DNA of 63,967 nt, filler included, from Circinaria calcarea (GCA_051942165.1; 3 parts of 3 records of this genome joined end to end with filler, not necessarily neighbours in it); one strand, 5' to 3'; positions 1 through 63,967 are shown, numbered from the whole stretch's first letter. Program-made: numbers and translations. Notes: generated from the sequence alone by a model not told the origin.

Positions 1-1582
1 CGCTTCATTGATTCATCAGGACCTACTGCATGGCTATATTAGCCATAAGTATTCACGGTTTATCATTACTGGGGCGAAGGTTAAATCAGCCGTTGAGGTA
101 GGATTTCCTAACGTTTGGGAAACAATCTGCAGCAAAGCAGATATTGAAGTACCAGGATGGGTACAGGATGAGAAGGAGGGTGCAAAAGCAAACAGCATCG
201 GCAAAAGGGCTGCACCCGGTATGGTAGTTAAGCTTACTGGTGCAAGGCCGGCTGGAGCAGCACCTGGGTGAAGAACCCTAACAGTATTATGGCAATAAGA
301 TTGGAAAAATGCCACCACCCTTGACTGTTTTTCCAGGCCGATCAATAGGGCTGCTACTTAGTCGCGAAACATTCAGCAAACCTCTACTCCTTGTGTACTA
401 CGACCTGCACGGGAGCGCTGATGCTGAGAGCGGCCTCTAAAGTCATGGAGCTGAAGTGGCCTTAGGAGATACCCAAGCATATACGTGTCCGGGTAAAAGC
501 TGAAGTCAGCAAACAGACAATCTTTCACCTTTAGAGTGAATAGTTTCTGGCTCTCTCCACCCGTACCCAAGTTGTCCAGTCTGATAACGAAGAACTCCAT
601 CCCACCCTCTGCGACTTCCTTCGAGATCAATTCATTCCCTTACTTCACTTCCCTCTTCAACTGCTCCGCCTTCACCAGATTCAACCAGCAACTTACTTGT
701 CTTGGTTTCATGGTTTAGGTACGTACGCCCGCGCGGCCTTTAGCATTGGTATTTTGTTCGTAGGGGAAGGGCGGAATAGGCGTATAGGTGGCTCTCATAG
801 GATGGAGCCAGCTAACCTTTTTCGTTTCGTGGTTGTTCCAGTAGGTGCGATTGGTTGCAGAGTCTTTCTCCTGGGTGAAGTTTGGGGGAATGGATGGGGT
901 TGTGGATATGGAAGAGGCGGAGGGTGGTGGAAGACATGATTCCCCTTATTTGATTTGGCTAGTTTATGCCAGTGAAGTTGATTGGGATAAGGGGAGTGAA
1001 AGTGTAAAGCTAGAGAGGAACGGTCGAAGCGAAGAGAGATATAGGGTGTTCAAGATAGCGAAGTTATCAATGGCTCAACGGAGAGATCAGTTCCCACGTC
1101 CTCACCCTTCTAATTTTCAGATCGTAGACAGTAAATATAACCTGAGGTAAATAATGCGTGCTGAAATATGCGATGATATTCTTGCTCGAACAGAACAAGA
1201 GGCGACGAACTGGATAAAAAGGCGTTGAACTGGGGTTGGTAAGGTACCTTAGCTAGAAACGGGGGAAGGAATGTCCGGTGGCCGAGCGCGTACCGTATGG
1301 TACGGAAGCGAAAGCATTTGACGTGCGTGTATTTCGTAGTAGACCTTCCTATTTCGAGGATTGCACAGCCTCGTTGCCATCAACTCCCTTTAGATTTCCA
1401 GTTTCCCCTCTGTTTCTTGAGTTCATCATGATGACTATATCTCTTTGGAGGAATCCTTTTGATTATTTCTACGCCATTGTCTATAATTATATGATACGAA
1501 AGCAATACTTTGCCAAACCACGCACACTATGCATATAAGCAACATTCAGTCCATATGCCGACAGTAGTGACTACGATTCGCC

Positions 1583-4018
1583 ATGGCAGAAGCCCCACTT
1601 TCTTCGAATGAGCTGTTGTCTAAGATCTTGGATGTGCTCGGTAATATAGATGATAAACTCAAGGTGCAGGAGGAGCAGTTCAAATGCCTGGAAGCGCTTG
1701 TGGAAGGCAACAGTGGCAATGGAGGCATCAACGAGTCCAACGGCTCGGACAGCATGGTGGACGACTCTAGTCAGACTATTGCGTCGAAGCACGAATTCGA
1801 CGGCATTGATGGGAAGTTACCTTCGAGTCCCGAATCTCATCGGCTACAAGCAGTGGAAGTAAATCCTAAGGTCGGTATCTTATCGGTCAAGGGTGATACA
1901 ACAAAATACCCTTATACGGAATGGGATCGGGCTGGGCAGGTCGTCTTACTCAAGGGAAACTTAGTGAGCGTCGAGTTCTACCTAAGTGCCTCTGGACTTT
2001 TAAAAAGCATACAAGATTACCTGGGAGATTGGTGGGCTATACCCGATGATCATCGAATACGCCTGACTTTCTCAAATCATGCCTACCACAGAGCCCATGA
2101 ACCTATGAGATTTCTCAGCCAGCCTCCTAGGGCGTATTACTCCGATAGTAGTCTGAGAGCGGCTCGCCAATTTGACACTAATCTGAGGGCTCTGCCGGGA
2201 AACGATTTCTTAGTCATCGACTTCGACGAGCTGAATAACTCGAGGATATATCGACTTGGACAGAAGGCTGTTGGCAATCCACTCATGATAGAGAGTGGCT
2301 CAGGTTATGATGCGCCGTGGTCAAGGTTGATTGTATACCAGGGCATGACGTCCGGCGATAGCATCAAGCCTAACAAGCAGTCCGTAGGATCGTCACGTCT
2401 GATGCCGATACCATACTTTAGAAGTGGTGATGCTACTCCTGGATTGTGGCGCCATCTCTTCTCCCATTTGCAACTTAAGCGCAGGAATGTCACCGTAAAC
2501 CCATACACAGATCCCAGCGTTGGCTTTCATACAACATTTTACGAGATTATACAAGTCAAAGACCAACACAACGAGTTATGGAAGCATGGTCCTCTGTATA
2601 ACGATCCCGCTGGCCGGTCTTTTCGTAAATGTGCTTATACTGTGAGTTTTTCATCCGACTGAACCCTAAAGCCGATACTAACAGCGGTTGGTAGCTTTAC
2701 TCTCCTCCCCCAAAGTCGGAATCTCTTTCTCCAACGGCAGATACCGGTTATTTGTCCAGACATTGGACTATACTTCTTATGGCGCCAGGCTACTTTTTTG
2801 ATCAAACCAACAAATCGTTTCCAATGAAAGACTTATCTGCTGACACAAAGCAAACTGTTGGCCTATCGTTAAGTCAACTTACTAGGTTAGGCGCGGAGAT
2901 GCATTTGATCAGCCAGGGCCTACAGAGGATCAATGACCGGTGGGCGGACTTCCAGGCATTTTTCGAATATATTCTTGACAGTGGAGACTCACTAATGCAG
3001 CCTACACAACATGATAATCTTCTGTTTGACGATGGATCTTTCTCCCGGTCCAGACGGTACTTTTGGGCGATTGACTGCTTGGCCGAATTCGATCTCAGTA
3101 TAACTGACAATATTACCCAGTGGGAGCTATACAGGGCTTCCCGTTTCTCAGGGGTTGAGCCTTCTCTTCCGGACCTTGACTACCTTCAGTACAAAAGCGC
3201 AGATGAGCAGTACAATATCTTGAAGAACCAGCGCGAGTACTTTAGACAGAAGCTTGCGTCTACCAAGGCACTTCGGGACGCTGTGAGCTCTGCTAGTCGG
3301 TTGATATAATGACTTGCTGACCTAACTTCTGCAGCTCTTCAATGCAAGTGCAGTAATTGAGAGTCGGGCTTCCACTCGGCTCGGCGAAAACGTCAAACTC
3401 CTTACTTTCGTCAGCATCTTCTTTCTTCCTCTATCGTTCTGCACGGTATGCCCCAGATTTCATACTCATCTCACGCCATCGCCACTTCCCGCTGCTTTGC
3501 CGTACTCCGCAGGAATATGACCCTCCTACACCATATCCTTCATCGAATCCATCTTGCCGCCTTCAAATAATAACAAGACTAACAAATCCCAACAGTCCCT
3601 TTGGAGCATCAACTCCCTCTTTTCCACCACCGCTCTCATCTACACCATCACTACCATCGGCACCGCCACCTACCTTATCGTCCTCAACATCAATACTCTC
3701 GTCCAATCATTTAGCCGTCTCTACCAAGCTCGCAAATCGAACCTCGTCAACGCAATGAAGACGGACCCCGAGGAGCTGTGGAATCTGCGTGGTCAACGCT
3801 TTGAGATTTTTCGCCCCAGGCATGAGAACCCACAGCCATCGGAGTGGTATATGCTACTATATGCGATGCTGCATCCTTGGGTGCTGTTGGGTTTCAAGAC
3901 GGGAGGAGAAATGAACGGGGGAAGGGGGAAGAGAAAGCTGACTTGGAGGATATGGCCTTTTGGGAAAGCGACGACGAAGGAACCGGAAGAGCGAGATGAG
4001 GCTTGGGTAATTGAATAA
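1583..4018 (+). CDS. Multi-exon fungal protein with a C-terminal CorA-like two-transmembrane domain
   Basis: ORFs 1583-2662, 2752-3309 and 3554-4018 join through GT..AG introns (about 2642-2694, 3283-3334, 3447-3594). The spliced C-terminus LLFDDGSFSRSRRYFWAI...LFNASAVIESRASTRLGENVKLLTFVSIFFLPLSFCT-SLWSIN is typical of fungal CorA-like proteins. Confidence 0.7.
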
Positions 4019-4871
4019 TCTTTTCACGACCACGGCGGGGGTCATGTAAATATCTACTGTATCTCATCAGTAATCTTCCATGGGCCCGAATGCATTAACT
4101 CTTGATTTTGACTTTCGGACTAAACACCATCTGCCAATTCCCCTACCTACCATTCTTCCACCACGTCTTTAGCTAACAGCCATCCCCACGTATTCGGGGG
4201 GTCGCTTAAGCTCCGGGGGGGGACGCCCGGTAAAATACTACTCTGAGTAATACCCGAAATCATGATTTATAATTAAGCGTGTAGTCCAGGTTTATACCTT
4301 TTATTTATACAAGGTACGGCTGTCTGATACTCGTGCCTCTGCCTAATACTTTTGCGCGCCTTTATATTTATATGAGACGGAGGCATAACAGGGGTATAGT
4401 ATGTATTCCGCGTATTGTGGCAAACTAATCTCTAAGGCTCTACCATACATAATAGGCGCTCCCATATATATATATATAGCTGAAATCTAAGCCTTCTAGG
4501 CCTTCCGGGCTTTCTGCGCTTACCATAGTGTAACGCTGCAATTATGTTTTTGGAATGCGCCGTACCAGCTAGTATCAACCTCCCGTATTCGGCTTATCCT
4601 TCTAAATTCACGTATTAATTCGCCTTGGTCCTGACCGATATAAAAACCCGCTATTCGCAGAGCTGAACGCTCGCCACGGGGGCGAATGCGTCTAAATTTA
4701 TTATGTACCGGGCGACCCCCCGGAAAGCTTGGCGACACCCCAGAATACGCGTGGAATCTGGGCGCCTATGCGCATCAGTATTAGCAGTGGCCGCCGAATT
4801 CGGCGCCGATCTGGCCCTTGTGGATCGATCTGTTACTGGAGCACGGAGCGCAGTTGAAGGAAAGCGACGCG

Positions 4872-5045
4872 CCGCATACGGCAACGGAGGAGGGATATAT
4901 TGATGATGTTGTGAGATTGCTACTTGAGAGGGGCGCGGATCTGGATGTTCTAGACGAGTAGGGCAGGACGCCGCTGGTGAGGGCGAGAAATAGGGGGAAG
5001 CAGGCGCTTGTTGCGTTGCTGCAGAAGCATGGGGCGGTACAGCGA
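4872..5045 (+). pseudogene. Ankyrin-repeat remnant with in-frame stop
   Basis: Translates PHTATEEGYIDDVVRLLLERGADLDVLDE*GRTPLVRARNRGKQALVALLQKHGA, with TAG at 4959-4961. It is preceded by a TpA-rich degenerate stretch (about 4230-4700). Confidence 0.7.
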
Positions 5046-5889
5046 CCAGTCAATGCTACTCGGGGCTTGCTGTGGAAAAAATAGAATGAAGGCGAGGGCC
5101 CATAATCAGTGCCTTGGGAAAGAGATAAATCTCGAAGACCTGGGTCTACACTATCTAATCCGCATTTCTAAACTGGAAGAGGAGAGTTCCGTTGGGAGGA
5201 TTTTACAAGTGGCATAACATTAACGCTCTGCATGTCGTGAATCTTATTAGTAGACTTGAGGAATAGCATTTGGGAGCTCGAGGTTTGTAAGATGTTTTAG
5301 TCCAGAGGCTCAAGCACAAGAAGCTAGAGTAAGATGAGTGGGTGAAGGCATCCAAATACTATTTGTGCCAAGCTTAATTCTTTAAATGACACATAGCCAA
5401 CAAAGATCATCAATGAGCTCAAGGGAGAAAAAACATCGAGCTAACCGGTGGTATTGTGGGCGGCATCTGACAGAGCACATTAGTACTAGTGATTTACTCT
5501 GAAGGTTTTTCAGGTGAGCACTAGTGAAACTCACTTGTGCTGGGGGACTGTATCAATACTGAATCTTCATAACAAGATCATCATTTGGTCGATTGAAGCT
5601 GCTTCCCCCAAGCCAGGACCTCCCCCCACAAGTTTTTAATTGTCAGCTGACTCAGAATAGCGGTGGCAGGCTGCATCTGTGTCACTTCCCTAGTGAAAGT
5701 GGCAAAACTATCCTCAGTCAAGGGGTTTGGACTTTGGAGGGCCAACGGGTAGGTTATGCCTGCTCTCGAAACCGCTACGAAGACTTTCATCAGAGGTGGA
5801 GGCTCGATATCATCAACCGAGTGCGACGTGTATGATTGAATTGCCTGCCAATACTGATCGCTTTCATGGTTGATAGTCTAGTAGGCGGA

Positions 5890-6930
5890 TTAATGGACTA
5901 TCACGAGGGTATTCAGAGCTCCACATGGACCTACCTGCTTTAAACATTTACGAACGAGCTCCGCTCGAACTTCTTGAGTGCTATCAACCATCAACGTTGT
6001 CTTCGCCTCCAAAATTGCTCTATAAGCATCCTCTATCTGAGCCCGTGACGGTATCTTCGGATGGTTCAACACAAGAGCAGAAAGGCGGAAAAGCTTGAAA
6101 TTAGATAGGTCGACGGGATTCCCTGCAATGGAAGTCTCGAAACTTTGTGGTATCATCATGACGTGACACCGGAGTTTCGCTTCTTTCAGAACGTCCTTTG
6201 ACGGGATGCAAGACGCTGGGAGAGTATCTAGTTTCCCTTGCTGGACGAATGTGTTGCGCAATTTCTTCGATTTCTTGAACCACTTCCTAGCTTCAGATTC
6301 TGACCACGCACACTCTATTGCAGCCTTTTTATCATATTCGTGCGCTTCTGAGTAATCTATCCTGATCATGTGCTCCCAGACTAGGAAGGATTCTTGATCT
6401 GTAAGTGGTGATTGCCGATTGCACGACTGTAGCTCTGCACGCCACCATGAGAAGTCGAGGAATTCGAACCGTGTCCCCATAATAAAGTATGGCAGATGTA
6501 CAATCTTCTTCGTGTCAAATGCAAAAACATGGTTAGATAAGCGCTGTGAGGGGCGTTTTGGGACCCCGTAGAAGCCTAGTTCGAAGCTGGGTACATTTTG
6601 GAAAGGATAGAGCATTCTACAGAGATGCAGATTCGCCCAGAAACGTCTCATCCTTGGACCGTAGAGCTATTTGTAACGAATCAGTGCCTCAAGCGCTATG
6701 TCAGAGACCATCTTTTGGCCTACCTGATTCAACCATAGCTCTTGGTTTGCTCGATAAGTCTGATCAAAGTTCAGGACATTGTCAAGCTCCCTTTCACATT
6801 GCTCTCTAGTCAGTCGTAGTGACTCATTGTACTTTACCATATCATTCATGAACTTGTAGACAGAAAAGCTGCGCGGGGGAGGTGAATGTAAACGGGGTAC
6901 CATCAGTTGTGTGCTTGAAGGCGATGCCAT
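5890..6930 (-). pseudogene. Hypothetical protein gene interrupted by a single in-frame TAG
   Basis: ORFs 6667-7014 and 5890-6651 are in the same frame, separated only by TAG at 6669-6667 (…TAC AAA TAG CTC TAC GGT CCA AGG ATG…). Likely ATG at 6930. Confidence 0.5.
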
Positions 6931-7311
6931 GTTGTGGATCTGATTCGTGCAATGAGGATGAAAAGGTGGAAAGAAACGATCAGATATGCCTAACGTGTTG
7001 CTGCAAAGAAGCACTGACGAGCATATAAATAGAAGACCGCTCTGGTGGAAGTGACGAATTCTAGCTTGTGTCGTGTATCAGAAAATACGCGAAAGGTTGA
7101 CGAGTCCAGCTAGCGAAGGCTTCACAATCAGAAACGAGAATTCGATCTTTAGAGAATATGGGAACTAGCTAAGCCTTGCAGATATTTGATTTCTGAAATT
7201 CACCAAAGTAAGGAGTGATCGTAGAGACCCTTACCATCGCGCGATCTGTGAGAAACGCCAAAAAGAAAAGGCCCTCCACAAAACCCCCCCCCCCAAAAAA
7301 ATAACAAAAAA

Positions 7312-7430
7312 GAACGATCCGAGAATCGAACACGGGCTGGGAATGGTCCAAATGGTAGTTCCCACTTTGATTACAGCCGAGGTCATCTATTGAAGACACC
7401 CTCTTGGGGCTGTACCACCGAAAATCGGAC
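7312..7430 (-). ncRNA. tRNA-like / Pol III-type element, copy 1 (degenerate)
   Basis: Minus strand reads GTCCGATTTTCGGTGGTA…CCGTGTTCGATTCTCGGATCGTTC followed by a T-run. It has a B-box and T-arm-like hairpin, and the 5' and 3' ends pair imperfectly as an acceptor stem. Confidence 0.35.
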
Positions 7431-7650
7431 TCACGCTTCCATTGCCAGTGCACTATATGTCCAATTTGCATGCAAAGTTATTTCGTTAAATAAAATATAA
7501 ACATCAAAAGCACCACTTCAGAACGTGAACGCAAGACAATCACATGCTTATTATTATCGATTACACAACTCTAGTAGTTAGACTACAAGGTGAATTATTG
7601 CAAAGGATGCACCATCCACATAACTCATCCCAAAAAAAAAGAAAAAAAAG

Positions 7651-7748
7651 GAACGATCCAAGAATCGAACACGGGCTGCGTATGCGCCTAATGGTGGCAC
7701 CCTCCCATTCTGGCTTCAGCAATGAAGGTATACCACCGAAAATCGGAC
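7651..7748 (-). ncRNA. tRNA-like / Pol III-type element, copy 2 (degenerate)
   Basis: Nearly the same 5' and 3' ends and downstream T-run as copy 1, with a different and shorter internal segment. Confidence 0.35.
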
Positions 7749-10233
7749 TTACGCTTCCATTGCCAACGTACTATATGTCCAATTTTCATGCAAAGTTATT
7801 TCGTTAAATAAGATATAAACATCAAAAGCGCCATTTTAGAACATCAACGCAACGTAATCACATGCTTATGTTTGTCGACTACACAACTCTGATAATTAAA
7901 TTACAAGGCGAATCACACGTCTTGCGAAGGATGCACCATCCACATAACCCATTCAAAGTTGAAACAAAGAACAGAAGTTCTTCTCAGCATTGAATAAGTG
8001 AATACAACTAAGTTAGATACTTACACTTGCTTAACAGAGCGAACATAAAAGAGGATCCATTGCTGCGCATAGAGCACCATGAGGTTTACTTAACCTGAAG
8101 CGCAGTCTACCTAGTCTTATAGCGGAAGTCAGCTTCTAGGAGATTACTTACTTACAATACGGCACCAGAGTCCACACATGGCTAGATGATCATATCAAAT
8201 GCTGCAGTTGAAGAGATGTCGTTGATAATCTCTTCCACAGTCGCGAGCCTACCGCGTACGGTGGACCAAATGGACATTTTGGAACCTTGTCTACGCGTCT
8301 ATTTTACCAATCAGGACCGACGCAGAATAGTTCGATTGGAATGATCTTGGCACGCCGACATTGAATTGCAACTATCCGATCAACTAATACTCCCAGGGCA
8401 ACTTCAATAAGCTCTATCTCTCTAATTAGCCTGTAGAGTCAAGCATACAATGGCACCCGAGCGCCCTCCCAGATACAGAAGCCGACCGGTCACAGGATAG
8501 CTCAACTTGTCGTACTAGAATTACCAACTTCCCCGTTGGGAACCCTTGAATCCAATGCTCCAGTATCGAGAAATCCCCGCAGAACTACAATGAGCGCAAG
8601 AAATGGCAGTATTGTTGATGTGTCCAAGATCGATCCTCCAGCCAGAGCTACCAGCACAGCGCTGAAGAGAGCTCTATCCACAATTCTAGTTGAACCAACT
8701 CGCCCACGGCTTTCCTCCTCATAAACCCTCCCCGCAGCCTGAATGGCAACTCAGCTGTCCAAGTAAAGGTCGTACGGGGATAGTGAGGGTCTTGTTGAGC
8801 TCGCATACGATGTTGGCAAATAGAATCTACAATCTCGGGTCTTTCTGATATCCCATGATGATCCTGGGTATGTGGAGACCCTTGGAATGTGCGATTCCGA
8901 ATAGTAGGCTGATGAAGACGATCGCCATTCAGCGTAAAAGCTATCCAATCTCCTCCTCAGGCCGATTAGGAATCCGTATCCTCTTCTTTCTGAACCTAGC
9001 CGCCGGTCGCGACCAGCGGGACCCCATGCTGTACTCGGGCCGGGATGAAAAATCCGCGGGCGACTGGAGGAATCGCGAGAAGAGGGAGGCCCATCAGAAG
9101 ATCCAATAACATGCTTATCACCTCTTTGCCTTATGTTCAAACAAGAAGGTTGAGTGCGACGCTGCTGAAATTCAAAGTCGCCGTTTCCTCGCGTATTCCG
9201 TAAAGCATTGATCGAGCATCTCGCTGCCTATTTGCAGGGGAGGATGGAGAATGGCTTTGCAAAGGCAGCGAACAATCACCAAAGTGGGACCTTCCCGAGC
9301 CCCGGCGTGCTTCTTAAGGATTGGTTCGGCCCTCTTCCTCACTCGTTGTATCACAGCTCGAAGATGGACTGAAACCATCTGCCATCAACTGTTCCCAGAC
9401 CAGTCCTTCATGCCAATCTCCCTTCTGCTCCCAGCCAAATCTTTTCTTATGTCGACTGTACGTCTCCTTTCCCTTTCTTTTGCCAGCTCTGTTTGATTCA
9501 TCAGGTTTGTTAGTTTGCTGTCCATCCCCTTGTTTCTCTTTTCCACCGTGTCGCAGACATTCTTTGCACCTGCGCCTGCATTTATATGAGTCGATAATGT
9601 CTAGTATATCTGACCCCAGATTTGGAGGCTATCCTTGAGTAGGACGACAAAGACAAGCTTCGTTCCCGCAACTGCAAGTGTATACGTCAGCCATGTGCTT
9701 GAAACCCAAGCCAATTTTAAATTTTCCCATGATGACATCGATGTATAGTACATGCCCCAGCTATTATATCCATCACGAATTTCCATGTTTGTTTACCTAA
9801 GGCTGCCAGCAACATGTCCATCGCTATAATCATCCGGATCATTGATTGCATCAAACAACGGCAAGCCGAAAAACAGCTTGATAAACCAGCTCAACATGAA
9901 TCAAGGTAAGGTAAAATCTAGAATTCTGTCAACTTCTAAATCCATCTAACCTGCAAAGTATCGTACGTTCATGACTGGTCATACCGGATTGTCATTGCAA
10001 CATGATGTTCGTGAATGTTCACCATTACAGTATTTTGCTACTGGGCTTTTGCGAATCGTGGAAGATACGTCCTGTTATGTTTGGCTATGTTAACATATTG
10101 AAATGTTATTTCCGTCACTATTGCTCTTGGCTTCATATGCAATCTCTGATCACTTTGGGGATGCGTCGTGATAATGATGTTAATTGCATAAAATGCTCAC
10201 TAGATCCTGTGGCACGCATGATAAACATGTCCT

Positions 10234-11493
10234 CTAATATCTAGTATAGACCTGCGTTGCCATAACCACCATGATCACCATAACTGCAACCAATATCTCC
10301 ACCGTCCAACCTCGAGCTAGCGCTCCTAGTAGTAGGACAGGGGAGATACGGTATGCTAATCTTCTTAGCCTTTCTGTTGCGTCAGAATTGTTGATAGAGT
10401 TCTGTTGTGATGCGTCCTTGCAAGGACTGCTATAGAGGTCTTCCCAATTGTGACACATGGGATTCGTGTAGTAACGGCGTGGCACAGGAGAATTATCATA
10501 ATCACCGCAATATGCGTGAGGGGTACATCGGCTGTGACAATGGATGGGCCATCCACGACCATGACAGTGCATGGGAGAATCCAAATGGTGATCACGATTG
10601 GACGGAGACAGGCAGCCGCCACGGAGAGCTGGTTTGGAGAATTCTTCGTCGGTCTCATTTGCAACAGATGGTTTCTGGTAGGTTGGTTGTTGGTCGGTGA
10701 GGCTCGTAGAATCTACTGGACGGCAACCGTGAGTAGTGCGGTGGTCTTCAAAGTCTGTCTCAGTAAAAGTGGAAATGGGCATTACGGAATTTACTATACC
10801 ACCGTGTTGATTGTTTCTCTCGTCTCCACCCACGCGAACGGCATCTCGCTGTGATGAGTTCTCCCCCACGTATCGATAGGTGCGAGGACGTTTTGCGCGG
10901 TTTGCATTCTCTTCATCATCGGAATACTCTTTTTCGGCTCCTTCCTTCCTTCTATTATTGCTCTCTCCGTCCGTATCATTCCCGTCATCTGCTGCTCGTT
11001 CGTACTCTTGCGCTGCCACAGTGCTCCTCTCAAGCGGACCTGGATTTATGTGGGGTTGTTCCTCTGTGGCTGGCATCTTCCCGGCTTGAGATACACCGCC
11101 CCTTCGAATACCTCCATGACTAGATCTCCTACCCTGAGGTCCTCTCTGCCTAGAGGGAGCAGGCTCACATATCTCTTCCGTTTCCGGTCCCTGTTGCAGA
11201 GCTGACTCCGGCCCGCGTGAAGCCGTCACATCATCAGCTATCCTCTGCTCCCGAACTCCTTCACTTGGTCTTTGTGTGGCTCGGGTTCCTTGATTCGGTA
11301 CAAGGTGTCTACTGCCTGTCTCATGGGCTGTTCTAGCAGCGCCACCCCGGCGTGCTGGTTGGTTGTGGACGTTGAGGGGTTGTATGAGGTCTGAAACTAT
11401 TGCGATTGATGCGGTTGTGGCGGTGAGGCCTTGAGCGCAGGGGATGAATTTGCAGCCGCAGTAGGCTTGGGCGTAGGGGAGTGTGCAGGCCAT
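10234..11493 (-). CDS. Hypothetical protein, largely low-complexity, hydrophobic C-terminus
   Basis: Uninterrupted 419-aa ATG-initiated ORF with no recognisable family motif. Confidence 0.45.
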   Translation of the reverse strand: MACTLPYAQAYCGCKFIPCAQGLTATTASIAIVSDLIQPLNVHNQPARRGGAARTAHETGSRHLVPNQGTRATQRPSEGVREQRIADDVTASRGPESALQQGPETEEICEPAPSRQRGPQGRRSSHGGIRRGGVSQAGKMPATEEQPHINPGPLERSTVAAQEYERAADDGNDTDGESNNRRKEGAEKEYSDDEENANRAKRPRTYRYVGENSSQRDAVRVGGDERNNQHGGIVNSVMPISTFTETDFEDHRTTHGCRPVDSTSLTDQQPTYQKPSVANETDEEFSKPALRGGCLSPSNRDHHLDSPMHCHGRGWPIHCHSRCTPHAYCGDYDNSPVPRRYYTNPMCHNWEDLYSSPCKDASQQNSINNSDATERLRRLAYRISPVLLLGALARGWTVEILVAVMVIMVVMATQVYTRY

Positions 11494-12896
11494 TTCTTTG
11501 GTGTGCTGTAGGATGGAATGTTATTCGAGATATTGGGGGTGTTCGTCTAGGCGTGGAGATGAATAAAAGAGGCTCTTTTTCTTAGGTGGGAAAGTTTGAG
11601 CGGTAAGATGATGTGGTTGAGGTTTTTTTGCAATGAATCGATTTCTTCTGTTTAACCTTATCCTTTGTCTTTTATATTCTTTTTCTTCTTCTATCAAACA
11701 CTTATCACTTTCTAAGTTTTGATGTTTGTACCCGATCCCGCAACCTCAAGCACAAATCAACACCCGGATGACTCTAACTCATAACAAACTTCCATAATGC
11801 CCTTCCCGGTTTGCAATCCATCTCTCTCTTCCGACACAATCACACCATGATGGCAGCAATCGGGGCCATTCATGTCAGGATGCTAGGGTACTGGACTATG
11901 AAACAGACCTCTTGGATCACAGCATCGACACCTCTCAGAGCGTCTAGACAGCATTTCTGCGGTCCCGATCCAGCCTTTGATACACGTGCCTAGAATTTTT
12001 TACCGTGTACAATCAATCGTCGTACAAAGGTGTTTTGTAAACCTCAGTCTTCTAACCAGCACACAATGCAAGCTGGGACCCCACTCGACTCCTTTTTACC
12101 TCATACTCACAAGTCACAGTTCTACTCCAAAATCATCGGCCGAAGTCTTTCCCTAGACCACACCGCGTGGGAAAGTCTGGACCAGGTAGTTCATGCCTAC
12201 AGTATTCGACAGCTTGTTATAGCGTCGATGCCATACTAGAGGAAGGTTACCATAGCTCCGAAACGAAGGAAGCTTGGACCGGTTGCTCAGTATGCCCATA
12301 GAGGTGAGCAACGTACTATATAGGCAGGCTATTCCCACCCTTTAAAATAGCATGCTTAAAGACACCAACAACTGGAATAACAAGAGACGCGTATTACGTT
12401 CCAGATAACTATTACACCCACGGAGTAACTCTATCCCTTATATAAGTCTAGCCTATCCTAGCAAACCTTACAGGTATTTTCCTACATTTAATTTTCCATT
12501 AAGGTTAGTATTTTAAATTGTAATCTGGACTGCCAGTTTAGTTTGGATTGCTAAATTAGTGGCGATGCTATATAGAAATAAGAAATGGCATGTTCGAGGG
12601 GTATGAGAGTAATTCGTTCGTTAAAAATGCATGCCTATGGAAGAATATTCGGGGGATGATTGTGTCAAAAGGTCTGATTTATAATTTGGAGGTGGTTGGG
12701 TTCTATATACCGGGCGTACCAGCCACCAGAATTATGACCCCAGCCACCGTACAAATTACAATACAAAACATGATATCCTTGCTCAACAGGGGTCGCTAGT
12801 GTCAAATCCTGACAGTTTGGGATAAATGGCAAAACGCGCGCCCTATTAGCGCCCACTTTCATGGTTCCCGGCGAATGCCGGGTTTCAAGATTCGCC

Positions 12897-13738
12897 TTAG
12901 TAATAACGACTGTAGGAGGCTACCGGCATCGCTCCCCGTTTATGTAAACCGCTCCTCGCCTCGACGTAGGCCTCGGCGTAGGCGTCGGCATAAGCAGCAG
13001 CTACTGCCTCGCGGTTAAACAGGACCGAACGACTGACTTTCTGCTTCTTCTTAGTTTGCAGGCGGGTGCGAGAAGCCGGGCCGGCTGCGTCATCATCTGA
13101 GGGTGAGGGCGATTTGCGCTTGTTATCTTTGCCACTGCATAGGGGCCAAGGATGTTAGCAAGAGGAGGATGGACTGGAAGAATTCTGACCGTAGAAATAG
13201 GAAGGAACCGGGGAAAGTGGCTTACGCTGGTTTATCGTCAACAGAAAATAAAAGCTTGTCCGTTCCTTTTTTATCGGCTTGTTTCGCAACAGCTAAAATA
13301 TTCCCGCCTTCAACTAGAGCAGGTAGCTTGGTCAGCAAGAGCTTTATGTATTTGACCTTAATATTCAAAGGTTTGAATGACTGCAGTCCTCATACCATTT
13401 TGCCCCTTCGTTTCAACAGATTCGACATGAGCGTCTTTCCCTCCTTCCTTGAAAGGTGCATGCGGTTTCTCATCGTTCGTCTTTTCAGGATGCGTGGCAA
13501 GACCTCCAGTTGCTTCCTTACGATGTTAATCTGTTACAGCTTTGTCCTTGTTGAGGTGTCCTAGCTGGACGCCGTGCTGGATTTGATTCTGAGCCGTATC
13601 CGCTCCATCTTTGGTCTCGTAATTGACGCGTACCGGAGAGGGACTTTTGCTTCGGGAACCAGTTGAACTACCCGCGGGGAGGGCAGAGGCGGATGTGAGA
13701 GTGAGGATTGCACAAAGGATTATCGCTGAGAGCTTCAT
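12897..13738 (-). pseudogene. Secreted NucA/NucB-like nuclease-domain protein with premature stop
   Basis: Signal peptide MKLSAIILCAILTLTSASALP. After an in-frame TAA (13528-13526) the frame continues HRKEATGGLATHPEKTNDEKPHAPFKEGGKDAHVESV, resembling the NucB DExP.A…EGG..A.V motif. Two GT-AG introns follow, and the last exon has REAVAAAYADAYAEAYVEA. Confidence 0.55.
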
Positions 13739-15208
13739 AGTAAGTGATTGAGAATTGATAAGAATAACAGGAAAGAATAGATTTCTAAAAATGCTAGAAC
13801 AGGGAAAGGGAATCGAAAATTGAGTCAAGGACCGGCCTTGAGATATTTGATGCTTGGGAGATTGAGCTTGTATATACCTGTAGAGAGAGAGGTCAAGGTA
13901 CTCTTATACCAAAATGTTCGCCTCTAGTACTCTATCGCTAGGTTAGGCGATGGTTGCCGTTGTGAGCAGCATTACAACTGTGGGAACCAACTTGGGCGAT
14001 TCTCCTCGGTCCTAGAAGTTGGGGTTTCGCAAGGAACTATTCCTCGCTCCTCTATGCATAACATAGGACATGATAGCGAACGAGTATTTCCTATCTCACA
14101 TCTTGAACGTTGGAAGGTTTCATAGCCCATGGGTTATTCCACCAACCTTTAGATATAGGTCAGCTTCGCAAGTAATTGTCCCGAAGCCTTGCAACTTGCG
14201 AGAAGGTCTTCGAACAGTCCCACAGGGGGGCACAGGTAATGAAGGTAGTGAGGTTGGAGCTGAAACAGGTGATAGAAGGATGAGGCTGTACTACAATGGA
14301 AGTAATACTTGCACAGATTGTAGGATGCCATGGAGGTGTGAGAAGTGTTTGTTTCAGCTAGTTGAGCTATTGGATCATTATTATGATGGTTAATTGATGT
14401 ATATAATTTCAATTTATGATGATAGTCGGCAGAACCCCGGAACCTTCACAATCCGTGCCGCGTGTACCGCACAGGACGCGGCACGGATTGTTGCATCTCT
14501 GAGTTTTTTACCAGCCAAAATAAAATCTGAATTATATACATGAATTAATCACCATACTGATGATTTGATACCTTTGCCACCTGTAGCAACTAGTTGCTTA
14601 CATCGAGAAGGCATTTTTACAATACAGGACGTTCCATTGCCAATGATTGAATATTTACTATGCTATTTACTCTCTGAGATTTTTAGCGCTCGGAGGTGCA
14701 ACGATCCGTGCCGCCTCCTGTCCCCTGTGCCGGGTCCTGTGCCGCCTCCTGTGCCGCCCCCTCATGGGCCCGACGTATAATCGCCAGAAGAGCTTCAGCC
14801 CCAACGCCTTATTAGGATCTTTGACTGTGCAAGACCTTTCAAAAGTTGGTTGGTGATATAAGAGTCATGATTCATAATCTCAGTAATAACGTGCCGCGCT
14901 GGCAGCAAACAGTGTTGTCTCTGAAAATAATCCTGTTGTAGTAGCAACTATTACAGAACAGTCAACCAACTAGTCCACCGAGGTTGGAGCCCAAAGTGGG
15001 ACTTGGGAGTGAATACAAGTACCGCGGGAATGAATACGAGTAACGTGTCATGAGCTCATTTATCTCCAGACAATACATACAGCTATCGTTTCCAAGTATA
15101 GAAAATCATCGCCATCAGACTAAACAGACACATCAGACACCACTCATATCGAAAGAATAACACATTCAACTCCTACGGCAAGCGAGGCAATCAGCAGCAT
15201 CACTCGAA

Positions 15209-15797
15209 ATGACGGTCGAGGACACAATTGCTCAAGGATGCAAGATGTATCCCGTTTTCTGTTCAGCAGAGATTCCAACTGAGGTACGTTTATAACACCC
15301 TAAGAGAAGATAATAAACCTCACCCTCGCTAGCTTCTGGACGAACTCATCATGGAATCTCGAAAAGGGCTGGCAGCAATTGGCGGCGCCGGTGCCTTGTT
15401 CATCATGCAATCGAATTATATCGTCGCCCGTCATGGCTCTCGTCCACCCATACAGCCCTTTGAGTCCCCGTGTCTCGGAAGAACTGTTGAAGACATCTAC
15501 GGAAGCTTTAAACGAGGTGTGGTTCCACAGGACTACTTTACTGAGCACACCTTTGCCGTTGTTGACGACGAGACCGCTTCGACCAAAACTATTTTGGTCG
15601 CCACTGATGCGGATGGTTCCCTGCAGACAGTACGCAGCGACTTCTGGTCCTCACTGCATGCCATGGTTCCATTCGAGATGAAGACTATCACCCTCCAACA
15701 AAGCAGCGCCGGTGGTAACGGTTTAATCAGCAAGGAGTTGATTAAGAAGCAGGATGCGGACTACGACGCCATGCAGGAAAGGCAAAAGGCTGAATAG
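15209..15797 (+). CDS. Small hypothetical fungal protein (2 exons)
   Basis: ATG at 15209 (MTVEDTIAQGCKMYPVFCSAEIPTE), intron GTACGT 15284 to CTAG 15332, then in frame with ORF 15351-15797. Confidence 0.6.
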
Positions 15798-17234
15798 GGA
15801 ATCATTGCTTTACACAACTATGGCAGGTTCGGGTGGCTTCAAGTGGACATCCCAGAAGACGCTACACGGAACGGTGTGGAGCGTAGATCTCGGCACGATA
15901 CTGCATTGCTTATTTATGCCTTTCCATCTGTAGTTTAGAACTCACCAATTCATGAGAGCACGAATCCTCCTTTTAATGGTGTCCGAGATGAGGAGCTGTT
16001 ATTTTGTTAATTTGAATGGGTTCAATCGCTATAATCGTGCCAATTAAGTCCTTTTCTACACACGACTCACGCTTATTGTAAGGCCGTAGAGTACTTTACC
16101 TGAAAAATATCTATGGCTAAGGTATGTGGTAACGTGAGGCACACGAGCAATACGATGGTTGTACGCAGTATATTGGAGAACTAATCGTTAAGGAAGGAAA
16201 ACCTATGTGCGTGAAAAGGTTTTTCACTATACGCCAAGACGCCAACTAAGCGAGGTCTCGCCACCCCTTATAGTAGGCGTAGAGCATAACATTTATTTCA
16301 CTTGCACAATTCGGAAATCCTCTCTATATATATAGAGGTACCGAAAATTTTTTAGGAACAGAGGTATGGAAGCTCGAACAACATTATATAGAACCTAATG
16401 AGCAAGGTATCAAATATCAAAGGATCACGAAGGACTAAATTCCTTAACTTATCGATAAAAAAAAATACAGAAAGAACGAGCACGCCTGTTATCGAAAAAT
16501 TAAAAAAAATAAATTATTATATATAAATAAACCTACTGGTTAATCGATACGAAAGGATACAGAAAAATAAGCACGTTTATTACCACATCGAAAAGGACCG
16601 AGGAACCAAATTTTCTTACTACGCCTATATGGTATTTAAGATCTATTAAACTGCTATGGTACACTACACATATTATATCGATTACCCTATTCTGTTCTAT
16701 TCTGTTCCGTTCCCCTCACCTCATCATAACAAGAACGCGGCAGACGGAGGAGGTATGGTGGAGTATAATGGTCGAGGATGATGGGTAGAGAATAACAGCG
16801 GTGGAAGAATAGTTTTATTATTAATTATTGAGGGCAATGATCATTAGTAATGGGGGTGGTTTGTGGAAGCATAGATCTTGGCACGCTACTGTATTATTTA
16901 TTGATGCCTTTCCATCTGTAGTTTTAGAACCTTACCTGTTCATAAGAGCACGAATCCTCTTTTCAACGGCATCCCAGTCAGTGTCCAAGGTTCGGTACCG
17001 GGGAGGAGGAAGCCTAAATGTATCGAAGTGGGTTGAAACCCCCTCTCCTCTCCTGTCCTTTCTTTTCCTTCCCTCCCCCCCCTTTGGCGCGGAGCCGAGA
17101 TCTAAACAATACATATGCTTTCCCTGGAATCCAACTCGTAGCTATGGTCGCTTCACTCCGGAAAATTGTACCAACGGATGCATAATGATATCCAAAGAAA
17201 GTCCGTCCTCCAAGTAACCCCGCAAGTCCCCACA

Positions 17235-20200
17235 TCACCTCCGATCGAAAAACCAACTACTTCTCTTCCCTCCCTCTTGTCCTCCAAGTAATCCACTTAG
17301 CACCGGAACGTTCGGTCCCCCTGCTCCGGTTCCATTGGTGTTATCAAAGGCACCACCGCCTCGAAGCGGTTTCGCGATGCGAGAGCCCGCGCCGCCGAAA
17401 CTGAAACCGCCGGTGGAGGCGATGGAGGAGCGTGTGGAGCCTAGTTTGGCGGCTTCGAGACGGTCTTTTACGGCGGTGAGTTGGGCTTCAAAACTATTGG
17501 GAAGGCCACAAGGAAAGGTTAGTTGGTTGTAAATGTATGGGGGGAAATGAAGGGGAGGAGGGGGAAGGATAGGGGCTGGAAGGGCTGATGAATAAAGAAA
17601 AGGAAGAACAGGTAAATGGAAACATACCGATGATTGGCGGCTGTCAGTTTCTCCTGACTGTCGCCTAGCAAAGCTTCCAAACTCAAAATCCGCTCGTTCC
17701 TCGCACTGAGCTTCCTCTCCGCAATCGCGACTTCTTTCTTCAAGCTTCCGTTTTGATCCACCAGCTGCCGCTGCACATGCATCAACTGCTCAAGGTTACG
17801 TTCGAGGAAAGCCATCTTCTTCTGCTGAGCGCGGTTGTTAGATGAGCGGAGGACGTTGTTGTATTGCTCTCGGGTTTCATCGAGCGAGATTTCCAGCTCG
17901 ACTACGCGCTCGCACCGGTTTTGCAGGTCACGCATGAGGGATTTCTTCATAATATCAAAGTCGGCAATTTGTTGCTGGACGGTTTTGCCGTTGAGGCCAG
18001 GGCTGGAGACGCCATTTGTGGACGGACCTCTTGGGTGGTTTTCTACTTCATCGAGACGGGCTCGTAAGCGGGTGTTTTCTTGAATCTTATGGTCTAGCTC
18101 ATGATGTAGAGATTCGATTGTGTTCAGCTCTCCGTCCAGTCTGCTGCCATAGGATTTCTCGAGCCGATCCTTGACTTCATCAACATCAGCCTCGGAAAGA
18201 TTTCGTTCTAGTATTTCTTCGTATTCCCGCTCGATTGCTGCTAATCTTTCTTCCAGATCGTCTTTCCGTCGACTCCGATCATCTCCATTTTCTGCTCGCG
18301 CAGCAAAGCTAAGCTCTGCTTGCCGTACAATCCCTTGGGTTTCCATAAGTTGTGCACTAAGCCTTCCTAATTCATCAGGCGCCACAATCTCCCCAGCCAT
18401 GCTTATCTGGCGCAAAGCATCTACGTGCTCGATGCAACGCCTGATCTTCTTCTCATTATCTGAAAATACCTCTTCACCCATCTCAAATCCAGCCATCATC
18501 TGTGCCATGCGTTCAGACTTCTTCCTCTCTTTCTGGTCGAGAGCCGCATGAGTCTGGTTTGCAATCATCTTTGCGTCTAAAAGCTGCTGCTTGACCTCAT
18601 CCAGCTCATTCGTGAGCTCTAAGTTGGCTTCCTTTAGACTATCCATTGTGATACTTGCCTCTTTACTCTCGTAAGCAACCCTTTCAAGCTGCATTTTCAA
18701 CTCGTTAGTCTCACTACTGAGCCTCTCATTCTCTTTGATTGATCTGCCGGCCGTTTCTTTCAGATACCTGAGCTCTTCCTTCGCGCTCTGTAATCCTTTT
18801 TCAACAGCAGCTATTTGCGTTTCCTTTTCTGCAACCTGATCCTGAAGCTCGTTCTCCCGTCGTAAAAATTCTTCCCGTTCATCTTTGTCGAGAACAACGC
18901 TCGGCGTACTGGATCGATCACCTAATCTTGACTCTGATCTACTAGGTGTCTCTGACCTTGCCACATCTGCCTGCAGGTACGAAGGTGTTCCCGATCTTTC
19001 TGATCTTTGTGATCTGGATTCCGCCCTTCTCCCAGAAACACCATCACTCGCTAATGAAGCCGCCCATCGCTCTCTAGGAACCGATTCTCCACTTCGCCAC
19101 GACTGCACCTCTCCTTCCAGGCTTGCTAGATAGTTCTCGTATGTAGTGACCTGGCTCTGAGCCTTCTTGAGCAGTTGCTTTAACTCCGCTGGGCTCAGTT
19201 CGGCGTTTATCTTGGCCTTGTTCTTGATTGCCTTTGCCCTCACACCGAACCGAAGGGTGCCGAGGGTCTCAGCATCATTGTAGCTACTAGGCGAGCAATT
19301 GATGATGAGCGTCGTTCGAGAGTTTCCTCCGAGTGATTCTTGAAGGATTCGTGTAAGCTTAGAGTCACGGTATGGTATATGGGTTGATTTCCCATCCGTG
19401 AGAGAGTTGATGACCATTCCCAATGCACTCAAGCTTTTGTTGATTTTCTTAGCTTCCTCTAGGGTCTGTCCACTCGCTCCAGTTTTTCCAACCTTCTCAC
19501 TACCTGCGAGATCCACGAGGAATAGTTGACCGCTCTTTGCCGATCCAGTCTCGACATTCTTCTGCGTGATAGTGACGACGAATATGGAATGTGAGCGCGA
19601 AGACTCTTGATTCATGTTCGTAGCCGCTACAGCTCTCGTGGTGCCGCCTCTTCTCATGACCTCATAGACCTCCTGCACGCTTGAAACGTATATTTCCAGT
19701 AGTCCTTTTACATATACGCCCCTGCTTTTCTCTTCGTGCACCGGTAGGTTATCATTCTGTGGCTGCAGGAGATCCCTAATCCTTTCCATGTATATTTCCA
19801 TGTAGCTCACCCTCACAGTGTATTCGATATTTCCCGGACTAGCTAGTATGCTTGCGAAGATCTGCTCCACGATGCGCGGTATTATTCCCTTTGATACCTC
19901 ATCGTCAATGTCGGCGCCCATCATGGTATATGACTTCCCAGCCCCGGTCTGCCCGTAGGCGAACACGGTACCATTGTAGCCATTAAGAATATCGTCAACT
20001 GTGGGTCTAATGGAGAAATCGAAGACATCGCTCTGGCGCGACTTGGTATCGAAGATGCGGTCGAAGGTAAACGAGCCTGTTGCCTCTCTTGACTAATGAG
20101 CTGTCAGCTTGGGTGCGGAACCCTCCGAATGAAGGTCGGCTGGTTGAGGGTTTGGCAGAGCTGCCCAGGGGCGACAGGAGCATACATTGATCGTGCACGT

Positions 20201-20434
20201 CTCTTCTGTTTCGAAATCGACTATTGACTCTCCTCCGCTTGCCAACTCCGCTTTGTTCGGCGGCCGAAACCGGGCGACAACTGCACAGGATGATCAGTGA
20301 AGATTGGGTTGATTGGTACGCTACAACTTGCCCTTTATCGTGTTGTAGCTCCCTGTAGTGCCCGCGTTCCTAGAGAGTTACAAGCTTGTTAGCACATGGC
20401 TGGGGCGGGCTCTCTGTAGCATTGCTTACGCCAT
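17235..20434 (-). CDS. kinA: Conventional kinesin heavy chain (kinesin-1)
   Basis: Motor motifs GQTGAGKS, NQESSRSH, LVDLAGSE and HIPYRDSKLT; coiled-coil stalk; fungal tail RIAKPLRGGG and KRSSWFF in the last exon. Short 5' exons contain NTIKVVARFRP. Confidence 0.97.
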
Positions 20435-21349
20435 GGTGGAGATTGCTTCGGTGTTACAGTGGCATGAATTGCGCCGGATGATGTCTCGATCGTTCTGTCA
20501 AGAGACGTCTGGTAAAAATTGGCGATGTGCCAACGTCGAATTCGCGCTAACCAGGCCGGGGGCTTTTGGTATGCTAAGGGGGACGCGGGGCGTGGAGGGC
20601 GTTGAAGGCCGTAGTCATGTGGTTTCCCGTCAGACGCGCTCGATAGAAGGTGTGAAAGTGCTTATCCAGAGGTCAGGCCCTGTGTTACTGTTTCAAAGTC
20701 CTTTTGGGCGTGCAAAACACGCTTCCTTGCAAGACGATGCAGATAATTCGGTTGCTATGTTTGTGTTGCAGCCGGAGATCATCATCATTTCTCGTGGCTC
20801 GGCAATCCTCTCCCCCCATCTCCCGGTCACGTGTCGATCATCCTATCCCACCCATGCCACTCTCATCTCCGCGCCAAACGCCAAAGCGGGAAAGCTCCGA
20901 CCACCGTGCATATTAAATTTGACGTGAGAGCTCCGGCACTTGGATTTCCCCCACCTGCATAATGCACTACGTTGGTCTGGGCTAATGGTTCCGGGCTACA
21001 GTTCGCACGGGCCCCTGGGCTTGCATGAAGAGGAGAAATATGTCCAATTTGGGTGCAACAAACCAAAAGAAAGTATGTAACAAAGGATGTCTGGATACCA
21101 TCACAGACAAGAAGAGATGGGACATCATGAAGAAGGCCAACACCAGACTGTGCTCAATCTGATTAGACCTGGTATCAACCGACGACATGCGCCTCTGCCC
21201 CCAACCCCACGCTATGAGAAAATTCTCCCCCTCCAGGAACCATTTCCCCTTTGCTGAAAAAAAAAAATTCCAACAGGCTCGGGGTCACGGAAGCTGATAT
21301 GGCTGACGGATGGTGATTGAATAGAGAGTAAATGGTAAAAATCGTAGTG

Positions 21350-22119
21350 CTAGTCATCCCAGCTTTTTTCCACCGTCTCGCGCACCCGCTTGGTGTATTC
21401 TCGGCGGTTGTCCTTGTAAAGATTCGACGCTTCGACGTTGGCAGGTGAAGACGTATTGGGGTCGTTGAGTAGGCTGGTGTGGGAATTAACTTTCAAGTGC
21501 CGCACCGCGGATGTTTGACGAGGTCTACTGTCTTTCTCAGCTCGGGACACTCACCTTTGAATGCTGGTCAAGATGGCCGCAACATCATACGTTGGACTCC
21601 ATCGGTTCTGGAGGATGTCCAAGCATAGCTCTCCGGTTCCGTAGACGTTCGGGTGGAACATTTGGCTGATGAATTTGACGCCGGGCGGTTTGTTAGGATA
21701 TTGCTCTTCGAAATGCATGACAAGGCGAAAGGTTCCATCCTCGAAAGGGGTGTCCGCTGGGCCGATGATGACGGCGTTCCTTCGTCCAGAAATCCGATTA
21801 GCATACTCGTCCAGAGCCTCCGCGACGAGGAGAAGTTTACCAAGTCATCACATTATCGGCAATGGGAGATGCGGAAACGCCAGCTGGAGGGTCGGTTTGC
21901 ATTCGCTATCATCCATTAGTCCAGGCACCGGGCACTAGAAGAAGAAACGCGAATAGCGTATGAAAATCAGGTGGAAAGCAACGACGATTCAAAGTCTGCC
22001 GTCGGTACAACGCATGAGAGAACAGCATTCAAATAGTGGACTTTTGCTGGTACCGAGGGCTTCACGGCATAGCTCACCTTGAAGTCACGCATTAGGCGGC
22101 GACGAGCTGACGTTGACAT
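21350..22119 (-). CDS. RAD6: Ubiquitin-conjugating enzyme E2 Rad6/Ubc2
   Basis: Exons give [14 protein letters not shown] / [14 protein letters not shown] / [17 protein letters not shown]…[26 protein letters not shown] / [15 protein letters not shown]…VEKSWDD. Confidence 0.97.
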
Positions 22120-22747
22120 GTTGGCAGTTCTTTCTAGCACTGTGATACGGGTGGTTTCAGAAGGTCAGGTTGCCGTGTCACCAGGTGATATTTAATTCCC
22201 CGCTTTGCAGATGACACTGGCTGCGAGCATTAGCCAGACTCCTTCTGCAAGAGAGGTTGGGGGATTGTTGGGTCGATGGCCGCGGAGGGGCAAGTGGCAC
22301 TCTATATCGGGACAAGGGTGATGATTGGACTAACCAGGCAAACATGGCAAGATAATAGTAGTAGCTGCCTTTCTCGCGTGCGATCTCTGCAGCCTCGGCC
22401 GGATCATGTCTGAGCGTTCGTCGGTAGAGATGGGGCAGAGCATCATCAGTCACGGATGCATGAAGTAATTTGGGGCCCCGTCAGCCCTACAGGCCAGGCC
22501 CAAGTCGACGTGCGGAAGCCGCAGATATCTCGTTGAGCCTTTGGCCAGAGCAATCAATGGACATTGGACCGTCTGGAGCGCTTATGATGCACGACGGTTA
22601 CTGCCGGTGTCCAACCCCCCACGGAAATCCCACTCCGCCTCGTGCTCGCCCTTCACGATCTACGATCCTATCAGATACTAGACCGACACAGCGTGGCGTC
22701 ATCCCTCGTCTCCCATTCACCTTTCCTCCTCCTCCAACAACAGCAAC

Positions 22748-23371
22748 ATGGTCATTCGTGTCAAGCGATCCGCCTTAGCCTCCGGGCTCCAACGCTCTAT
22801 GACCCGCATGAGCCGTCTGCCCCAGCTCCGGAGACACCTCCACTCCACGCCATCCCGTTGTCGAGAGATCCGTGATGCCTACATCCTCAGTGCCTCTCGC
22901 ACGCCCATAGGCAAGTTCAACGGCTCTTTCCTGACTGTACCCGCGCCCGATCTGGGGGCAACCGCCATCCGCTCGGCGTTGTCGAAATCCAATGTCCCGG
23001 CTTCCTTCATCACCACTACATACATGGGCAACGTCCTTTCTGCCGCCGTAGGCCAAGCCCCCGCACGTCAAGCTTCCATTCTCGCTGGTCTTTCGCCAAC
23101 CGTGGAAGCCATCACCGTCAACAAGGTCTGCGCATCCGGCCTCAAAGCTGTCGTCTTTGGCGCACAAGCCATCCAGCTCGGCATCAATGAGGCCGTCGTA
23201 GCTGGTGGGATGGAGAGCATGAGTCGGGTACCATACTATCTGCCGAGAGGGAGTGGTATGCCTGCCTTTGGAGAGATAAAGGCCGAGGATGGGCTGATCA
23301 AGGACGGCTTATGGGATGTTTATAATCAAATCCACATGGGGGTTTGTGCGGAAAAGACGGCGAAAAAATAC
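22748..23371 (+). CDS. ERG10: Acetyl-CoA acetyltransferase (thiolase), 5' part, truncated by contig end; presequence-like N-terminus
   Basis: Motifs [30 protein letters not shown] (catalytic Cys), AGGMESMS and DGLWDVYN. Confidence 0.92.
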
Positions 23372-23471
23372 NNNNNNNNNNNNNNNNNNNNNNNNNNNNN
23401 NNNNNNNNNNNNNNNTTAATTAATTAANNNNNNNNNNNNNNNNNNNNNNNNNNNNNNNNNNNNNNNNNNNN
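23372..23471. other. Artificial contig spacer
   Basis: N-run, TTAATTAATTAA (stops in all six frames), N-run; exactly 100 nt. Confidence 0.98.
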
Positions 23472-23612
23472 CTCCCATGTACAGTCCACGGTGCTCTAGT
23501 GCAGTGACTGCAATTGGTAGATGGCTTTTGGAAAAAGCACGCGAAGTGTTTACCAGACATGGATTAAGAGTTATCTATGGAGACACTGACTCGTGCCTGT
23601 GCGCTTCTACAA
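23472..23612 (+). repeat. Terminal direct repeat, left copy (141 bp)
   Basis: CTCCCATGTACAGTCC…GCGCTTCTACAA, identical to 46671-46811. Confidence 0.98.
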
Positions 23613-24199
23613 ATATCACAAGACTGGAATATAGCGCCGACGTCACGTCGCATGCTCGACACTGCCTAGACGACCTTCATTCACAGTTATCGCAAACACC
23701 GTTTCGTCGCACAAGGATGATGATCGAGACAGTGCATAAACGAGTGCTTCTGATAGAGAAGAAAAAGTACTGTACACTGTCCGTCCACAATCAGATAAAG
23801 TACAAAGGCTTGTCGATAGTAAGACGAGACACGCTCGGATTATGCAAAAAAGCATGCAAGGTCGTCACGGCAGCACTATTACTTAATGAATCGGTGCATG
23901 ATGCACGAGACATTATTGCAATGTTTATCTCGGACGTAGTTTTAAGAGCTATAAACGGGAAGCTGAGCCACGAAGAAGTATCGAAGGTAGTGAAGCGAGA
24001 CCAGAAACGATGCTTTGTGTACACAGGCAAAGATGGTCTTGAGAAGTCAGTACCAATCGATTTATCTAAGAACACCATTCCTGATTATGATTGTACTAAC
24101 GTACTCAACTCTGTGAAAAACGAGGTTTTAAGAATCACAGGACCCTGCGGGCTTGGAACAACGTCTGATATTATGGAAAACTCAAGAGTATTGTTCTAG
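23472..24199 (+). CDS. polB: Family B DNA polymerase, C-terminal part (continues from 45236-46811 across the circular junction)
   Basis: Motifs YGDTDS, KKKY and KGLSIVRRD. The first 45 aa are identical to the end of the 45236 ORF. Confidence 0.95.
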
Positions 24200-25999
24200 G
24201 GCAAGACTGTTAAAATTCCCGAGGAGAGAACATGCTGTGGTGGTACGAGGAGATTCGTGAAAATCTTCTAACATTGAGATCTTAGTGTAATCTGTCGCTA
24301 ATAGAGATTCGATCCATCCTAACTTCCTGGCAGTCAGACCTTGACGGGAAGTAATCGGATGCCGAGAGGCACCAACCTGATACGTGAACAGCACTGATAA
24401 GTCCTGCAACTCTAGCTCCGACATCGCTATCCCATGGTAGTTGCACACTACTTTAATACCGCGCATGCATATCGTAGATATGTTTAATCCAGCTTTTTTT
24501 GCCCTGTATAAAGCTATTGGGTTGTAAGCAACCTTCAAATGCTTTGCTAGTCCGGTAGTAATCGAGTTGGGTGTACACAATACTTGATAGCTGTCATCAC
24601 TTTTCCTTTTCCATCTAGCATGCATTTTCTCTAGTTCTGCGCATGAGGCTTGTACATCGAAGTATACTAAGGTATACTTAGACGTTGGCCCTAGAAGTGT
24701 ATCTCTCTCACACCCTAGCAGTAAGTCTGATATCATGTCGTGCACATCGAGAACAGAGGTCTGTGCTCTGTGAGAATCTAGCGCTGCCTGCTGCGCTTTC
24801 GAACATAAGTTCATAATTCCTCTGACTGACGGACATCCGACATCTGCGATACCGTCATTTAGAATCTTCATTTCCCCTGTTCGTGTCACAACATACAGAC
24901 CACCACTGCTCGGTCGAAAGAAACAAGATGCCGCTATTCTTGCGGTCCTAGACATAGACCCGATAGAGCCTTGCGATAATTGCTGCCTTCCTACATCGTT
25001 CATTCCTCTGATTGAGTCTTCGACTACCATATGTAGATATGAGCCGGTACCAAACCTGGACTTCATTCCGAGAATGTGCTCCTTCTTCATTCTAGCTAGA
25101 TCTCCGAAGACTAGGTCCGCTGTTCCGTTCTTCAGTTGTTTCGCGCTCAACGTGGTATTCTCAATGAATGCCATAGAACTTTCGCTGCACGGACTCTCAT
25201 GCTTCTGCAGATCCGGTGCAAGAGAATTGTAAAGTTCGCGTGCCTTCTTAAAATTCTGAAACGGTACTAAAGTCCACTGCTCGCACTCGGATATAGAATC
25301 CTTGTCAAAGATTGGTGTTACCTGCGCTTCGTCTCCATCATAGTCTCCATGAAACATAGTAAAAGTTTCTGGGTGTATGCCGATACACTCGAGGTCCCAG
25401 TATCGCACTTTAAGAGGTTGAGTATTTGCAATAGTAAGCGGTGGAGGTCGAACCAACATTATCCAGTCTCCTTCTTGTATTGGGCCTTCTGTATAGACCT
25501 CATTTTCTATGCCATCGCTGTTATAAGTCTTTCGGCATACCCTAATCTTAGAACACAGATTCTCAGAAATGAACACAGAGTGCTTATCAGTCTTCTGAGT
25601 TCTCGCGATTAGCCTCATACTCCCAGCAATAGGTGCGGACATAGTAGATCTCATATTTCCGTGTTTCCCATAGTTCGTGGTCATTAGAGCCTCTATATAT
25701 CCGTCTCTGTTCCCGTTGAAGGCCATTTTTGCAGCCACATGATACTGAGTTACAATCTCTACCGCCCTCATTGACATGGACTGGGGAGGGAGAGGTATTC
25801 CGGCTACCGTTTTGCACATGTGACCAAAGCATCTTTTGTGTAGTCTACATCCCGCCTCGTATTCCTCCATCGAGTTGATCGTTACAGTGTCATAGCTCTC
25901 TCCTTTTTCAAATTTCGAGAGTTTTATTCCTGACACCTCGCAAAATCCGCCTGTAGGAGCACCTTTATGTACTCTTCTAGTGATAGTTTGGCGCTCCAT
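24182..25999 (-). CDS. Minimal DNA-directed RNA polymerase largest subunit (Rpb1/beta'-like), 605 aa
   Basis: Ordered Rpb1 motifs: CFGH (cf. CxGH), GKHGNMR (cf. GKxGRxR), LVRPPPL (cf. NRQPSLH) and catalytic FHGDYDGDE (cf. NADFDGDE). Confidence 0.88.
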   Translation of the reverse strand: MERQTITRRVHKGAPTGGFCEVSGIKLSKFEKGESYDTVTINSMEEYEAGCRLHKRCFGHMCKTVAGIPLPPQSMSMRAVEIVTQYHVAAKMAFNGNRDGYIEALMTTNYGKHGNMRSTMSAPIAGSMRLIARTQKTDKHSVFISENLCSKIRVCRKTYNSDGIENEVYTEGPIQEGDWIMLVRPPPLTIANTQPLKVRYWDLECIGIHPETFTMFHGDYDGDEAQVTPIFDKDSISECEQWTLVPFQNFKKARELYNSLAPDLQKHESPCSESSMAFIENTTLSAKQLKNGTADLVFGDLARMKKEHILGMKSRFGTGSYLHMVVEDSIRGMNDVGRQQLSQGSIGSMSRTARIAASCFFRPSSGGLYVVTRTGEMKILNDGIADVGCPSVRGIMNLCSKAQQAALDSHRAQTSVLDVHDMISDLLLGCERDTLLGPTSKYTLVYFDVQASCAELEKMHARWKRKSDDSYQVLCTPNSITTGLAKHLKVAYNPIALYRAKKAGLNISTICMRGIKVVCNYHGIAMSELELQDLSVLFTYQVGASRHPITSRQGLTARKLGWIESLLATDYTKISMLEDFHESPRTTTACSLLGNFNSLALEQYS

Positions 26000-26038
26000 C
26001 TTCTTGTGAATTCGAGCACACGATCAAGTGTACCCATG

Positions 26039-26051
26039 GCAACACAGTTGC
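26039..26051. promoter_or_regulatory. GCAAC-N3-GTTGC palindrome (putative element promoter)
   Basis: GCAACACAGTTGC between the divergent ATGs at 25999 and 26074. Confidence 0.65.
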
Positions 26052-26073
26052 CGACAACTACGAAGCAGCAACA

Positions 26074-27303
26074 ATGCATACACAACTTCTAAAGCGTAAG
26101 CACGTCAAGTACGTCCCAGAAGATATACTTCTAAAGATACTTCAGTACACGAACGTCGGGGACATGCATAAGGTAATCAGGACGCTTAGTCCAGATCTAT
26201 GCAACTCTGAAGGCAGCAAACTGATAGACTCTGCTCTGAATATAAGAGCGTACCTTAGCGCAGTAACGGATTTTCCAGATGCTCTTGCTACTATAATGAT
26301 GCATACAGACGTTATTCTTTCAGGATCTATTGCTCTCAATTACTTTGTGCCTGGTAGTGCTATAGAATCCTCAGACTTAGATTTTGTGTCTGGCATGAAC
26401 AATGATTTGAGTGAGGTTTTCATGACTGCTACTACTAGGATAGGCTTTATCTGGTGTACGAGAGCCAGATATAACGACAAGTACGCACAGGGCGCAGCGC
26501 ACAAGGTCCACACAGGAAGAGTGAAGGCCCATGGGAAGACTTACAACATTCATATGATTTCGAGCGTGTTCGATACTGCCTATGATCATGTGATGCAACA
26601 CGACTTATCGATAGTGAGATGTTTCATTTCTGCTTCTTGTGCCGTATCAGTACATCATAGCACCACATCGAAAATGGTGTACTGGATTGACAGACACCCG
26701 AATCTCAGTACATGTACAAGGATGGCAAAGTATGAATCCAGAGGCTTCAAGTTTCTACCTACGCATCGGAAGTGTTCTTCTAGACTTATCAAAAGGAACA
26801 TTATTGATGCCAGTAGTATGATCATCACCTTCGAGAAGTATCTCAACGTATTTGACGACGACAATTCTTGCCTGAGTACTATCGCGAAATTGAGAGAGTT
26901 TGTAAGTGATTGCCAGAGTTGTAACAAAAGTAGACATAGTCCAACTAGTGTTCACTTGCAGAATAGTTTTGTTTCTGATCTGCTAGGGTATGATATGGCT
27001 GGTGTAGTGAACTACGGAAAAGTACTTCGTGCATATGAGAAAACATGGAGATATCGAATTAGTAGTGTCGTGTTGAACAGCATTGAAAGATGGGCCCAGA
27101 GATTCACAGAACTCAATAAGATGACATCTCACGAAACCAATGCCCAAAAGACAACTGCTGTGTGCAACACTTATATTGCATATGATGAAGATCCTACAAG
27201 AGAAGATGTGATCCCGCGAATACGTGCATCTGAAGATGATATCGCAAGTCTACGCTTAATAGAATTGTTGGAAGACTTTTCATATTTTGGTCGCCGGCGT
27301 TAG
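26074..27303 (+). CDS. F-box-like plus nucleotidyltransferase-like protein (fungal-type)
   Basis: N-terminal VPEDILLKILQY (F-box-like), then VILSGSIALNYF…SSDLDF (GS…DxD NTase-like signature) and KYESRGF. Confidence 0.6.
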   Translation: MHTQLLKRKHVKYVPEDILLKILQYTNVGDMHKVIRTLSPDLCNSEGSKLIDSALNIRAYLSAVTDFPDALATIMMHTDVILSGSIALNYFVPGSAIESSDLDFVSGMNNDLSEVFMTATTRIGFIWCTRARYNDKYAQGAAHKVHTGRVKAHGKTYNIHMISSVFDTAYDHVMQHDLSIVRCFISASCAVSVHHSTTSKMVYWIDRHPNLSTCTRMAKYESRGFKFLPTHRKCSSRLIKRNIIDASSMIITFEKYLNVFDDDNSCLSTIAKLREFVSDCQSCNKSRHSPTSVHLQNSFVSDLLGYDMAGVVNYGKVLRAYEKTWRYRISSVVLNSIERWAQRFTELNKMTSHETNAQKTTAVCNTYIAYDEDPTREDVIPRIRASEDDIASLRLIELLEDFSYFGRRR

Positions 27304-27350
27304 AGTAACTCTACAAACGTATATAGAGTACCAACAGTAGTACATCTCGT

Positions 27351-27358
27351 TTTTAAAA
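27351..27358. terminator. TTTTAAAA palindrome (putative 3'-end signal)
   Basis: 48 nt after the stop at 27303; recurs after other element genes. Confidence 0.5.
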
Positions 27359-27394
27359 CAGTAAAAAAGCGACGCGGTCGCTAATACTTACACT

Positions 27395-29539
27395 ATGGCC
27401 TTGTGTATGTCTTGTGGAGCATTGCTTCAAATCATTGAATATCAGTCCCGCGCAGGAGATGAAGCCCACACTACTGTAACTGTGTGTTCTCAATGTCCGA
27501 TTCGAGCTGACAAGCTAGATTTCGAGAAAGCACCACATGATTCTTTTCAAGGATTTTACAAACAGCTGAAGAGAAGAAAGCTTTCCTCCGTTAGAAATAT
27601 CTCAGTAGATGGTCTTAAAGCTTATCTTATGACCATCGATACGCTCTACGAGAACTTGAGAGACAAAGAGTACCCTAGCAATGAGCAGATAGTGCAGAAG
27701 ATCCGCATGAAAGGAAGAAGAGGATCGGGTCATGGCAAAGAGAGCATAATTGAGGGATACTACACAGTCAATGGTCCGCTGCTTGGTACGTGTACTAGAC
27801 TAGAATCAAGAAGAAGTGTAGGCTTTGGTATTTGGATTGAGACCTACGAACTGTATAACAGTCCTGTCAGACGCGAAGAGGATAGGCTCATAGTACGTGC
27901 ATTGTTTGAGCCTCTTTCTACCTATAAAGGCCACAGAAGGTATGCGTACGTAGATCAAGTAAGCTCAAAGACGAAGCAAGTGTTCGACCTTGGAACTAAA
28001 GAACCTACAGCATTACTGTGTGAGCAGATTGTAAACAGCGCGTATCTCTCAGGCTCGGCACCTCAGAAACTAAGATTATATCTAGGAGAGGATAGTATTT
28101 CGCGCCTTTCGAATCTCAGCCCACGCGGCTGGGACGCAAGCGCAGTGCCTGTAACTGGTTACTCTATCGCTCCCAAACCCGATGGTCAGCGGGTATGGCT
28201 TATATGGTATATGAACATGTGGTACGTAACAAAGCCAAGAGTAGAGCCTGGGAAGTTGAGCTGGTCATGGTCTAGAACACAAGCACCGACTTCTCTTCCG
28301 GTCATTATAGACGCTGAGTATATGCCATCTAAAGGCTATATCGTCAATGACTTCTTAACAGATATTAATGGTGCTTATGCTCCAGCGTCTAGAGATATAT
28401 CTTGGATAGAGGTCAACTACGATGCGCTCGCGAAATTACGTCCTCCTATATCCGTTTTGCTCAAGCCATACTTCAGAGATGCGACGGAAGCCCGTGAGTA
28501 CTGCTCTCTAGTCAATTATCCTACAGATGGACTTGTTGCAATCAGGGACAGCAGCACAGAAATTCTGAAAATCAAAGACTTTAAGTCTGTAGAACTGCGC
28601 TTGGATGACACGATGATGTTCTGCACTGCTGAAGGTTCGCCGGTGTTCAGATGCCCGAATTCTAAGAACTTAGCAGTCGAGTCCATAGTAGAGATTAAGT
28701 TCAGTGAAGGCTTGACATCTGGTAGCATCAGGATTGTAGATATGTTTGAGAGAACTGATAAGGCTATTCCGAACTCCAGCGCTGCAGTTTCTAATATTCT
28801 ATTTTCGATGTCATCGTTGAACACTAAAGACGACAACGAACGGCGTGTTGCACTCTTGTGGTGTAACGAAATCAGGAACTTCGTAGTTAACAGATCGAAA
28901 CAACTGTCTCCTTCGAAGTCTATCATTCTAGACGTCGGGACTGGATCCGGTCAATCTCTTGACTCTATACAGCAAGATGAGACATTGTCGTATATCTTTA
29001 TGGAACCAGACCTCGATGCCTGCAAAAGCCTAGCACGGAGAATACGCGCCAAGCATATCATATCTTCTACTGCTGAAATTAGATCCATGATACGTGGCTT
29101 GAAAACTCGCTCCATCCTTAGAATTGTGGTGAATATGACATTGAGGCAGCTAATGGATGATTCTGAGACCTTCGAATCGTTACTTACCGAGGTCAAGTGC
29201 GTCACTTGTACTTTTAGCATACATTATCTGTTACGAGATTTACGAGATCTGAAAGCTAGGTGTGACATACCAGTGCTAGGATGTGGATATCTGTACGACG
29301 GAACGAGACCAGATGGAGTTTTAATAGATTGTAGCGGAGTCAAGATGAAGAGAATTTCTGATACAGAAGCTGAAGTAAGGTGGGGCAGAGATACTAAGTA
29401 TGTTGAACCAGTGACATTTCGACGACACTACGCAGGCTTAGGACGTGTACTACAGGGAAGTGACCTGGTAAGCCTCCCAGATCCATCACTGAGTCCTAAC
29501 GCTGTTCAAATATGCCGTCACGTCTTCGTACTGGTGTAA
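27395..29539 (+). CDS. mRNA capping enzyme (guanylyltransferase plus cap methyltransferase) with N-terminal TFIIS-type zinc ribbon
   Basis: N-terminal CxxC…YQSRAGDEAHTTVTVCxxC. GTase motifs PKPDGQR (KxDG), IDAEY, NDFL, DGLVA and LKIK. MTase motifs ILDVGTGSG and CTFSIHY. Confidence 0.85.
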   Translation: MALCMSCGALLQIIEYQSRAGDEAHTTVTVCSQCPIRADKLDFEKAPHDSFQGFYKQLKRRKLSSVRNISVDGLKAYLMTIDTLYENLRDKEYPSNEQIVQKIRMKGRRGSGHGKESIIEGYYTVNGPLLGTCTRLESRRSVGFGIWIETYELYNSPVRREEDRLIVRALFEPLSTYKGHRRYAYVDQVSSKTKQVFDLGTKEPTALLCEQIVNSAYLSGSAPQKLRLYLGEDSISRLSNLSPRGWDASAVPVTGYSIAPKPDGQRVWLIWYMNMWYVTKPRVEPGKLSWSWSRTQAPTSLPVIIDAEYMPSKGYIVNDFLTDINGAYAPASRDISWIEVNYDALAKLRPPISVLLKPYFRDATEAREYCSLVNYPTDGLVAIRDSSTEILKIKDFKSVELRLDDTMMFCTAEGSPVFRCPNSKNLAVESIVEIKFSEGLTSGSIRIVDMFERTDKAIPNSSAAVSNILFSMSSLNTKDDNERRVALLWCNEIRNFVVNRSKQLSPSKSIILDVGTGSGQSLDSIQQDETLSYIFMEPDLDACKSLARRIRAKHIISSTAEIRSMIRGLKTRSILRIVVNMTLRQLMDDSETFESLLTEVKCVTCTFSIHYLLRDLRDLKARCDIPVLGCGYLYDGTRPDGVLIDCSGVKMKRISDTEAEVRWGRDTKYVEPVTFRRHYAGLGRVLQGSDLVSLPDPSLSPNAVQICRHVFVLV

Positions 29540-29561
29540 TCCGTGCTCTACCAGACAGAAA

Positions 29562-29569
29562 TTTTAAAA
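29562..29569. terminator. TTTTAAAA palindrome
   Basis: Between the convergent stops at 29539 (+) and 29620 (-). Confidence 0.5.
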
Positions 29570-29619
29570 ACATGTGTACCGCATAGTTCTCATACAACCT
29601 TCAGCATTCGTGAATATCG

Positions 29620-30327
29620 CTACTGTTCTGCAAATCCAACACTCGGGTTTCGATATTTGTTCCTGACCTTCCTAGCTGGAAGAGCTTCTTCGATCTTCTG
29701 CTCTTCCTCGTCCTCGTCCTCATAATCGCCACGCTGAAGAGCATCCGCAACCATAGGCTGATAAAGCCTCTCAAGACTTGGGGTTGGTCTCACGATGGAG
29801 TTCCCGACTCTAACGGTTGATACATGTGGACTAGAGAACTTTTCCTTTCTATACTTTGGCGCGGGCTTCAGATCCCTAGCTTCGTCCTGCTCGCTCTCTT
29901 CCGCAATACCAACATACCTAGAACCAAATTTCGATGTCACTGAACCGCTTCCGCCTGTATATTTGGCTGACAGCCTTTTGGAGTATTCAGGTCTGCTTCT
30001 ACTGCTGTGACGACTCTTCCCGGAATTGTAAGAGGCTACAGAGGTAGAACGGGAGAACACAGTGGAACCCTCTGGCCACATAGATCGAAACTTGTCCTCA
30101 GGGTCATTAACAGCAGCAGGACATCGAATTCTTGAGTTCATATCGCCAGCTATATAGGAGTACAGGTTGTCGAAACATTCCACCATTGTGTCTACGTCTA
30201 TACCATGATAGTACTCTGGGGCACGTATTGTCTGGCATATGTTTTCCATGGTGATTCTGATGTAGTCCAATGAAGGCCTGGTACTGGAATGCGCTTTTGC
30301 CGTCTGTGGTCTTGAGAAGAAAGACAT
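29620..30327 (-). CDS. Hypothetical protein, Ser/Arg-rich
   Basis: 235-aa ATG ORF that fills the gap in a gene-dense element; no recognised motif. Confidence 0.65.
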   Translation of the reverse strand: MSFFSRPQTAKAHSSTRPSLDYIRITMENICQTIRAPEYYHGIDVDTMVECFDNLYSYIAGDMNSRIRCPAAVNDPEDKFRSMWPEGSTVFSRSTSVASYNSGKSRHSSRSRPEYSKRLSAKYTGGSGSVTSKFGSRYVGIAEESEQDEARDLKPAPKYRKEKFSSPHVSTVRVGNSIVRPTPSLERLYQPMVADALQRGDYEDEDEEEQKIEEALPARKVRNKYRNPSVGFAEQ

Positions 30328-30338
30328 TGTTATATACG

Positions 30339-31481
30339 CTAATGTGCAATGCTACCAGCAGTTTCAGACCAACTGGTCAGTGAGCTAAGCGACATTTTGT
30401 CGCATTCTACTTCTCTTGCCAAAGCTAGACAGTTTAATACCGTATAGTTAGTGGTAACCTGCTTCCAAAGCTGCTCTATTACACTCCTGTTCTGAGGTGC
30501 AGACAGAGACCATGCTCTCTTAAACGCATACGTGGCAGCGCCTATTACAAACTCTACACTAGGACTTACGTTCTGCTTGGTGGTAGTGATCTCAGATAAC
30601 TTTCGGTACCAGCATATCGCGCTGTTAGGATCGGAACGGAAGAAATATGTTAGTCTATCATACACTTCTGGAATAAAGTCCGCGTTACTCCATCCTACGA
30701 TTCCTACCACAGTAGCTCCATTCATAATAATGTGATCTGGTGAGAGATTTCTGTGGCAAAGAACAGCACTACCAGTGTAAACCGCACCCTGGGCTGGTTG
30801 TATACAGTCATCTTTATGCAGTATTCCAGCTAGTTTATCCACGAAGACTCTAGCAGAAATATATCCTGATGCGGTACTACATCGAAGAGGACCGTCCTGT
30901 ACATGCCCGAAATACTGAGATTGCTTCTCTGCAATGCACCATACTATAGCAGCGACTTGAAGGAGTATCGCATCGATATCTTCCTGATCTAGTGCGTTCA
31001 TAATTGAACTGAGAGTCTGACCTTGTATGTACGTTCTAACCCCTATGCTTACGAATCTCTTCTCATGTCTTACTACAGTCTTATTCTTGTATCTAGGCAC
31101 TTCAGTAACACCTGATACCATTGGTATCACAAGGTGGTCCCTTCCGTTGACATCTCTTAAAACCTGTCCCCATTTTACTATCAGAACATCGCATTTAGCA
31201 TCGTGTTTGTAGTACACCTTAACACAGAAGCTTGTCGGACTCTCGTAGATCAACACAAATTTTGTTGCGTCCTTAATTTGAATTTCAAGCGGTGTTATCT
31301 CACCGATGTCTAGTAGTAGCGTATCATCAGGAACTCGAACGTCGGTAGAGCACGGTCTAGAACCGTAGTGTGGAGATCGGGTGTATGAAGAGTGACTACT
31401 GGAAGATGACCGTCTTCCTGTGTGATTCCTGTGCCGAATGCCCTCACTCTTCTGGAACGAGATCATATTTAAAAGACGCAT
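30339..31481 (-). CDS. APH/choline-kinase-like phosphotransferase fold, catalytic residues degenerate
   Basis: VLCHRNLSPDHIIMNGATVVGIVGWSNADFIP aligns by eye with HGDLxxxNIxV…GIIDWExAGxxP; TYIQGQTL and YFGHVQDGP match the fungal APH-like pattern. Confidence 0.65.
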   Translation of the reverse strand: MRLLNMISFQKSEGIRHRNHTGRRSSSSSHSSYTRSPHYGSRPCSTDVRVPDDTLLLDIGEITPLEIQIKDATKFVLIYESPTSFCVKVYYKHDAKCDVLIVKWGQVLRDVNGRDHLVIPMVSGVTEVPRYKNKTVVRHEKRFVSIGVRTYIQGQTLSSIMNALDQEDIDAILLQVAAIVWCIAEKQSQYFGHVQDGPLRCSTASGYISARVFVDKLAGILHKDDCIQPAQGAVYTGSAVLCHRNLSPDHIIMNGATVVGIVGWSNADFIPEVYDRLTYFFRSDPNSAICWYRKLSEITTTKQNVSPSVEFVIGAATYAFKRAWSLSAPQNRSVIEQLWKQVTTNYTVLNCLALAREVECDKMSLSSLTSWSETAGSIAH

Positions 31482-33858
31482 TGCGAATTATAGCGTTGGT
31501 GATGTCTAGAACAAACGTGTCATACGGTATGGACACGAAAGCATGCTCAAGTTTCCTAGTACATGTGCACAGCAGCCCTAGGCGCTGGCACCGTTGGCAC
31601 ACATGACACAATATCTGGTCACCGCGACGCTTAATTTCTTTGTTGCAGCTGTGACATCCGCCAGCAGACAAGGACTGCGTATCCATTTCGCTCCACGACA
31701 CACCACCGCCTCTAGTTCTGCCTTCAGGGGTTCTGAGGCTGAACTCCGATAGAGACATATGCGATACGTGTAGGCGCTCTCGGCACATTTGAGTTTGGTT
31801 AAACATTCTGATGAACCCCAGTGTCGCCTTAGTGTCTACGGACTTTACGCTGCCGTATTTATCGTATACAAGGGTCTTAAAAGGCTCGCCGGTAGTCCCT
31901 TCAATGACTGTAAACTCGTCGTCAACATTGCAGGTCTCGCCAGGTGTGACAACGACAGGACTAGATTCTGAAGTATGAACTGCTGACATGGCTCTGCACG
32001 CTTCGTAAAGTTGTCCATGAGTCTGCCTAGTTACTATCGAAGACATCGCTATAACGACATCTGGTACTATCGTACCGTGTTTATCGTTATGTGCAATTGG
32101 CATGTCCTGATATTGCACTATAGTCGCCACGCCCTTTTGCCCGTGTGGTGTGGATAGTTTGTCTGAATCTTGTAGACACTGATAGCTCCTAACTTTCACA
32201 GAAATGTCACCATTCTTAAGATGCCTTACGCTCTCAACTACCCCTGTAGGCTTGTTTCGTATCTGATATTTGCTGGCGTTGAGATCTTCAAGCTTGTGAG
32301 TGCACCATTGTTGACAAGGACACTTCCACCATGGGTACAACCTTGCGCACATAGTAGATCCTACTGGTGGTATCTTCTCAGACTGAGGAAGGTTGAACCG
32401 ACACATTGAGAGAGTGCTAAAACCTCCGTTCTCTACGTACTTTTTTGATACTATGAATGCATCTTCATAATTATCTTCCATGTTGAGAAATAAGCACAGG
32501 GCGTTCTCTCCAGGAATATGGCTTGATATCGAAGCATTTCCGTCGCCTTGATCTTTCATTACATCTGCATATCTCGGAGTGGTAACAAGGGGCTTAAATG
32601 TATGACATGGCGAAACTGCTGCATCGCCCACACACCACGGAAGGCATGCGGCTTGAACTGTTTGTACTGATGCGAACTGTGGTCTTGGAGGCTTGTCATT
32701 CTCTATATAGGGCCAGAAGCTCCACAAGGTAGAAAAGCCCGCTCTTAGCGCGTCCTTTCCGAAGAAATCGAGGAATGGTCTGATGCTACCCTTTATCTTC
32801 GAGCTGTAATAGTATTCAACATTATCCACGTAGTATCCATTGGTGCAGAGCTTTAGCAGAGTACCCGAAGATATAGAGATTAAGACATACCTCAGCTCCT
32901 CGGAAATGTGGAGACTGTAGGGACAGTCTGCTCGTAAGCTTAGTGTCTGGTGCATCTTGAGAAGTACATAGAGCTGACTCTTTGAGATGTAGGATACCCA
33001 GCCTACACAGAACAATGTCCACATGTCCGATGTCGAATCTGCATCGGGCATTACACTAGACAACGCACGAAGCTCTTCGACAGTGTTCCAGCACAGAATT
33101 CTTCCTGAGACATCCTGAGCAACCTTCCGAATCCTTCCGGCCTCACCGGAATGAGACGTGTGGCCTGCACAAATAAAACCTTTGAAGTCCTTTCGGTATT
33201 CTCGTCTCGAAAGATCTGGAACTTTTGGTTCTTCTCCTGGACTCATGTCTATTGTCTGGACATCTCCGCTAGACCCTAGAATTCCGATGGATGCGGCCGC
33301 GTTGTGTGGATACAAGAACATTTTGGTATAGTCTACGTCGGTTCTGTAGTGGTCTGCTTCCATAGCGGAGTGGACGATACTAGCAGAAATCGGGGGTCCA
33401 TATCCGCGGTTTACGAGGTCCAAGATACGGGACTCCTCTAAGCTCACGGCAACGTTCTCACACATCCAGTGTCTTTCATCGCCAATTTTTCTTAGCGAAT
33501 ATTCTACGGTATTAGGTATGGCCCATAGTCTTCCTGAACGTAGTGCTGGTGTAAGGCTCTGTGTTATTCCCTCTATCATTTCATGAAAGCTGTTCGTAAT
33601 CTGAATCCGAAAACATATGATCTTTTCGTGCTCCATATGACCAATAGTGTTTCCGAATCTGTTCAGGCATGATATTTGTTCCGGTGTCATTGCCGCACTA
33701 AGCTCCGGTACAGGGTTGGGTACCCACGATATACCACCAGAGTCTCTGTACCTGACGAACATGTTTCGGAGTGTAAAGCTTGTAGACAGTGACACCGCCC
33801 AGACTGCAGCATCCTCTGCCGGTATGTTAAGGTTCCTGATATCATATGCCGCCTCCAT
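31444..33858 (-). CDS. DNA-directed RNA polymerase second-largest subunit (Rpb2/beta-like), about 804 aa
   Basis: Motifs GFICAGHTSHSGEAG, PYIENDKPPR, GENA…NYEDAFIVS, DKLSTPHGQKG, PDVVI…TRQTHGQL, EGRTRGGGVSWSEMD and a C-terminal CxxC zinc site. First ATG at 33858 (the track uses TTG at 33894). Confidence 0.93.
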   Translation of the reverse strand: MEAAYDIRNLNIPAEDAAVWAVSLSTSFTLRNMFVRYRDSGGISWVPNPVPELSAAMTPEQISCLNRFGNTIGHMEHEKIICFRIQITNSFHEMIEGITQSLTPALRSGRLWAIPNTVEYSLRKIGDERHWMCENVAVSLEESRILDLVNRGYGPPISASIVHSAMEADHYRTDVDYTKMFLYPHNAAASIGILGSSGDVQTIDMSPGEEPKVPDLSRREYRKDFKGFICAGHTSHSGEAGRIRKVAQDVSGRILCWNTVEELRALSSVMPDADSTSDMWTLFCVGWVSYISKSQLYVLLKMHQTLSLRADCPYSLHISEELRYVLISISSGTLLKLCTNGYYVDNVEYYYSSKIKGSIRPFLDFFGKDALRAGFSTLWSFWPYIENDKPPRPQFASVQTVQAACLPWCVGDAAVSPCHTFKPLVTTPRYADVMKDQGDGNASISSHIPGENALCLFLNMEDNYEDAFIVSKKYVENGGFSTLSMCRFNLPQSEKIPPVGSTMCARLYPWWKCPCQQWCTHKLEDLNASKYQIRNKPTGVVESVRHLKNGDISVKVRSYQCLQDSDKLSTPHGQKGVATIVQYQDMPIAHNDKHGTIVPDVVIAMSSIVTRQTHGQLYEACRAMSAVHTSESSPVVVTPGETCNVDDEFTVIEGTTGEPFKTLVYDKYGSVKSVDTKATLGFIRMFNQTQMCRERLHVSHMSLSEFSLRTPEGRTRGGGVSWSEMDTQSLSAGGCHSCNKEIKRRGDQILCHVCQRCQRLGLLCTCTRKLEHAFVSIPYDTFVLDITNAIIRNASFKYDLVPEE

Positions 33859-33890
33859 GTTTGTCTCACACACTAGCTGAGGTGAGAAGA

Positions 33891-33903
33891 GCAACTGCGT
33901 TGC
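33891..33903. promoter_or_regulatory. GCAAC-N3-GTTGC palindrome
   Basis: GCAACTGCGTTGC between the divergent ATGs at 33858 and 33973. Confidence 0.65.
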
Positions 33904-33972
33904 ATAGTTTACTGAACCGTACTTTCTTCGTGTAGCGTTTAAGTATCCAACGTCGCTGTTTTCTTGGTTATA

Positions 33973-34761
33973 ATGACGGTAACAGAAACTTCGGTAGTGA
34001 GCCTTGATGACGAGAGACGTGATATGGACAACTCAAATCTCTATGTCAGAGGATGGAGAGTAGAAGGGTCGCAACCAGAAGAAGAAAACGCGAAAGCTTT
34101 TGAGCACTTAAGAATGGTATTCGTACAAACGTGCGAGAACAACGAATGTTTATATTGGAAACGCTCCAGAACTAAGAACCTCGTGTTGTCAAAAGCTCAC
34201 GAAGTCCAAATAGAGATCATGCCGGTGTCAAAGAGAACGCTTGATGTGTACTGTGAATACTTCTCACAGTTTGTGGTGCAGGATCCAAAGCTAGACTTGA
34301 TCCTAAGCTTCTGTTTCAGCCCAGGATATAAGAAATCTCCATGTGTAGATATACCTGGATGTGCACTGTTGCAGCTTTCTTCAAGCGAATCAATCCTACA
34401 CTTCACGGTAGTAGAAATAAGCTCAAGAAGGTGCGCACTTGTGATTCCGTCTAGTGTCGTCAACGACACTATTAGTACGCTTAATATGTTAGGAGAATCA
34501 GTGGTAGCATCGTGGCATGACGGGTGGACATACAATGGGTCTAGAGTGCGCACATCGGGAGAGTATACAGAGGCAAGCTTTGAGTTCAGGGAGTGGAACA
34601 GAGAAGACCTGATACAATCGTTCGGTAGTATAGCAAAATGCGACGCAGTAGCTACTGCAACTTTCACTGTATCAATGGTGCTTAGCCCTGATCATCACGC
34701 TACTCGCTATATCAATCGCAAAAAGGTGCTAGACGTGGTGGTGCATTGCATTAAGCATTAG
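33973..34761 (+). CDS. Hypothetical protein
   Basis: About 262-aa ORF with first ATG at 33973; no recognised motif. Confidence 0.7.
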   Translation: MTVTETSVVSLDDERRDMDNSNLYVRGWRVEGSQPEEENAKAFEHLRMVFVQTCENNECLYWKRSRTKNLVLSKAHEVQIEIMPVSKRTLDVYCEYFSQFVVQDPKLDLILSFCFSPGYKKSPCVDIPGCALLQLSSSESILHFTVVEISSRRCALVIPSSVVNDTISTLNMLGESVVASWHDGWTYNGSRVRTSGEYTEASFEFREWNREDLIQSFGSIAKCDAVATATFTVSMVLSPDHHATRYINRKKVLDVVVHCIKH

Positions 34762-35639
34762 TGATGGCACCTGATCTGTGCTGTCCGCTGATGGGCTTGT
34801 ACGAGAGGCTAGGGATCGGGGAATGTACAGAAAGACGAGCCACTAGGCAACAGAAGAACATGCAGTTCGCTGCGATAAACTCCTATGTAGAGAATCTAGA
34901 GCTTCCACTGATATCTACAAACGATGCACAGACCCGAAAAGGCGATAGGTTTAAGTCCTGCATCAAACCCGACGCTTCTGATGCTAGCACCATAATCGCG
35001 TTTATTGGAACCTATTCTATGGTCAGGGATATTATCGTCTTTGATCCTCATGGAAGTACCGAACTTGCCACGATAGCCCTTTCTCAAATGCGGAGCTCAC
35101 TAGGGCCAGGCCTTACAGTCTCAGTTAAAAACTTGAACGATGGGAACTTCGATATTAAGTTTTACGAGACTAACACCAATCTAACCGCAAACGAGAGTGT
35201 TATGATCTCGTTAATTTCTGAGTTCGTGAAAAAGGAAGGCTCTATTACTCTGTATCTAAGCAAAGAATCGGAGGTATACGCTAGTATTCTTCAAGAAGAT
35301 TCGAAGTCGATGTGGTCCACTAGCGGTTCTAGCGGAGTGTCAATAACCGGATCGAGAGCTTCAAGGATACTTCCGAAGTTCTATGCAATGCCTAGCTCAC
35401 GCTCTAACGTCAGAATCAACGCAGGAAGAGCGGTTGTAGAAATTGCCCTTCCCGCTAGTGAAACGCAAGGACAGGTGAATACACTAACGGCGGACATTCT
35501 GAATGCGACAACCAAACAAGGTACATGCTTCTTTTGCTCATATATGATGAGCGTTCATAGGATGCTGTGCGAAAGCGCGAAGCTTCAGGAAACTTATGAA
35601 GTAGAACTATGCGATGCTTTCAAACTGACGACACCCTAA
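34761..35639 (+). CDS. Hypothetical protein (weak cysteine-protease-like motifs)
   Basis: 292-aa ORF with IIVFDPHG and KQGTCFF; start codon uncertain. Confidence 0.65.
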   Translation: MMAPDLCCPLMGLYERLGIGECTERRATRQQKNMQFAAINSYVENLELPLISTNDAQTRKGDRFKSCIKPDASDASTIIAFIGTYSMVRDIIVFDPHGSTELATIALSQMRSSLGPGLTVSVKNLNDGNFDIKFYETNTNLTANESVMISLISEFVKKEGSITLYLSKESEVYASILQEDSKSMWSTSGSSGVSITGSRASRILPKFYAMPSSRSNVRINAGRAVVEIALPASETQGQVNTLTADILNATTKQGTCFFCSYMMSVHRMLCESAKLQETYEVELCDAFKLTTP

Positions 35640-35669
35640 GAGCAGCTAGTGCTGCTTTAAAACACAACC

Positions 35670-37292
35670 ATGGATCAAGCTGCGGCTACTGTAATACATC
35701 AGCGCTGCCTCAAGTTCCTGTCTGATATATCTCTATGGAATAGCGGACACCCGATAGTACCAGCTTTCGCTCGTTACGTACTGTCTGCCCACTGTGCAAT
35801 CCCAATAGAACATATTATATTAGGTGAGAGACCTTATGGTACCAGCATCTTTCCATATGCAGCTTCTGCATTATCCTATGACTCAGATGTTCAGCGAGAC
35901 CCCACTCCTTCAGTACACTTTCTAGCACTAGAGATATCTTCGAGAAGTGCACTCGAATACAATACGATACGGGACTGGTTTCGAGACAGCTGGAAATACT
36001 TGCAATACGGCATTCTAGCGCTGAACATATGTACTCTACGAAAATTTATGGATACTGATTCTGAATATGAGATATCGAAGTTAAACGAATTCATCAGAGA
36101 TATCATAAACGTATCCCTTCGTGTTAGCAGTAAGAAGATACAGATATATGCATTAGGGAATCCTGCATCTCACAGTGCGTCCAGAATACGAAGTAGCGTA
36201 TCTGGATCTAAGAAGCTCGTTCAAATTCATAGATGTAGGAACCCAGCGGCACTGCAGCACCATACAAGCGACCTGCGGTCGCACAAAAACACTATTCTGA
36301 AGAGCCATGCATGTAAAGCGCTGTCAGGTTTGATAACTGAAACCTTTTGTTCGACTAAACTCCTCGAGCCCAGAGACTTCTTCAGAATGTCTTCTGGCAT
36401 GTCGAGTGATCATGCGAAGCTGATTAGTGCCAGCAAGTCTATGAGCGGCACTTTCGGAGAAATAGAGTCGTACTTCAAGCGCACAGGAGGTGGAAAGACC
36501 ATTGAGAAAGACGAGGACCTGTTTCGGAAGGCAAGGGAAGAGATGTCTCAGTTTGTGTTGGCACTGCAGGGAACGAGGATTCAGCTACTCTTCGCTAGTG
36601 TTCAAGAGCCTGGATCCACTGCCAAGAACGCATACTACAATACTAGGCAAGACTACAACAAGGCCAAGTATAACACTGGTAGTTCTAGCAAGGCTGCATC
36701 GAATACAACTCCAGGAAGAAAGACGTCCATTGGGTTTGCCAGCTCTGGAGACCCTGATGAGCAAGAAGGTAGCACCAGTAAAGACTCACCAATTACTGAC
36801 ACCTTTGTTCCTACGCCTCCTGTCTCTGGTGTGGGAAGTGACGCAGGATCGACAGTCTCAACACCACCTATAAAAATGCGAAAATCTGCATCTGTTACAC
36901 AAAGCATTGCTTCCAAACGCTCGACTTCTGTGCCTATAGGCTTCGCCGACGATATAACGGAAGAGACCGAGCTGCCAGAACCGCCGTTGAAGCCTGATAC
37001 TAGATCAGAATCTCTAATGACAGCTGATGAAGTCGCAGATATGTCTTACGTTTCAGACTTCCTTGAAGGAGATGAGGGTGTTGGAGTCGAGGATTTTGTA
37101 AAGGCGTTTATTGGAGAAGCTGTTAGAACCAAACAGGCTTTGGCTCTGCCTGCACAAGAAGTTTTAAAGATCATTCGAGATTCTAGACTTAATCCAAAGC
37201 TAAGAACCATCGAGTCATCTCTTGGGTATGTAGACGGAATTGTCGATATGCCGAGCCCTATCATGCAGTGGATTAGGAAGCATTCGGTGTAG
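35670..37292 (+). CDS. Uracil-DNA glycosylase-like protein, probably inactive, with a long low-complexity C-terminal extension
   Basis: HIILGERPY (cf. VILGQDPY), ALSY (cf. LAFS), YGILALN (cf. QGVLLLN), ALGNPA (cf. LWGxxA) and RNPAA (cf. HPSP/HPAA), in the correct order. Confidence 0.7.
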   Translation: MDQAAATVIHQRCLKFLSDISLWNSGHPIVPAFARYVLSAHCAIPIEHIILGERPYGTSIFPYAASALSYDSDVQRDPTPSVHFLALEISSRSALEYNTIRDWFRDSWKYLQYGILALNICTLRKFMDTDSEYEISKLNEFIRDIINVSLRVSSKKIQIYALGNPASHSASRIRSSVSGSKKLVQIHRCRNPAALQHHTSDLRSHKNTILKSHACKALSGLITETFCSTKLLEPRDFFRMSSGMSSDHAKLISASKSMSGTFGEIESYFKRTGGGKTIEKDEDLFRKAREEMSQFVLALQGTRIQLLFASVQEPGSTAKNAYYNTRQDYNKAKYNTGSSSKAASNTTPGRKTSIGFASSGDPDEQEGSTSKDSPITDTFVPTPPVSGVGSDAGSTVSTPPIKMRKSASVTQSIASKRSTSVPIGFADDITEETELPEPPLKPDTRSESLMTADEVADMSYVSDFLEGDEGVGVEDFVKAFIGEAVRTKQALALPAQEVLKIIRDSRLNPKLRTIESSLGYVDGIVDMPSPIMQWIRKHSV

Positions 37293-38283
37293 GTATTTCG
37301 GTATGAGCTTTGTTGATCGCAGACAAGGGTTTGAGTCCATCTCTTAAAACGAGTTGTGCAAAAAGTTTCTTCTGCGGTACGTTAGCTTTCTTCATCTTCT
37401 CTGCTAAGACTGTACTGGGATGTAACCTAACGCTAGAGTCCGAAATGTTTAGACATTCCTCTGCATCTACATAAGGAAAATTTAAAACTCCAAGTCTTCT
37501 CGCCTTTACCCCTGGAACCAAGCCTATGCACTGCAGCATCCGAAGCCTTACTTCTTCTGTATATGCAATGATGTTAGGGCACTTGGAAATCAGATCGCGC
37601 ATATGACTAGTCTTACAAGTAATGGTTCGGCCTTGAGTTGGAGATGAAACAAGTTCCAGTGCATCTTTTACTTCCTGCGACGTTATCGATGGAAGCTTAA
37701 TTACACCAGGCATGCTGGTGTTTCTACTTTCTGTACCGATGACGGCTCTAACAGCGCGAGACCAGTCTACAAGCTCCATTGGGACAATTTCCATGTTTAA
37801 TCCAGAGCTGATAAGCGATGATTCATGTCTAGATACCATTGATTCAAGGTGTAATAATATGCACCCGATAACACTTTCAGGGGTCTTGATCTTATCACCT
37901 TTATAGTAGTATTCAGATTTCGAAGTCTCTAGATACGAAGACGCGTCTAAGCTAACGGAAGATTCTCGCCTTGTACCTCCAGCTCCAGCAGACCTAATTG
38001 CATCTGAGATCTGGCTCATGAATGCTAGCGATTCTCGATGCCTACGCTCCGAAGCTTCCTCTGTTGAAACTACGGATACAGCTAAGTCTCGGAGTTGTGT
38101 GTTCATGTCGGAGAGCAACTGCCTAATATCCATAAGCAGCGTTTGAGGAGTCTCGGTTCCTATCGCGGAGGAAGCTTCCATAGCGTCAGAGTTCTGCGCA
38201 GTAGCTCTTTCATGATGCTTCCTTCTATCAAATGCTCGTAGTACATTCTCGATCTCATCCGGACGTATGGTGTTGTCTGGCAT
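37273..38283 (-). CDS. Hypothetical protein with N-terminal coiled-coil-like region
   Basis: Long ORF; first ATG at 38283 (MPDNTI), 19 nt from the palindrome. Overlaps the convergent UDG-like gene by 20 bp. Confidence 0.7.
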   Translation of the reverse strand: MPDNTIRPDEIENVLRAFDRRKHHERATAQNSDAMEASSAIGTETPQTLLMDIRQLLSDMNTQLRDLAVSVVSTEEASERRHRESLAFMSQISDAIRSAGAGGTRRESSVSLDASSYLETSKSEYYYKGDKIKTPESVIGCILLHLESMVSRHESSLISSGLNMEIVPMELVDWSRAVRAVIGTESRNTSMPGVIKLPSITSQEVKDALELVSSPTQGRTITCKTSHMRDLISKCPNIIAYTEEVRLRMLQCIGLVPGVKARRLGVLNFPYVDAEECLNISDSSVRLHPSTVLAEKMKKANVPQKKLFAQLVLRDGLKPLSAINKAHTEIPTPNAS

Positions 38284-38301
38284 ATCTAACCCGTAAAATG
38301 C

Positions 38302-38314
38302 GCAACATCGTTGC
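38302..38314. promoter_or_regulatory. GCAAC-N3-GTTGC palindrome
   Basis: GCAACATCGTTGC centred between the divergent ATGs at 38283 and 38336. Confidence 0.7.
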
Positions 38315-38335
38315 ACTGCGATCACAAGGTCAAGA

Positions 38336-39211
38336 ATGCCGGCCTCTCTTTATAGACACACGAAAACTCGCAATATTTTGTCGCAAGATAGGCTCAAATC
38401 AGGTTTATCGGCACATAAAAGGTCACGCGTACAGTCAGATGGCAGTGCGATATCCTATCACCAAACTTATGGTATCGAACTCTCCCAATCTTCAGTAGAG
38501 ATCTTATCTCCCGTTATACGCGGGCTGACTGGGGGTGATTACTCCATTGATCTTAAGACTAGACAGCTATTCACCGTGAGAATATGGATAAACGGTACTA
38601 ACAGCACTTGCAGGTGCTGCTTTATTCAGCCTGAAATAGCGTCAGCTACGTGCACCTATCCTAGGCCCTTGCGCTACATAGTTACAGATACACTAAATCA
38701 ATTGTGTTTAGAACTACCTGATGCATCTCCGTGTACTGTGTCAGAGAGCGCACCTCAGATATCAGGCAGGATGACTCCGTATTTGACAAGCAGGTTAGAG
38801 TTTGGGGTGACTTGGGGCTTCGCCAATATCTGTAAGTCGTATATGCTGTTCGTATACATAGATGACTCTGGCCCTGGAATTTACTCGACAACACGAAAAT
38901 CAATAGAGATTCTGCGTAGTCATTTTCCAGATTACGGTACCTGTGTGTTTGACGTGAAAACCTCATCGCACAAAGTAACCGCAAGTCCTGACGTCACTAA
39001 TCGACCTAACGAACCTAATAAAGGAACGTGTATGCACATATACGATGATGGTAGTTTCAGACTTCAAGGCCGTCCAGACAGGATGGAAAAAGTTTGTCAG
39101 TGCTTTAGGGAAGCTATAACTTCAATGTCGAGCTCAGAGGCATGGGCTAGTTTTCTCTCAAGTCTTCGCAGTATCGAATCGAGCAAAGAAGCCTTGACGT
39201 ACCTACAGTGA
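38336..39211 (+). CDS. Hypothetical protein, possible divergent TATA-binding-protein fold
   Basis: Two similar segments, FTVRIWINGT and TCMHIYDDGSFRLQG, resemble the twice-repeated TBP strand motif (xxxIFxSGKxxxTG). The ORF is confident; the function is tentative. Confidence 0.4.
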   Translation: MPASLYRHTKTRNILSQDRLKSGLSAHKRSRVQSDGSAISYHQTYGIELSQSSVEILSPVIRGLTGGDYSIDLKTRQLFTVRIWINGTNSTCRCCFIQPEIASATCTYPRPLRYIVTDTLNQLCLELPDASPCTVSESAPQISGRMTPYLTSRLEFGVTWGFANICKSYMLFVYIDDSGPGIYSTTRKSIEILRSHFPDYGTCVFDVKTSSHKVTASPDVTNRPNEPNKGTCMHIYDDGSFRLQGRPDRMEKVCQCFREAITSMSSSEAWASFLSSLRSIESSKEALTYLQ

Positions 39212-39427
39212 TGGAGACATTCGAATTATAAAACTTTTTTCAAAGGGCCCACAGCCGTATACGTATACAGTCTCATTGTACTTCCGCTGCCTTGTTACAC
39301 ACGACAGAAGCGAAGGAGGCTTAGGATAAAGACGCGCTAAGCTCTCTATGGATACGACAGTTCCAGCCTCTGGAATAATATATAAAATGGTCTTACTAGC
39401 GTGTGGAGGAGAATGGACAAGGTGGGA

Positions 39428-39435
39428 TTTTAAAA
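39428..39435. terminator. TTTTAAAA palindrome
   Basis: Between the convergent stops at 39211 (+) and 39541 (-). Confidence 0.45.
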
Positions 39436-39540
39436 ACGAAGAAGGGCATAAAGAGAGTCTCAGTGGTCTGGAAGGACATTAGAGTCATGACACGATTGTA
39501 AAAAATATGGCATTTAGTGTCCCCGCCATGGCGTTTGTCT

Positions 39541-40188
39541 TCAACAGCTTTCGGGTTTCGATAAGCACTTGTCCAATGTAAAAGCAGGTGTCTCTACATT
39601 TTTCACGAGTCTTACTGCAGCTAACATTTTCATATCAGCAATCATCGCACTTTTTACTGTATTGGAAGCTCCGAACATTCGTTCTGACGCCACTGTTCCT
39701 ACGATCATTGGTTTAGTATTATCGTGAACAATACCTGAGGTGTTTCGCGGCTCCGACAACGGCATGACGCCACTCAATAACTCCATATGAGCCTCATACC
39801 CGTCCTGAGTTCTTCCGTTCATAACTTCTTTGATCCAAGAAGAAAGAGACGGAGTAGAACTAACACTTGCGGTTTCAAGCATAGACCATACGCTCATCAT
39901 ATCTTTGGTAGATACGCCAACTATATTGTTGTGGTTTACTGTATAACCAGCAGAACAGAGGCACAACAAAGCTATAGTAGAGAGCTTTACACGAGGTCCG
40001 ATTCCAGTAGAGAATTTAAGTCTTTTCTTCAGTAAGTTGGAGAGTTCGGTGATAGAAGGACATCTAGTATATCTGTCTGAAACTACAGTTATGGTGTTGT
40101 GGCGATATCTTACTTTGTCCTCACAACCTTCTTCTAGGACAACTCCAGAACTAAGATTGTCAAGGATCTCTGACGAGTAAAACTCCAT
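39541..40188 (-). CDS. Hypothetical protein
   Basis: ORF 39541-40245. The probable start is MEFYSS at 40188, because the upstream ATG would run through the TTTTAAAA motif. Confidence 0.65.
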   Translation of the reverse strand: MEFYSSEILDNLSSGVVLEEGCEDKVRYRHNTITVVSDRYTRCPSITELSNLLKKRLKFSTGIGPRVKLSTIALLCLCSAGYTVNHNNIVGVSTKDMMSVWSMLETASVSSTPSLSSWIKEVMNGRTQDGYEAHMELLSGVMPLSEPRNTSGIVHDNTKPMIVGTVASERMFGASNTVKSAMIADMKMLAAVRLVKNVETPAFTLDKCLSKPESC

Positions 40189-40232
40189 TGTATTAGTTAG
40201 TGATACGAGCAGCGTCGAGCTGCACCTAAAAG

Positions 40233-40240
40233 TTTTAAAA
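40233..40240. terminator. TTTTAAAA palindrome
   Basis: About 60 nt downstream of the minus-strand stop at 40301. Confidence 0.45.
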
Positions 40241-40300
40241 ACCATTACTGCTTAACAGGAAACAAAGCATACAGAACATTGAGTATTCTCGATCACTTTA

Positions 40301-41065
40301 TCATATGCTGAGAGAGCTGAGCTGAGCCATGAGGTCTTCGGATGCAATATCCTCTTTTGCTGCTCTCTGAACCGGGATTGCAGTAGCAGTAGCAGGAGCA
40401 TCAACGTCTTGATTAATAGCTTTAATAGCTGCCCTGCTACAGTCAACCTTGAGATGGAAGACGTCTTGTGGATTGCGTGCCTTAGTCTCGCCCTTTGAGA
40501 GAGATAGAGAGAAAGCTGTGTCCATGTTCACCATTACTCCACGTTCACTGGTTTTCAAGATTTGAGCCAGATCCTTGGGATCGAAGGACCCATCTTTGTC
40601 GATAACACCAACACGGCCTTTAATGCCATTGACGCTCATCCACCACTGTTCGCTATTGCTAGCCACGCGAGCATCATCGAGAGTAACATTGATGTCCTGT
40701 TTCGCAGCAGCGTCTCTGATAGCCTCACCGATACTGCGATTCAAAGTAGCGTAACAGAAATCGACACCGTAGTTAGCGTTATCTACATACGGGATTAATG
40801 CTCTAGCAGACTTAATGACTCTTGACTCCCTGTCCTTGATTGAGAAGGAGACTAATGCCTTCCAGTAGCGGTTGTTGGGGTTATTCTTACGAGTAAACTC
40901 ACTAGTAGTCTCGTTCGGGGTCGTAATCTTAATCCTTACGTGCTGCAGTAGCTCAGGGGTCCAATTGGTAATGGATTCGAAAGGGTTAGGCGTATTCAAC
41001 GCTTTGGGAAGGCTGGTGCTCGCCATATTTTTCGTGAGACCTGGAAGAGCTACACCTTCAGTCAT
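40301..41065 (-). CDS. Hypothetical protein (candidate ssDNA-binding protein)
   Basis: 254-aa ORF immediately downstream of the helicase, apparently beta-rich. The SSB role is only a contextual guess. Confidence 0.6.
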   Translation of the reverse strand: MTEGVALPGLTKNMASTSLPKALNTPNPFESITNWTPELLQHVRIKITTPNETTSEFTRKNNPNNRYWKALVSFSIKDRESRVIKSARALIPYVDNANYGVDFCYATLNRSIGEAIRDAAAKQDINVTLDDARVASNSEQWWMSVNGIKGRVGVIDKDGSFDPKDLAQILKTSERGVMVNMDTAFSLSLSKGETKARNPQDVFHLKVDCSRAAIKAINQDVDAPATATAIPVQRAAKEDIASEDLMAQLSSLSI

Positions 41066-41114
41066 AACAGTGATACAGGCAACTGCGTTAGCGTTGCGTC
41101 CTGACTGAACTTCC

Positions 41115-41122
41115 TTTTAAAA
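41115..41122. terminator. TTTTAAAA palindrome
   Basis: 11 nt downstream of the helicase stop (41133, minus strand). Confidence 0.5.
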
Positions 41123-41132
41123 ATTCAAGAGT

Positions 41133-42545
41133 CTAGTTGTGCACGGTTAGACCTCGAATAAGAAGCTGATCTTCAACAGTAAGCAACGCAGACTGTGATA
41201 TAAGTCCTGCTTTAAATCTTACTTCTTTCAAGGTAATGTCTAATATCTGTGAAAGTACTCGAAGTACTGCGGTGCCAGAGATGATGTCGACAGGCTCGTC
41301 TGTTTCACGTACATATATTAGCACCTCGTCAATCTTAGACATACACAAACTAAGCAGGAAATCCATCGGAGTGATAGGTATCGACTCGTAAATCATGCGC
41401 GTATATATGCACGCACCTACAAAGTCGATTTTTGATACTGCATCATCTGGTATTGCGGATCGGGTCTTTGGTATTTCAAGAGCAGCGACATTCATGAGTA
41501 TCGCAACGTTACGTCGCAGTATAGCATCGCTAAGATACTCGCGCTGTTTATCAATGTCCACGACACCATTAGTCGCAAGAGTAAGAGAGCAGTTGGTCTT
41601 GCACGACGTGAAGTTGACCCTCAGGTAGTCGCTGCCGCTTATGTTCTTGAATATAGACATATTCAGGGGGGCAGCCTCAAGTCCGACATCGTAGCATATC
41701 GCCATCCTATTTCCTACTACTACCTCTGCTACGTGCTCAGGCATCGCTATTGCTCTTGACGTAAGAGATCCATCGAACAGTATACCGCAGCAACCAAGGA
41801 GAGCGGAATATATTACCTGCAGCAGATTGCTCTTCCCGGAACCACCTGGGCCGCACAGCATCAGAGATTTAGGGCGTGTAATAGGATCTACTAGCGCGTT
41901 TCCTATGTGCCACATTACAGTAACTAGCTTGCGCATATCCGGGAACACTGATGTTAGAAACGCTATTATTGTACCAGTACCGGGAAACTTGTATACTTGA
42001 GGTATGGCATCTGTGTCTATCGGCATAATACAGACTGCTTTGACTAATGGATTGGCTTCCTTCGATACTGTGCCAAGAAGAAATCTACATGGATTGAAAG
42101 TAATCGTCTTCTGTTCCGTATCTATATCCACTTCGAGCCTCTCGACTCCAATGCAAACACTAGTAGGAAGAGGCTTGCCGACGTTTGTATTGCAGCGCTT
42201 GACTATGTACTTAAGAAATGACTTTAGAGACTTCTCGATGTTTACAGTAGCGTTGAATATTCCTATTATCGCATTGATTCTTGACATCGCCTCAGCAGAA
42301 GCTAGGTTTGTCCAGCAGTTTGCCGAGTCTATGAACACATACTCGCCTCCATCAATTCTGCAAAGAAGTCCAAGTCTTGCAAGCCACTTGTCTATATCAT
42401 CAAATCTATCTCTTCCTTTCATCTCTACCATTGGCTTCATCCATGTGCGATCTTGTCTCCATACTAGTGAAGTGTTCTGGTGCTGCTCTGAATATTCCAT
42501 ACTTGAGTTCGCGTAAGACATACAACTGTGTTGTACACGCAGCAT
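41133..42545 (-). CDS. Superfamily 3 (D5-like) helicase/ATPase
   Basis: Walker A LMLCGPGGSGKS, Walker B MAICYD, KNISGSD (cf. KxLTGGD) and motif C LTLATN. The true start may be 42500. Confidence 0.85.
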   Translation of the reverse strand: MLRVQHSCMSYANSSMEYSEQHQNTSLVWRQDRTWMKPMVEMKGRDRFDDIDKWLARLGLLCRIDGGEYVFIDSANCWTNLASAEAMSRINAIIGIFNATVNIEKSLKSFLKYIVKRCNTNVGKPLPTSVCIGVERLEVDIDTEQKTITFNPCRFLLGTVSKEANPLVKAVCIMPIDTDAIPQVYKFPGTGTIIAFLTSVFPDMRKLVTVMWHIGNALVDPITRPKSLMLCGPGGSGKSNLLQVIYSALLGCCGILFDGSLTSRAIAMPEHVAEVVVGNRMAICYDVGLEAAPLNMSIFKNISGSDYLRVNFTSCKTNCSLTLATNGVVDIDKQREYLSDAILRRNVAILMNVAALEIPKTRSAIPDDAVSKIDFVGACIYTRMIYESIPITPMDFLLSLCMSKIDEVLIYVRETDEPVDIISGTAVLRVLSQILDITLKEVRFKAGLISQSALLTVEDQLLIRGLTVHN

Positions 42546-42703
42546 TCTTCTTTTCTTTTATCTGGTTAAAACTTTTTCAAGTTTGGACGTTCTTAACTCA
42601 ATCCAGACACCAAGCGACAAAAGAAAATATCGCGACAACGAAGAAGATACCGTTCTTATCTCCGATGTTACCCCAACTCCACGATAGATACGTTTTAAAG
42701 TTA

Positions 42704-43216
42704 TTAACCAAAGGGGACTCTGCACTTCTTATGAAGAAAATTGATCTCTTTGTGTATTGTCCCATCTTCCGCAGCACTTCTAGCAAGAGCATCTGCCTCT
42801 CCGTTACCGAAATTCGTAGCATGGCCCTTGACATATACAAACACTGTTTCTCCTCCTTTCTCGAATCTCGAGTCAATGAGCATATGTATATATTTGATAA
42901 TGTCCTGCCACTCAACGAGCTTCCCGGTGTAGGTCTTCCATCCGTTCTGCTCCCATCTCTGTCTATACTCGGTAGAACACGCGATTGCGTATTTGGAGTC
43001 GCTATATATTGTCATGTTACACAGTCCTGAATTGGTGCATAGCGCGCAAAGCACTGCGCACAACTCAGCTCTATTGTTCGTGTACTTGCCAGGGGGAAGC
43101 CTACTTCCTATGTTTCGAGGATCTTCAGCAGCATAGAACACACCAATACCGCAGGAGTAGCTCTTGTTGTCGTTAGACAAGCAGCTGCCGTCGGTCCACA
43201 CTTCAACAAGTTCCAT
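42704..43216 (-). CDS. Ribonuclease H1
   Basis: VWTDGSC, TNNRAEL, IYSDSKY, WEQNGWKT and VKGH…GNGEADALA; all four acidic catalytic residues and the His are present. Confidence 0.95.
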   Translation of the reverse strand: MELVEVWTDGSCLSNDNKSYSCGIGVFYAAEDPRNIGSRLPPGKYTNNRAELCAVLCALCTNSGLCNMTIYSDSKYAIACSTEYRQRWEQNGWKTYTGKLVEWQDIIKYIHMLIDSRFEKGGETVFVYVKGHATNFGNGEADALARSAAEDGTIHKEINFLHKKCRVPFG

Positions 43217-43232
43217 CTTAGTCGTAATCGTT

Positions 43233-43245
43233 GCAACATGGTTGC
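43233..43245. promoter_or_regulatory. GCAAC-N3-GTTGC palindrome
   Basis: TTGCAACATGGTTGCAA, 17 nt upstream of the RNase H ATG. Confidence 0.65.
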
Positions 43246-43360
43246 AATCTTTAAAGTTATTCGGTTCCCGAAGCGCCTGCGATAAACGTCAGGAACTTAT
43301 ATTTACATCTCTTGTATTCTAGACACAGACACAGGTATAAGTATCATTTAATAGTATTGT

Positions 43361-43373
43361 GCAACTTCGTTGC
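43361..43373. promoter_or_regulatory. GCAAC-N3-GTTGC palindrome
   Basis: TGCAACTTCGTTGCA upstream of the ATG at 43415. Confidence 0.65.
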
Positions 43374-43414
43374 ATTTCATCACACACGCTAGCACTCTGG
43401 CAGATACCGCACTT

Positions 43415-44128
43415 ATGTCTAGTACTGAGAAATCTGAGTACGCAGACACAGACAGGAACGCAAATGATCAGGCTTTGTGGTTTGTTTCGTTGCCACCACC
43501 TGTACCTAACTACAACCTCACAAGACGTTATGGTGACAACTGGGAAAACTGCTACTGTGGACTGGGAGGGAACACAGTACAAGAAGACGGGAAGCTTTAC
43601 CGGAACTCTCATGTAGTGTACGATACTGATTTCCACAAAAGCGTGCCGTTCAGAGAGTACGAACAACTCCTAGAAGAAAATGCCAAGACGTGGAGCAGAT
43701 GCAAATGCTGCACTCCAAAACCAAGCACGGCGAGATGGAACCTGAGGGAATTCTTACTTGACCGTAATACTTCTCACCTCCTTTCTTTTGCTGAACGCAT
43801 TAAGCTTTGTGTTAGAATCTTAGATTGCTCTAAGGAAGGCAGATTAGTAATATCAGACCAGTCCGTAATTCCATTCGTGCAAGATAATCATGACGAGGTG
43901 CTGCATAGTGACGTTACTATTCATGCAACAGAACATGGTAGTCTAGATGTCTCTCACGCTGATACATTAAGACACAACGTCGATGTATGCTGCGCGATCA
44001 TAGAGACATCGCAGGAAAGGTCTTCTGTAAAGTATCACGTCACTCTAGCATTAACTAGATACGAATCTCCGTACACAACTGTAAGACTCCTAGAGTCTAC
44101 AACACCGGCGACAGCAACGCTACTGTAA
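43415..44128 (+). CDS. Hypothetical protein with Cys clusters (CYC, CKCC)
   Basis: ORF 43370-44128 with first ATG at 43415. Confidence 0.65.
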   Translation: MSSTEKSEYADTDRNANDQALWFVSLPPPVPNYNLTRRYGDNWENCYCGLGGNTVQEDGKLYRNSHVVYDTDFHKSVPFREYEQLLEENAKTWSRCKCCTPKPSTARWNLREFLLDRNTSHLLSFAERIKLCVRILDCSKEGRLVISDQSVIPFVQDNHDEVLHSDVTIHATEHGSLDVSHADTLRHNVDVCCAIIETSQERSSVKYHVTLALTRYESPYTTVRLLESTTPATATLL

Positions 44129-44148
44129 GCTTTGTGCATGCTTTAGTT

Positions 44149-44156
44149 TTTTAAAA
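44149..44156. terminator. TTTTAAAA palindrome
   Basis: TTTTTTAAAAA between the convergent stops at 44128 (+) and 44186 (-). Confidence 0.5.
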
Positions 44157-44185
44157 AGAACTTAACGTACATACTTTCTTAAAAT

Positions 44186-45100
44186 TTACAGAAAAACTCT
44201 CCACTTTATGTAGCTCTCATTACGTACAGCCTCTGCAGAATAAAAACATGTGAGGTCTTCAGCTTCAAAACTCTTTATAAACACCGGATGCACTCTTTCG
44301 ATATAAGATTCTTCTCCTGCAGTATCTCTGACTAGCATTAGTATTTCGTACTTGTAGGCAAAGAGCATTACATCGGCATGTGGAGGCGTTAAAAATGCTT
44401 TGTAGGGCCGTCTTGATAAGTAGCACTTGTTGAATTTTATGTGATCGCCTTCGAACATTGCGTACGGGAAATACTTCCTTCCATTTCTCTCGTAAGTCGG
44501 GTACAGAGTTTCAGGTTCGAAGCCCAAGAAATTTTCGTGCCTGATTGAGATACTCGACGTGCCGTCTACAAGCGTTATGCTTATATCAGCATCGTGCCCG
44601 TAGTATTTAAGTTTGCAGTTGTAGGCGTGTTGTATCTCGCTAAAGTTCCTGAAGATATTGTGGTGGTTGTCCCATCCATCCTTAGCGCCGTCCGACGGCG
44701 AGTTTGCACGAGGCGCACTGCGTATTGCATCAACCAGCGTATCGTTCTCGCTGCACTGTACGCGAAAATTTACGCTGACGCCTGTGCTTTCTATAGACGG
44801 AACCGACGCAGAATATGCCTCTGGATTTTCTATCATGGATAAGTTCATATCTACAAGGTCTCCAAAGAACATTACAGAAGACCCCTTTGGAAGCTCCGAT
44901 ATGACCTCCTGTAGATTTACGAATTTGTCCGCAAGAAGATTGTACATTCTCCTGCGATACTTAGAAGAAAGAACGATGCAGAACGCTAGAGCCATGTTAT
45001 ATATCTCAGGACACGTGAGATATTCTATAACACCTGTAAAAACTGGGTAGACTTTAAGTGCTTCGAAGGCTGTGGTGTTCTGACTTCCTGGCGAAATCAT
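44186..45100 (-). CDS. Hypothetical protein with F-box-like N-terminus
   Basis: First ATG at 45100. YPVFTGVIEYLTCPEIYNMALA resembles an F-box helix pattern. Confidence 0.55.
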   Translation of the reverse strand: MISPGSQNTTAFEALKVYPVFTGVIEYLTCPEIYNMALAFCIVLSSKYRRRMYNLLADKFVNLQEVISELPKGSSVMFFGDLVDMNLSMIENPEAYSASVPSIESTGVSVNFRVQCSENDTLVDAIRSAPRANSPSDGAKDGWDNHHNIFRNFSEIQHAYNCKLKYYGHDADISITLVDGTSSISIRHENFLGFEPETLYPTYERNGRKYFPYAMFEGDHIKFNKCYLSRRPYKAFLTPPHADVMLFAYKYEILMLVRDTAGEESYIERVHPVFIKSFEAEDLTCFYSAEAVRNESYIKWRVFL

Positions 45101-45213
45101 TTTTTGCAAAAACAGACCCGATGTTCTATCAAGAGACCACAAGACTGTCACTACTGTCTTCTTCTTTGGTAGTATCGCTAATCCTGAAAGAAGAGACAGT
45201 GTTGTGATGTATC

Positions 45214-45226
45214 GCAACGAAGTTGC
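45214..45226. promoter_or_regulatory. GCAAC-N3-GTTGC palindrome
   Basis: GCAACGAAGTTGC, 10 nt upstream of the PolB ATG, in a divergent intergenic region. Confidence 0.65.
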
Positions 45227-45235
45227 AAAGGATAC

Positions 45236-46811
45236 ATGATGGAGGTGTCCTACAGCGATTTAAAGAGATTCGTGCGTAACGGCGAGAAAATTAGATGGTG
45301 TGGCACTCCCCTTGGATCCAGAGTTACAGTACAACTTGTGAACGACGGTGATCGAAGAAGATTCATATCTGTAGATGTAGACAGAATATACAGCAGCATC
45401 AAGTGCATCAAAGTGATTAGAAACGGCGAAGCTTCGAATCCACTAGACAACGTCGGATACGCACCTCATAACAGAGATCTGTTTGCTACTATGAGACGTG
45501 CTTCCACTCTGGGGATTAATATTTCTGGGGATAGTGAACCAGGTGCCGTGAAAAGGTATAATGCGATACAGGGCTGCACTTGCGGATATGATATCGAAGT
45601 AGACCTCAGAAACGAAGAGAGGGGTGCTTTCCCGTTGCCCACCGTACCAATATTATCAGTAGCGCTATGGTGTACCTGCGGATTCAAGAAGTTTATTTCT
45701 ATCCTTAGTGTTGTTGATGATTGCTCTCTTACAGTAACGACACAAGAAGAGCTAGTACAGACTACATTGACACTAATATCTGATCATCAGCCTCTCTGGT
45801 TGGTAGGATGGAACTGCTACGGATTTGACAATACTTTTCTAAACTACTGCGCCCCAGACTCTTGCAAAAGACTCTTCCACAAAGTAAAGATAGGTACTGC
45901 CGCTCATGCAGACTACGGCTACATAATAGATATACCTGGAGTGTACAACGTAGATCCTTTGGGGTATATGCAACGAAGTCCATCGTACTCAAGTAAATTT
46001 GAAGATCTCACGCTTCAAGGTGTCGCAGCAGCGCTCAATTCAAGACAGAAAACAGAAATGCCGGATCTGTACTGTGAGCTATCTCCCTCAGAAGTGCTAG
46101 AGTACAACATGAACGACTCTGCTATTGCCGCGGAGCTGTGGATCAAGACCACCTTGATAACGGAGATTCCGAGTGTTGCACTAGCGAGCTGCACTCCAGT
46201 TTATGACTGTATACGCCATATGACTAGTGTTGAAGCGCGATGCCCCTATACCTCTGTAGCTATTAGCATAGGAGCAAAAATTGATTGGTCTAGACCAAGC
46301 CCAATATCAGTGTACGAGGGCGGAAAAGTGTTCACGCCTGTCAGAGGCATGCATTCGGACGTCGTAGTATGTGATTTCTCTTCGATGTACCCTACAGTCA
46401 TGATAGATGCCAACATATCACCAGAGTCGATTATAGTAGAGCCTCTCAGCTCCAATAATCTCGATAATGTCTGGTACGATGACGAATCTGTTTGGGTAAA
46501 ATTAGAAGACTGCACAGCCAGATTTCCGCTGTTAAAACCGTGTCTGCTCCGTAACATTCTTATTGATATGATTCAGATTCGTAGTATCAACAGGAAGACC
46601 AATCCAGAATATGCAGGAGCTATTAAGATCACCTCCAATTCTATATATGGTGCTACTGGCTACCCGGAGTCTCCCATGTACAGTCCACGGTGCTCTAGTG
46701 CAGTGACTGCAATTGGTAGATGGCTTTTGGAAAAAGCACGCGAAGTGTTTACCAGACATGGATTAAGAGTTATCTATGGAGACACTGACTCGTGCCTGTG
46801 CGCTTCTACAA
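45236..46811 (+). CDS. polB: Family B DNA polymerase, N-terminal part (720 aa when joined to 23613-24199)
   Basis: Exo I YDIE, Exo II VGWNCYGFD, Exo III YNMND; YEGGKV, DFSSMYP, KITSNSIYG and YGDTDS. Confidence 0.95.
46671..46811 (+). repeat. Terminal direct repeat, right copy (141 bp)
   Basis: Identical to 23472-23612. Confidence 0.98.
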
Positions 46812-46911
46812 NNNNNNNNNNNNNNNNNNNNNNNNNNNNNNNNNNNNNNNNNNNNTTAATTAATTAANNNNNNNNNNNNNNNNNNNNNNNNNNNNNNNNN
46901 NNNNNNNNNNN
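46812..46911. other. Artificial contig spacer
   Basis: Same 100-nt N/TTAATTAATTAA/N linker as at 23372. Confidence 0.98.
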
Positions 46912-47399
46912 GTGGTGGGGATGGTGGTGGTGTTGGTGGTGGCTGGAGTGTATAAGCCAGCTGTTCATCATATATACGATGCTTGGTAGTAGTAGTGATG
47001 GTGTTGCGGGTGTGGAAGGAGCTTACAGTTGTTGTCCGTCATCTTTGGGAATGGCGGCGGACGATGGTGTTGTGGTGGTGATTGCCTATGTGAATGGTGC
47101 GTGACAGAATGCTTGGTGATCTATCGTGAATGTATGCGGATGGATGTGAAGGCCAAAGCGAAGTTGGTATGTGAAGCTCTATGTCAAAAGGGATGCCACG
47201 GTCACGTGAGAAGATAGGGTTGAAGCAATCACGTGGTGAGGGTGAAGAAAATAAATCCAAGAGGTGCAGGAATTCTGGTGGTTAAGTAGATGCTAACCTA
47301 CAGCAGGGTAAGTTCAGTGTGAAATCTTGAATAATATTATTTACTGCTTCAAGACGGTGCTAGCGAGGGTGTACCCCGGACAGCGTCCAAAAGGGAAAT

Positions 47400-48760
47400 T
47401 TATAGACGTCGCCGACGTCTTCTCCAGTCCATCTTCGCTATCTGTGGAGCTCCGTCCATGGTTGCCCTTGGGAAGTTCATGCCTTGACTAAAATGAAGGA
47501 AATCATACTGTACAGGCAATCTTCGTCTAAGAAGGCCGTTTGGAGACGAGGGAGGAGGTGGAGGAGGTGGTGGAGCAGCTCTCGAGCGCTTCGGCTTAAC
47601 GAGTAGGAGGATGAACATGCCGATGACGAGTAACAGGAGTAAAAGGAGGATCTTTCGTTTCGTGGATTTTCGCTGGTAGCCAGTAGCCTAATTGCAACTA
47701 TGTTAGTTCTTTTATTCTGCTCACTTTCTTCTTGGATACAGACTTACTACTACAAGCTCTTTATCCGCCGCTTTGACATCGACAGCCATGTTTTCAACAT
47801 TATAGTCTATTCTGTCCAGCATTGTACCTTGGTCTATGACCATGCTTTGTAACTCCTGGAAGATATCTGCAAGCTCTATAATTCCTTTGGCGATATCGTT
47901 GATTTCTCGCTCTCGTTGCCTGATAACAGTGTCATTGCTGCTTAGATGCTTCTGAGCCGATTGCCGAAGCGTGGATTGAGAAAATGATTTGTCAGTCTCA
48001 GATTCCATTATGGATGGGTCGGTGTAGGGGTTCTGGACAGGTGTGAAGGACCGATCGAGTGGCGATGCAATTCCACCAAGGGTTCGCAGTTCTGCATGAT
48101 CAATCAATTCCCGATTGTTCGCTTTGCCACCAGGACCGGAGAATCTCACTCTTGAGATAGTTACTCTGCTTCTTCCTGAAGCTAGCACTGACTTCCTGAA
48201 CCCTGCTCGCCAAGGCGACCTGTATGTTTCTGGCCATGGTTTCGTCTCCTTTACTCACTCCACCTTGTTGCTTCGCGTCCCTGACCATCATCTCAATCCT
48301 TTGAATCGCTTTTTGACAGTTGTGAAAGCCTCTTGTGATCTCCTGCGTCAAGCGCTCAATGACTGCTTCCTCCTCCCTCTTTACTTCCTCATCGTCGAAG
48401 CCGGGGAGAACATGCTTCTGGTGAAGCTTCTCCAGTTGCGCTGACTTTTTGACTATTGTTGCCAGGAGTTCTGTCACCTCGTCCTGTACATCGACCCACC
48501 GTGGCGGTAGGACGTCCATCTCGATGATCGCATCGCCGTCATCGTCGAAAGCGCCTGCAGACATAAGTCCGCGTCGTTCTTCGGAGTCGGAGGCATGATT
48601 GGAGAAGCCATTTGCCGAGGGTCCAATATGTCGAGACTTCTTAGTAGGATGATGGGCATATGACTGGCGGTAGGATATATAGCTATCACAATGAAATGTC
48701 AGGCAACAGACATGTGGCCAGGCAGAGCAGGGCCTACAGATTGGTTCTATCCCTCCACAT
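47400..48760 (-). CDS. TLG2: t-SNARE Tlg2 / syntaxin-16
   Basis: First exon MWRDRTNL, then YISYRQS…LPPRWVD…HVLPGFDD, SNARE motif REREINDIAKGIIELADIFQELQSMVIDQGTMLDRIDYNVE and a C-terminal TM helix. Confidence 0.93.
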
Positions 48761-49192
48761 TGCACAGAATCGCCTCTGAGCGGGCGCAGTCCCTCTTACA
48801 GCCGTCGATCAGCTACCTCGGAGCACGCATACAGCAGGGCGGAGAGATCATTGTTGTGGAGTTGACATTGGATGAGCATCACCGTGCCTGTGAGCTGCTG
48901 GATGTGTCCAAACCTACGGAAGCTGCCTTACCATACAGTCCACGGGTCTCGGGCCGCCGGTAGAACTAAGGTTCGGCCGGACCGGACTCAGCCGATAGAC
49001 TACATCAGCCGGCTAGTCTGGCTGCTAACAACGACTGCCTGGGGCTTTCTTGGTGCGGCACCAGGGCTGAATGAATCAACATCGCTACGGGCATTTGCAG
49101 AACACTTCATAGTCTGCATCTTTTACATCTTACATCTTTGCAGCGCACGCAACTTGAGCACTCTAGCTACGTGTCGCACCACCTAAATCAAC

Positions 49193-50203
49193 ATGGTTCG
49201 TTTCGTCCAACATGCGTGCCCTTGAACCCCGCGTTTGGATGCGTCGGTATTGGGCTGGATGCGGGGAGATAACAACTGACTTTCCCTCACCTAGGACTCG
49301 TCCCATTCTCTTACCGAAGAACAAGTATCAGACTTTAAGGAAGCCTTCTCGCTGTTTGTAAGTGCTTTGATCTATAGCTAGACCGACAACCAGTCACATA
49401 GTTCTGGGGCTGACACTCTGGGAACATTTAGGACAAAGATGGCGACGGTCAGTTACCTCATGACAACCCAACCTTTCCAATTTACGTTTTGTCAACTACC
49501 TTCAATGTATTTCTGAGCAGTCTTTTACCCCGGCTTCGTTCGTTGATAATCCGACAAGTTACCCGCACGGAAGGCTACCTACCGCTACTACAATCCATGA
49601 TACAGAACGAAGCGGGATATAAAATAAATACTAACGCGCTGGTTTCTCATATAGGTCAAATCACGACGAGGGAATTGGGAACTGTCATGAGATCTTTGGG
49701 CCAGAATCCTAGCGAATCCGAGCTCCAGGACATGATAAATGAGGTGGATGCAGACAACAATGGGACCATCGATTTTCCTGGTATAGCCTAACCGTCATAT
49801 AGCGTCGGCCGGAGGCATTTCTTACTGATTCGGTGATGTCAGAGTTCCTGACCATGATGGCACGTAAGATGAAAGATACCGATTCCGAAGACGAAATAAG
49901 GGTATACTTCGAAATGCGCTGTTGAAAACCACCCCCAAAGAGACTAACGGAGCTCCTAGGAAGCATTCAAAGTGTTCGACCGCGATAACAACGGATTCAT
50001 CTCGGCGGCAGAACTTCGCCACGTCATGACATCGATTGGGGAGAAGCTAACTGATGATGAGGTTGATGAGATGATCCGCGAAGCAGATCAGGATGGTGAT
50101 GGAAGAATCGACTGTATTAATCACCATTCAATATTCACTTAGCTAATCAATGCTAACTATGTTAACAGACAATGAGTTCGTTCAGCTGATGCTACAGAAA
50201 TGA
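49193..50203 (+). CDS. cmdA: Calmodulin (multi-exon)
   Basis: Exons give [16 protein letters not shown] / DKDGDG / [41 protein letters not shown] / [17 protein letters not shown] / [49 protein letters not shown] / [10 protein letters not shown]. Confidence 0.97.
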
Positions 50204-50542
50204 TTGCTGGCTATAGTATTCCTTTTTGTACCTGAACATGCTTGTGTATTCTTTGAGGCTTGGCATGCCGCTAGCTAGGCAGTTCCTCCGGCAGATAGCC
50301 TTTATCAGGGCGAGCGTGTGGAGCGTTATGAGACTGAACTAGATTATCCGTCGGTCACTTGGTACCCTTCCAATGGCTGATCCGTTTTATTTCCGATACA
50401 TTCCTAACCTTACAAATTCACACGCTTAATCGAAAAATTGGATACACACCCGTTATCCTATTTGTTCACGTGGTTGAGGCAATCGAGCCTTTCCAAAATG
50501 ATGATTGCAAATACTCCAGTATATACCACCTTGCTAATTCGA

Positions 50543-51327
50543 CTACCGAAGTCTCAACACCTCACACCATTGCCTTACGTTGCTGAAACCTTCTTCGATT
50601 CCTGCTACCTTGATAAATTCCCTTGCGCCTGGGATATCTAACCCCTTCCAAAAGCCTCGTATGACACCCTCAGCCGTTTCCCAATCACCTTGGTTTCCGT
50701 CCATCCATTCTATTTCTACGATGATGCCTCGCCCCTGTGGCGCACCTCCATGCGCTTGTTTCACTTCCCCCAGTCGAATCCGGAAATCCCCAGCTTCGAA
50801 AGCTTGCCCATTGCTGATCTGTACATTGTGCCGCTGTGTCCACAAAGGGCCAAATCTAGACATCATCAACTGCACAAACTCCTCACTCTGAATGCCTGAA
50901 GGTATAGCAACTACTGTGGCCGAGTCTCCACTACTTTCACCGCCGCTACTAGATGTAGCTGGCGTACCAGCCTGAATTTGAGAGAAAGCATATGTGGTAG
51001 TAATGGCGACATAGCTGCGGTTCGGTTGGTAAGAAAGATTCAGAACCTGTAGATAACGGAGTCTTTGCGGTTTTGCGCCATCGTCACCTGAAGATGCCTC
51101 GAACGAAGTAGCTTTTGCCGTCTCACGAAATAGGCGGTGTTCCAGAGTCCAGCGAGGAAGGGGATTAAGATTGTAGCGAGCAGTCAAGCGTTCCAATATT
51201 ATCTGAGAAGGCGAGGGATCTGCGGAGGCTGTAGCACTTGTCGGAAAGGAAAAGAGACTTATAGGCATTAACTATTAGAGATCCTTCAACAAACACCCCA
51301 TCCCCATGCATACCCGGTAGCTGGCAT
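50543..51327 (-). CDS. Mediator subunit Med20/Srb2-like
   Basis: Short first exon MPATG plus intron. Motifs WTLEHRLFR, FGPLWTQR, GDFRIRLGEV and GIIVEIEW resemble fungal Med20. Confidence 0.6.
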
Positions 51328-51946
51328 ATTTAAGGACCCCCCTTACTCTTCGAGCCCTTTTAACTTGATAATCGGATAAAGCGCAACATAGATGAGATGA
51401 CATGAAGCTCCAAGCAGGGGCATGTGACGGAATGAAGCAGAAAACCGAATATAAGGCACGTGGGATTACCTTTCCCGCCCGCAGACAAGGGTTAAATGCA
51501 GAGATTGCGGGACCAGTTGCATAAATAATCAAACTCCGGGGGTTTCTCGCGCTAATCGCGCTAATTAAGCTTCGAGTCAAATCAACAACAATGTGCCGGC
51601 TCTATTGACACTCGGTAGCGACAACGACAGCCCAAGGGAGCGACGATACTAACCACATACCTTCGGCATCGATAGCTGGGAGTATAGGTTATGGTAAGGG
51701 AAAGAGGAGGATTCCATCTGTTATGCTTAGCCGCATGAGAAGCCGGCAGATCACAGCACAAGAAATCAACATTAGCCTGGAAGTAGTTGGGGAATCACGT
51801 ATCGGAACCAACAGATGGGCAGAACCGTTCACGTTACGGTTGCGACTTAATTCTTCATATGGCTCAAAGATACTTCAACAGGCATTACGTTCACGATCAG
51901 AGTAGCCTCCAAGCCAGGTAGCACCATCGGCTGAGTCCCCACTACG

Positions 51947-53901
51947 ATGCCATTAGACGAAGACTCTCCTTCATCGCCACTCAGCGCTTCTGCATCCAAA
52001 GAAGAAGCGTTGGCCTACTACAAATCACAGTATGAGCAACTGGAGGCGGAGTTGGCCGAATTCCAGGCTTCCAGCCGGGAACTAGAATCGGAACTTGAGA
52101 AGGATGTAGAAGCGGCGGAAAAGCGGGAGAGGAGCTTACTAGAAAAGGTTGAGGGATTAGGGTTCGAGGTGGATGAGTGGAAGGTGCGTTATGGAATCTA
52201 ACTTACATATATTTCATCGAACACTCTGCTTGATATTTATTGCTGCTATATCACTGACTAGTCTCGATGATTCAGTCCAAATGCAAACAGTCCAAAGCAG
52301 AAGCGAACACGGTTCAGAATACGCTACAGAAAGAAATCACGTCACTCCGGGATACAAACAGGACTATACAGCTGAAGCTTCGAGATATCGAGGTCGCGAA
52401 TGACGATTTCGAAAGACAGGCCCGGAATACCACATCCTCGTTGGAAGATCTAGAGTCAAAGTACAATGTCGCTATAGAACGAGGGGTTATGCTTGAAGAG
52501 GAGATTAGAGCCGGGGAGCAAGAGCGAGAGGCCTTAAGAATCGAAACACAGAGACTGCGAGATGAGCTATCAGACCTCAGAATTGAAGCCGAGATCATGC
52601 AGGATAAACTACGGCGCTCAGAGACAACAACAGAGCGAAAGCATATGCGCAAGGTGACCCCGGTTAGCCATGAAGTCCCTAGACCCCACTCTTCAATATC
52701 CGAGCGCACGCCAGAAACCACAGCATCATCACCGACTATCCCCACTCCGCCTGCCAAATCCGCCTCATCAGCTGCCTCTGACACTCCAACGCCTCCTTCT
52801 CCACCCGTTTCGGAGAAATCACTGCAGACCTTAGCAAGTGCAGCTGCTCAACCATTCCCCAAATCTCGTTTATCGATCAATAACTCGAATGCGACCCCTC
52901 GACCCACACGTATATCGTCTCGTGCACCTCGACATTCTCGCGGTCCCTCAGTACCCGCAACACCAGCCCTATCCACTCCATTAGCCCATCGCCGTACGAC
53001 CTTCAATCGCCCTGAAAGCCGTCAATCTCACCAGGCAACCCCTAGCCTTGCTCCGTCGGCGTCGCTTACACAAATTCGAGGACTCATTGGGAAGATGCAA
53101 AAACTCGAGCAGCGTGTTCATTCCGTTCGCTCCAAACTGCCAGCTCCCACTGCTACTCCTCCACGAGCCTCTCCCCGGCCGGGTTCAGCAATGAGCCACA
53201 ATAACATTCCAGGGTCTATCACACTAAGAGGCCAACGGAAGCGGACGGGCGGAAGTATAGCCAGCGGTGCATCTTCGGTTCTCTCAACCAATGAAAGTGC
53301 TCTGAACCTCGCACCCTCAAATGCTCGACGGGTCAGTCGCTTATCCTACGGCGGATTACCTCCATCACCTACAAGGGATACGACAAATCCGGACGTAGGC
53401 AGCAGGCCGGCTTCGAGAGCCAGTATGGCTTCGCGCAACTCAAATCATCATGCTCATAGTACGACCACATCACAAATGCACAGTAGCAGGCCGAGTAGCC
53501 GACAGTCTATCTCCAACGCCAGGACTGCCACAGGTCACTACTCTGCCAGTACGACGGTCTCCGAGGCAAGAGCGAGGCCAAGATCGAGTATGGGAGGAAG
53601 TTATGCCTCATCTTACGGGCATAATCGATCAGCGACCGTCAGTCGTTCGAGCAACTACGACATCGACGAAGGCCTAGACGATGCAGAGGTCTTGACCCCA
53701 ACCCCTAGTCGACGGACTACAGTAGGAAAGGAATTTTCTAGTATACCAACACCGGGAGCTTCGAACAAGAGGCAGAACGGGACTGGCATAGGAGCATCTG
53801 GACGAAGGGCAAGTTCCGGGGTGGTGTTGGGGGATATGGGCCCGCCCTTGGAGCGGAAAGGCGGTGCGAAGAAGTTAAGCGGAGTTGGAGAAACGTACTG
53901 A
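51947..53901 (+). CDS. nudE: Nuclear distribution protein NudE
   Basis: [30 protein letters not shown] and [16 protein letters not shown]…[15 protein letters not shown]; one intron at about 52184-52276. Confidence 0.93.
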
Positions 53902-54769
53902 GTTCAATGAAACAGTGTTCTACTGGTTCTGGGATTGGTTGGGAAAGGAAGAGTCGGGTACTCTGTCAAATCATCCATCGTCTGCGGCGTCAGGATGCAT
54001 GAGATGTGACTAATGCCGGATGAGATTCATGAAGAGATGGGATCCCTGATTATGGCAGTTTTGTTACGATGGAGATGAGTTTATCTAATCAACTACAGAT
54101 TATTTAAATCCCTACTTCTCGTGTTCATTTTATTGGCAGCTTGAAGGCCGACGACACTTACCAGTCGCTTTCCATGGACAGATGTGAAGTATATAGATTG
54201 ACCTGTATTGCGATGCCGCCACTAGCTTTAGAAATTCTGACAGTTAATATGTCTTCTGGCTTTTCTATCCAGGAACAGCTGAATGTATATATGGGCTCCT
54301 TCATATTCTTATGATGTATATATGCTAATAGAAGAGGATGACTGTGAATTATAGTCGTCCTGTAGGAATTGTCACGTGCACTCACGTGAGTGCTTACGTA
54401 ATATGAGCTAGTCTATTTATGGTAGCATATAGGGATCTCGCGTAATAGTAAGCAACTTCAGCTTGGAATACTACAGTCCCGCCAATAAGTTCTTGCAAGT
54501 CAAAATACAAAATGAAACAGAGCTTCTCATGTGCCTCTTTATGATACACTACACATGCATGCCCAATTGCTCTATGTAACTTTCAAAGGTTCCTGCGATA
54601 GGCACACCACTACGAATAGTGATGTGGGATATTTACTACCTTCCATAACCTCACTCATATCATAAATTGAAAACTAGCTTTACATTCTTCTCAGCGATGA
54701 TAGCTTGTCGTTGTACCTATTAACCCAGCGCATCCAATCTTTTGTACGAACCTTCAAATATCGATAGAC

Positions 54770-55678
54770 ATGGCTCCTCATCCGCTTGTCCGCTACATCC
54801 TCCATACTTCTACCCAGTTCCCTCTACAGGTCTCTTCTACCGTCACTCGCAATACCACTGCAACCTGGTCTACTGGTTACCCACGCGTCACCCACGCACT
54901 TACTCTCCTTCCTGCCGAGGAACAAGAGTCTGTGCTTCGCTACCATCGCCCTTCAGACGCCGCCCTATCTCTTGGATCTTATATTCTCAAACATCTTGCC
55001 ATTACCCGGATTTGCGGCATACTCTGGTCAGCTTCTGTTTTGTCTCGGCATCCTGAGAATGGGAAGCCATGCTATGTTGCTCCCATGGAAGATGGTATGG
55101 CAGTGGAGTTTAACGTCAGCCATCATGGGGAGGTAGTTGTACTGGTGGCTTCCGAAGGAAACGAAAGACAGGTGGGAATTGATGTTGTCAAGGTCGAAAT
55201 GAAAGGGGTGGAGAGAGAAGGAGGATGGGAAAAGTGGGTAAAGGTCTTCGAGGATGTCTTTTCCAAAGGAGAGATCGAGATTCTGCTCGGGTATGAGCCG
55301 GTTGCACCGAAAGATGAAAAAACTAAAAGAATGAAAATGCGACTATTCTACTCATACTGGGCATTGAAAGAAGCGTATATAAAACTGACGGGAGAAGCTC
55401 TGTTGGCCAAGTGGCTGAAGGAGTTAGAGTTCAAGAGAGTAAGAGCGCCGAAGGAGGCCATCGACGGCGAATGGGGGGAAATTATTGAGGACGTTGAGAT
55501 TTGGTTGAGGAGTGAGAAGGTTGAGAGAGTGAAGATGGAATTGCAAGCTTTAGGGAGTGAGTATATGGTGGCTACGGCCGTCGGTTGGCAAGAAGGTGGA
55601 AGGAACAACTTCCCTAGCTTCGAGGAGATTGAGGTCGCAAGAGATGTCTTCCCGATTGCCTCGAAGTGGGAGTCTTGA
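54770..55678 (+). CDS. npgA: Sfp-type 4'-phosphopantetheinyl transferase (Lys5/NpgA family)
   Basis: Motifs GKP, FNVSHHG, VGIDVV and YWALKEAYIKLTGEAL. Confidence 0.9.
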   Translation: MAPHPLVRYILHTSTQFPLQVSSTVTRNTTATWSTGYPRVTHALTLLPAEEQESVLRYHRPSDAALSLGSYILKHLAITRICGILWSASVLSRHPENGKPCYVAPMEDGMAVEFNVSHHGEVVVLVASEGNERQVGIDVVKVEMKGVEREGGWEKWVKVFEDVFSKGEIEILLGYEPVAPKDEKTKRMKMRLFYSYWALKEAYIKLTGEALLAKWLKELEFKRVRAPKEAIDGEWGEIIEDVEIWLRSEKVERVKMELQALGSEYMVATAVGWQEGGRNNFPSFEEIEVARDVFPIASKWES

Positions 55679-58426
55679 TTCCTGGTCTTGCACCGTTCAT
55701 TGAATGGAACAGGAACCTCGGAGTTAAGATCGTACCACCTGTGCGCTTATCCAGCTATGTATTAAGTCGACGCACCCAAGCACTATACGAACCTTGGTTT
55801 ACGGACTTTCACTCTAGCAGTGATGGCGAAAGTAGGACGTACATATACCAAAGACTTGTGGCAATTGCCTGGAACAGAGGAGTTATCTCAAAGTATGGGA
55901 AAAAGTACACTTTTAGGTAGGTGTGATATTCTGGGCTTTCGTTCTGTAAACCTACAGAACATTTCTTCTCACTTCTGCTCCGCTTGCTATCACACTACCC
56001 CTGTTTCGATATATGTTCATATATGTCGAAGGTCAACAAAGCTAATCTCATCCTCCCTAAGTACTGGCATTGCTTCAACGACTCCGCATGCCACTAGGAT
56101 ATCAATTTCGTAATTATTTGTATTGTGCTGTCTATTGGTCTACAGAGGTGTATTCTAAAGTATCCTCACTTGAGATAAAGTAAAAAGAGAACTTCATGTG
56201 TGGATCCATTCATTTACTCTATCTTGTCCATTCACCGGAAGAATAATGTACAAAGGAGTTATAAGAACGCCTCCACTACCGGGTTATCTGGAGTTGATTC
56301 TCAATACATTGAAACTCAAACAAGCAAGATAACCGAAAACCGATACCATTCCCTCATTCAACTATCAACACTCTCATCGGTACTTCTTTCCGACATGCAC
56401 TTGTCGCCGCAGTTTCCTACAGAAATCGTCTTAGCCTTACTATCTGCTAGCCTACCGTTCGCTGCAGCAACTGATGATGATACGGTCGTCGTGATTGGAA
56501 GTCTTAGCAGTACAGCACAAAGAACCAAAGACCTGAGCAGTGTCGCGAGTCTCCTTGGCCGTCACAGCTACAGAAGGGGAATTCATCACTCACATAAACA
56601 ATCAAGAGCGGCTAAAGGGGTTGGTGATCTGCATACCGATGGCCCATACTATTGGCTAATAAGTACAGGTGGACGATGGACCTGCGAGAATCGACATCGA
56701 AACGTTTAGTGATAAAAGTGCACCGAAGTACAAGTACAATATGGTACAAGAATAATGATGTCCATTATAGTAGGGGTTATTCTGCCTTTCAGGTATTTTA
56801 GACAGAAGAGACTACAGGTTACAGAGAATACGTTCCTTTTCTACAGTTACTGAATCAACAACACTCTCACGGGCAATGAGGTGCTGGAATTTAGTGGGGA
56901 GGGTAACAAACGAGATTGCTGGCACGGCCGACTCAAATGCTCCTGCCGGTTGCTATATCACCGGGGCATACTCTTGTTGTGGGCTCCGGAAGACTACTGA
57001 CTGTGAGACCAACTCAACCTAGAAGGATTTCCGAGAGGGTTGGTAACCCTTTGCTGCCGTCATTTTATCTTTACTGAGAAGGTGTACCAGGGTTCTGAAG
57101 ATTCAACGCTCGATGATACAACATATCGCAGGGAAGGCTACCCCGAAAGATGTATCGGATGATCGAGACCAAACCTTTTGCAGCGACATCACTAAAGACA
57201 GAGTATGCAAGCCTAGCTTCTTCATGGACAGCGTCCGCTTCAGTTGCAAGGTTTACAGAGGCGATCTGAATTTCAGCCTAGATGGCACAAGTGAATCTGT
57301 GGCCTACACCACCAACGGGTCCTTTCACGGTTGTCAAAAACCTGCGCAGCTCTAAATAATATTCAAGCCACTCAGGATCGGAACCTGTCTGTATACGCTC
57401 CAGATTCTCAGGATAATGGAGCTGCAAATATCGGTATTTCAGTTATACTCTCAAGTGTCTGATTTGGAGATTATTCAGATTATCTCGTTTGATACGAATA
57501 CCACGAAAACTTTACGTTGCATAATGTGCATTACGACAGTGGTATATACGCACATACGCTTCGCCGAACTATAAGATGTATAGGGTGATCTATATCAAGC
57601 AGCGCCTCTCCAGAAATGAAGTTATAGAATTCAGCATAGGGAGCGTACGTACTCATCCAGATCTTCCTTCTAAGCCGAAGATTTTTTCCTATCGATTGTT
57701 ACTATCAGTTGTGCTTTGGTTTTCCAAGTTTCGAAGCCGTCAAGAATTTGAAAGTCCGTCAGAGGTCAGAAAATGTTTACGGCCACTCAAAAGGTCCGTG
57801 TATTGTTTGCTGCTCTTCGAGGCCATCACTAATGTTTACTGCAGGAAGCCGGTATCATAACAGTTGATACGTTAGCATAAGTTCAAGTGTCTGCCCGGAC
57901 GGTAAGCAATATATGATTTTACCCGTAGTAAAGGATACAAGTTTGACACTGATAGGACTAGCATCTACTAGAGTTGCACGCTTGCAATAATGTTGTGCTG
58001 TAACTGCACATTTGCCATGTGTTTGGTTCCGTGGCATTATCTTAGGTGAATTTTGCGCTCCCCAGTACCGCATGGCATTTCGTTACTGTTGAACTGAGGC
58101 CATTTCGAATAGGATATTTGTAAGGGAGTTGGATACCCCGTATATGCACATTCTAGATTTCAGGGTAAAGGGGGATATGGCCATGGAGCAGAATGGGGCA
58201 ACGGACTTTAGCGGAACCATATTCGTATAGGTCTTCAATGATCGGACTTGATATCAAGTTATCCTTGATAAACGTTGTACTGTGTGTGTAAACAAGGGCA
58301 TGTGATAATCACCGATGCGGAGCTAGCACTCTAAGAACGACGCTACGGCCCGATCTCTCCGGCGCAAGGTACCGAAATAAATCTTCAATTATGACGCATC
58401 CATTGTCAGAAGTTCGAGAAGTTCAA

Positions 58427-59322
58427 ATGATCACAAGCATCACTGTCGGGGTATTAGCTCTGCAAGGTGCCTTCTTCGAGCACCTTAAGCTCTTGCAGCA
58501 AGCAGCCGCAGCGCTTCCCTCTGACTCCGCGACGCAATGGGAGTTTGTGGAAGTGCGCAATCCTCCGGAGCTGGCGCGATGCAACGCGTTGATTATTCCG
58601 GGCGGGGAGAGCACGACCATGTCGCTAGTGGCTTCGAGGTCGGGGTTGCTGGAGCCGTTGAGAGAATTTGTAAAGTATTAAGTCTGTCTGTCGGAACCGC
58701 GATGTTGGAGACTAAAGCACTGGACAGAGTTCACCGTAAACCCACATGGGGCACATGCGCCGGATTGATTCTCCTCGCCGAGTCTGCAAATCGAACGAAG
58801 AAAGGCGGACAAGATCTCATTGGCGGTTTAGACGTCCGGGTCAATAGGAATCATTTTGGAAGGCAGACGGAGAGCTTCGAGGCCGATGTTGAGTTGCCGT
58901 TCTTGGGTACCGTTGCCAGTGGTGAAGAATCTAGTAAAGGGTCGGATCCGTTCAGGGGCATTTTCATCCGTGCTCCTGTTGTGGAGAAACTCTTGCCAGT
59001 AGTAAGCGGAGAGCAAGCCCAAGAAGCCACAAGAGCAGATACTGTGATTGCACCCTCACGGCCTGCTGCAGGGGACGCTGCAAAACTGGCCGTGGAGCAG
59101 CCAGTTGAGATTATGGCAATTCTCCCGGGGCGAGGAGCGCGATTAGCGGCCAAGCTAAACCCTGACTGCGCTGATAAAGAGACCGGGGACATCATTGCCG
59201 TGCGGCAGGGCAACGTCTTTGGGACCAGTTTCCATCCCGAGTTGACGCAGGATGCAAGAATTCATATTTGGTGGCTGTTGCAAGTTGAAGGAGCCATTCG
59301 GAACAGGGCGGGTGATGAGTAA
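58427..59322 (+). CDS. PDX2: Pyridoxal 5'-phosphate synthase glutaminase subunit
   Basis: Motifs VGVLALQGAF, IIPGGEST, WGTCAGLI, RNHFGRQ, FIRAP and FHPELT; one intron at about 58675-58728. Start is 58391 or 58427. Confidence 0.95.
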
Positions 59323-59520
59323 GACCCATGTTTGTAAGGCGTTTCAGGAATGGATTCTTTGTATTGCATAGCGTGGTGCGTTGGTCGGCATGAAATGAAA
59401 ATAGATGAATTGGGTATATAGAGAACTAGAAGGATAATCCCCCTGGATTATGCGTACATCTGAGCGACCATGCATCAATGCAACGCCAAACGCCATGCTC
59501 ACTGTCAAAAGTCCTAGCTT

Positions 59521-60310
59521 TCACCTGCCTCTCCCATATTCCTCTTCTTCCTTTTGCCGTTCAGCATCGACAGCACGACCGTAGCCTCCCCGTCCAGGGT
59601 CGAACTCGTCTCGATACTCATCACGAACTTGGCCACCTGACTTACCTCTCCTGCCCAATCAGTTAGCAGCGGCCCAAGGTCGTAGAATTTCTTACTTGAG
59701 AACGCACCCGTACTGCCTGCCCTCCTGGAACCCCGGATCTAAATCTGTTCGGATAATCCGCTCATCCAACTTGGTGCCGCCGATGTATTTCATACAGTCC
59801 AAAGCATCTTGATGAGTGTAGTACTCGACAAAGCAGAAACCGCAAGGGGTTTTGTTGAATCGGTCTAGACCCATTACGAGCCGCTTAATCTCTCCGCATC
59901 TAGTCGAGGTTAGTAGATTGCTATACCGCCCATGGAAGGTTTGATATACTTTGCAAATAGCTCATGTATCTGCTCCTCCGTGGTGAAAAAGGATCTGTCT
60001 AGCATTCAGCAAACCGATTCCTCGGGCATTCTTCCATCCATTGAACACTGACAGGTTGCCCACATATAGCGTTGTAGCATCTTTCAAAGGGTCCTCTTGT
60101 TCCTCGGGCGTCTTGTCTCGCTCTTCGCGATCATCTCGGTCTCTATCGGACTTCCGCTTCTTGTTCTGGAAAAGAAGGCCGTTCATCAGTGATACTCCCG
60201 CGGTGTAGATATCACATATCCTATCTACGGGAAAGGGAATATACTTTGCCTAAATAGTAAGCACTTGGTTTGTCAAGCCGGTCGACGGTATTGCGCATAA
60301 TTGCTGGCAT
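59521..60310 (-). CDS. CBC2: Nuclear cap-binding complex small subunit CBP20
   Basis: Exons give [42 protein letters not shown] and [14 protein letters not shown]. Confidence 0.95.
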
Positions 60311-60559
60311 TGTGGTAGTTAATGTTCTTTTTGAAGGTTGCTGAAAATACGGCTGGCGCCTCGCTACAACGCGGGTGTATTTTGGAAGCTTTGATCCTTG
60401 CAATCCACAAATACGGAGTAAATACCGGCGCGTACCCCGAATTTATAGTGTCAATTCGTACAGCATCATCGCCGTCTATCCCAATCGATTTGAGATAGGG
60501 TAGGGTATTCGGTTGCGCGGAGAACAAGAAATAATTGTGCAGGTTTGGGAAAGGCTGAA

Positions 60560-63491
60560 ATGCCAAGAGTCATCAGCTACACCCCTTCCTGGCTGTCAAG
60601 ACCGTCGCCGGGATTCCGCCTTTTCACTTCTGCTCAGGGGAAGTCACTCTCCGGCAAAGTCAATGGAAAGGATCTGAGAAGGTCTACGAATGGAAGCTCG
60701 AGCAAGGAGGAATATGTGGGTCCTTCACGATTAATCGCACGGCGGGGAACTGAGATATTCGTGGTGGTGGACAATACCATACGATGGTCAGATCTTTGCA
60801 TGCTGAAAGAAGTCTGGGAGGAGTGCGAGCAGGAAGGTAACAGATATAGAAGCCCCAGAAAACTTGAGCAAGATCAACAGCAGGATAGTGAAGAGGGGTC
60901 GAAAGAGGACTGCTACAAGGTAGGCTATCTTGGCTTATTATCTTCAGTTAAGCTCATCCATCCTGTCTAGGTCCTCACAGTCCCAGTTCACGAGAAAATC
61001 CGGCAGCTGATTCCATCGCCAAATGGAGAGCTCCTAGCCATTCTGACCTCGCACACCATCCACATCGCCATCCTTCCCGACTCCTCCCACCTAACTCAAC
61101 CCGACTCAGGACCCGTCCGCCTCAAAACTCATACCCTTGGCCCTACCACACATGTTTTATCGCAGTCGCCAATCGTGACTGCACTATGGCATCCACTTGG
61201 TGTTGGAGGGGATTGCATAGTAACGGTCACCGCAGAGGCCGTCGTCCGTGTTTGGGAGCTAGATAGAGGGAACCGTTGGTCATTTGACAGCCCTAACTTG
61301 GCTTTTGACCTGAAAAAGGTGGCATATGGCAAGTGCTCAGAGGATGATTTCAGCCCTATTGATCTCAAAGTTAACAGGGGCTTTTCCCTCGATGGACTCG
61401 GCATGGAGGTTGCGTCTGCTTGCTTCGGAGGTACTGGTTCAGAAGACGAGTCCGGATGGTCATCGATGACCTTATGGATAGCTATGAAGGAGGGGGATGT
61501 CTATGCACTTTGCCCCCTTTTGCCTTCCAAATGGCAGCCACCTAGCACCCTTGTTCCTAGATTGACCACCACTGTTGCAGCGAAAGCAGCCATTCAAGAG
61601 GAGGAATTGGGATCTCTGGAAGAACGACGTCAATCGGATGAGCAATATCAATGGCTTGCCGCGATTGATAAGCAAGACCCGATTTCGCTTCTTGGTAAAT
61701 TTGGCACTTCCACCGGGGTCAGCATATATGACCGGCCGTCCAGTCCTGGTCCAATTCCTAAACTACAGGGGCCTTTTCGGATCCTTCCTGACGAGGAAGA
61801 TCAAGATCTAGAACTTGCCAGTATCCATGTGATTGCATCGAAGCTTGATATGGAAGGGCTTATGGATGATGAGGATGATGAGTATGCCAGCTTCGAAGAG
61901 GACGACCGAGATGGGCTATCTGCTTCGGTGATATGTCTCATGACAACAAACGGTAGATTACATATTTGCCTAGACTTGGATGGAGTAGAGGCACAATGGC
62001 TACCATCAAAAAAGGTAAACGCTACAATTGAGGGTCATGAATGTGTACGCTAATGGAATATATCATGTAGCTCGAACTCAAGTACAAACCTGAAGAAGAG
62101 CCTCAGCCGGAGTTGGTGCTCCTTGAAGCGCTGGATACCTTACGACCAGAAGACACTTCGAAATCCGAATGGCCTACATTTACCCCTGATGTAGGCTCAC
62201 GCTATTCTTTTTTTACTACCTATAGTAAAGGTGTTTTCTTCTTCTTACTATCTCCGTGGATTAAAAACCTTGAAAAGGAACTTCAGAACAGTAGTAATGT
62301 AGGTACCCAATTCAGATTGGATATTTTAACCAAAGGCTCTGGCACGTTGCGAGAGCGCATTCTAGAGATTGAGCAATCGGATGAAGGTTCCGAAGAAGCT
62401 GTCTCTGCGTGTATTGTCTTGCAGGATTCGGATTTGGGCTACTTTCTTCTTACGGCTTCAGGGGAGCAATCTCAAGCAGTCGACCTTGACGCCCCCGACG
62501 ATAGTCTCCTTCCAGAAATCAGCGGCACCACTGATCTTGACCTCGAGCCGGATTTCAAACTATTAACTATGGGCCCAGCTAGAACAGCATACCAACCACC
62601 CGAGTCATTGTGGGCGGAATCAGCCCTCCCGACATTCCTTGATCAGAATGCTTCTGGCCGTCATAAGAAAACCTTCAAAGAAGAAATCCGTCTCTCAAGT
62701 CTCACACTCGGTCTCATGACTGAAGCCCATCGTATCTTGAGTGAGGAAACCTATCAGTTAGGGATCGCAGCAGCAGATCTCTTCCGTCGTTGCGAGCGCT
62801 TGGTGGATGAATTTCGAGATCAGATACGTCGGGTCAGAGATACGGCGTTGCGGATTGATCAGATGAACGATGAGGATGCCGATGACTATGAAGAGAAAGA
62901 CACGGCTAGAGGGAGTGCGAAGATTGAAGAGCGATTAGAACAGGCAAAAGCAAGGCAGGAAAATATTATCGCAAGGCATGAGGCTCTGAGGAAGAAGTTA
63001 ACAAGTGCATGTCGAAGGGATTTGAGTGAAAAGGAGAAAGCTTTCATAAGCGAAGTAGATACGCTGGGTAAAGTTCTGCTCGAGGCAGATGATAAGGAAG
63101 AGAAGGATAACGGAGGGAGGAAACAGGAACCTTGGCGGAGATATGCAGAGGTATGTCAATACTGCAAATGGGTCACTGCCATGTAACTAATCGGGTACAT
63201 ATAGGCACGAAAACTCGCCGACGAACTCATCTCTCACGCTAAAAATATTGCTGATGACGGCCAATCTACAAACGATACGAATAGCACATTCAAGATCCCG
63301 CCTGACATAAGAAAAGTCAAGGTGGCGCAGGTGATGACGTTGTTGGATCGAGAGTACGTTTGTTTTTCCTAGTCCCACACCAAAGCTAGAAAGTTGTCCA
63401 TCAAACTGACTATTGCTCCTCTGTTAGATCTGCGCTCGTCAACGCCGCACATGAGAGACTGGAGCGCTTGAGTCTGGCTTCTGTGATTTAG
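60560..63491 (+). CDS. NUP82: Nucleoporin Nup82/Nup88-like (multi-exon)
   Basis: Beta-propeller-like N-terminus (IRQLIPSPNG, ALWHPLG, TLWIAMKEGDVYALCP) and a C-terminal coiled coil; four GT-AG introns. Confidence 0.8.
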
Positions 63492-63967
63492 CCCGGGTTA
63501 GTTTTTTTGGTGATGGGATGAATGGAATTCTTTGGATATGCTGGTGTTTTTTTTTTTTTGGACGTTTTTAAGAGTCTTTTTGGAAGGAGAAGAAGACAAG
63601 GCAGTAAGATGCGCTCGGGCATTTGATTGATACCTTCCCTGGGACCCTTGGCTTATGAAGGAATGATCAGCCTAATAATAACTGCATATAAGTGTGTTAT
63701 CGCATCCGCATCGTTGGTAAATCACTTTCATAACCCACCACTCCCCCTCCCCTTCCACCCCACTCGCAAGAATAACAATAAAAATAAAAACATGTCCCCC
63801 GCAGTCTTCACTTCCACATACCCAACATCTTTTTTTTTCAATTCAATTCAATTCAATTCGGTTTCGAACCCGTTATCCCGCCACCCCCAAACTTTTTTTC
63901 AAAAAAAATTCCCTCCTTCCCCCAGGTTTTGCTTTCTCTGTCCTTTCTCTGTCTTTTCTCCTAACTT

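Follow-up and report, generated by a model that had tools for sequence, protein, structure and literature searches.

Architecture and integrity of the fused gene

The question raised by this locus is whether a zinc ribbon of the TFIIS type and an mRNA capping enzyme truly form one protein and, if so, what the ribbon would do there. The window, i.e., the whole 63,967-nt stretch of DNA that was analyzed, consists of three contigs concatenated, and the capping gene lies on the middle one. The fusion had been proposed in an earlier note made from the sequence alone, and the proposal was borne out by a single uninterrupted ORF of 714 aa, which starts with ATG and spans 2,145 nt in one continuous frame.

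27395..29539, + strand: ribbon-linker-TTM barrel-guanylyltransferase-methyltransferase gene, 714 aa plus stop (ORF list)

The AlphaFold2 model of the 714-aa protein had a mean pLDDT of 90.5 and, when searched at full length by Foldseek, returned nine vaccinia D1 chains at E-values of about 1e-20; in BFVD, the capping enzymes of pithovirus, marseillevirus, and ASFV were matched at 1e-24 to 1e-23. The whole protein as a single phmmer query retrieved nothing from the PDB at E ≤ 1, and the matches reported here come from profiles and folds only. The capping body was found to align to vaccinia D1 from D1 residue 31 on, which makes the ribbon and linker an addition. The protein is an NCLDV-type (vaccinia D1/ASFV NP868R-like) capping enzyme with an added N-terminal ribbon, and this TFIIS/A12.2/C11-type ribbon was gained at the N-terminus by the ancestor of the whole family. 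When identity to the window protein was calculated by domain, the ribbon was the best conserved (50%), followed by the enzymatic domains (43-45%), with the TTM barrel the least conserved (19%).

Some database gene calls do not include the ribbon, as would be seen if a small ribbon gene had been joined to a capping gene through a frameshift, an error of assembly, or a wrongly called start; nothing else was found in favor of such an artefact, and we consider its probability close to negligible. Besides the continuous frame in the window, the same architecture with the complete ribbon at the N-terminus was detected in 83 of 96 near-full-length relatives drawn from many independent assemblies, and four others begin inside the ribbon with the hairpin kept. 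No ribbon was seen in the other nine: the gene calls of five start at a point further downstream, and the N-termini of the remaining four are unrelated to it. In addition, tblastn aligned residues 1-714 or 4-714 as a colinear single frame to the metagenome loci L005, L007, and L008. The assembly error that had been named as one way for the fusion to fall is countered by these relatives and independent metagenome contigs. The other way, that the architecture is already common in known viruses, found no backing, as a survey of the main texts of freely accessible papers gave no account of a TFIIS-ribbon-capping-enzyme fusion or of this element family. A search with the P0168 ribbon (residues 1-45) returned the query itself as its sole match, a result that says nothing on ribbon fusions in other families.

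The ribbon and its linker

The N-terminal 70 residues were divided into a ribbon, placed by invariant residues, the family profile, Pfam, and the model, and a linker, placed by model pLDDT and basic columns.

27395..27502, + strand: TFIIS-type zinc ribbon, residues 1-36
27503..27604, + strand: flexible basic linker, residues 37-70, with conserved K40, R60, and R61

Ribbon residues 4-34 read CMSC...YQSRAGDEAHTTVTVCSQC and include the zinc ligands C4, C7, C31, and C34 (CxxC ... CxxC) together with the acidic hairpin R19-A-G-D22-E23, whose aligned counterparts are RSADE in TFIIS and RAGDE in archaeal TFS. The hairpin had been described as intact, and D22 and E23 were indeed found to be invariant, as were the four cysteines, in 83 aligned sequences that diverge to about 15% overall identity; R19 was conserved in at least 90%. 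In the model, two strands (residues 10-16 and 26-31) lie on either side of the hairpin loop. Scanning of all six frames of the whole window for the pattern CxxC...RxxDE...CxxC identified the ribbon as the sole match, with 0 matches in 100 shuffles. Taken alone, the window protein scored below the Pfam cut-offs for both Baculo_LEF5_C (E = 3.2e-4; 20.7 bits, cut-off 24) and Zn_ribbon_TFIIS (PF01096, E = 0.022; 15 bits, cut-off 21), and Pfam's own cut-off for PF01096 was passed by 12 of the 48 homologues scanned. A profile of the 83 relatives, when compared with the PDB, matched solved ribbons first, including (i) RPA12 at E = 4.7e-6, (ii) archaeal TFS at 6.3e-5, (iii) TFIIS at 1.1e-4, and (iv) vaccinia Rpo30 at 3.4e-3, with RPC10 matched as well; the top 16 of the 23 matches were all TFIIS-type ribbons. 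On sequence grounds, the assignment of the ribbon to the TFIIS/A12.2/C11 type, as the earlier reading had it, is decisive for the family, with the single window sequence sub-threshold in Pfam.

The linker was modeled with low confidence, with mean pLDDT values of 59, 42, and 50 for the three ten-residue blocks of residues 41-70 and values below 50 for residues 49-65. At positions 40, 56, 60, and 61, at least 83% of the close clade carry a basic residue. The linker has no counterpart in vaccinia D1, whose alignment begins at model residue 70-73.

Capping domains and the loss of triphosphatase residues

The remainder of the protein was resolved into three domains. Their boundaries are based on invariant residues and structure alignments for the two enzymatic domains and on model strands, VIA-align, and motif tables for the barrel.

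27605..28117, + strand: TTM/CYTH-fold beta barrel plus two helices, residues 71-241
28118..28774, + strand: guanylyltransferase (nucleotidyltransferase plus OB fold), residues 242-460
28775..29536, + strand: cap guanine-N7 methyltransferase, residues 461-714

Both enzymatic domains anticipated for this gene were recovered with conserved catalytic motifs. In the guanylyltransferase, the active-site lysine K261 lies within KPDG (K261-P-D263-G264), and K261, G264, D378, K394, and R453 were invariant in 96 sequences; the KxDG lysine is the nucleophile, and the motif names follow the nucleotidyltransferase literature. The PBCV-1 capping enzyme (1ckm) aligned over residues 217-474 at Z 12.8, followed by Cgt1 (12.5) and Pce1 (12.3). 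The Pfam LEF-4 model (PF05098) fell on the guanylyltransferase part in 8 of 48 homologues, two of them above cut-off, with most of these matches restricted to profile positions 358-470 of 472; on the window protein it gave no match at E ≤ 1. In the methyltransferase, SAM motif I (D513-x-G515-x-G517) was conserved among relatives, and residues 480-714 aligned with human RNMT at Z 16.9 (rmsd 3.2, 206 residues), Ecm1 at 16.3, the D1 methyltransferase 2vdw at 16.0, and the ASFV NP868R C-domain at 15.8.

The roughly 200 residues between ribbon and guanylyltransferase had been left unassigned, with the suggestion that they may be a divergent triphosphatase; the fold was in agreement with this suggestion, the canonical catalytic residues were not. 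Eight long strands were modeled in residues 71-198, with block-mean pLDDT values mostly above 80. VIA-align of residues 71-229 gave Z 6.8 each for the mimivirus TPase 2qy2 (over 133 residues), T. cruzi Cet1 6l7v, and vaccinia D1 4ckb, followed by YgiF (6.7) and yeast Cet1 (6.2), values that are modest; the fold call also draws on the motifs seen in distant relatives and on the alignment with D1 at full length. TTM/CYTH proteins made up ten of the 13 best VIA-wide rows, and the other three were a Mediator subunit, the PH1012 protein, and an RNA-editing complex chain. A Foldseek search of the PDB with the model of residues 1-245 returned nothing at E = 0.001; its best match was Arabidopsis TTM1 (5.5e-3), among lipocalins.

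The ExE, RxRxR, and ExE motifs were all present in 18 of 96 relatives, while the corresponding columns of the window protein read LMT, YYT, and VFD. In an alignment that is of a divergent region, the window protein has A76, L78, I103, Y122, T124, T134, L153, V196, and D198 at nine columns that are charged in the intact group; these columns were charged in at least 89% of the 20 sequences outside the window's clade and in at most 36% of the 76-sequence clade. Trees were built by FastTree on all 96 rows and by IQ-TREE on 42 of them, and in the latter the 22 rows of the window's clade formed one side of a branch with support of 100/98. As read from the alignment, the canonical ExE/RxR/ExE residues are gone from the clade of the window protein, which comprises 76 of the 96 sequences, and because they are replaced, a decayed or remodeled domain appears more likely than a merely divergent triphosphatase. 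Within the close clade, however, position 82 (D82) is acidic in all 24 sequences, and 80-88% carry a basic residue at 108, 168, and 193, such that the barrel may still hold a remodeled triphosphatase site. Crude motif scans of the element for a replacement triphosphatase found no CX5R and no second ORF with paired ExE, and in a scan of the same kind the sole Walker A protein was the D5-like helicase/NTPase.

The capping gene is carried by a circularly closing element

The contig with the capping gene is 23,340 nt in length, and N44-TTAATTAATTAA-N44 spacers connect it to two fungal contigs.

23472..46811, strand not assigned (.): element with the capping gene (complete 23,340-nt contig, ends repeated)

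The first and last 141 nt of this contig are identical and form a direct, not inverted, repeat, giving a unit of 23,199 bp. Linear cytoplasmic elements of the yeast type, by comparison, have terminal inverted repeats and a protein-primed DNA polymerase. A polB frame of 720 aa crosses the contig junction free of stops and was colinear and unbroken in the relative L002, and one relative's contig is also self-closing, at a different point. The capping gene is not in a fungal chromosome but is carried by a circularly closing 23.2-kb element. The gene content of the element includes polB, whose best solved relatives were archaeal PolB and Pol alpha, as well as a D5-like helicase, RNase H, and two RNA polymerase (RNAP) subunits. 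Further conserved ORFs of the element lie at 26074-27303, 29620-30327, 33973-34761, 34764-35639, 35670-37292, 37273-38283, 38336-39211, 39541-40245, 40301-41065, 43415-44128, and 44186-45100. A family-wide palindrome, GCAAC-N3-7-GTTGC, was located upstream of the element's genes, a position that suggests promoters or terminators of its own. By the method used, the family was not found in IMG/VR, where a giant-virus MAG gave the one match, a weak one to a methyltransferase motif.

The two RNAP subunits are encoded on the strand opposite to the capping gene. The beta' subunit was identified by translation, Pfam, and a family profile, and beta by Pfam RNA_pol_Rpb2_6 (E = 3.7e-14).

24182..25999, - strand: RNA polymerase largest-subunit (beta'/Rpb1) homologue, 605 aa
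31444..33858, - strand: RNA polymerase second-largest-subunit (beta/Rpb2) homologue, 804 aa

The active site of beta' reads HGDYDGDE, with the metal site at D219, D221, and D223, its family profile matched Rpb1 at E = 7.3e-10, and Pfam RNA_pol_Rpb1_2 was matched by 52 of the 52 family members scanned. A baculovirus link for this RNAP was considered and rejected, as 0 of the 52 beta' homologues matched LEF-9 or any other LEF model and their matches were to Rpb1 models only. The beta subunit shared 44-46% identity across four related loci. Both subunit genes were syntenic with the capping gene in 4 of the 4 longer related contigs examined. When capping residues 1-73 were co-folded with the 605-aa beta' without use of the alignments, the score was 0.00, which speaks neither for nor against binding.

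A proposed role for the capping enzyme as a polymerase subunit

The best explanation, to which we assign a probability of about 0.6, is that the ribbon-bearing D1-type capping enzyme acts as an RNAP subunit, with the ribbon in the secondary channel and the TTM domain decayed. We infer that the enzyme would be stably bound, as a further subunit, to the small two-subunit RNAP that the element itself encodes. Its capping body would sit on the polymerase, and the basic linker of about 35 residues would allow the ribbon to reach the secondary channel, where the D22/E23 hairpin may complement the polymerase active site and stimulate cleavage of backtracked RNA, much as the built-in subunits A12.2 of Pol I and C11 of Pol III do. 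One polypeptide could in this manner provide (i) transcript rescue and perhaps 3′-end release; (ii) GpppN formation; and (iii) N7 methylation. The TTM domain, which in the window's clade keeps its fold without the canonical residues for metal and phosphate binding, would probably serve as a structural spacer or dock; with those residues lost, the gamma-phosphate would need to be removed by another route.

As a precedent, one solved complex, the vaccinia RNAP 6rfl, contains the closest solved relatives of both halves of the protein, D1 as chain O and the TFIIS-like Rpo30 as chain S. The window protein tethers its ribbon on the C-terminal side, opposite to the arrangement in TFIIS, A12.2, and C11, which we count against the mechanism. 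Since the two termini of a zinc ribbon both sit by the zinc, far from the hairpin, the reversed tether may not matter. In yeast virus-like elements, the capping enzyme and two RNAP subunits form a nucleic-acid-independent core complex (PMC6211774). The reduced RNAP of those elements, as Sykora et al. argue, is without the TFIIS-binding rim helices (PMC6211774). We count this argument against the ribbon-channel mechanism, for which the element's 605-aa beta' would need a usable channel.

An alternative role for the ribbon, which we regard as unlikely, is that of an anchor on the polymerase or an initiation factor that does not stimulate RNA cleavage. Help in promoter-dependent initiation has been reported for baculovirus LEF-5 and for vaccinia Rpo30 (as VITF-1), and both turned up in the ribbon searches: Baculo_LEF5_C was the window ribbon's best single Pfam match, which 7 of 48 homologues share, and Rpo30 was matched by the ribbon profile. 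A pure anchor, however, would not need D22, E23, and R19, which are invariant or nearly so in the 83 sequences and whose equivalents in TFIIS-type factors do their work at the active site; the C-ribbon of Rpb9, which stops short of the active site, is not known to have this hairpin. For LEF-5 itself, initiation rather than cleavage has been reported, and this role of the best Pfam match is counted against a cleavage mechanism.

It is less probable still that the ribbon serves capping itself, either as a zinc finger that binds the RNA 5′ end or a nucleotide or as a stand-in for the lost triphosphatase chemistry. The window's clade is without the canonical TTM residues and the motif scans gave no other triphosphatase candidate in the element, as this role would have it; the ribbon, however, is equally present in the clade with intact TTM motifs (for example, P0111, P0114, and P0122), meaning that it predates the TTM loss and does not track it, and its sequence is specifically of the polymerase-channel type. 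Cellular RPA12, TFS, and TFIIS were the best matches of the ribbon profile, a result which would also fit a ribbon directed to host nuclear Pol II, Pol I, or Pol III for viral capping of host transcripts or for transcription interference. We hold this targeting of host enzymes to be quite improbable, since the element has beta' and beta subunits of its own, conserved and syntenic with the capping gene in the four related contigs, as well as the palindrome suggestive of its own promoters or terminators.

Implications for the element family

To our knowledge, transcript cleavage and 5′ capping reside on separate proteins in every known system. Here, the module for cleavage through the polymerase secondary channel and that for 5′ capping at the RNA exit share one chain, and this union has persisted over deep divergence. 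A capping enzyme that starts with such a ribbon suggests a single polymerase-bound protein for both capping and transcript rescue. Should the ribbon work as in A12.2 and C11, the capping enzyme would have to belong permanently to the polymerase, as a subunit reaching over two faces of a very small RNAP. Such a system would offer a tractable three-protein model in which elongation rescue is coupled to capping and might be of use as a compact module for expression in the cytoplasm. With the canonical triphosphatase residues lost across a large clade, a testable question is how transcript 5′ ends are prepared before guanylylation.

The self-closing 23-kb element, with its giant-virus-like replication and transcription genes, comes from assemblies of filamentous ascomycetes, a group in which free virus-like elements were never found according to a 2026 paper (PMC13348850). 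We tentatively suggest, at somewhat less than even odds for the reading as a whole, that the capping gene may mark an undescribed, widespread lineage of small circularly closing dsDNA elements (contigs of ~17-42 kb) present in filamentous ascomycetes, with distant members in other assemblies. This lineage would have kept the giant-virus hallmarks polB, D5-like helicase, beta', beta, TFIIS, and D1-like capping enzyme, with a capsid gene not recognizable, and would rely on a transcription machine of beta', beta, and one cleavage factor/capping enzyme subunit that gave up its own triphosphatase chemistry. If true, this apparatus would be the most compact self-contained one known that transcribes, proofreads, and caps in the eukaryotic manner.

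Comparison with known systems

Vaccinia D1 and the other NCLDV trifunctional capping enzymes (ASFV NP868R, pithovirus, and marseillevirus) have the same one-chain order of TTM, guanylyltransferase, and N7-methyltransferase. Residues 31-840 of D1 align with residues 70-714 of the model at Z 16.5 over 546 residues, with a sequence identity to D1 and NCLDV capping enzymes of only about 10-13%, and D1 is bound to the viral RNAP in the solved complexes 6rfl and 6rie, which were among the structure matches. The window protein differs from D1 in three respects: (i) D1 has nothing that matches window residues 1-69, the absence of a ribbon among NCLDV enzymes being seen for D1 alone; (ii) the barrel is without the catalytic Glu/Arg constellation of D1; and (iii) no D12-like partner was identified for the window capping enzyme.

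The ribbon has in common with TFIIS domain III, A12.2, C11, archaeal TFS, and Rpo30 the four cysteines and the Q-x-R-[SA]-[AG]-D-E hairpin. As in A12.2 and C11, it would be permanently attached through a second domain and a linker. The anchor in TFIIS, A12.2, and C11 is TFIIS domain II or an Rpb9-like N-ribbon, whereas in the window protein the anchor is a capping enzyme, the ribbon is N-terminal, and cleavage is putative.

Baculoviruses also have capping (LEF-4) and a TFIIS-like ribbon (LEF-5) in one transcription system, but on separate proteins. LEF-4 is an integral RNAP subunit and was matched by Foldseek at E of about 1e-12; unlike the window protein, it has no methyltransferase. The cytoplasmic element pGKL2, with the K2ORF3/YKP3 capping enzyme and the K2ORF6/7 RNAP, is likewise a small fungal dsDNA with a reduced RNAP and a D1-like capping enzyme (PMC6211774), a likeness drawn from published descriptions. 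According to the 2026 paper, yeast virus-like elements are linear, with terminal proteins and a DNA polymerase of the polinton/adenovirus type (PMC13348850), whereas the element described here is self-closing, has a polB nearest to archaeal PolB and Pol alpha, and encodes a D5-like helicase and RNase H.

Reality of the ribbon fusion

The capping gene at 27395-29539 (+) was found to be a single unbroken frame with an ATG start and 714 codons plus a stop, in exact agreement with the coordinates of the earlier note. Residues 4-34 of its product read CMSC...YQSRAGDEAHTTVTVCSQC, and the CxxC...RxxDE...CxxC pattern had one match when the whole window was translated in six frames, against none in 100 shuffles. 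A word-indexed search retrieved 24 relatives beyond the query (561-778 aa, 20 of the 24 being 707-740 aa; 29-42% identity), with query coverage of 99-100% in all but three; several, from filamentous ascomycetes (Aspergillus, Ophidiomyces, and Cordyceps), are labelled merely as hypothetical proteins. Exhaustive HMMER searching of 1.84 billion cluster representatives gave 203 at E ≤ 0.001, 77 of these at E ≤ 1e-30. When the N-terminus was surveyed in 96 relatives of 600-820 aa, a complete ribbon was found in 83; the gene call starts within the ribbon in four others, which keep the hairpin and second cysteine pair, and the nine without a ribbon comprise (i) five gene calls that start downstream of it; and (ii) four proteins with unrelated N-termini. 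By tblastn, ribbon and enzyme were colinear in one frame on independent metagenome contigs, over residues 1-714 in locus L005 and 4-714 in loci L007 and L008. Thus, the fusion is ancient and real, given the complete ribbon in 83 of 96 relatives and the single colinear frame in independent contigs, and the frameshift or assembly artefact that the earlier note had wished to see checked was excluded. Mean identity to the window protein among the closest 25 sequences was highest in the ribbon (50%), followed by the methyltransferase (45%), the nucleotidyltransferase part of the guanylyltransferase (43%), its OB fold (34%), and the barrel (19%).

Identity of the ribbon

With the window protein alone, Pfam gave Baculo_LEF5_C (E = 3.2e-4) and Zn_ribbon_TFIIS (E = 0.022), both under cut-off, as well as weak methyltransferase matches at residues 505-554, and single-sequence phmmer found no matches in the PDB. 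A ribbon profile of the 83 sequences with intact N-termini matched RPA12 (E = 4.7e-6, 8.8e-6, and 1.4e-5), archaeal TFS/RPB9 1qyp (6.3e-5), TFIIS 1tfi (1.1e-4), and vaccinia Rpo30 (3.4e-3), along with an Rpb9-C11 chimera, TCEA1, and RPC10; the best 16 of 23 PDB matches were TFIIS-type ribbons, all aligned to profile positions 3-41. In the same alignment C4, C7, D22, E23, C31, and C34 were invariant, while R19 and position 21 were conserved at 90% or more. PF01096 was detected at E ≤ 0.01 in 27 of 48 scanned homologues, 12 of the 48 scoring above the Pfam gathering score, and AlphaFold2 placed strands 10-16 and 26-31 either side of the QSRAGDEAH loop (pLDDT ~84). The assignment as a TFIIS-type ribbon stands on the profile matches to RPA12, TFS, and TFIIS and on the invariant cysteines and D22/E23; its relatives are the cleavage-competent ribbons, those with a DE hairpin.

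A D1-like enzyme with an altered triphosphatase barrel

The AlphaFold2 model of the capping protein (96 sequences) had a mean pLDDT of 90.5 and pTM of 0.83, falling below 50 at residues 49-65 only. The nine top Foldseek matches in the PDB were all full-length vaccinia D1 chains (E ~1e-20), including those within RNAP complexes 6rfl, 6rie, and 8p0j. Against BFVD, the highest-ranking matches were the capping enzymes of pithovirus, marseillevirus, ASFV (NP868R), and entomopoxvirus (E 1e-24 to 1e-19); LEF-4 of baculovirus and nudivirus followed at ~1e-12. VIA-align paired 546 residues of D1 and the model at Z 16.5, D1 31-840 falling on model positions 70-714; D1 has no counterpart to residues 1-69. 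Cap N7-methyltransferases aligned to residues 477-714 (RNMT Z 16.9, Ecm1 16.3, D1 methyltransferase 16.0, NP868R 15.8, Abd1 15.8) and guanylyltransferases to residues 217-475 (PBCV-1 Z 12.8, Cgt1 12.5, Pce1 12.3). Invariant or almost invariant positions include K261-P-D263-G264, along with further nucleotidyltransferase residues, and D513-x-G515-x-G517 of the SAM motif.

The segment between ribbon and guanylyltransferase had been left unassigned and proposed as a possible divergent triphosphatase. Modelled separately, residues 1-245 (pLDDT 87.7) have eight long antiparallel strands within 71-198 and two helices after them. Foldseek on this model was weak, with Arabidopsis TTM1 (5.5e-3) the top match amid lipocalins. 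When VIA-align was run against all representatives, TTM/CYTH proteins made up 10 of the 13 best rows, all spanning residues 71-229, with modest barrel Z values: mimivirus RNA triphosphatase, T. cruzi Cet1, and D1 (6.8 each), E. coli YgiF (6.7), yeast Cet1 (6.2), and Pct1 (6.0), class IV adenylyl cyclases likewise being among the rows. Because the barrel matches and the full-length D1 alignment come together, the modelled TTM/CYTH fold of residues 71-229 is a sound assignment.

The proposal is borne out in part by the fold, but the canonical catalytic residues are missing from the window protein. The textbook motifs were in register in 18 of 96 relatives: first-strand ExE, RxRxR, PG, SxxE, and last-strand ExE. 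At those columns, in what is an alignment of divergent sequence, the window protein reads LMT, YYT, GFGI, YEL, and VFD. At nine barrel columns, acidic or basic residues make up 89-100% in the 20 sequences from beyond the window's clade and 0-36% in the 76 belonging to it (window residues A76, L78, I103, Y122, T124, T134, L153, V196, and D198), and no barrel column in that clade reached 60% charged. In a tree of the guanylyltransferase-methyltransferase part, one branch sets apart the sequences without the motifs (98 by FastTree with all 96 rows, where the 76-row group comprises 74 classed as lost and two as partial; 100/98 by IQ-TREE with 42 of the 96); if the root lies outside this group, the motifs were lost once. 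Canonical triphosphatase activity has probably been lost from the window protein, to judge from these residues. The closest 25 sequences retain acidic D82 (24/24) and basic residues at 108, 168, and 193 (80-88%; T193 in the window protein), and because these are common to them the barrel may hold a remodelled site. Crude motif scans of the element for a replacement triphosphatase found no CX5R and no second ORF with paired ExE; a Walker A scan found one protein only.

Form and gene content of the element

Rather than a single locus, the window is three contigs linked by N44-TTAATTAATTAA-N44 spacers (23372-23471 and 46812-46911). Those on either side of the middle contig hold ordinary genes of a fungus (kinesin, thiolase, NUDE, Med20, phosphopantetheinyl transferase, and SNO), which are not chromosomal flanks of the element since they lie on other contigs of the fungal assembly.

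Features of the outer contigs and of the element
17519-19966, kinesin, outer contig
22748-23419, thiolase, outer contig
50543-51268, Med20, outer contig
52267-53901, NUDE, outer contig
30339-31481 (-), kinase-like protein, weak APH match (E = 0.0023)
31444-33858 (-), beta (Rpb2-like) RNAP subunit homologue
within the element, beta' (Rpb1-like) RNAP subunit homologue with HGDYDGDE
41133-42545 (-), D5-like primase-helicase, a lead only (ESM atlas language-model score 0.98; Walker A GPGGSGKS, residue 232)
42704-43216 (-), RNase H (Pfam E = 1.2e-27)
26074-27303, 29620-30327, 33973-40245, 40301-41065, and 43415-45100, about ten ORFs without a Pfam family

The 23,340-nt middle contig has a 141-nt exact direct repeat at both ends (23472-23612 = 46671-46811), and a family B DNA polymerase frame crosses this overlap (45236-46811, then 23613-24199; 720 aa, no internal stop). 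Its homologue in related locus L002 is unbroken and colinear, with 48% identity over 719 residues. A relative's 23,902-nt contig (L002/L004) also closes on itself, through an exact overlap of 123 nt located elsewhere, within its capping gene. Two assemblies with independent permutations favour a genome of ~23.2 kb (23,199-bp unit) that is circular or concatemeric. The best solved relatives of the polymerase are archaeal PolB and Pol alpha, then poxvirus polymerases, none of them protein-primed.

Little space separates the genes on either strand anywhere in the element, and the kinase-like and beta ORFs overlap by 38 nt (31444-31481, minus strand). The D5-like, RNase H, and kinase-like genes are all conserved in related contigs, as are most of the family-less ORFs (25-41% identity); the ORF directly upstream of the capping gene (26074-27303) is conserved in one locus only. 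No capsid, packaging gene or ATPase, or D12-like partner was recognised among the element's ORFs, most of which were judged without structure prediction.

A palindrome, GCAAC-N3-7-GTTGC, was found at 26039, 33891, 38302, 43233, 43361, and 45214 (13-nt sites), all within the element, intergenic and just upstream of ORFs. Six occurrences compare with 0.40 expected by chance, and none of 100 shuffles reached six. Among the related loci L002, L004, L005, L007, and L008, it recurs ten times in L005 and four times in L008, and in L005, L008, and L002 it lies within ~35 nt upstream of the start of the capping-gene match; the window capping gene is preceded by a variant, GCGACGCGGTCGC. The palindrome may act as a promoter or terminator for the RNAP that the element encodes.

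A protein identical to part of beta' is recorded from a metagenome-assembled genome of Circinaria calcarea, a lichen-forming ascomycete, and other homologues from Exophiala, Ophidiomyces, Fusarium, and Acidomyces. The family extends past the ascomycete-associated clade, since one cluster of distant capping-enzyme relatives includes a protein recorded from the oomycete Albugo laibachii. Of the 18 relatives whose TTM motifs are intact, 14 (P0111-P0162) form one distant branch; it has a ribbon variant, CxxC...R-L-G-A-D-E...CxC, and its sampled members lie on contigs of ~7-18 kb. The capping-enzyme family was not found by the IMG/VR scan used.

Proposed role and comparison with known systems

The domain architecture is conserved and sits beside a cognate two-subunit RNAP in the element. 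We suggest that the capping enzyme would be a resident subunit of this RNAP, and that its ribbon would reach the active site via the secondary channel and stimulate cleavage of backtracked RNA, by analogy with A12.2 and C11. This reading is favoured because (i) there is no variation in the residues whose sole importance is in the active site of a polymerase; (ii) D1 and Rpo30, the nearest solved homologues of the two halves, share the vaccinia RNAP complex 6rfl; and (iii) capping enzyme and two RNAP subunits of yeast virus-like elements are described, in a passage of PMC6211774, as a nucleic-acid-independent core complex. The linker (residues 37-70) is flexible in the model, has conserved basic K40, R60, and R61, and in principle would be long enough to span a small polymerase. 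Counting against this reading, the ribbon of TFIIS is tethered from the opposite side, and LEF-5 is reported to act in initiation. Sykora et al. (PMC6211774) also argue that the TFIIS-binding rim helices are missing from the yeast elements' reduced RNAP. The putative cleavage by a resident capping subunit may serve proofreading, promoter-proximal rescue during capping, or 3'-end formation.

Every single domain of the capping protein is a member of a known family. As far as our full-text literature searches show, what is new is the joining of a ribbon to a D1-like enzyme, its tethering from the reverse side, and the decay of the TTM domain across the 76-cluster clade; the carrier element family also appears to be undescribed. 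The closest literature comprises Sykora et al. 2018 (PMC6211774) and Heneghan et al. 2026 (PMC13348850), each concerned with yeast-type elements that are linear and protein-primed.
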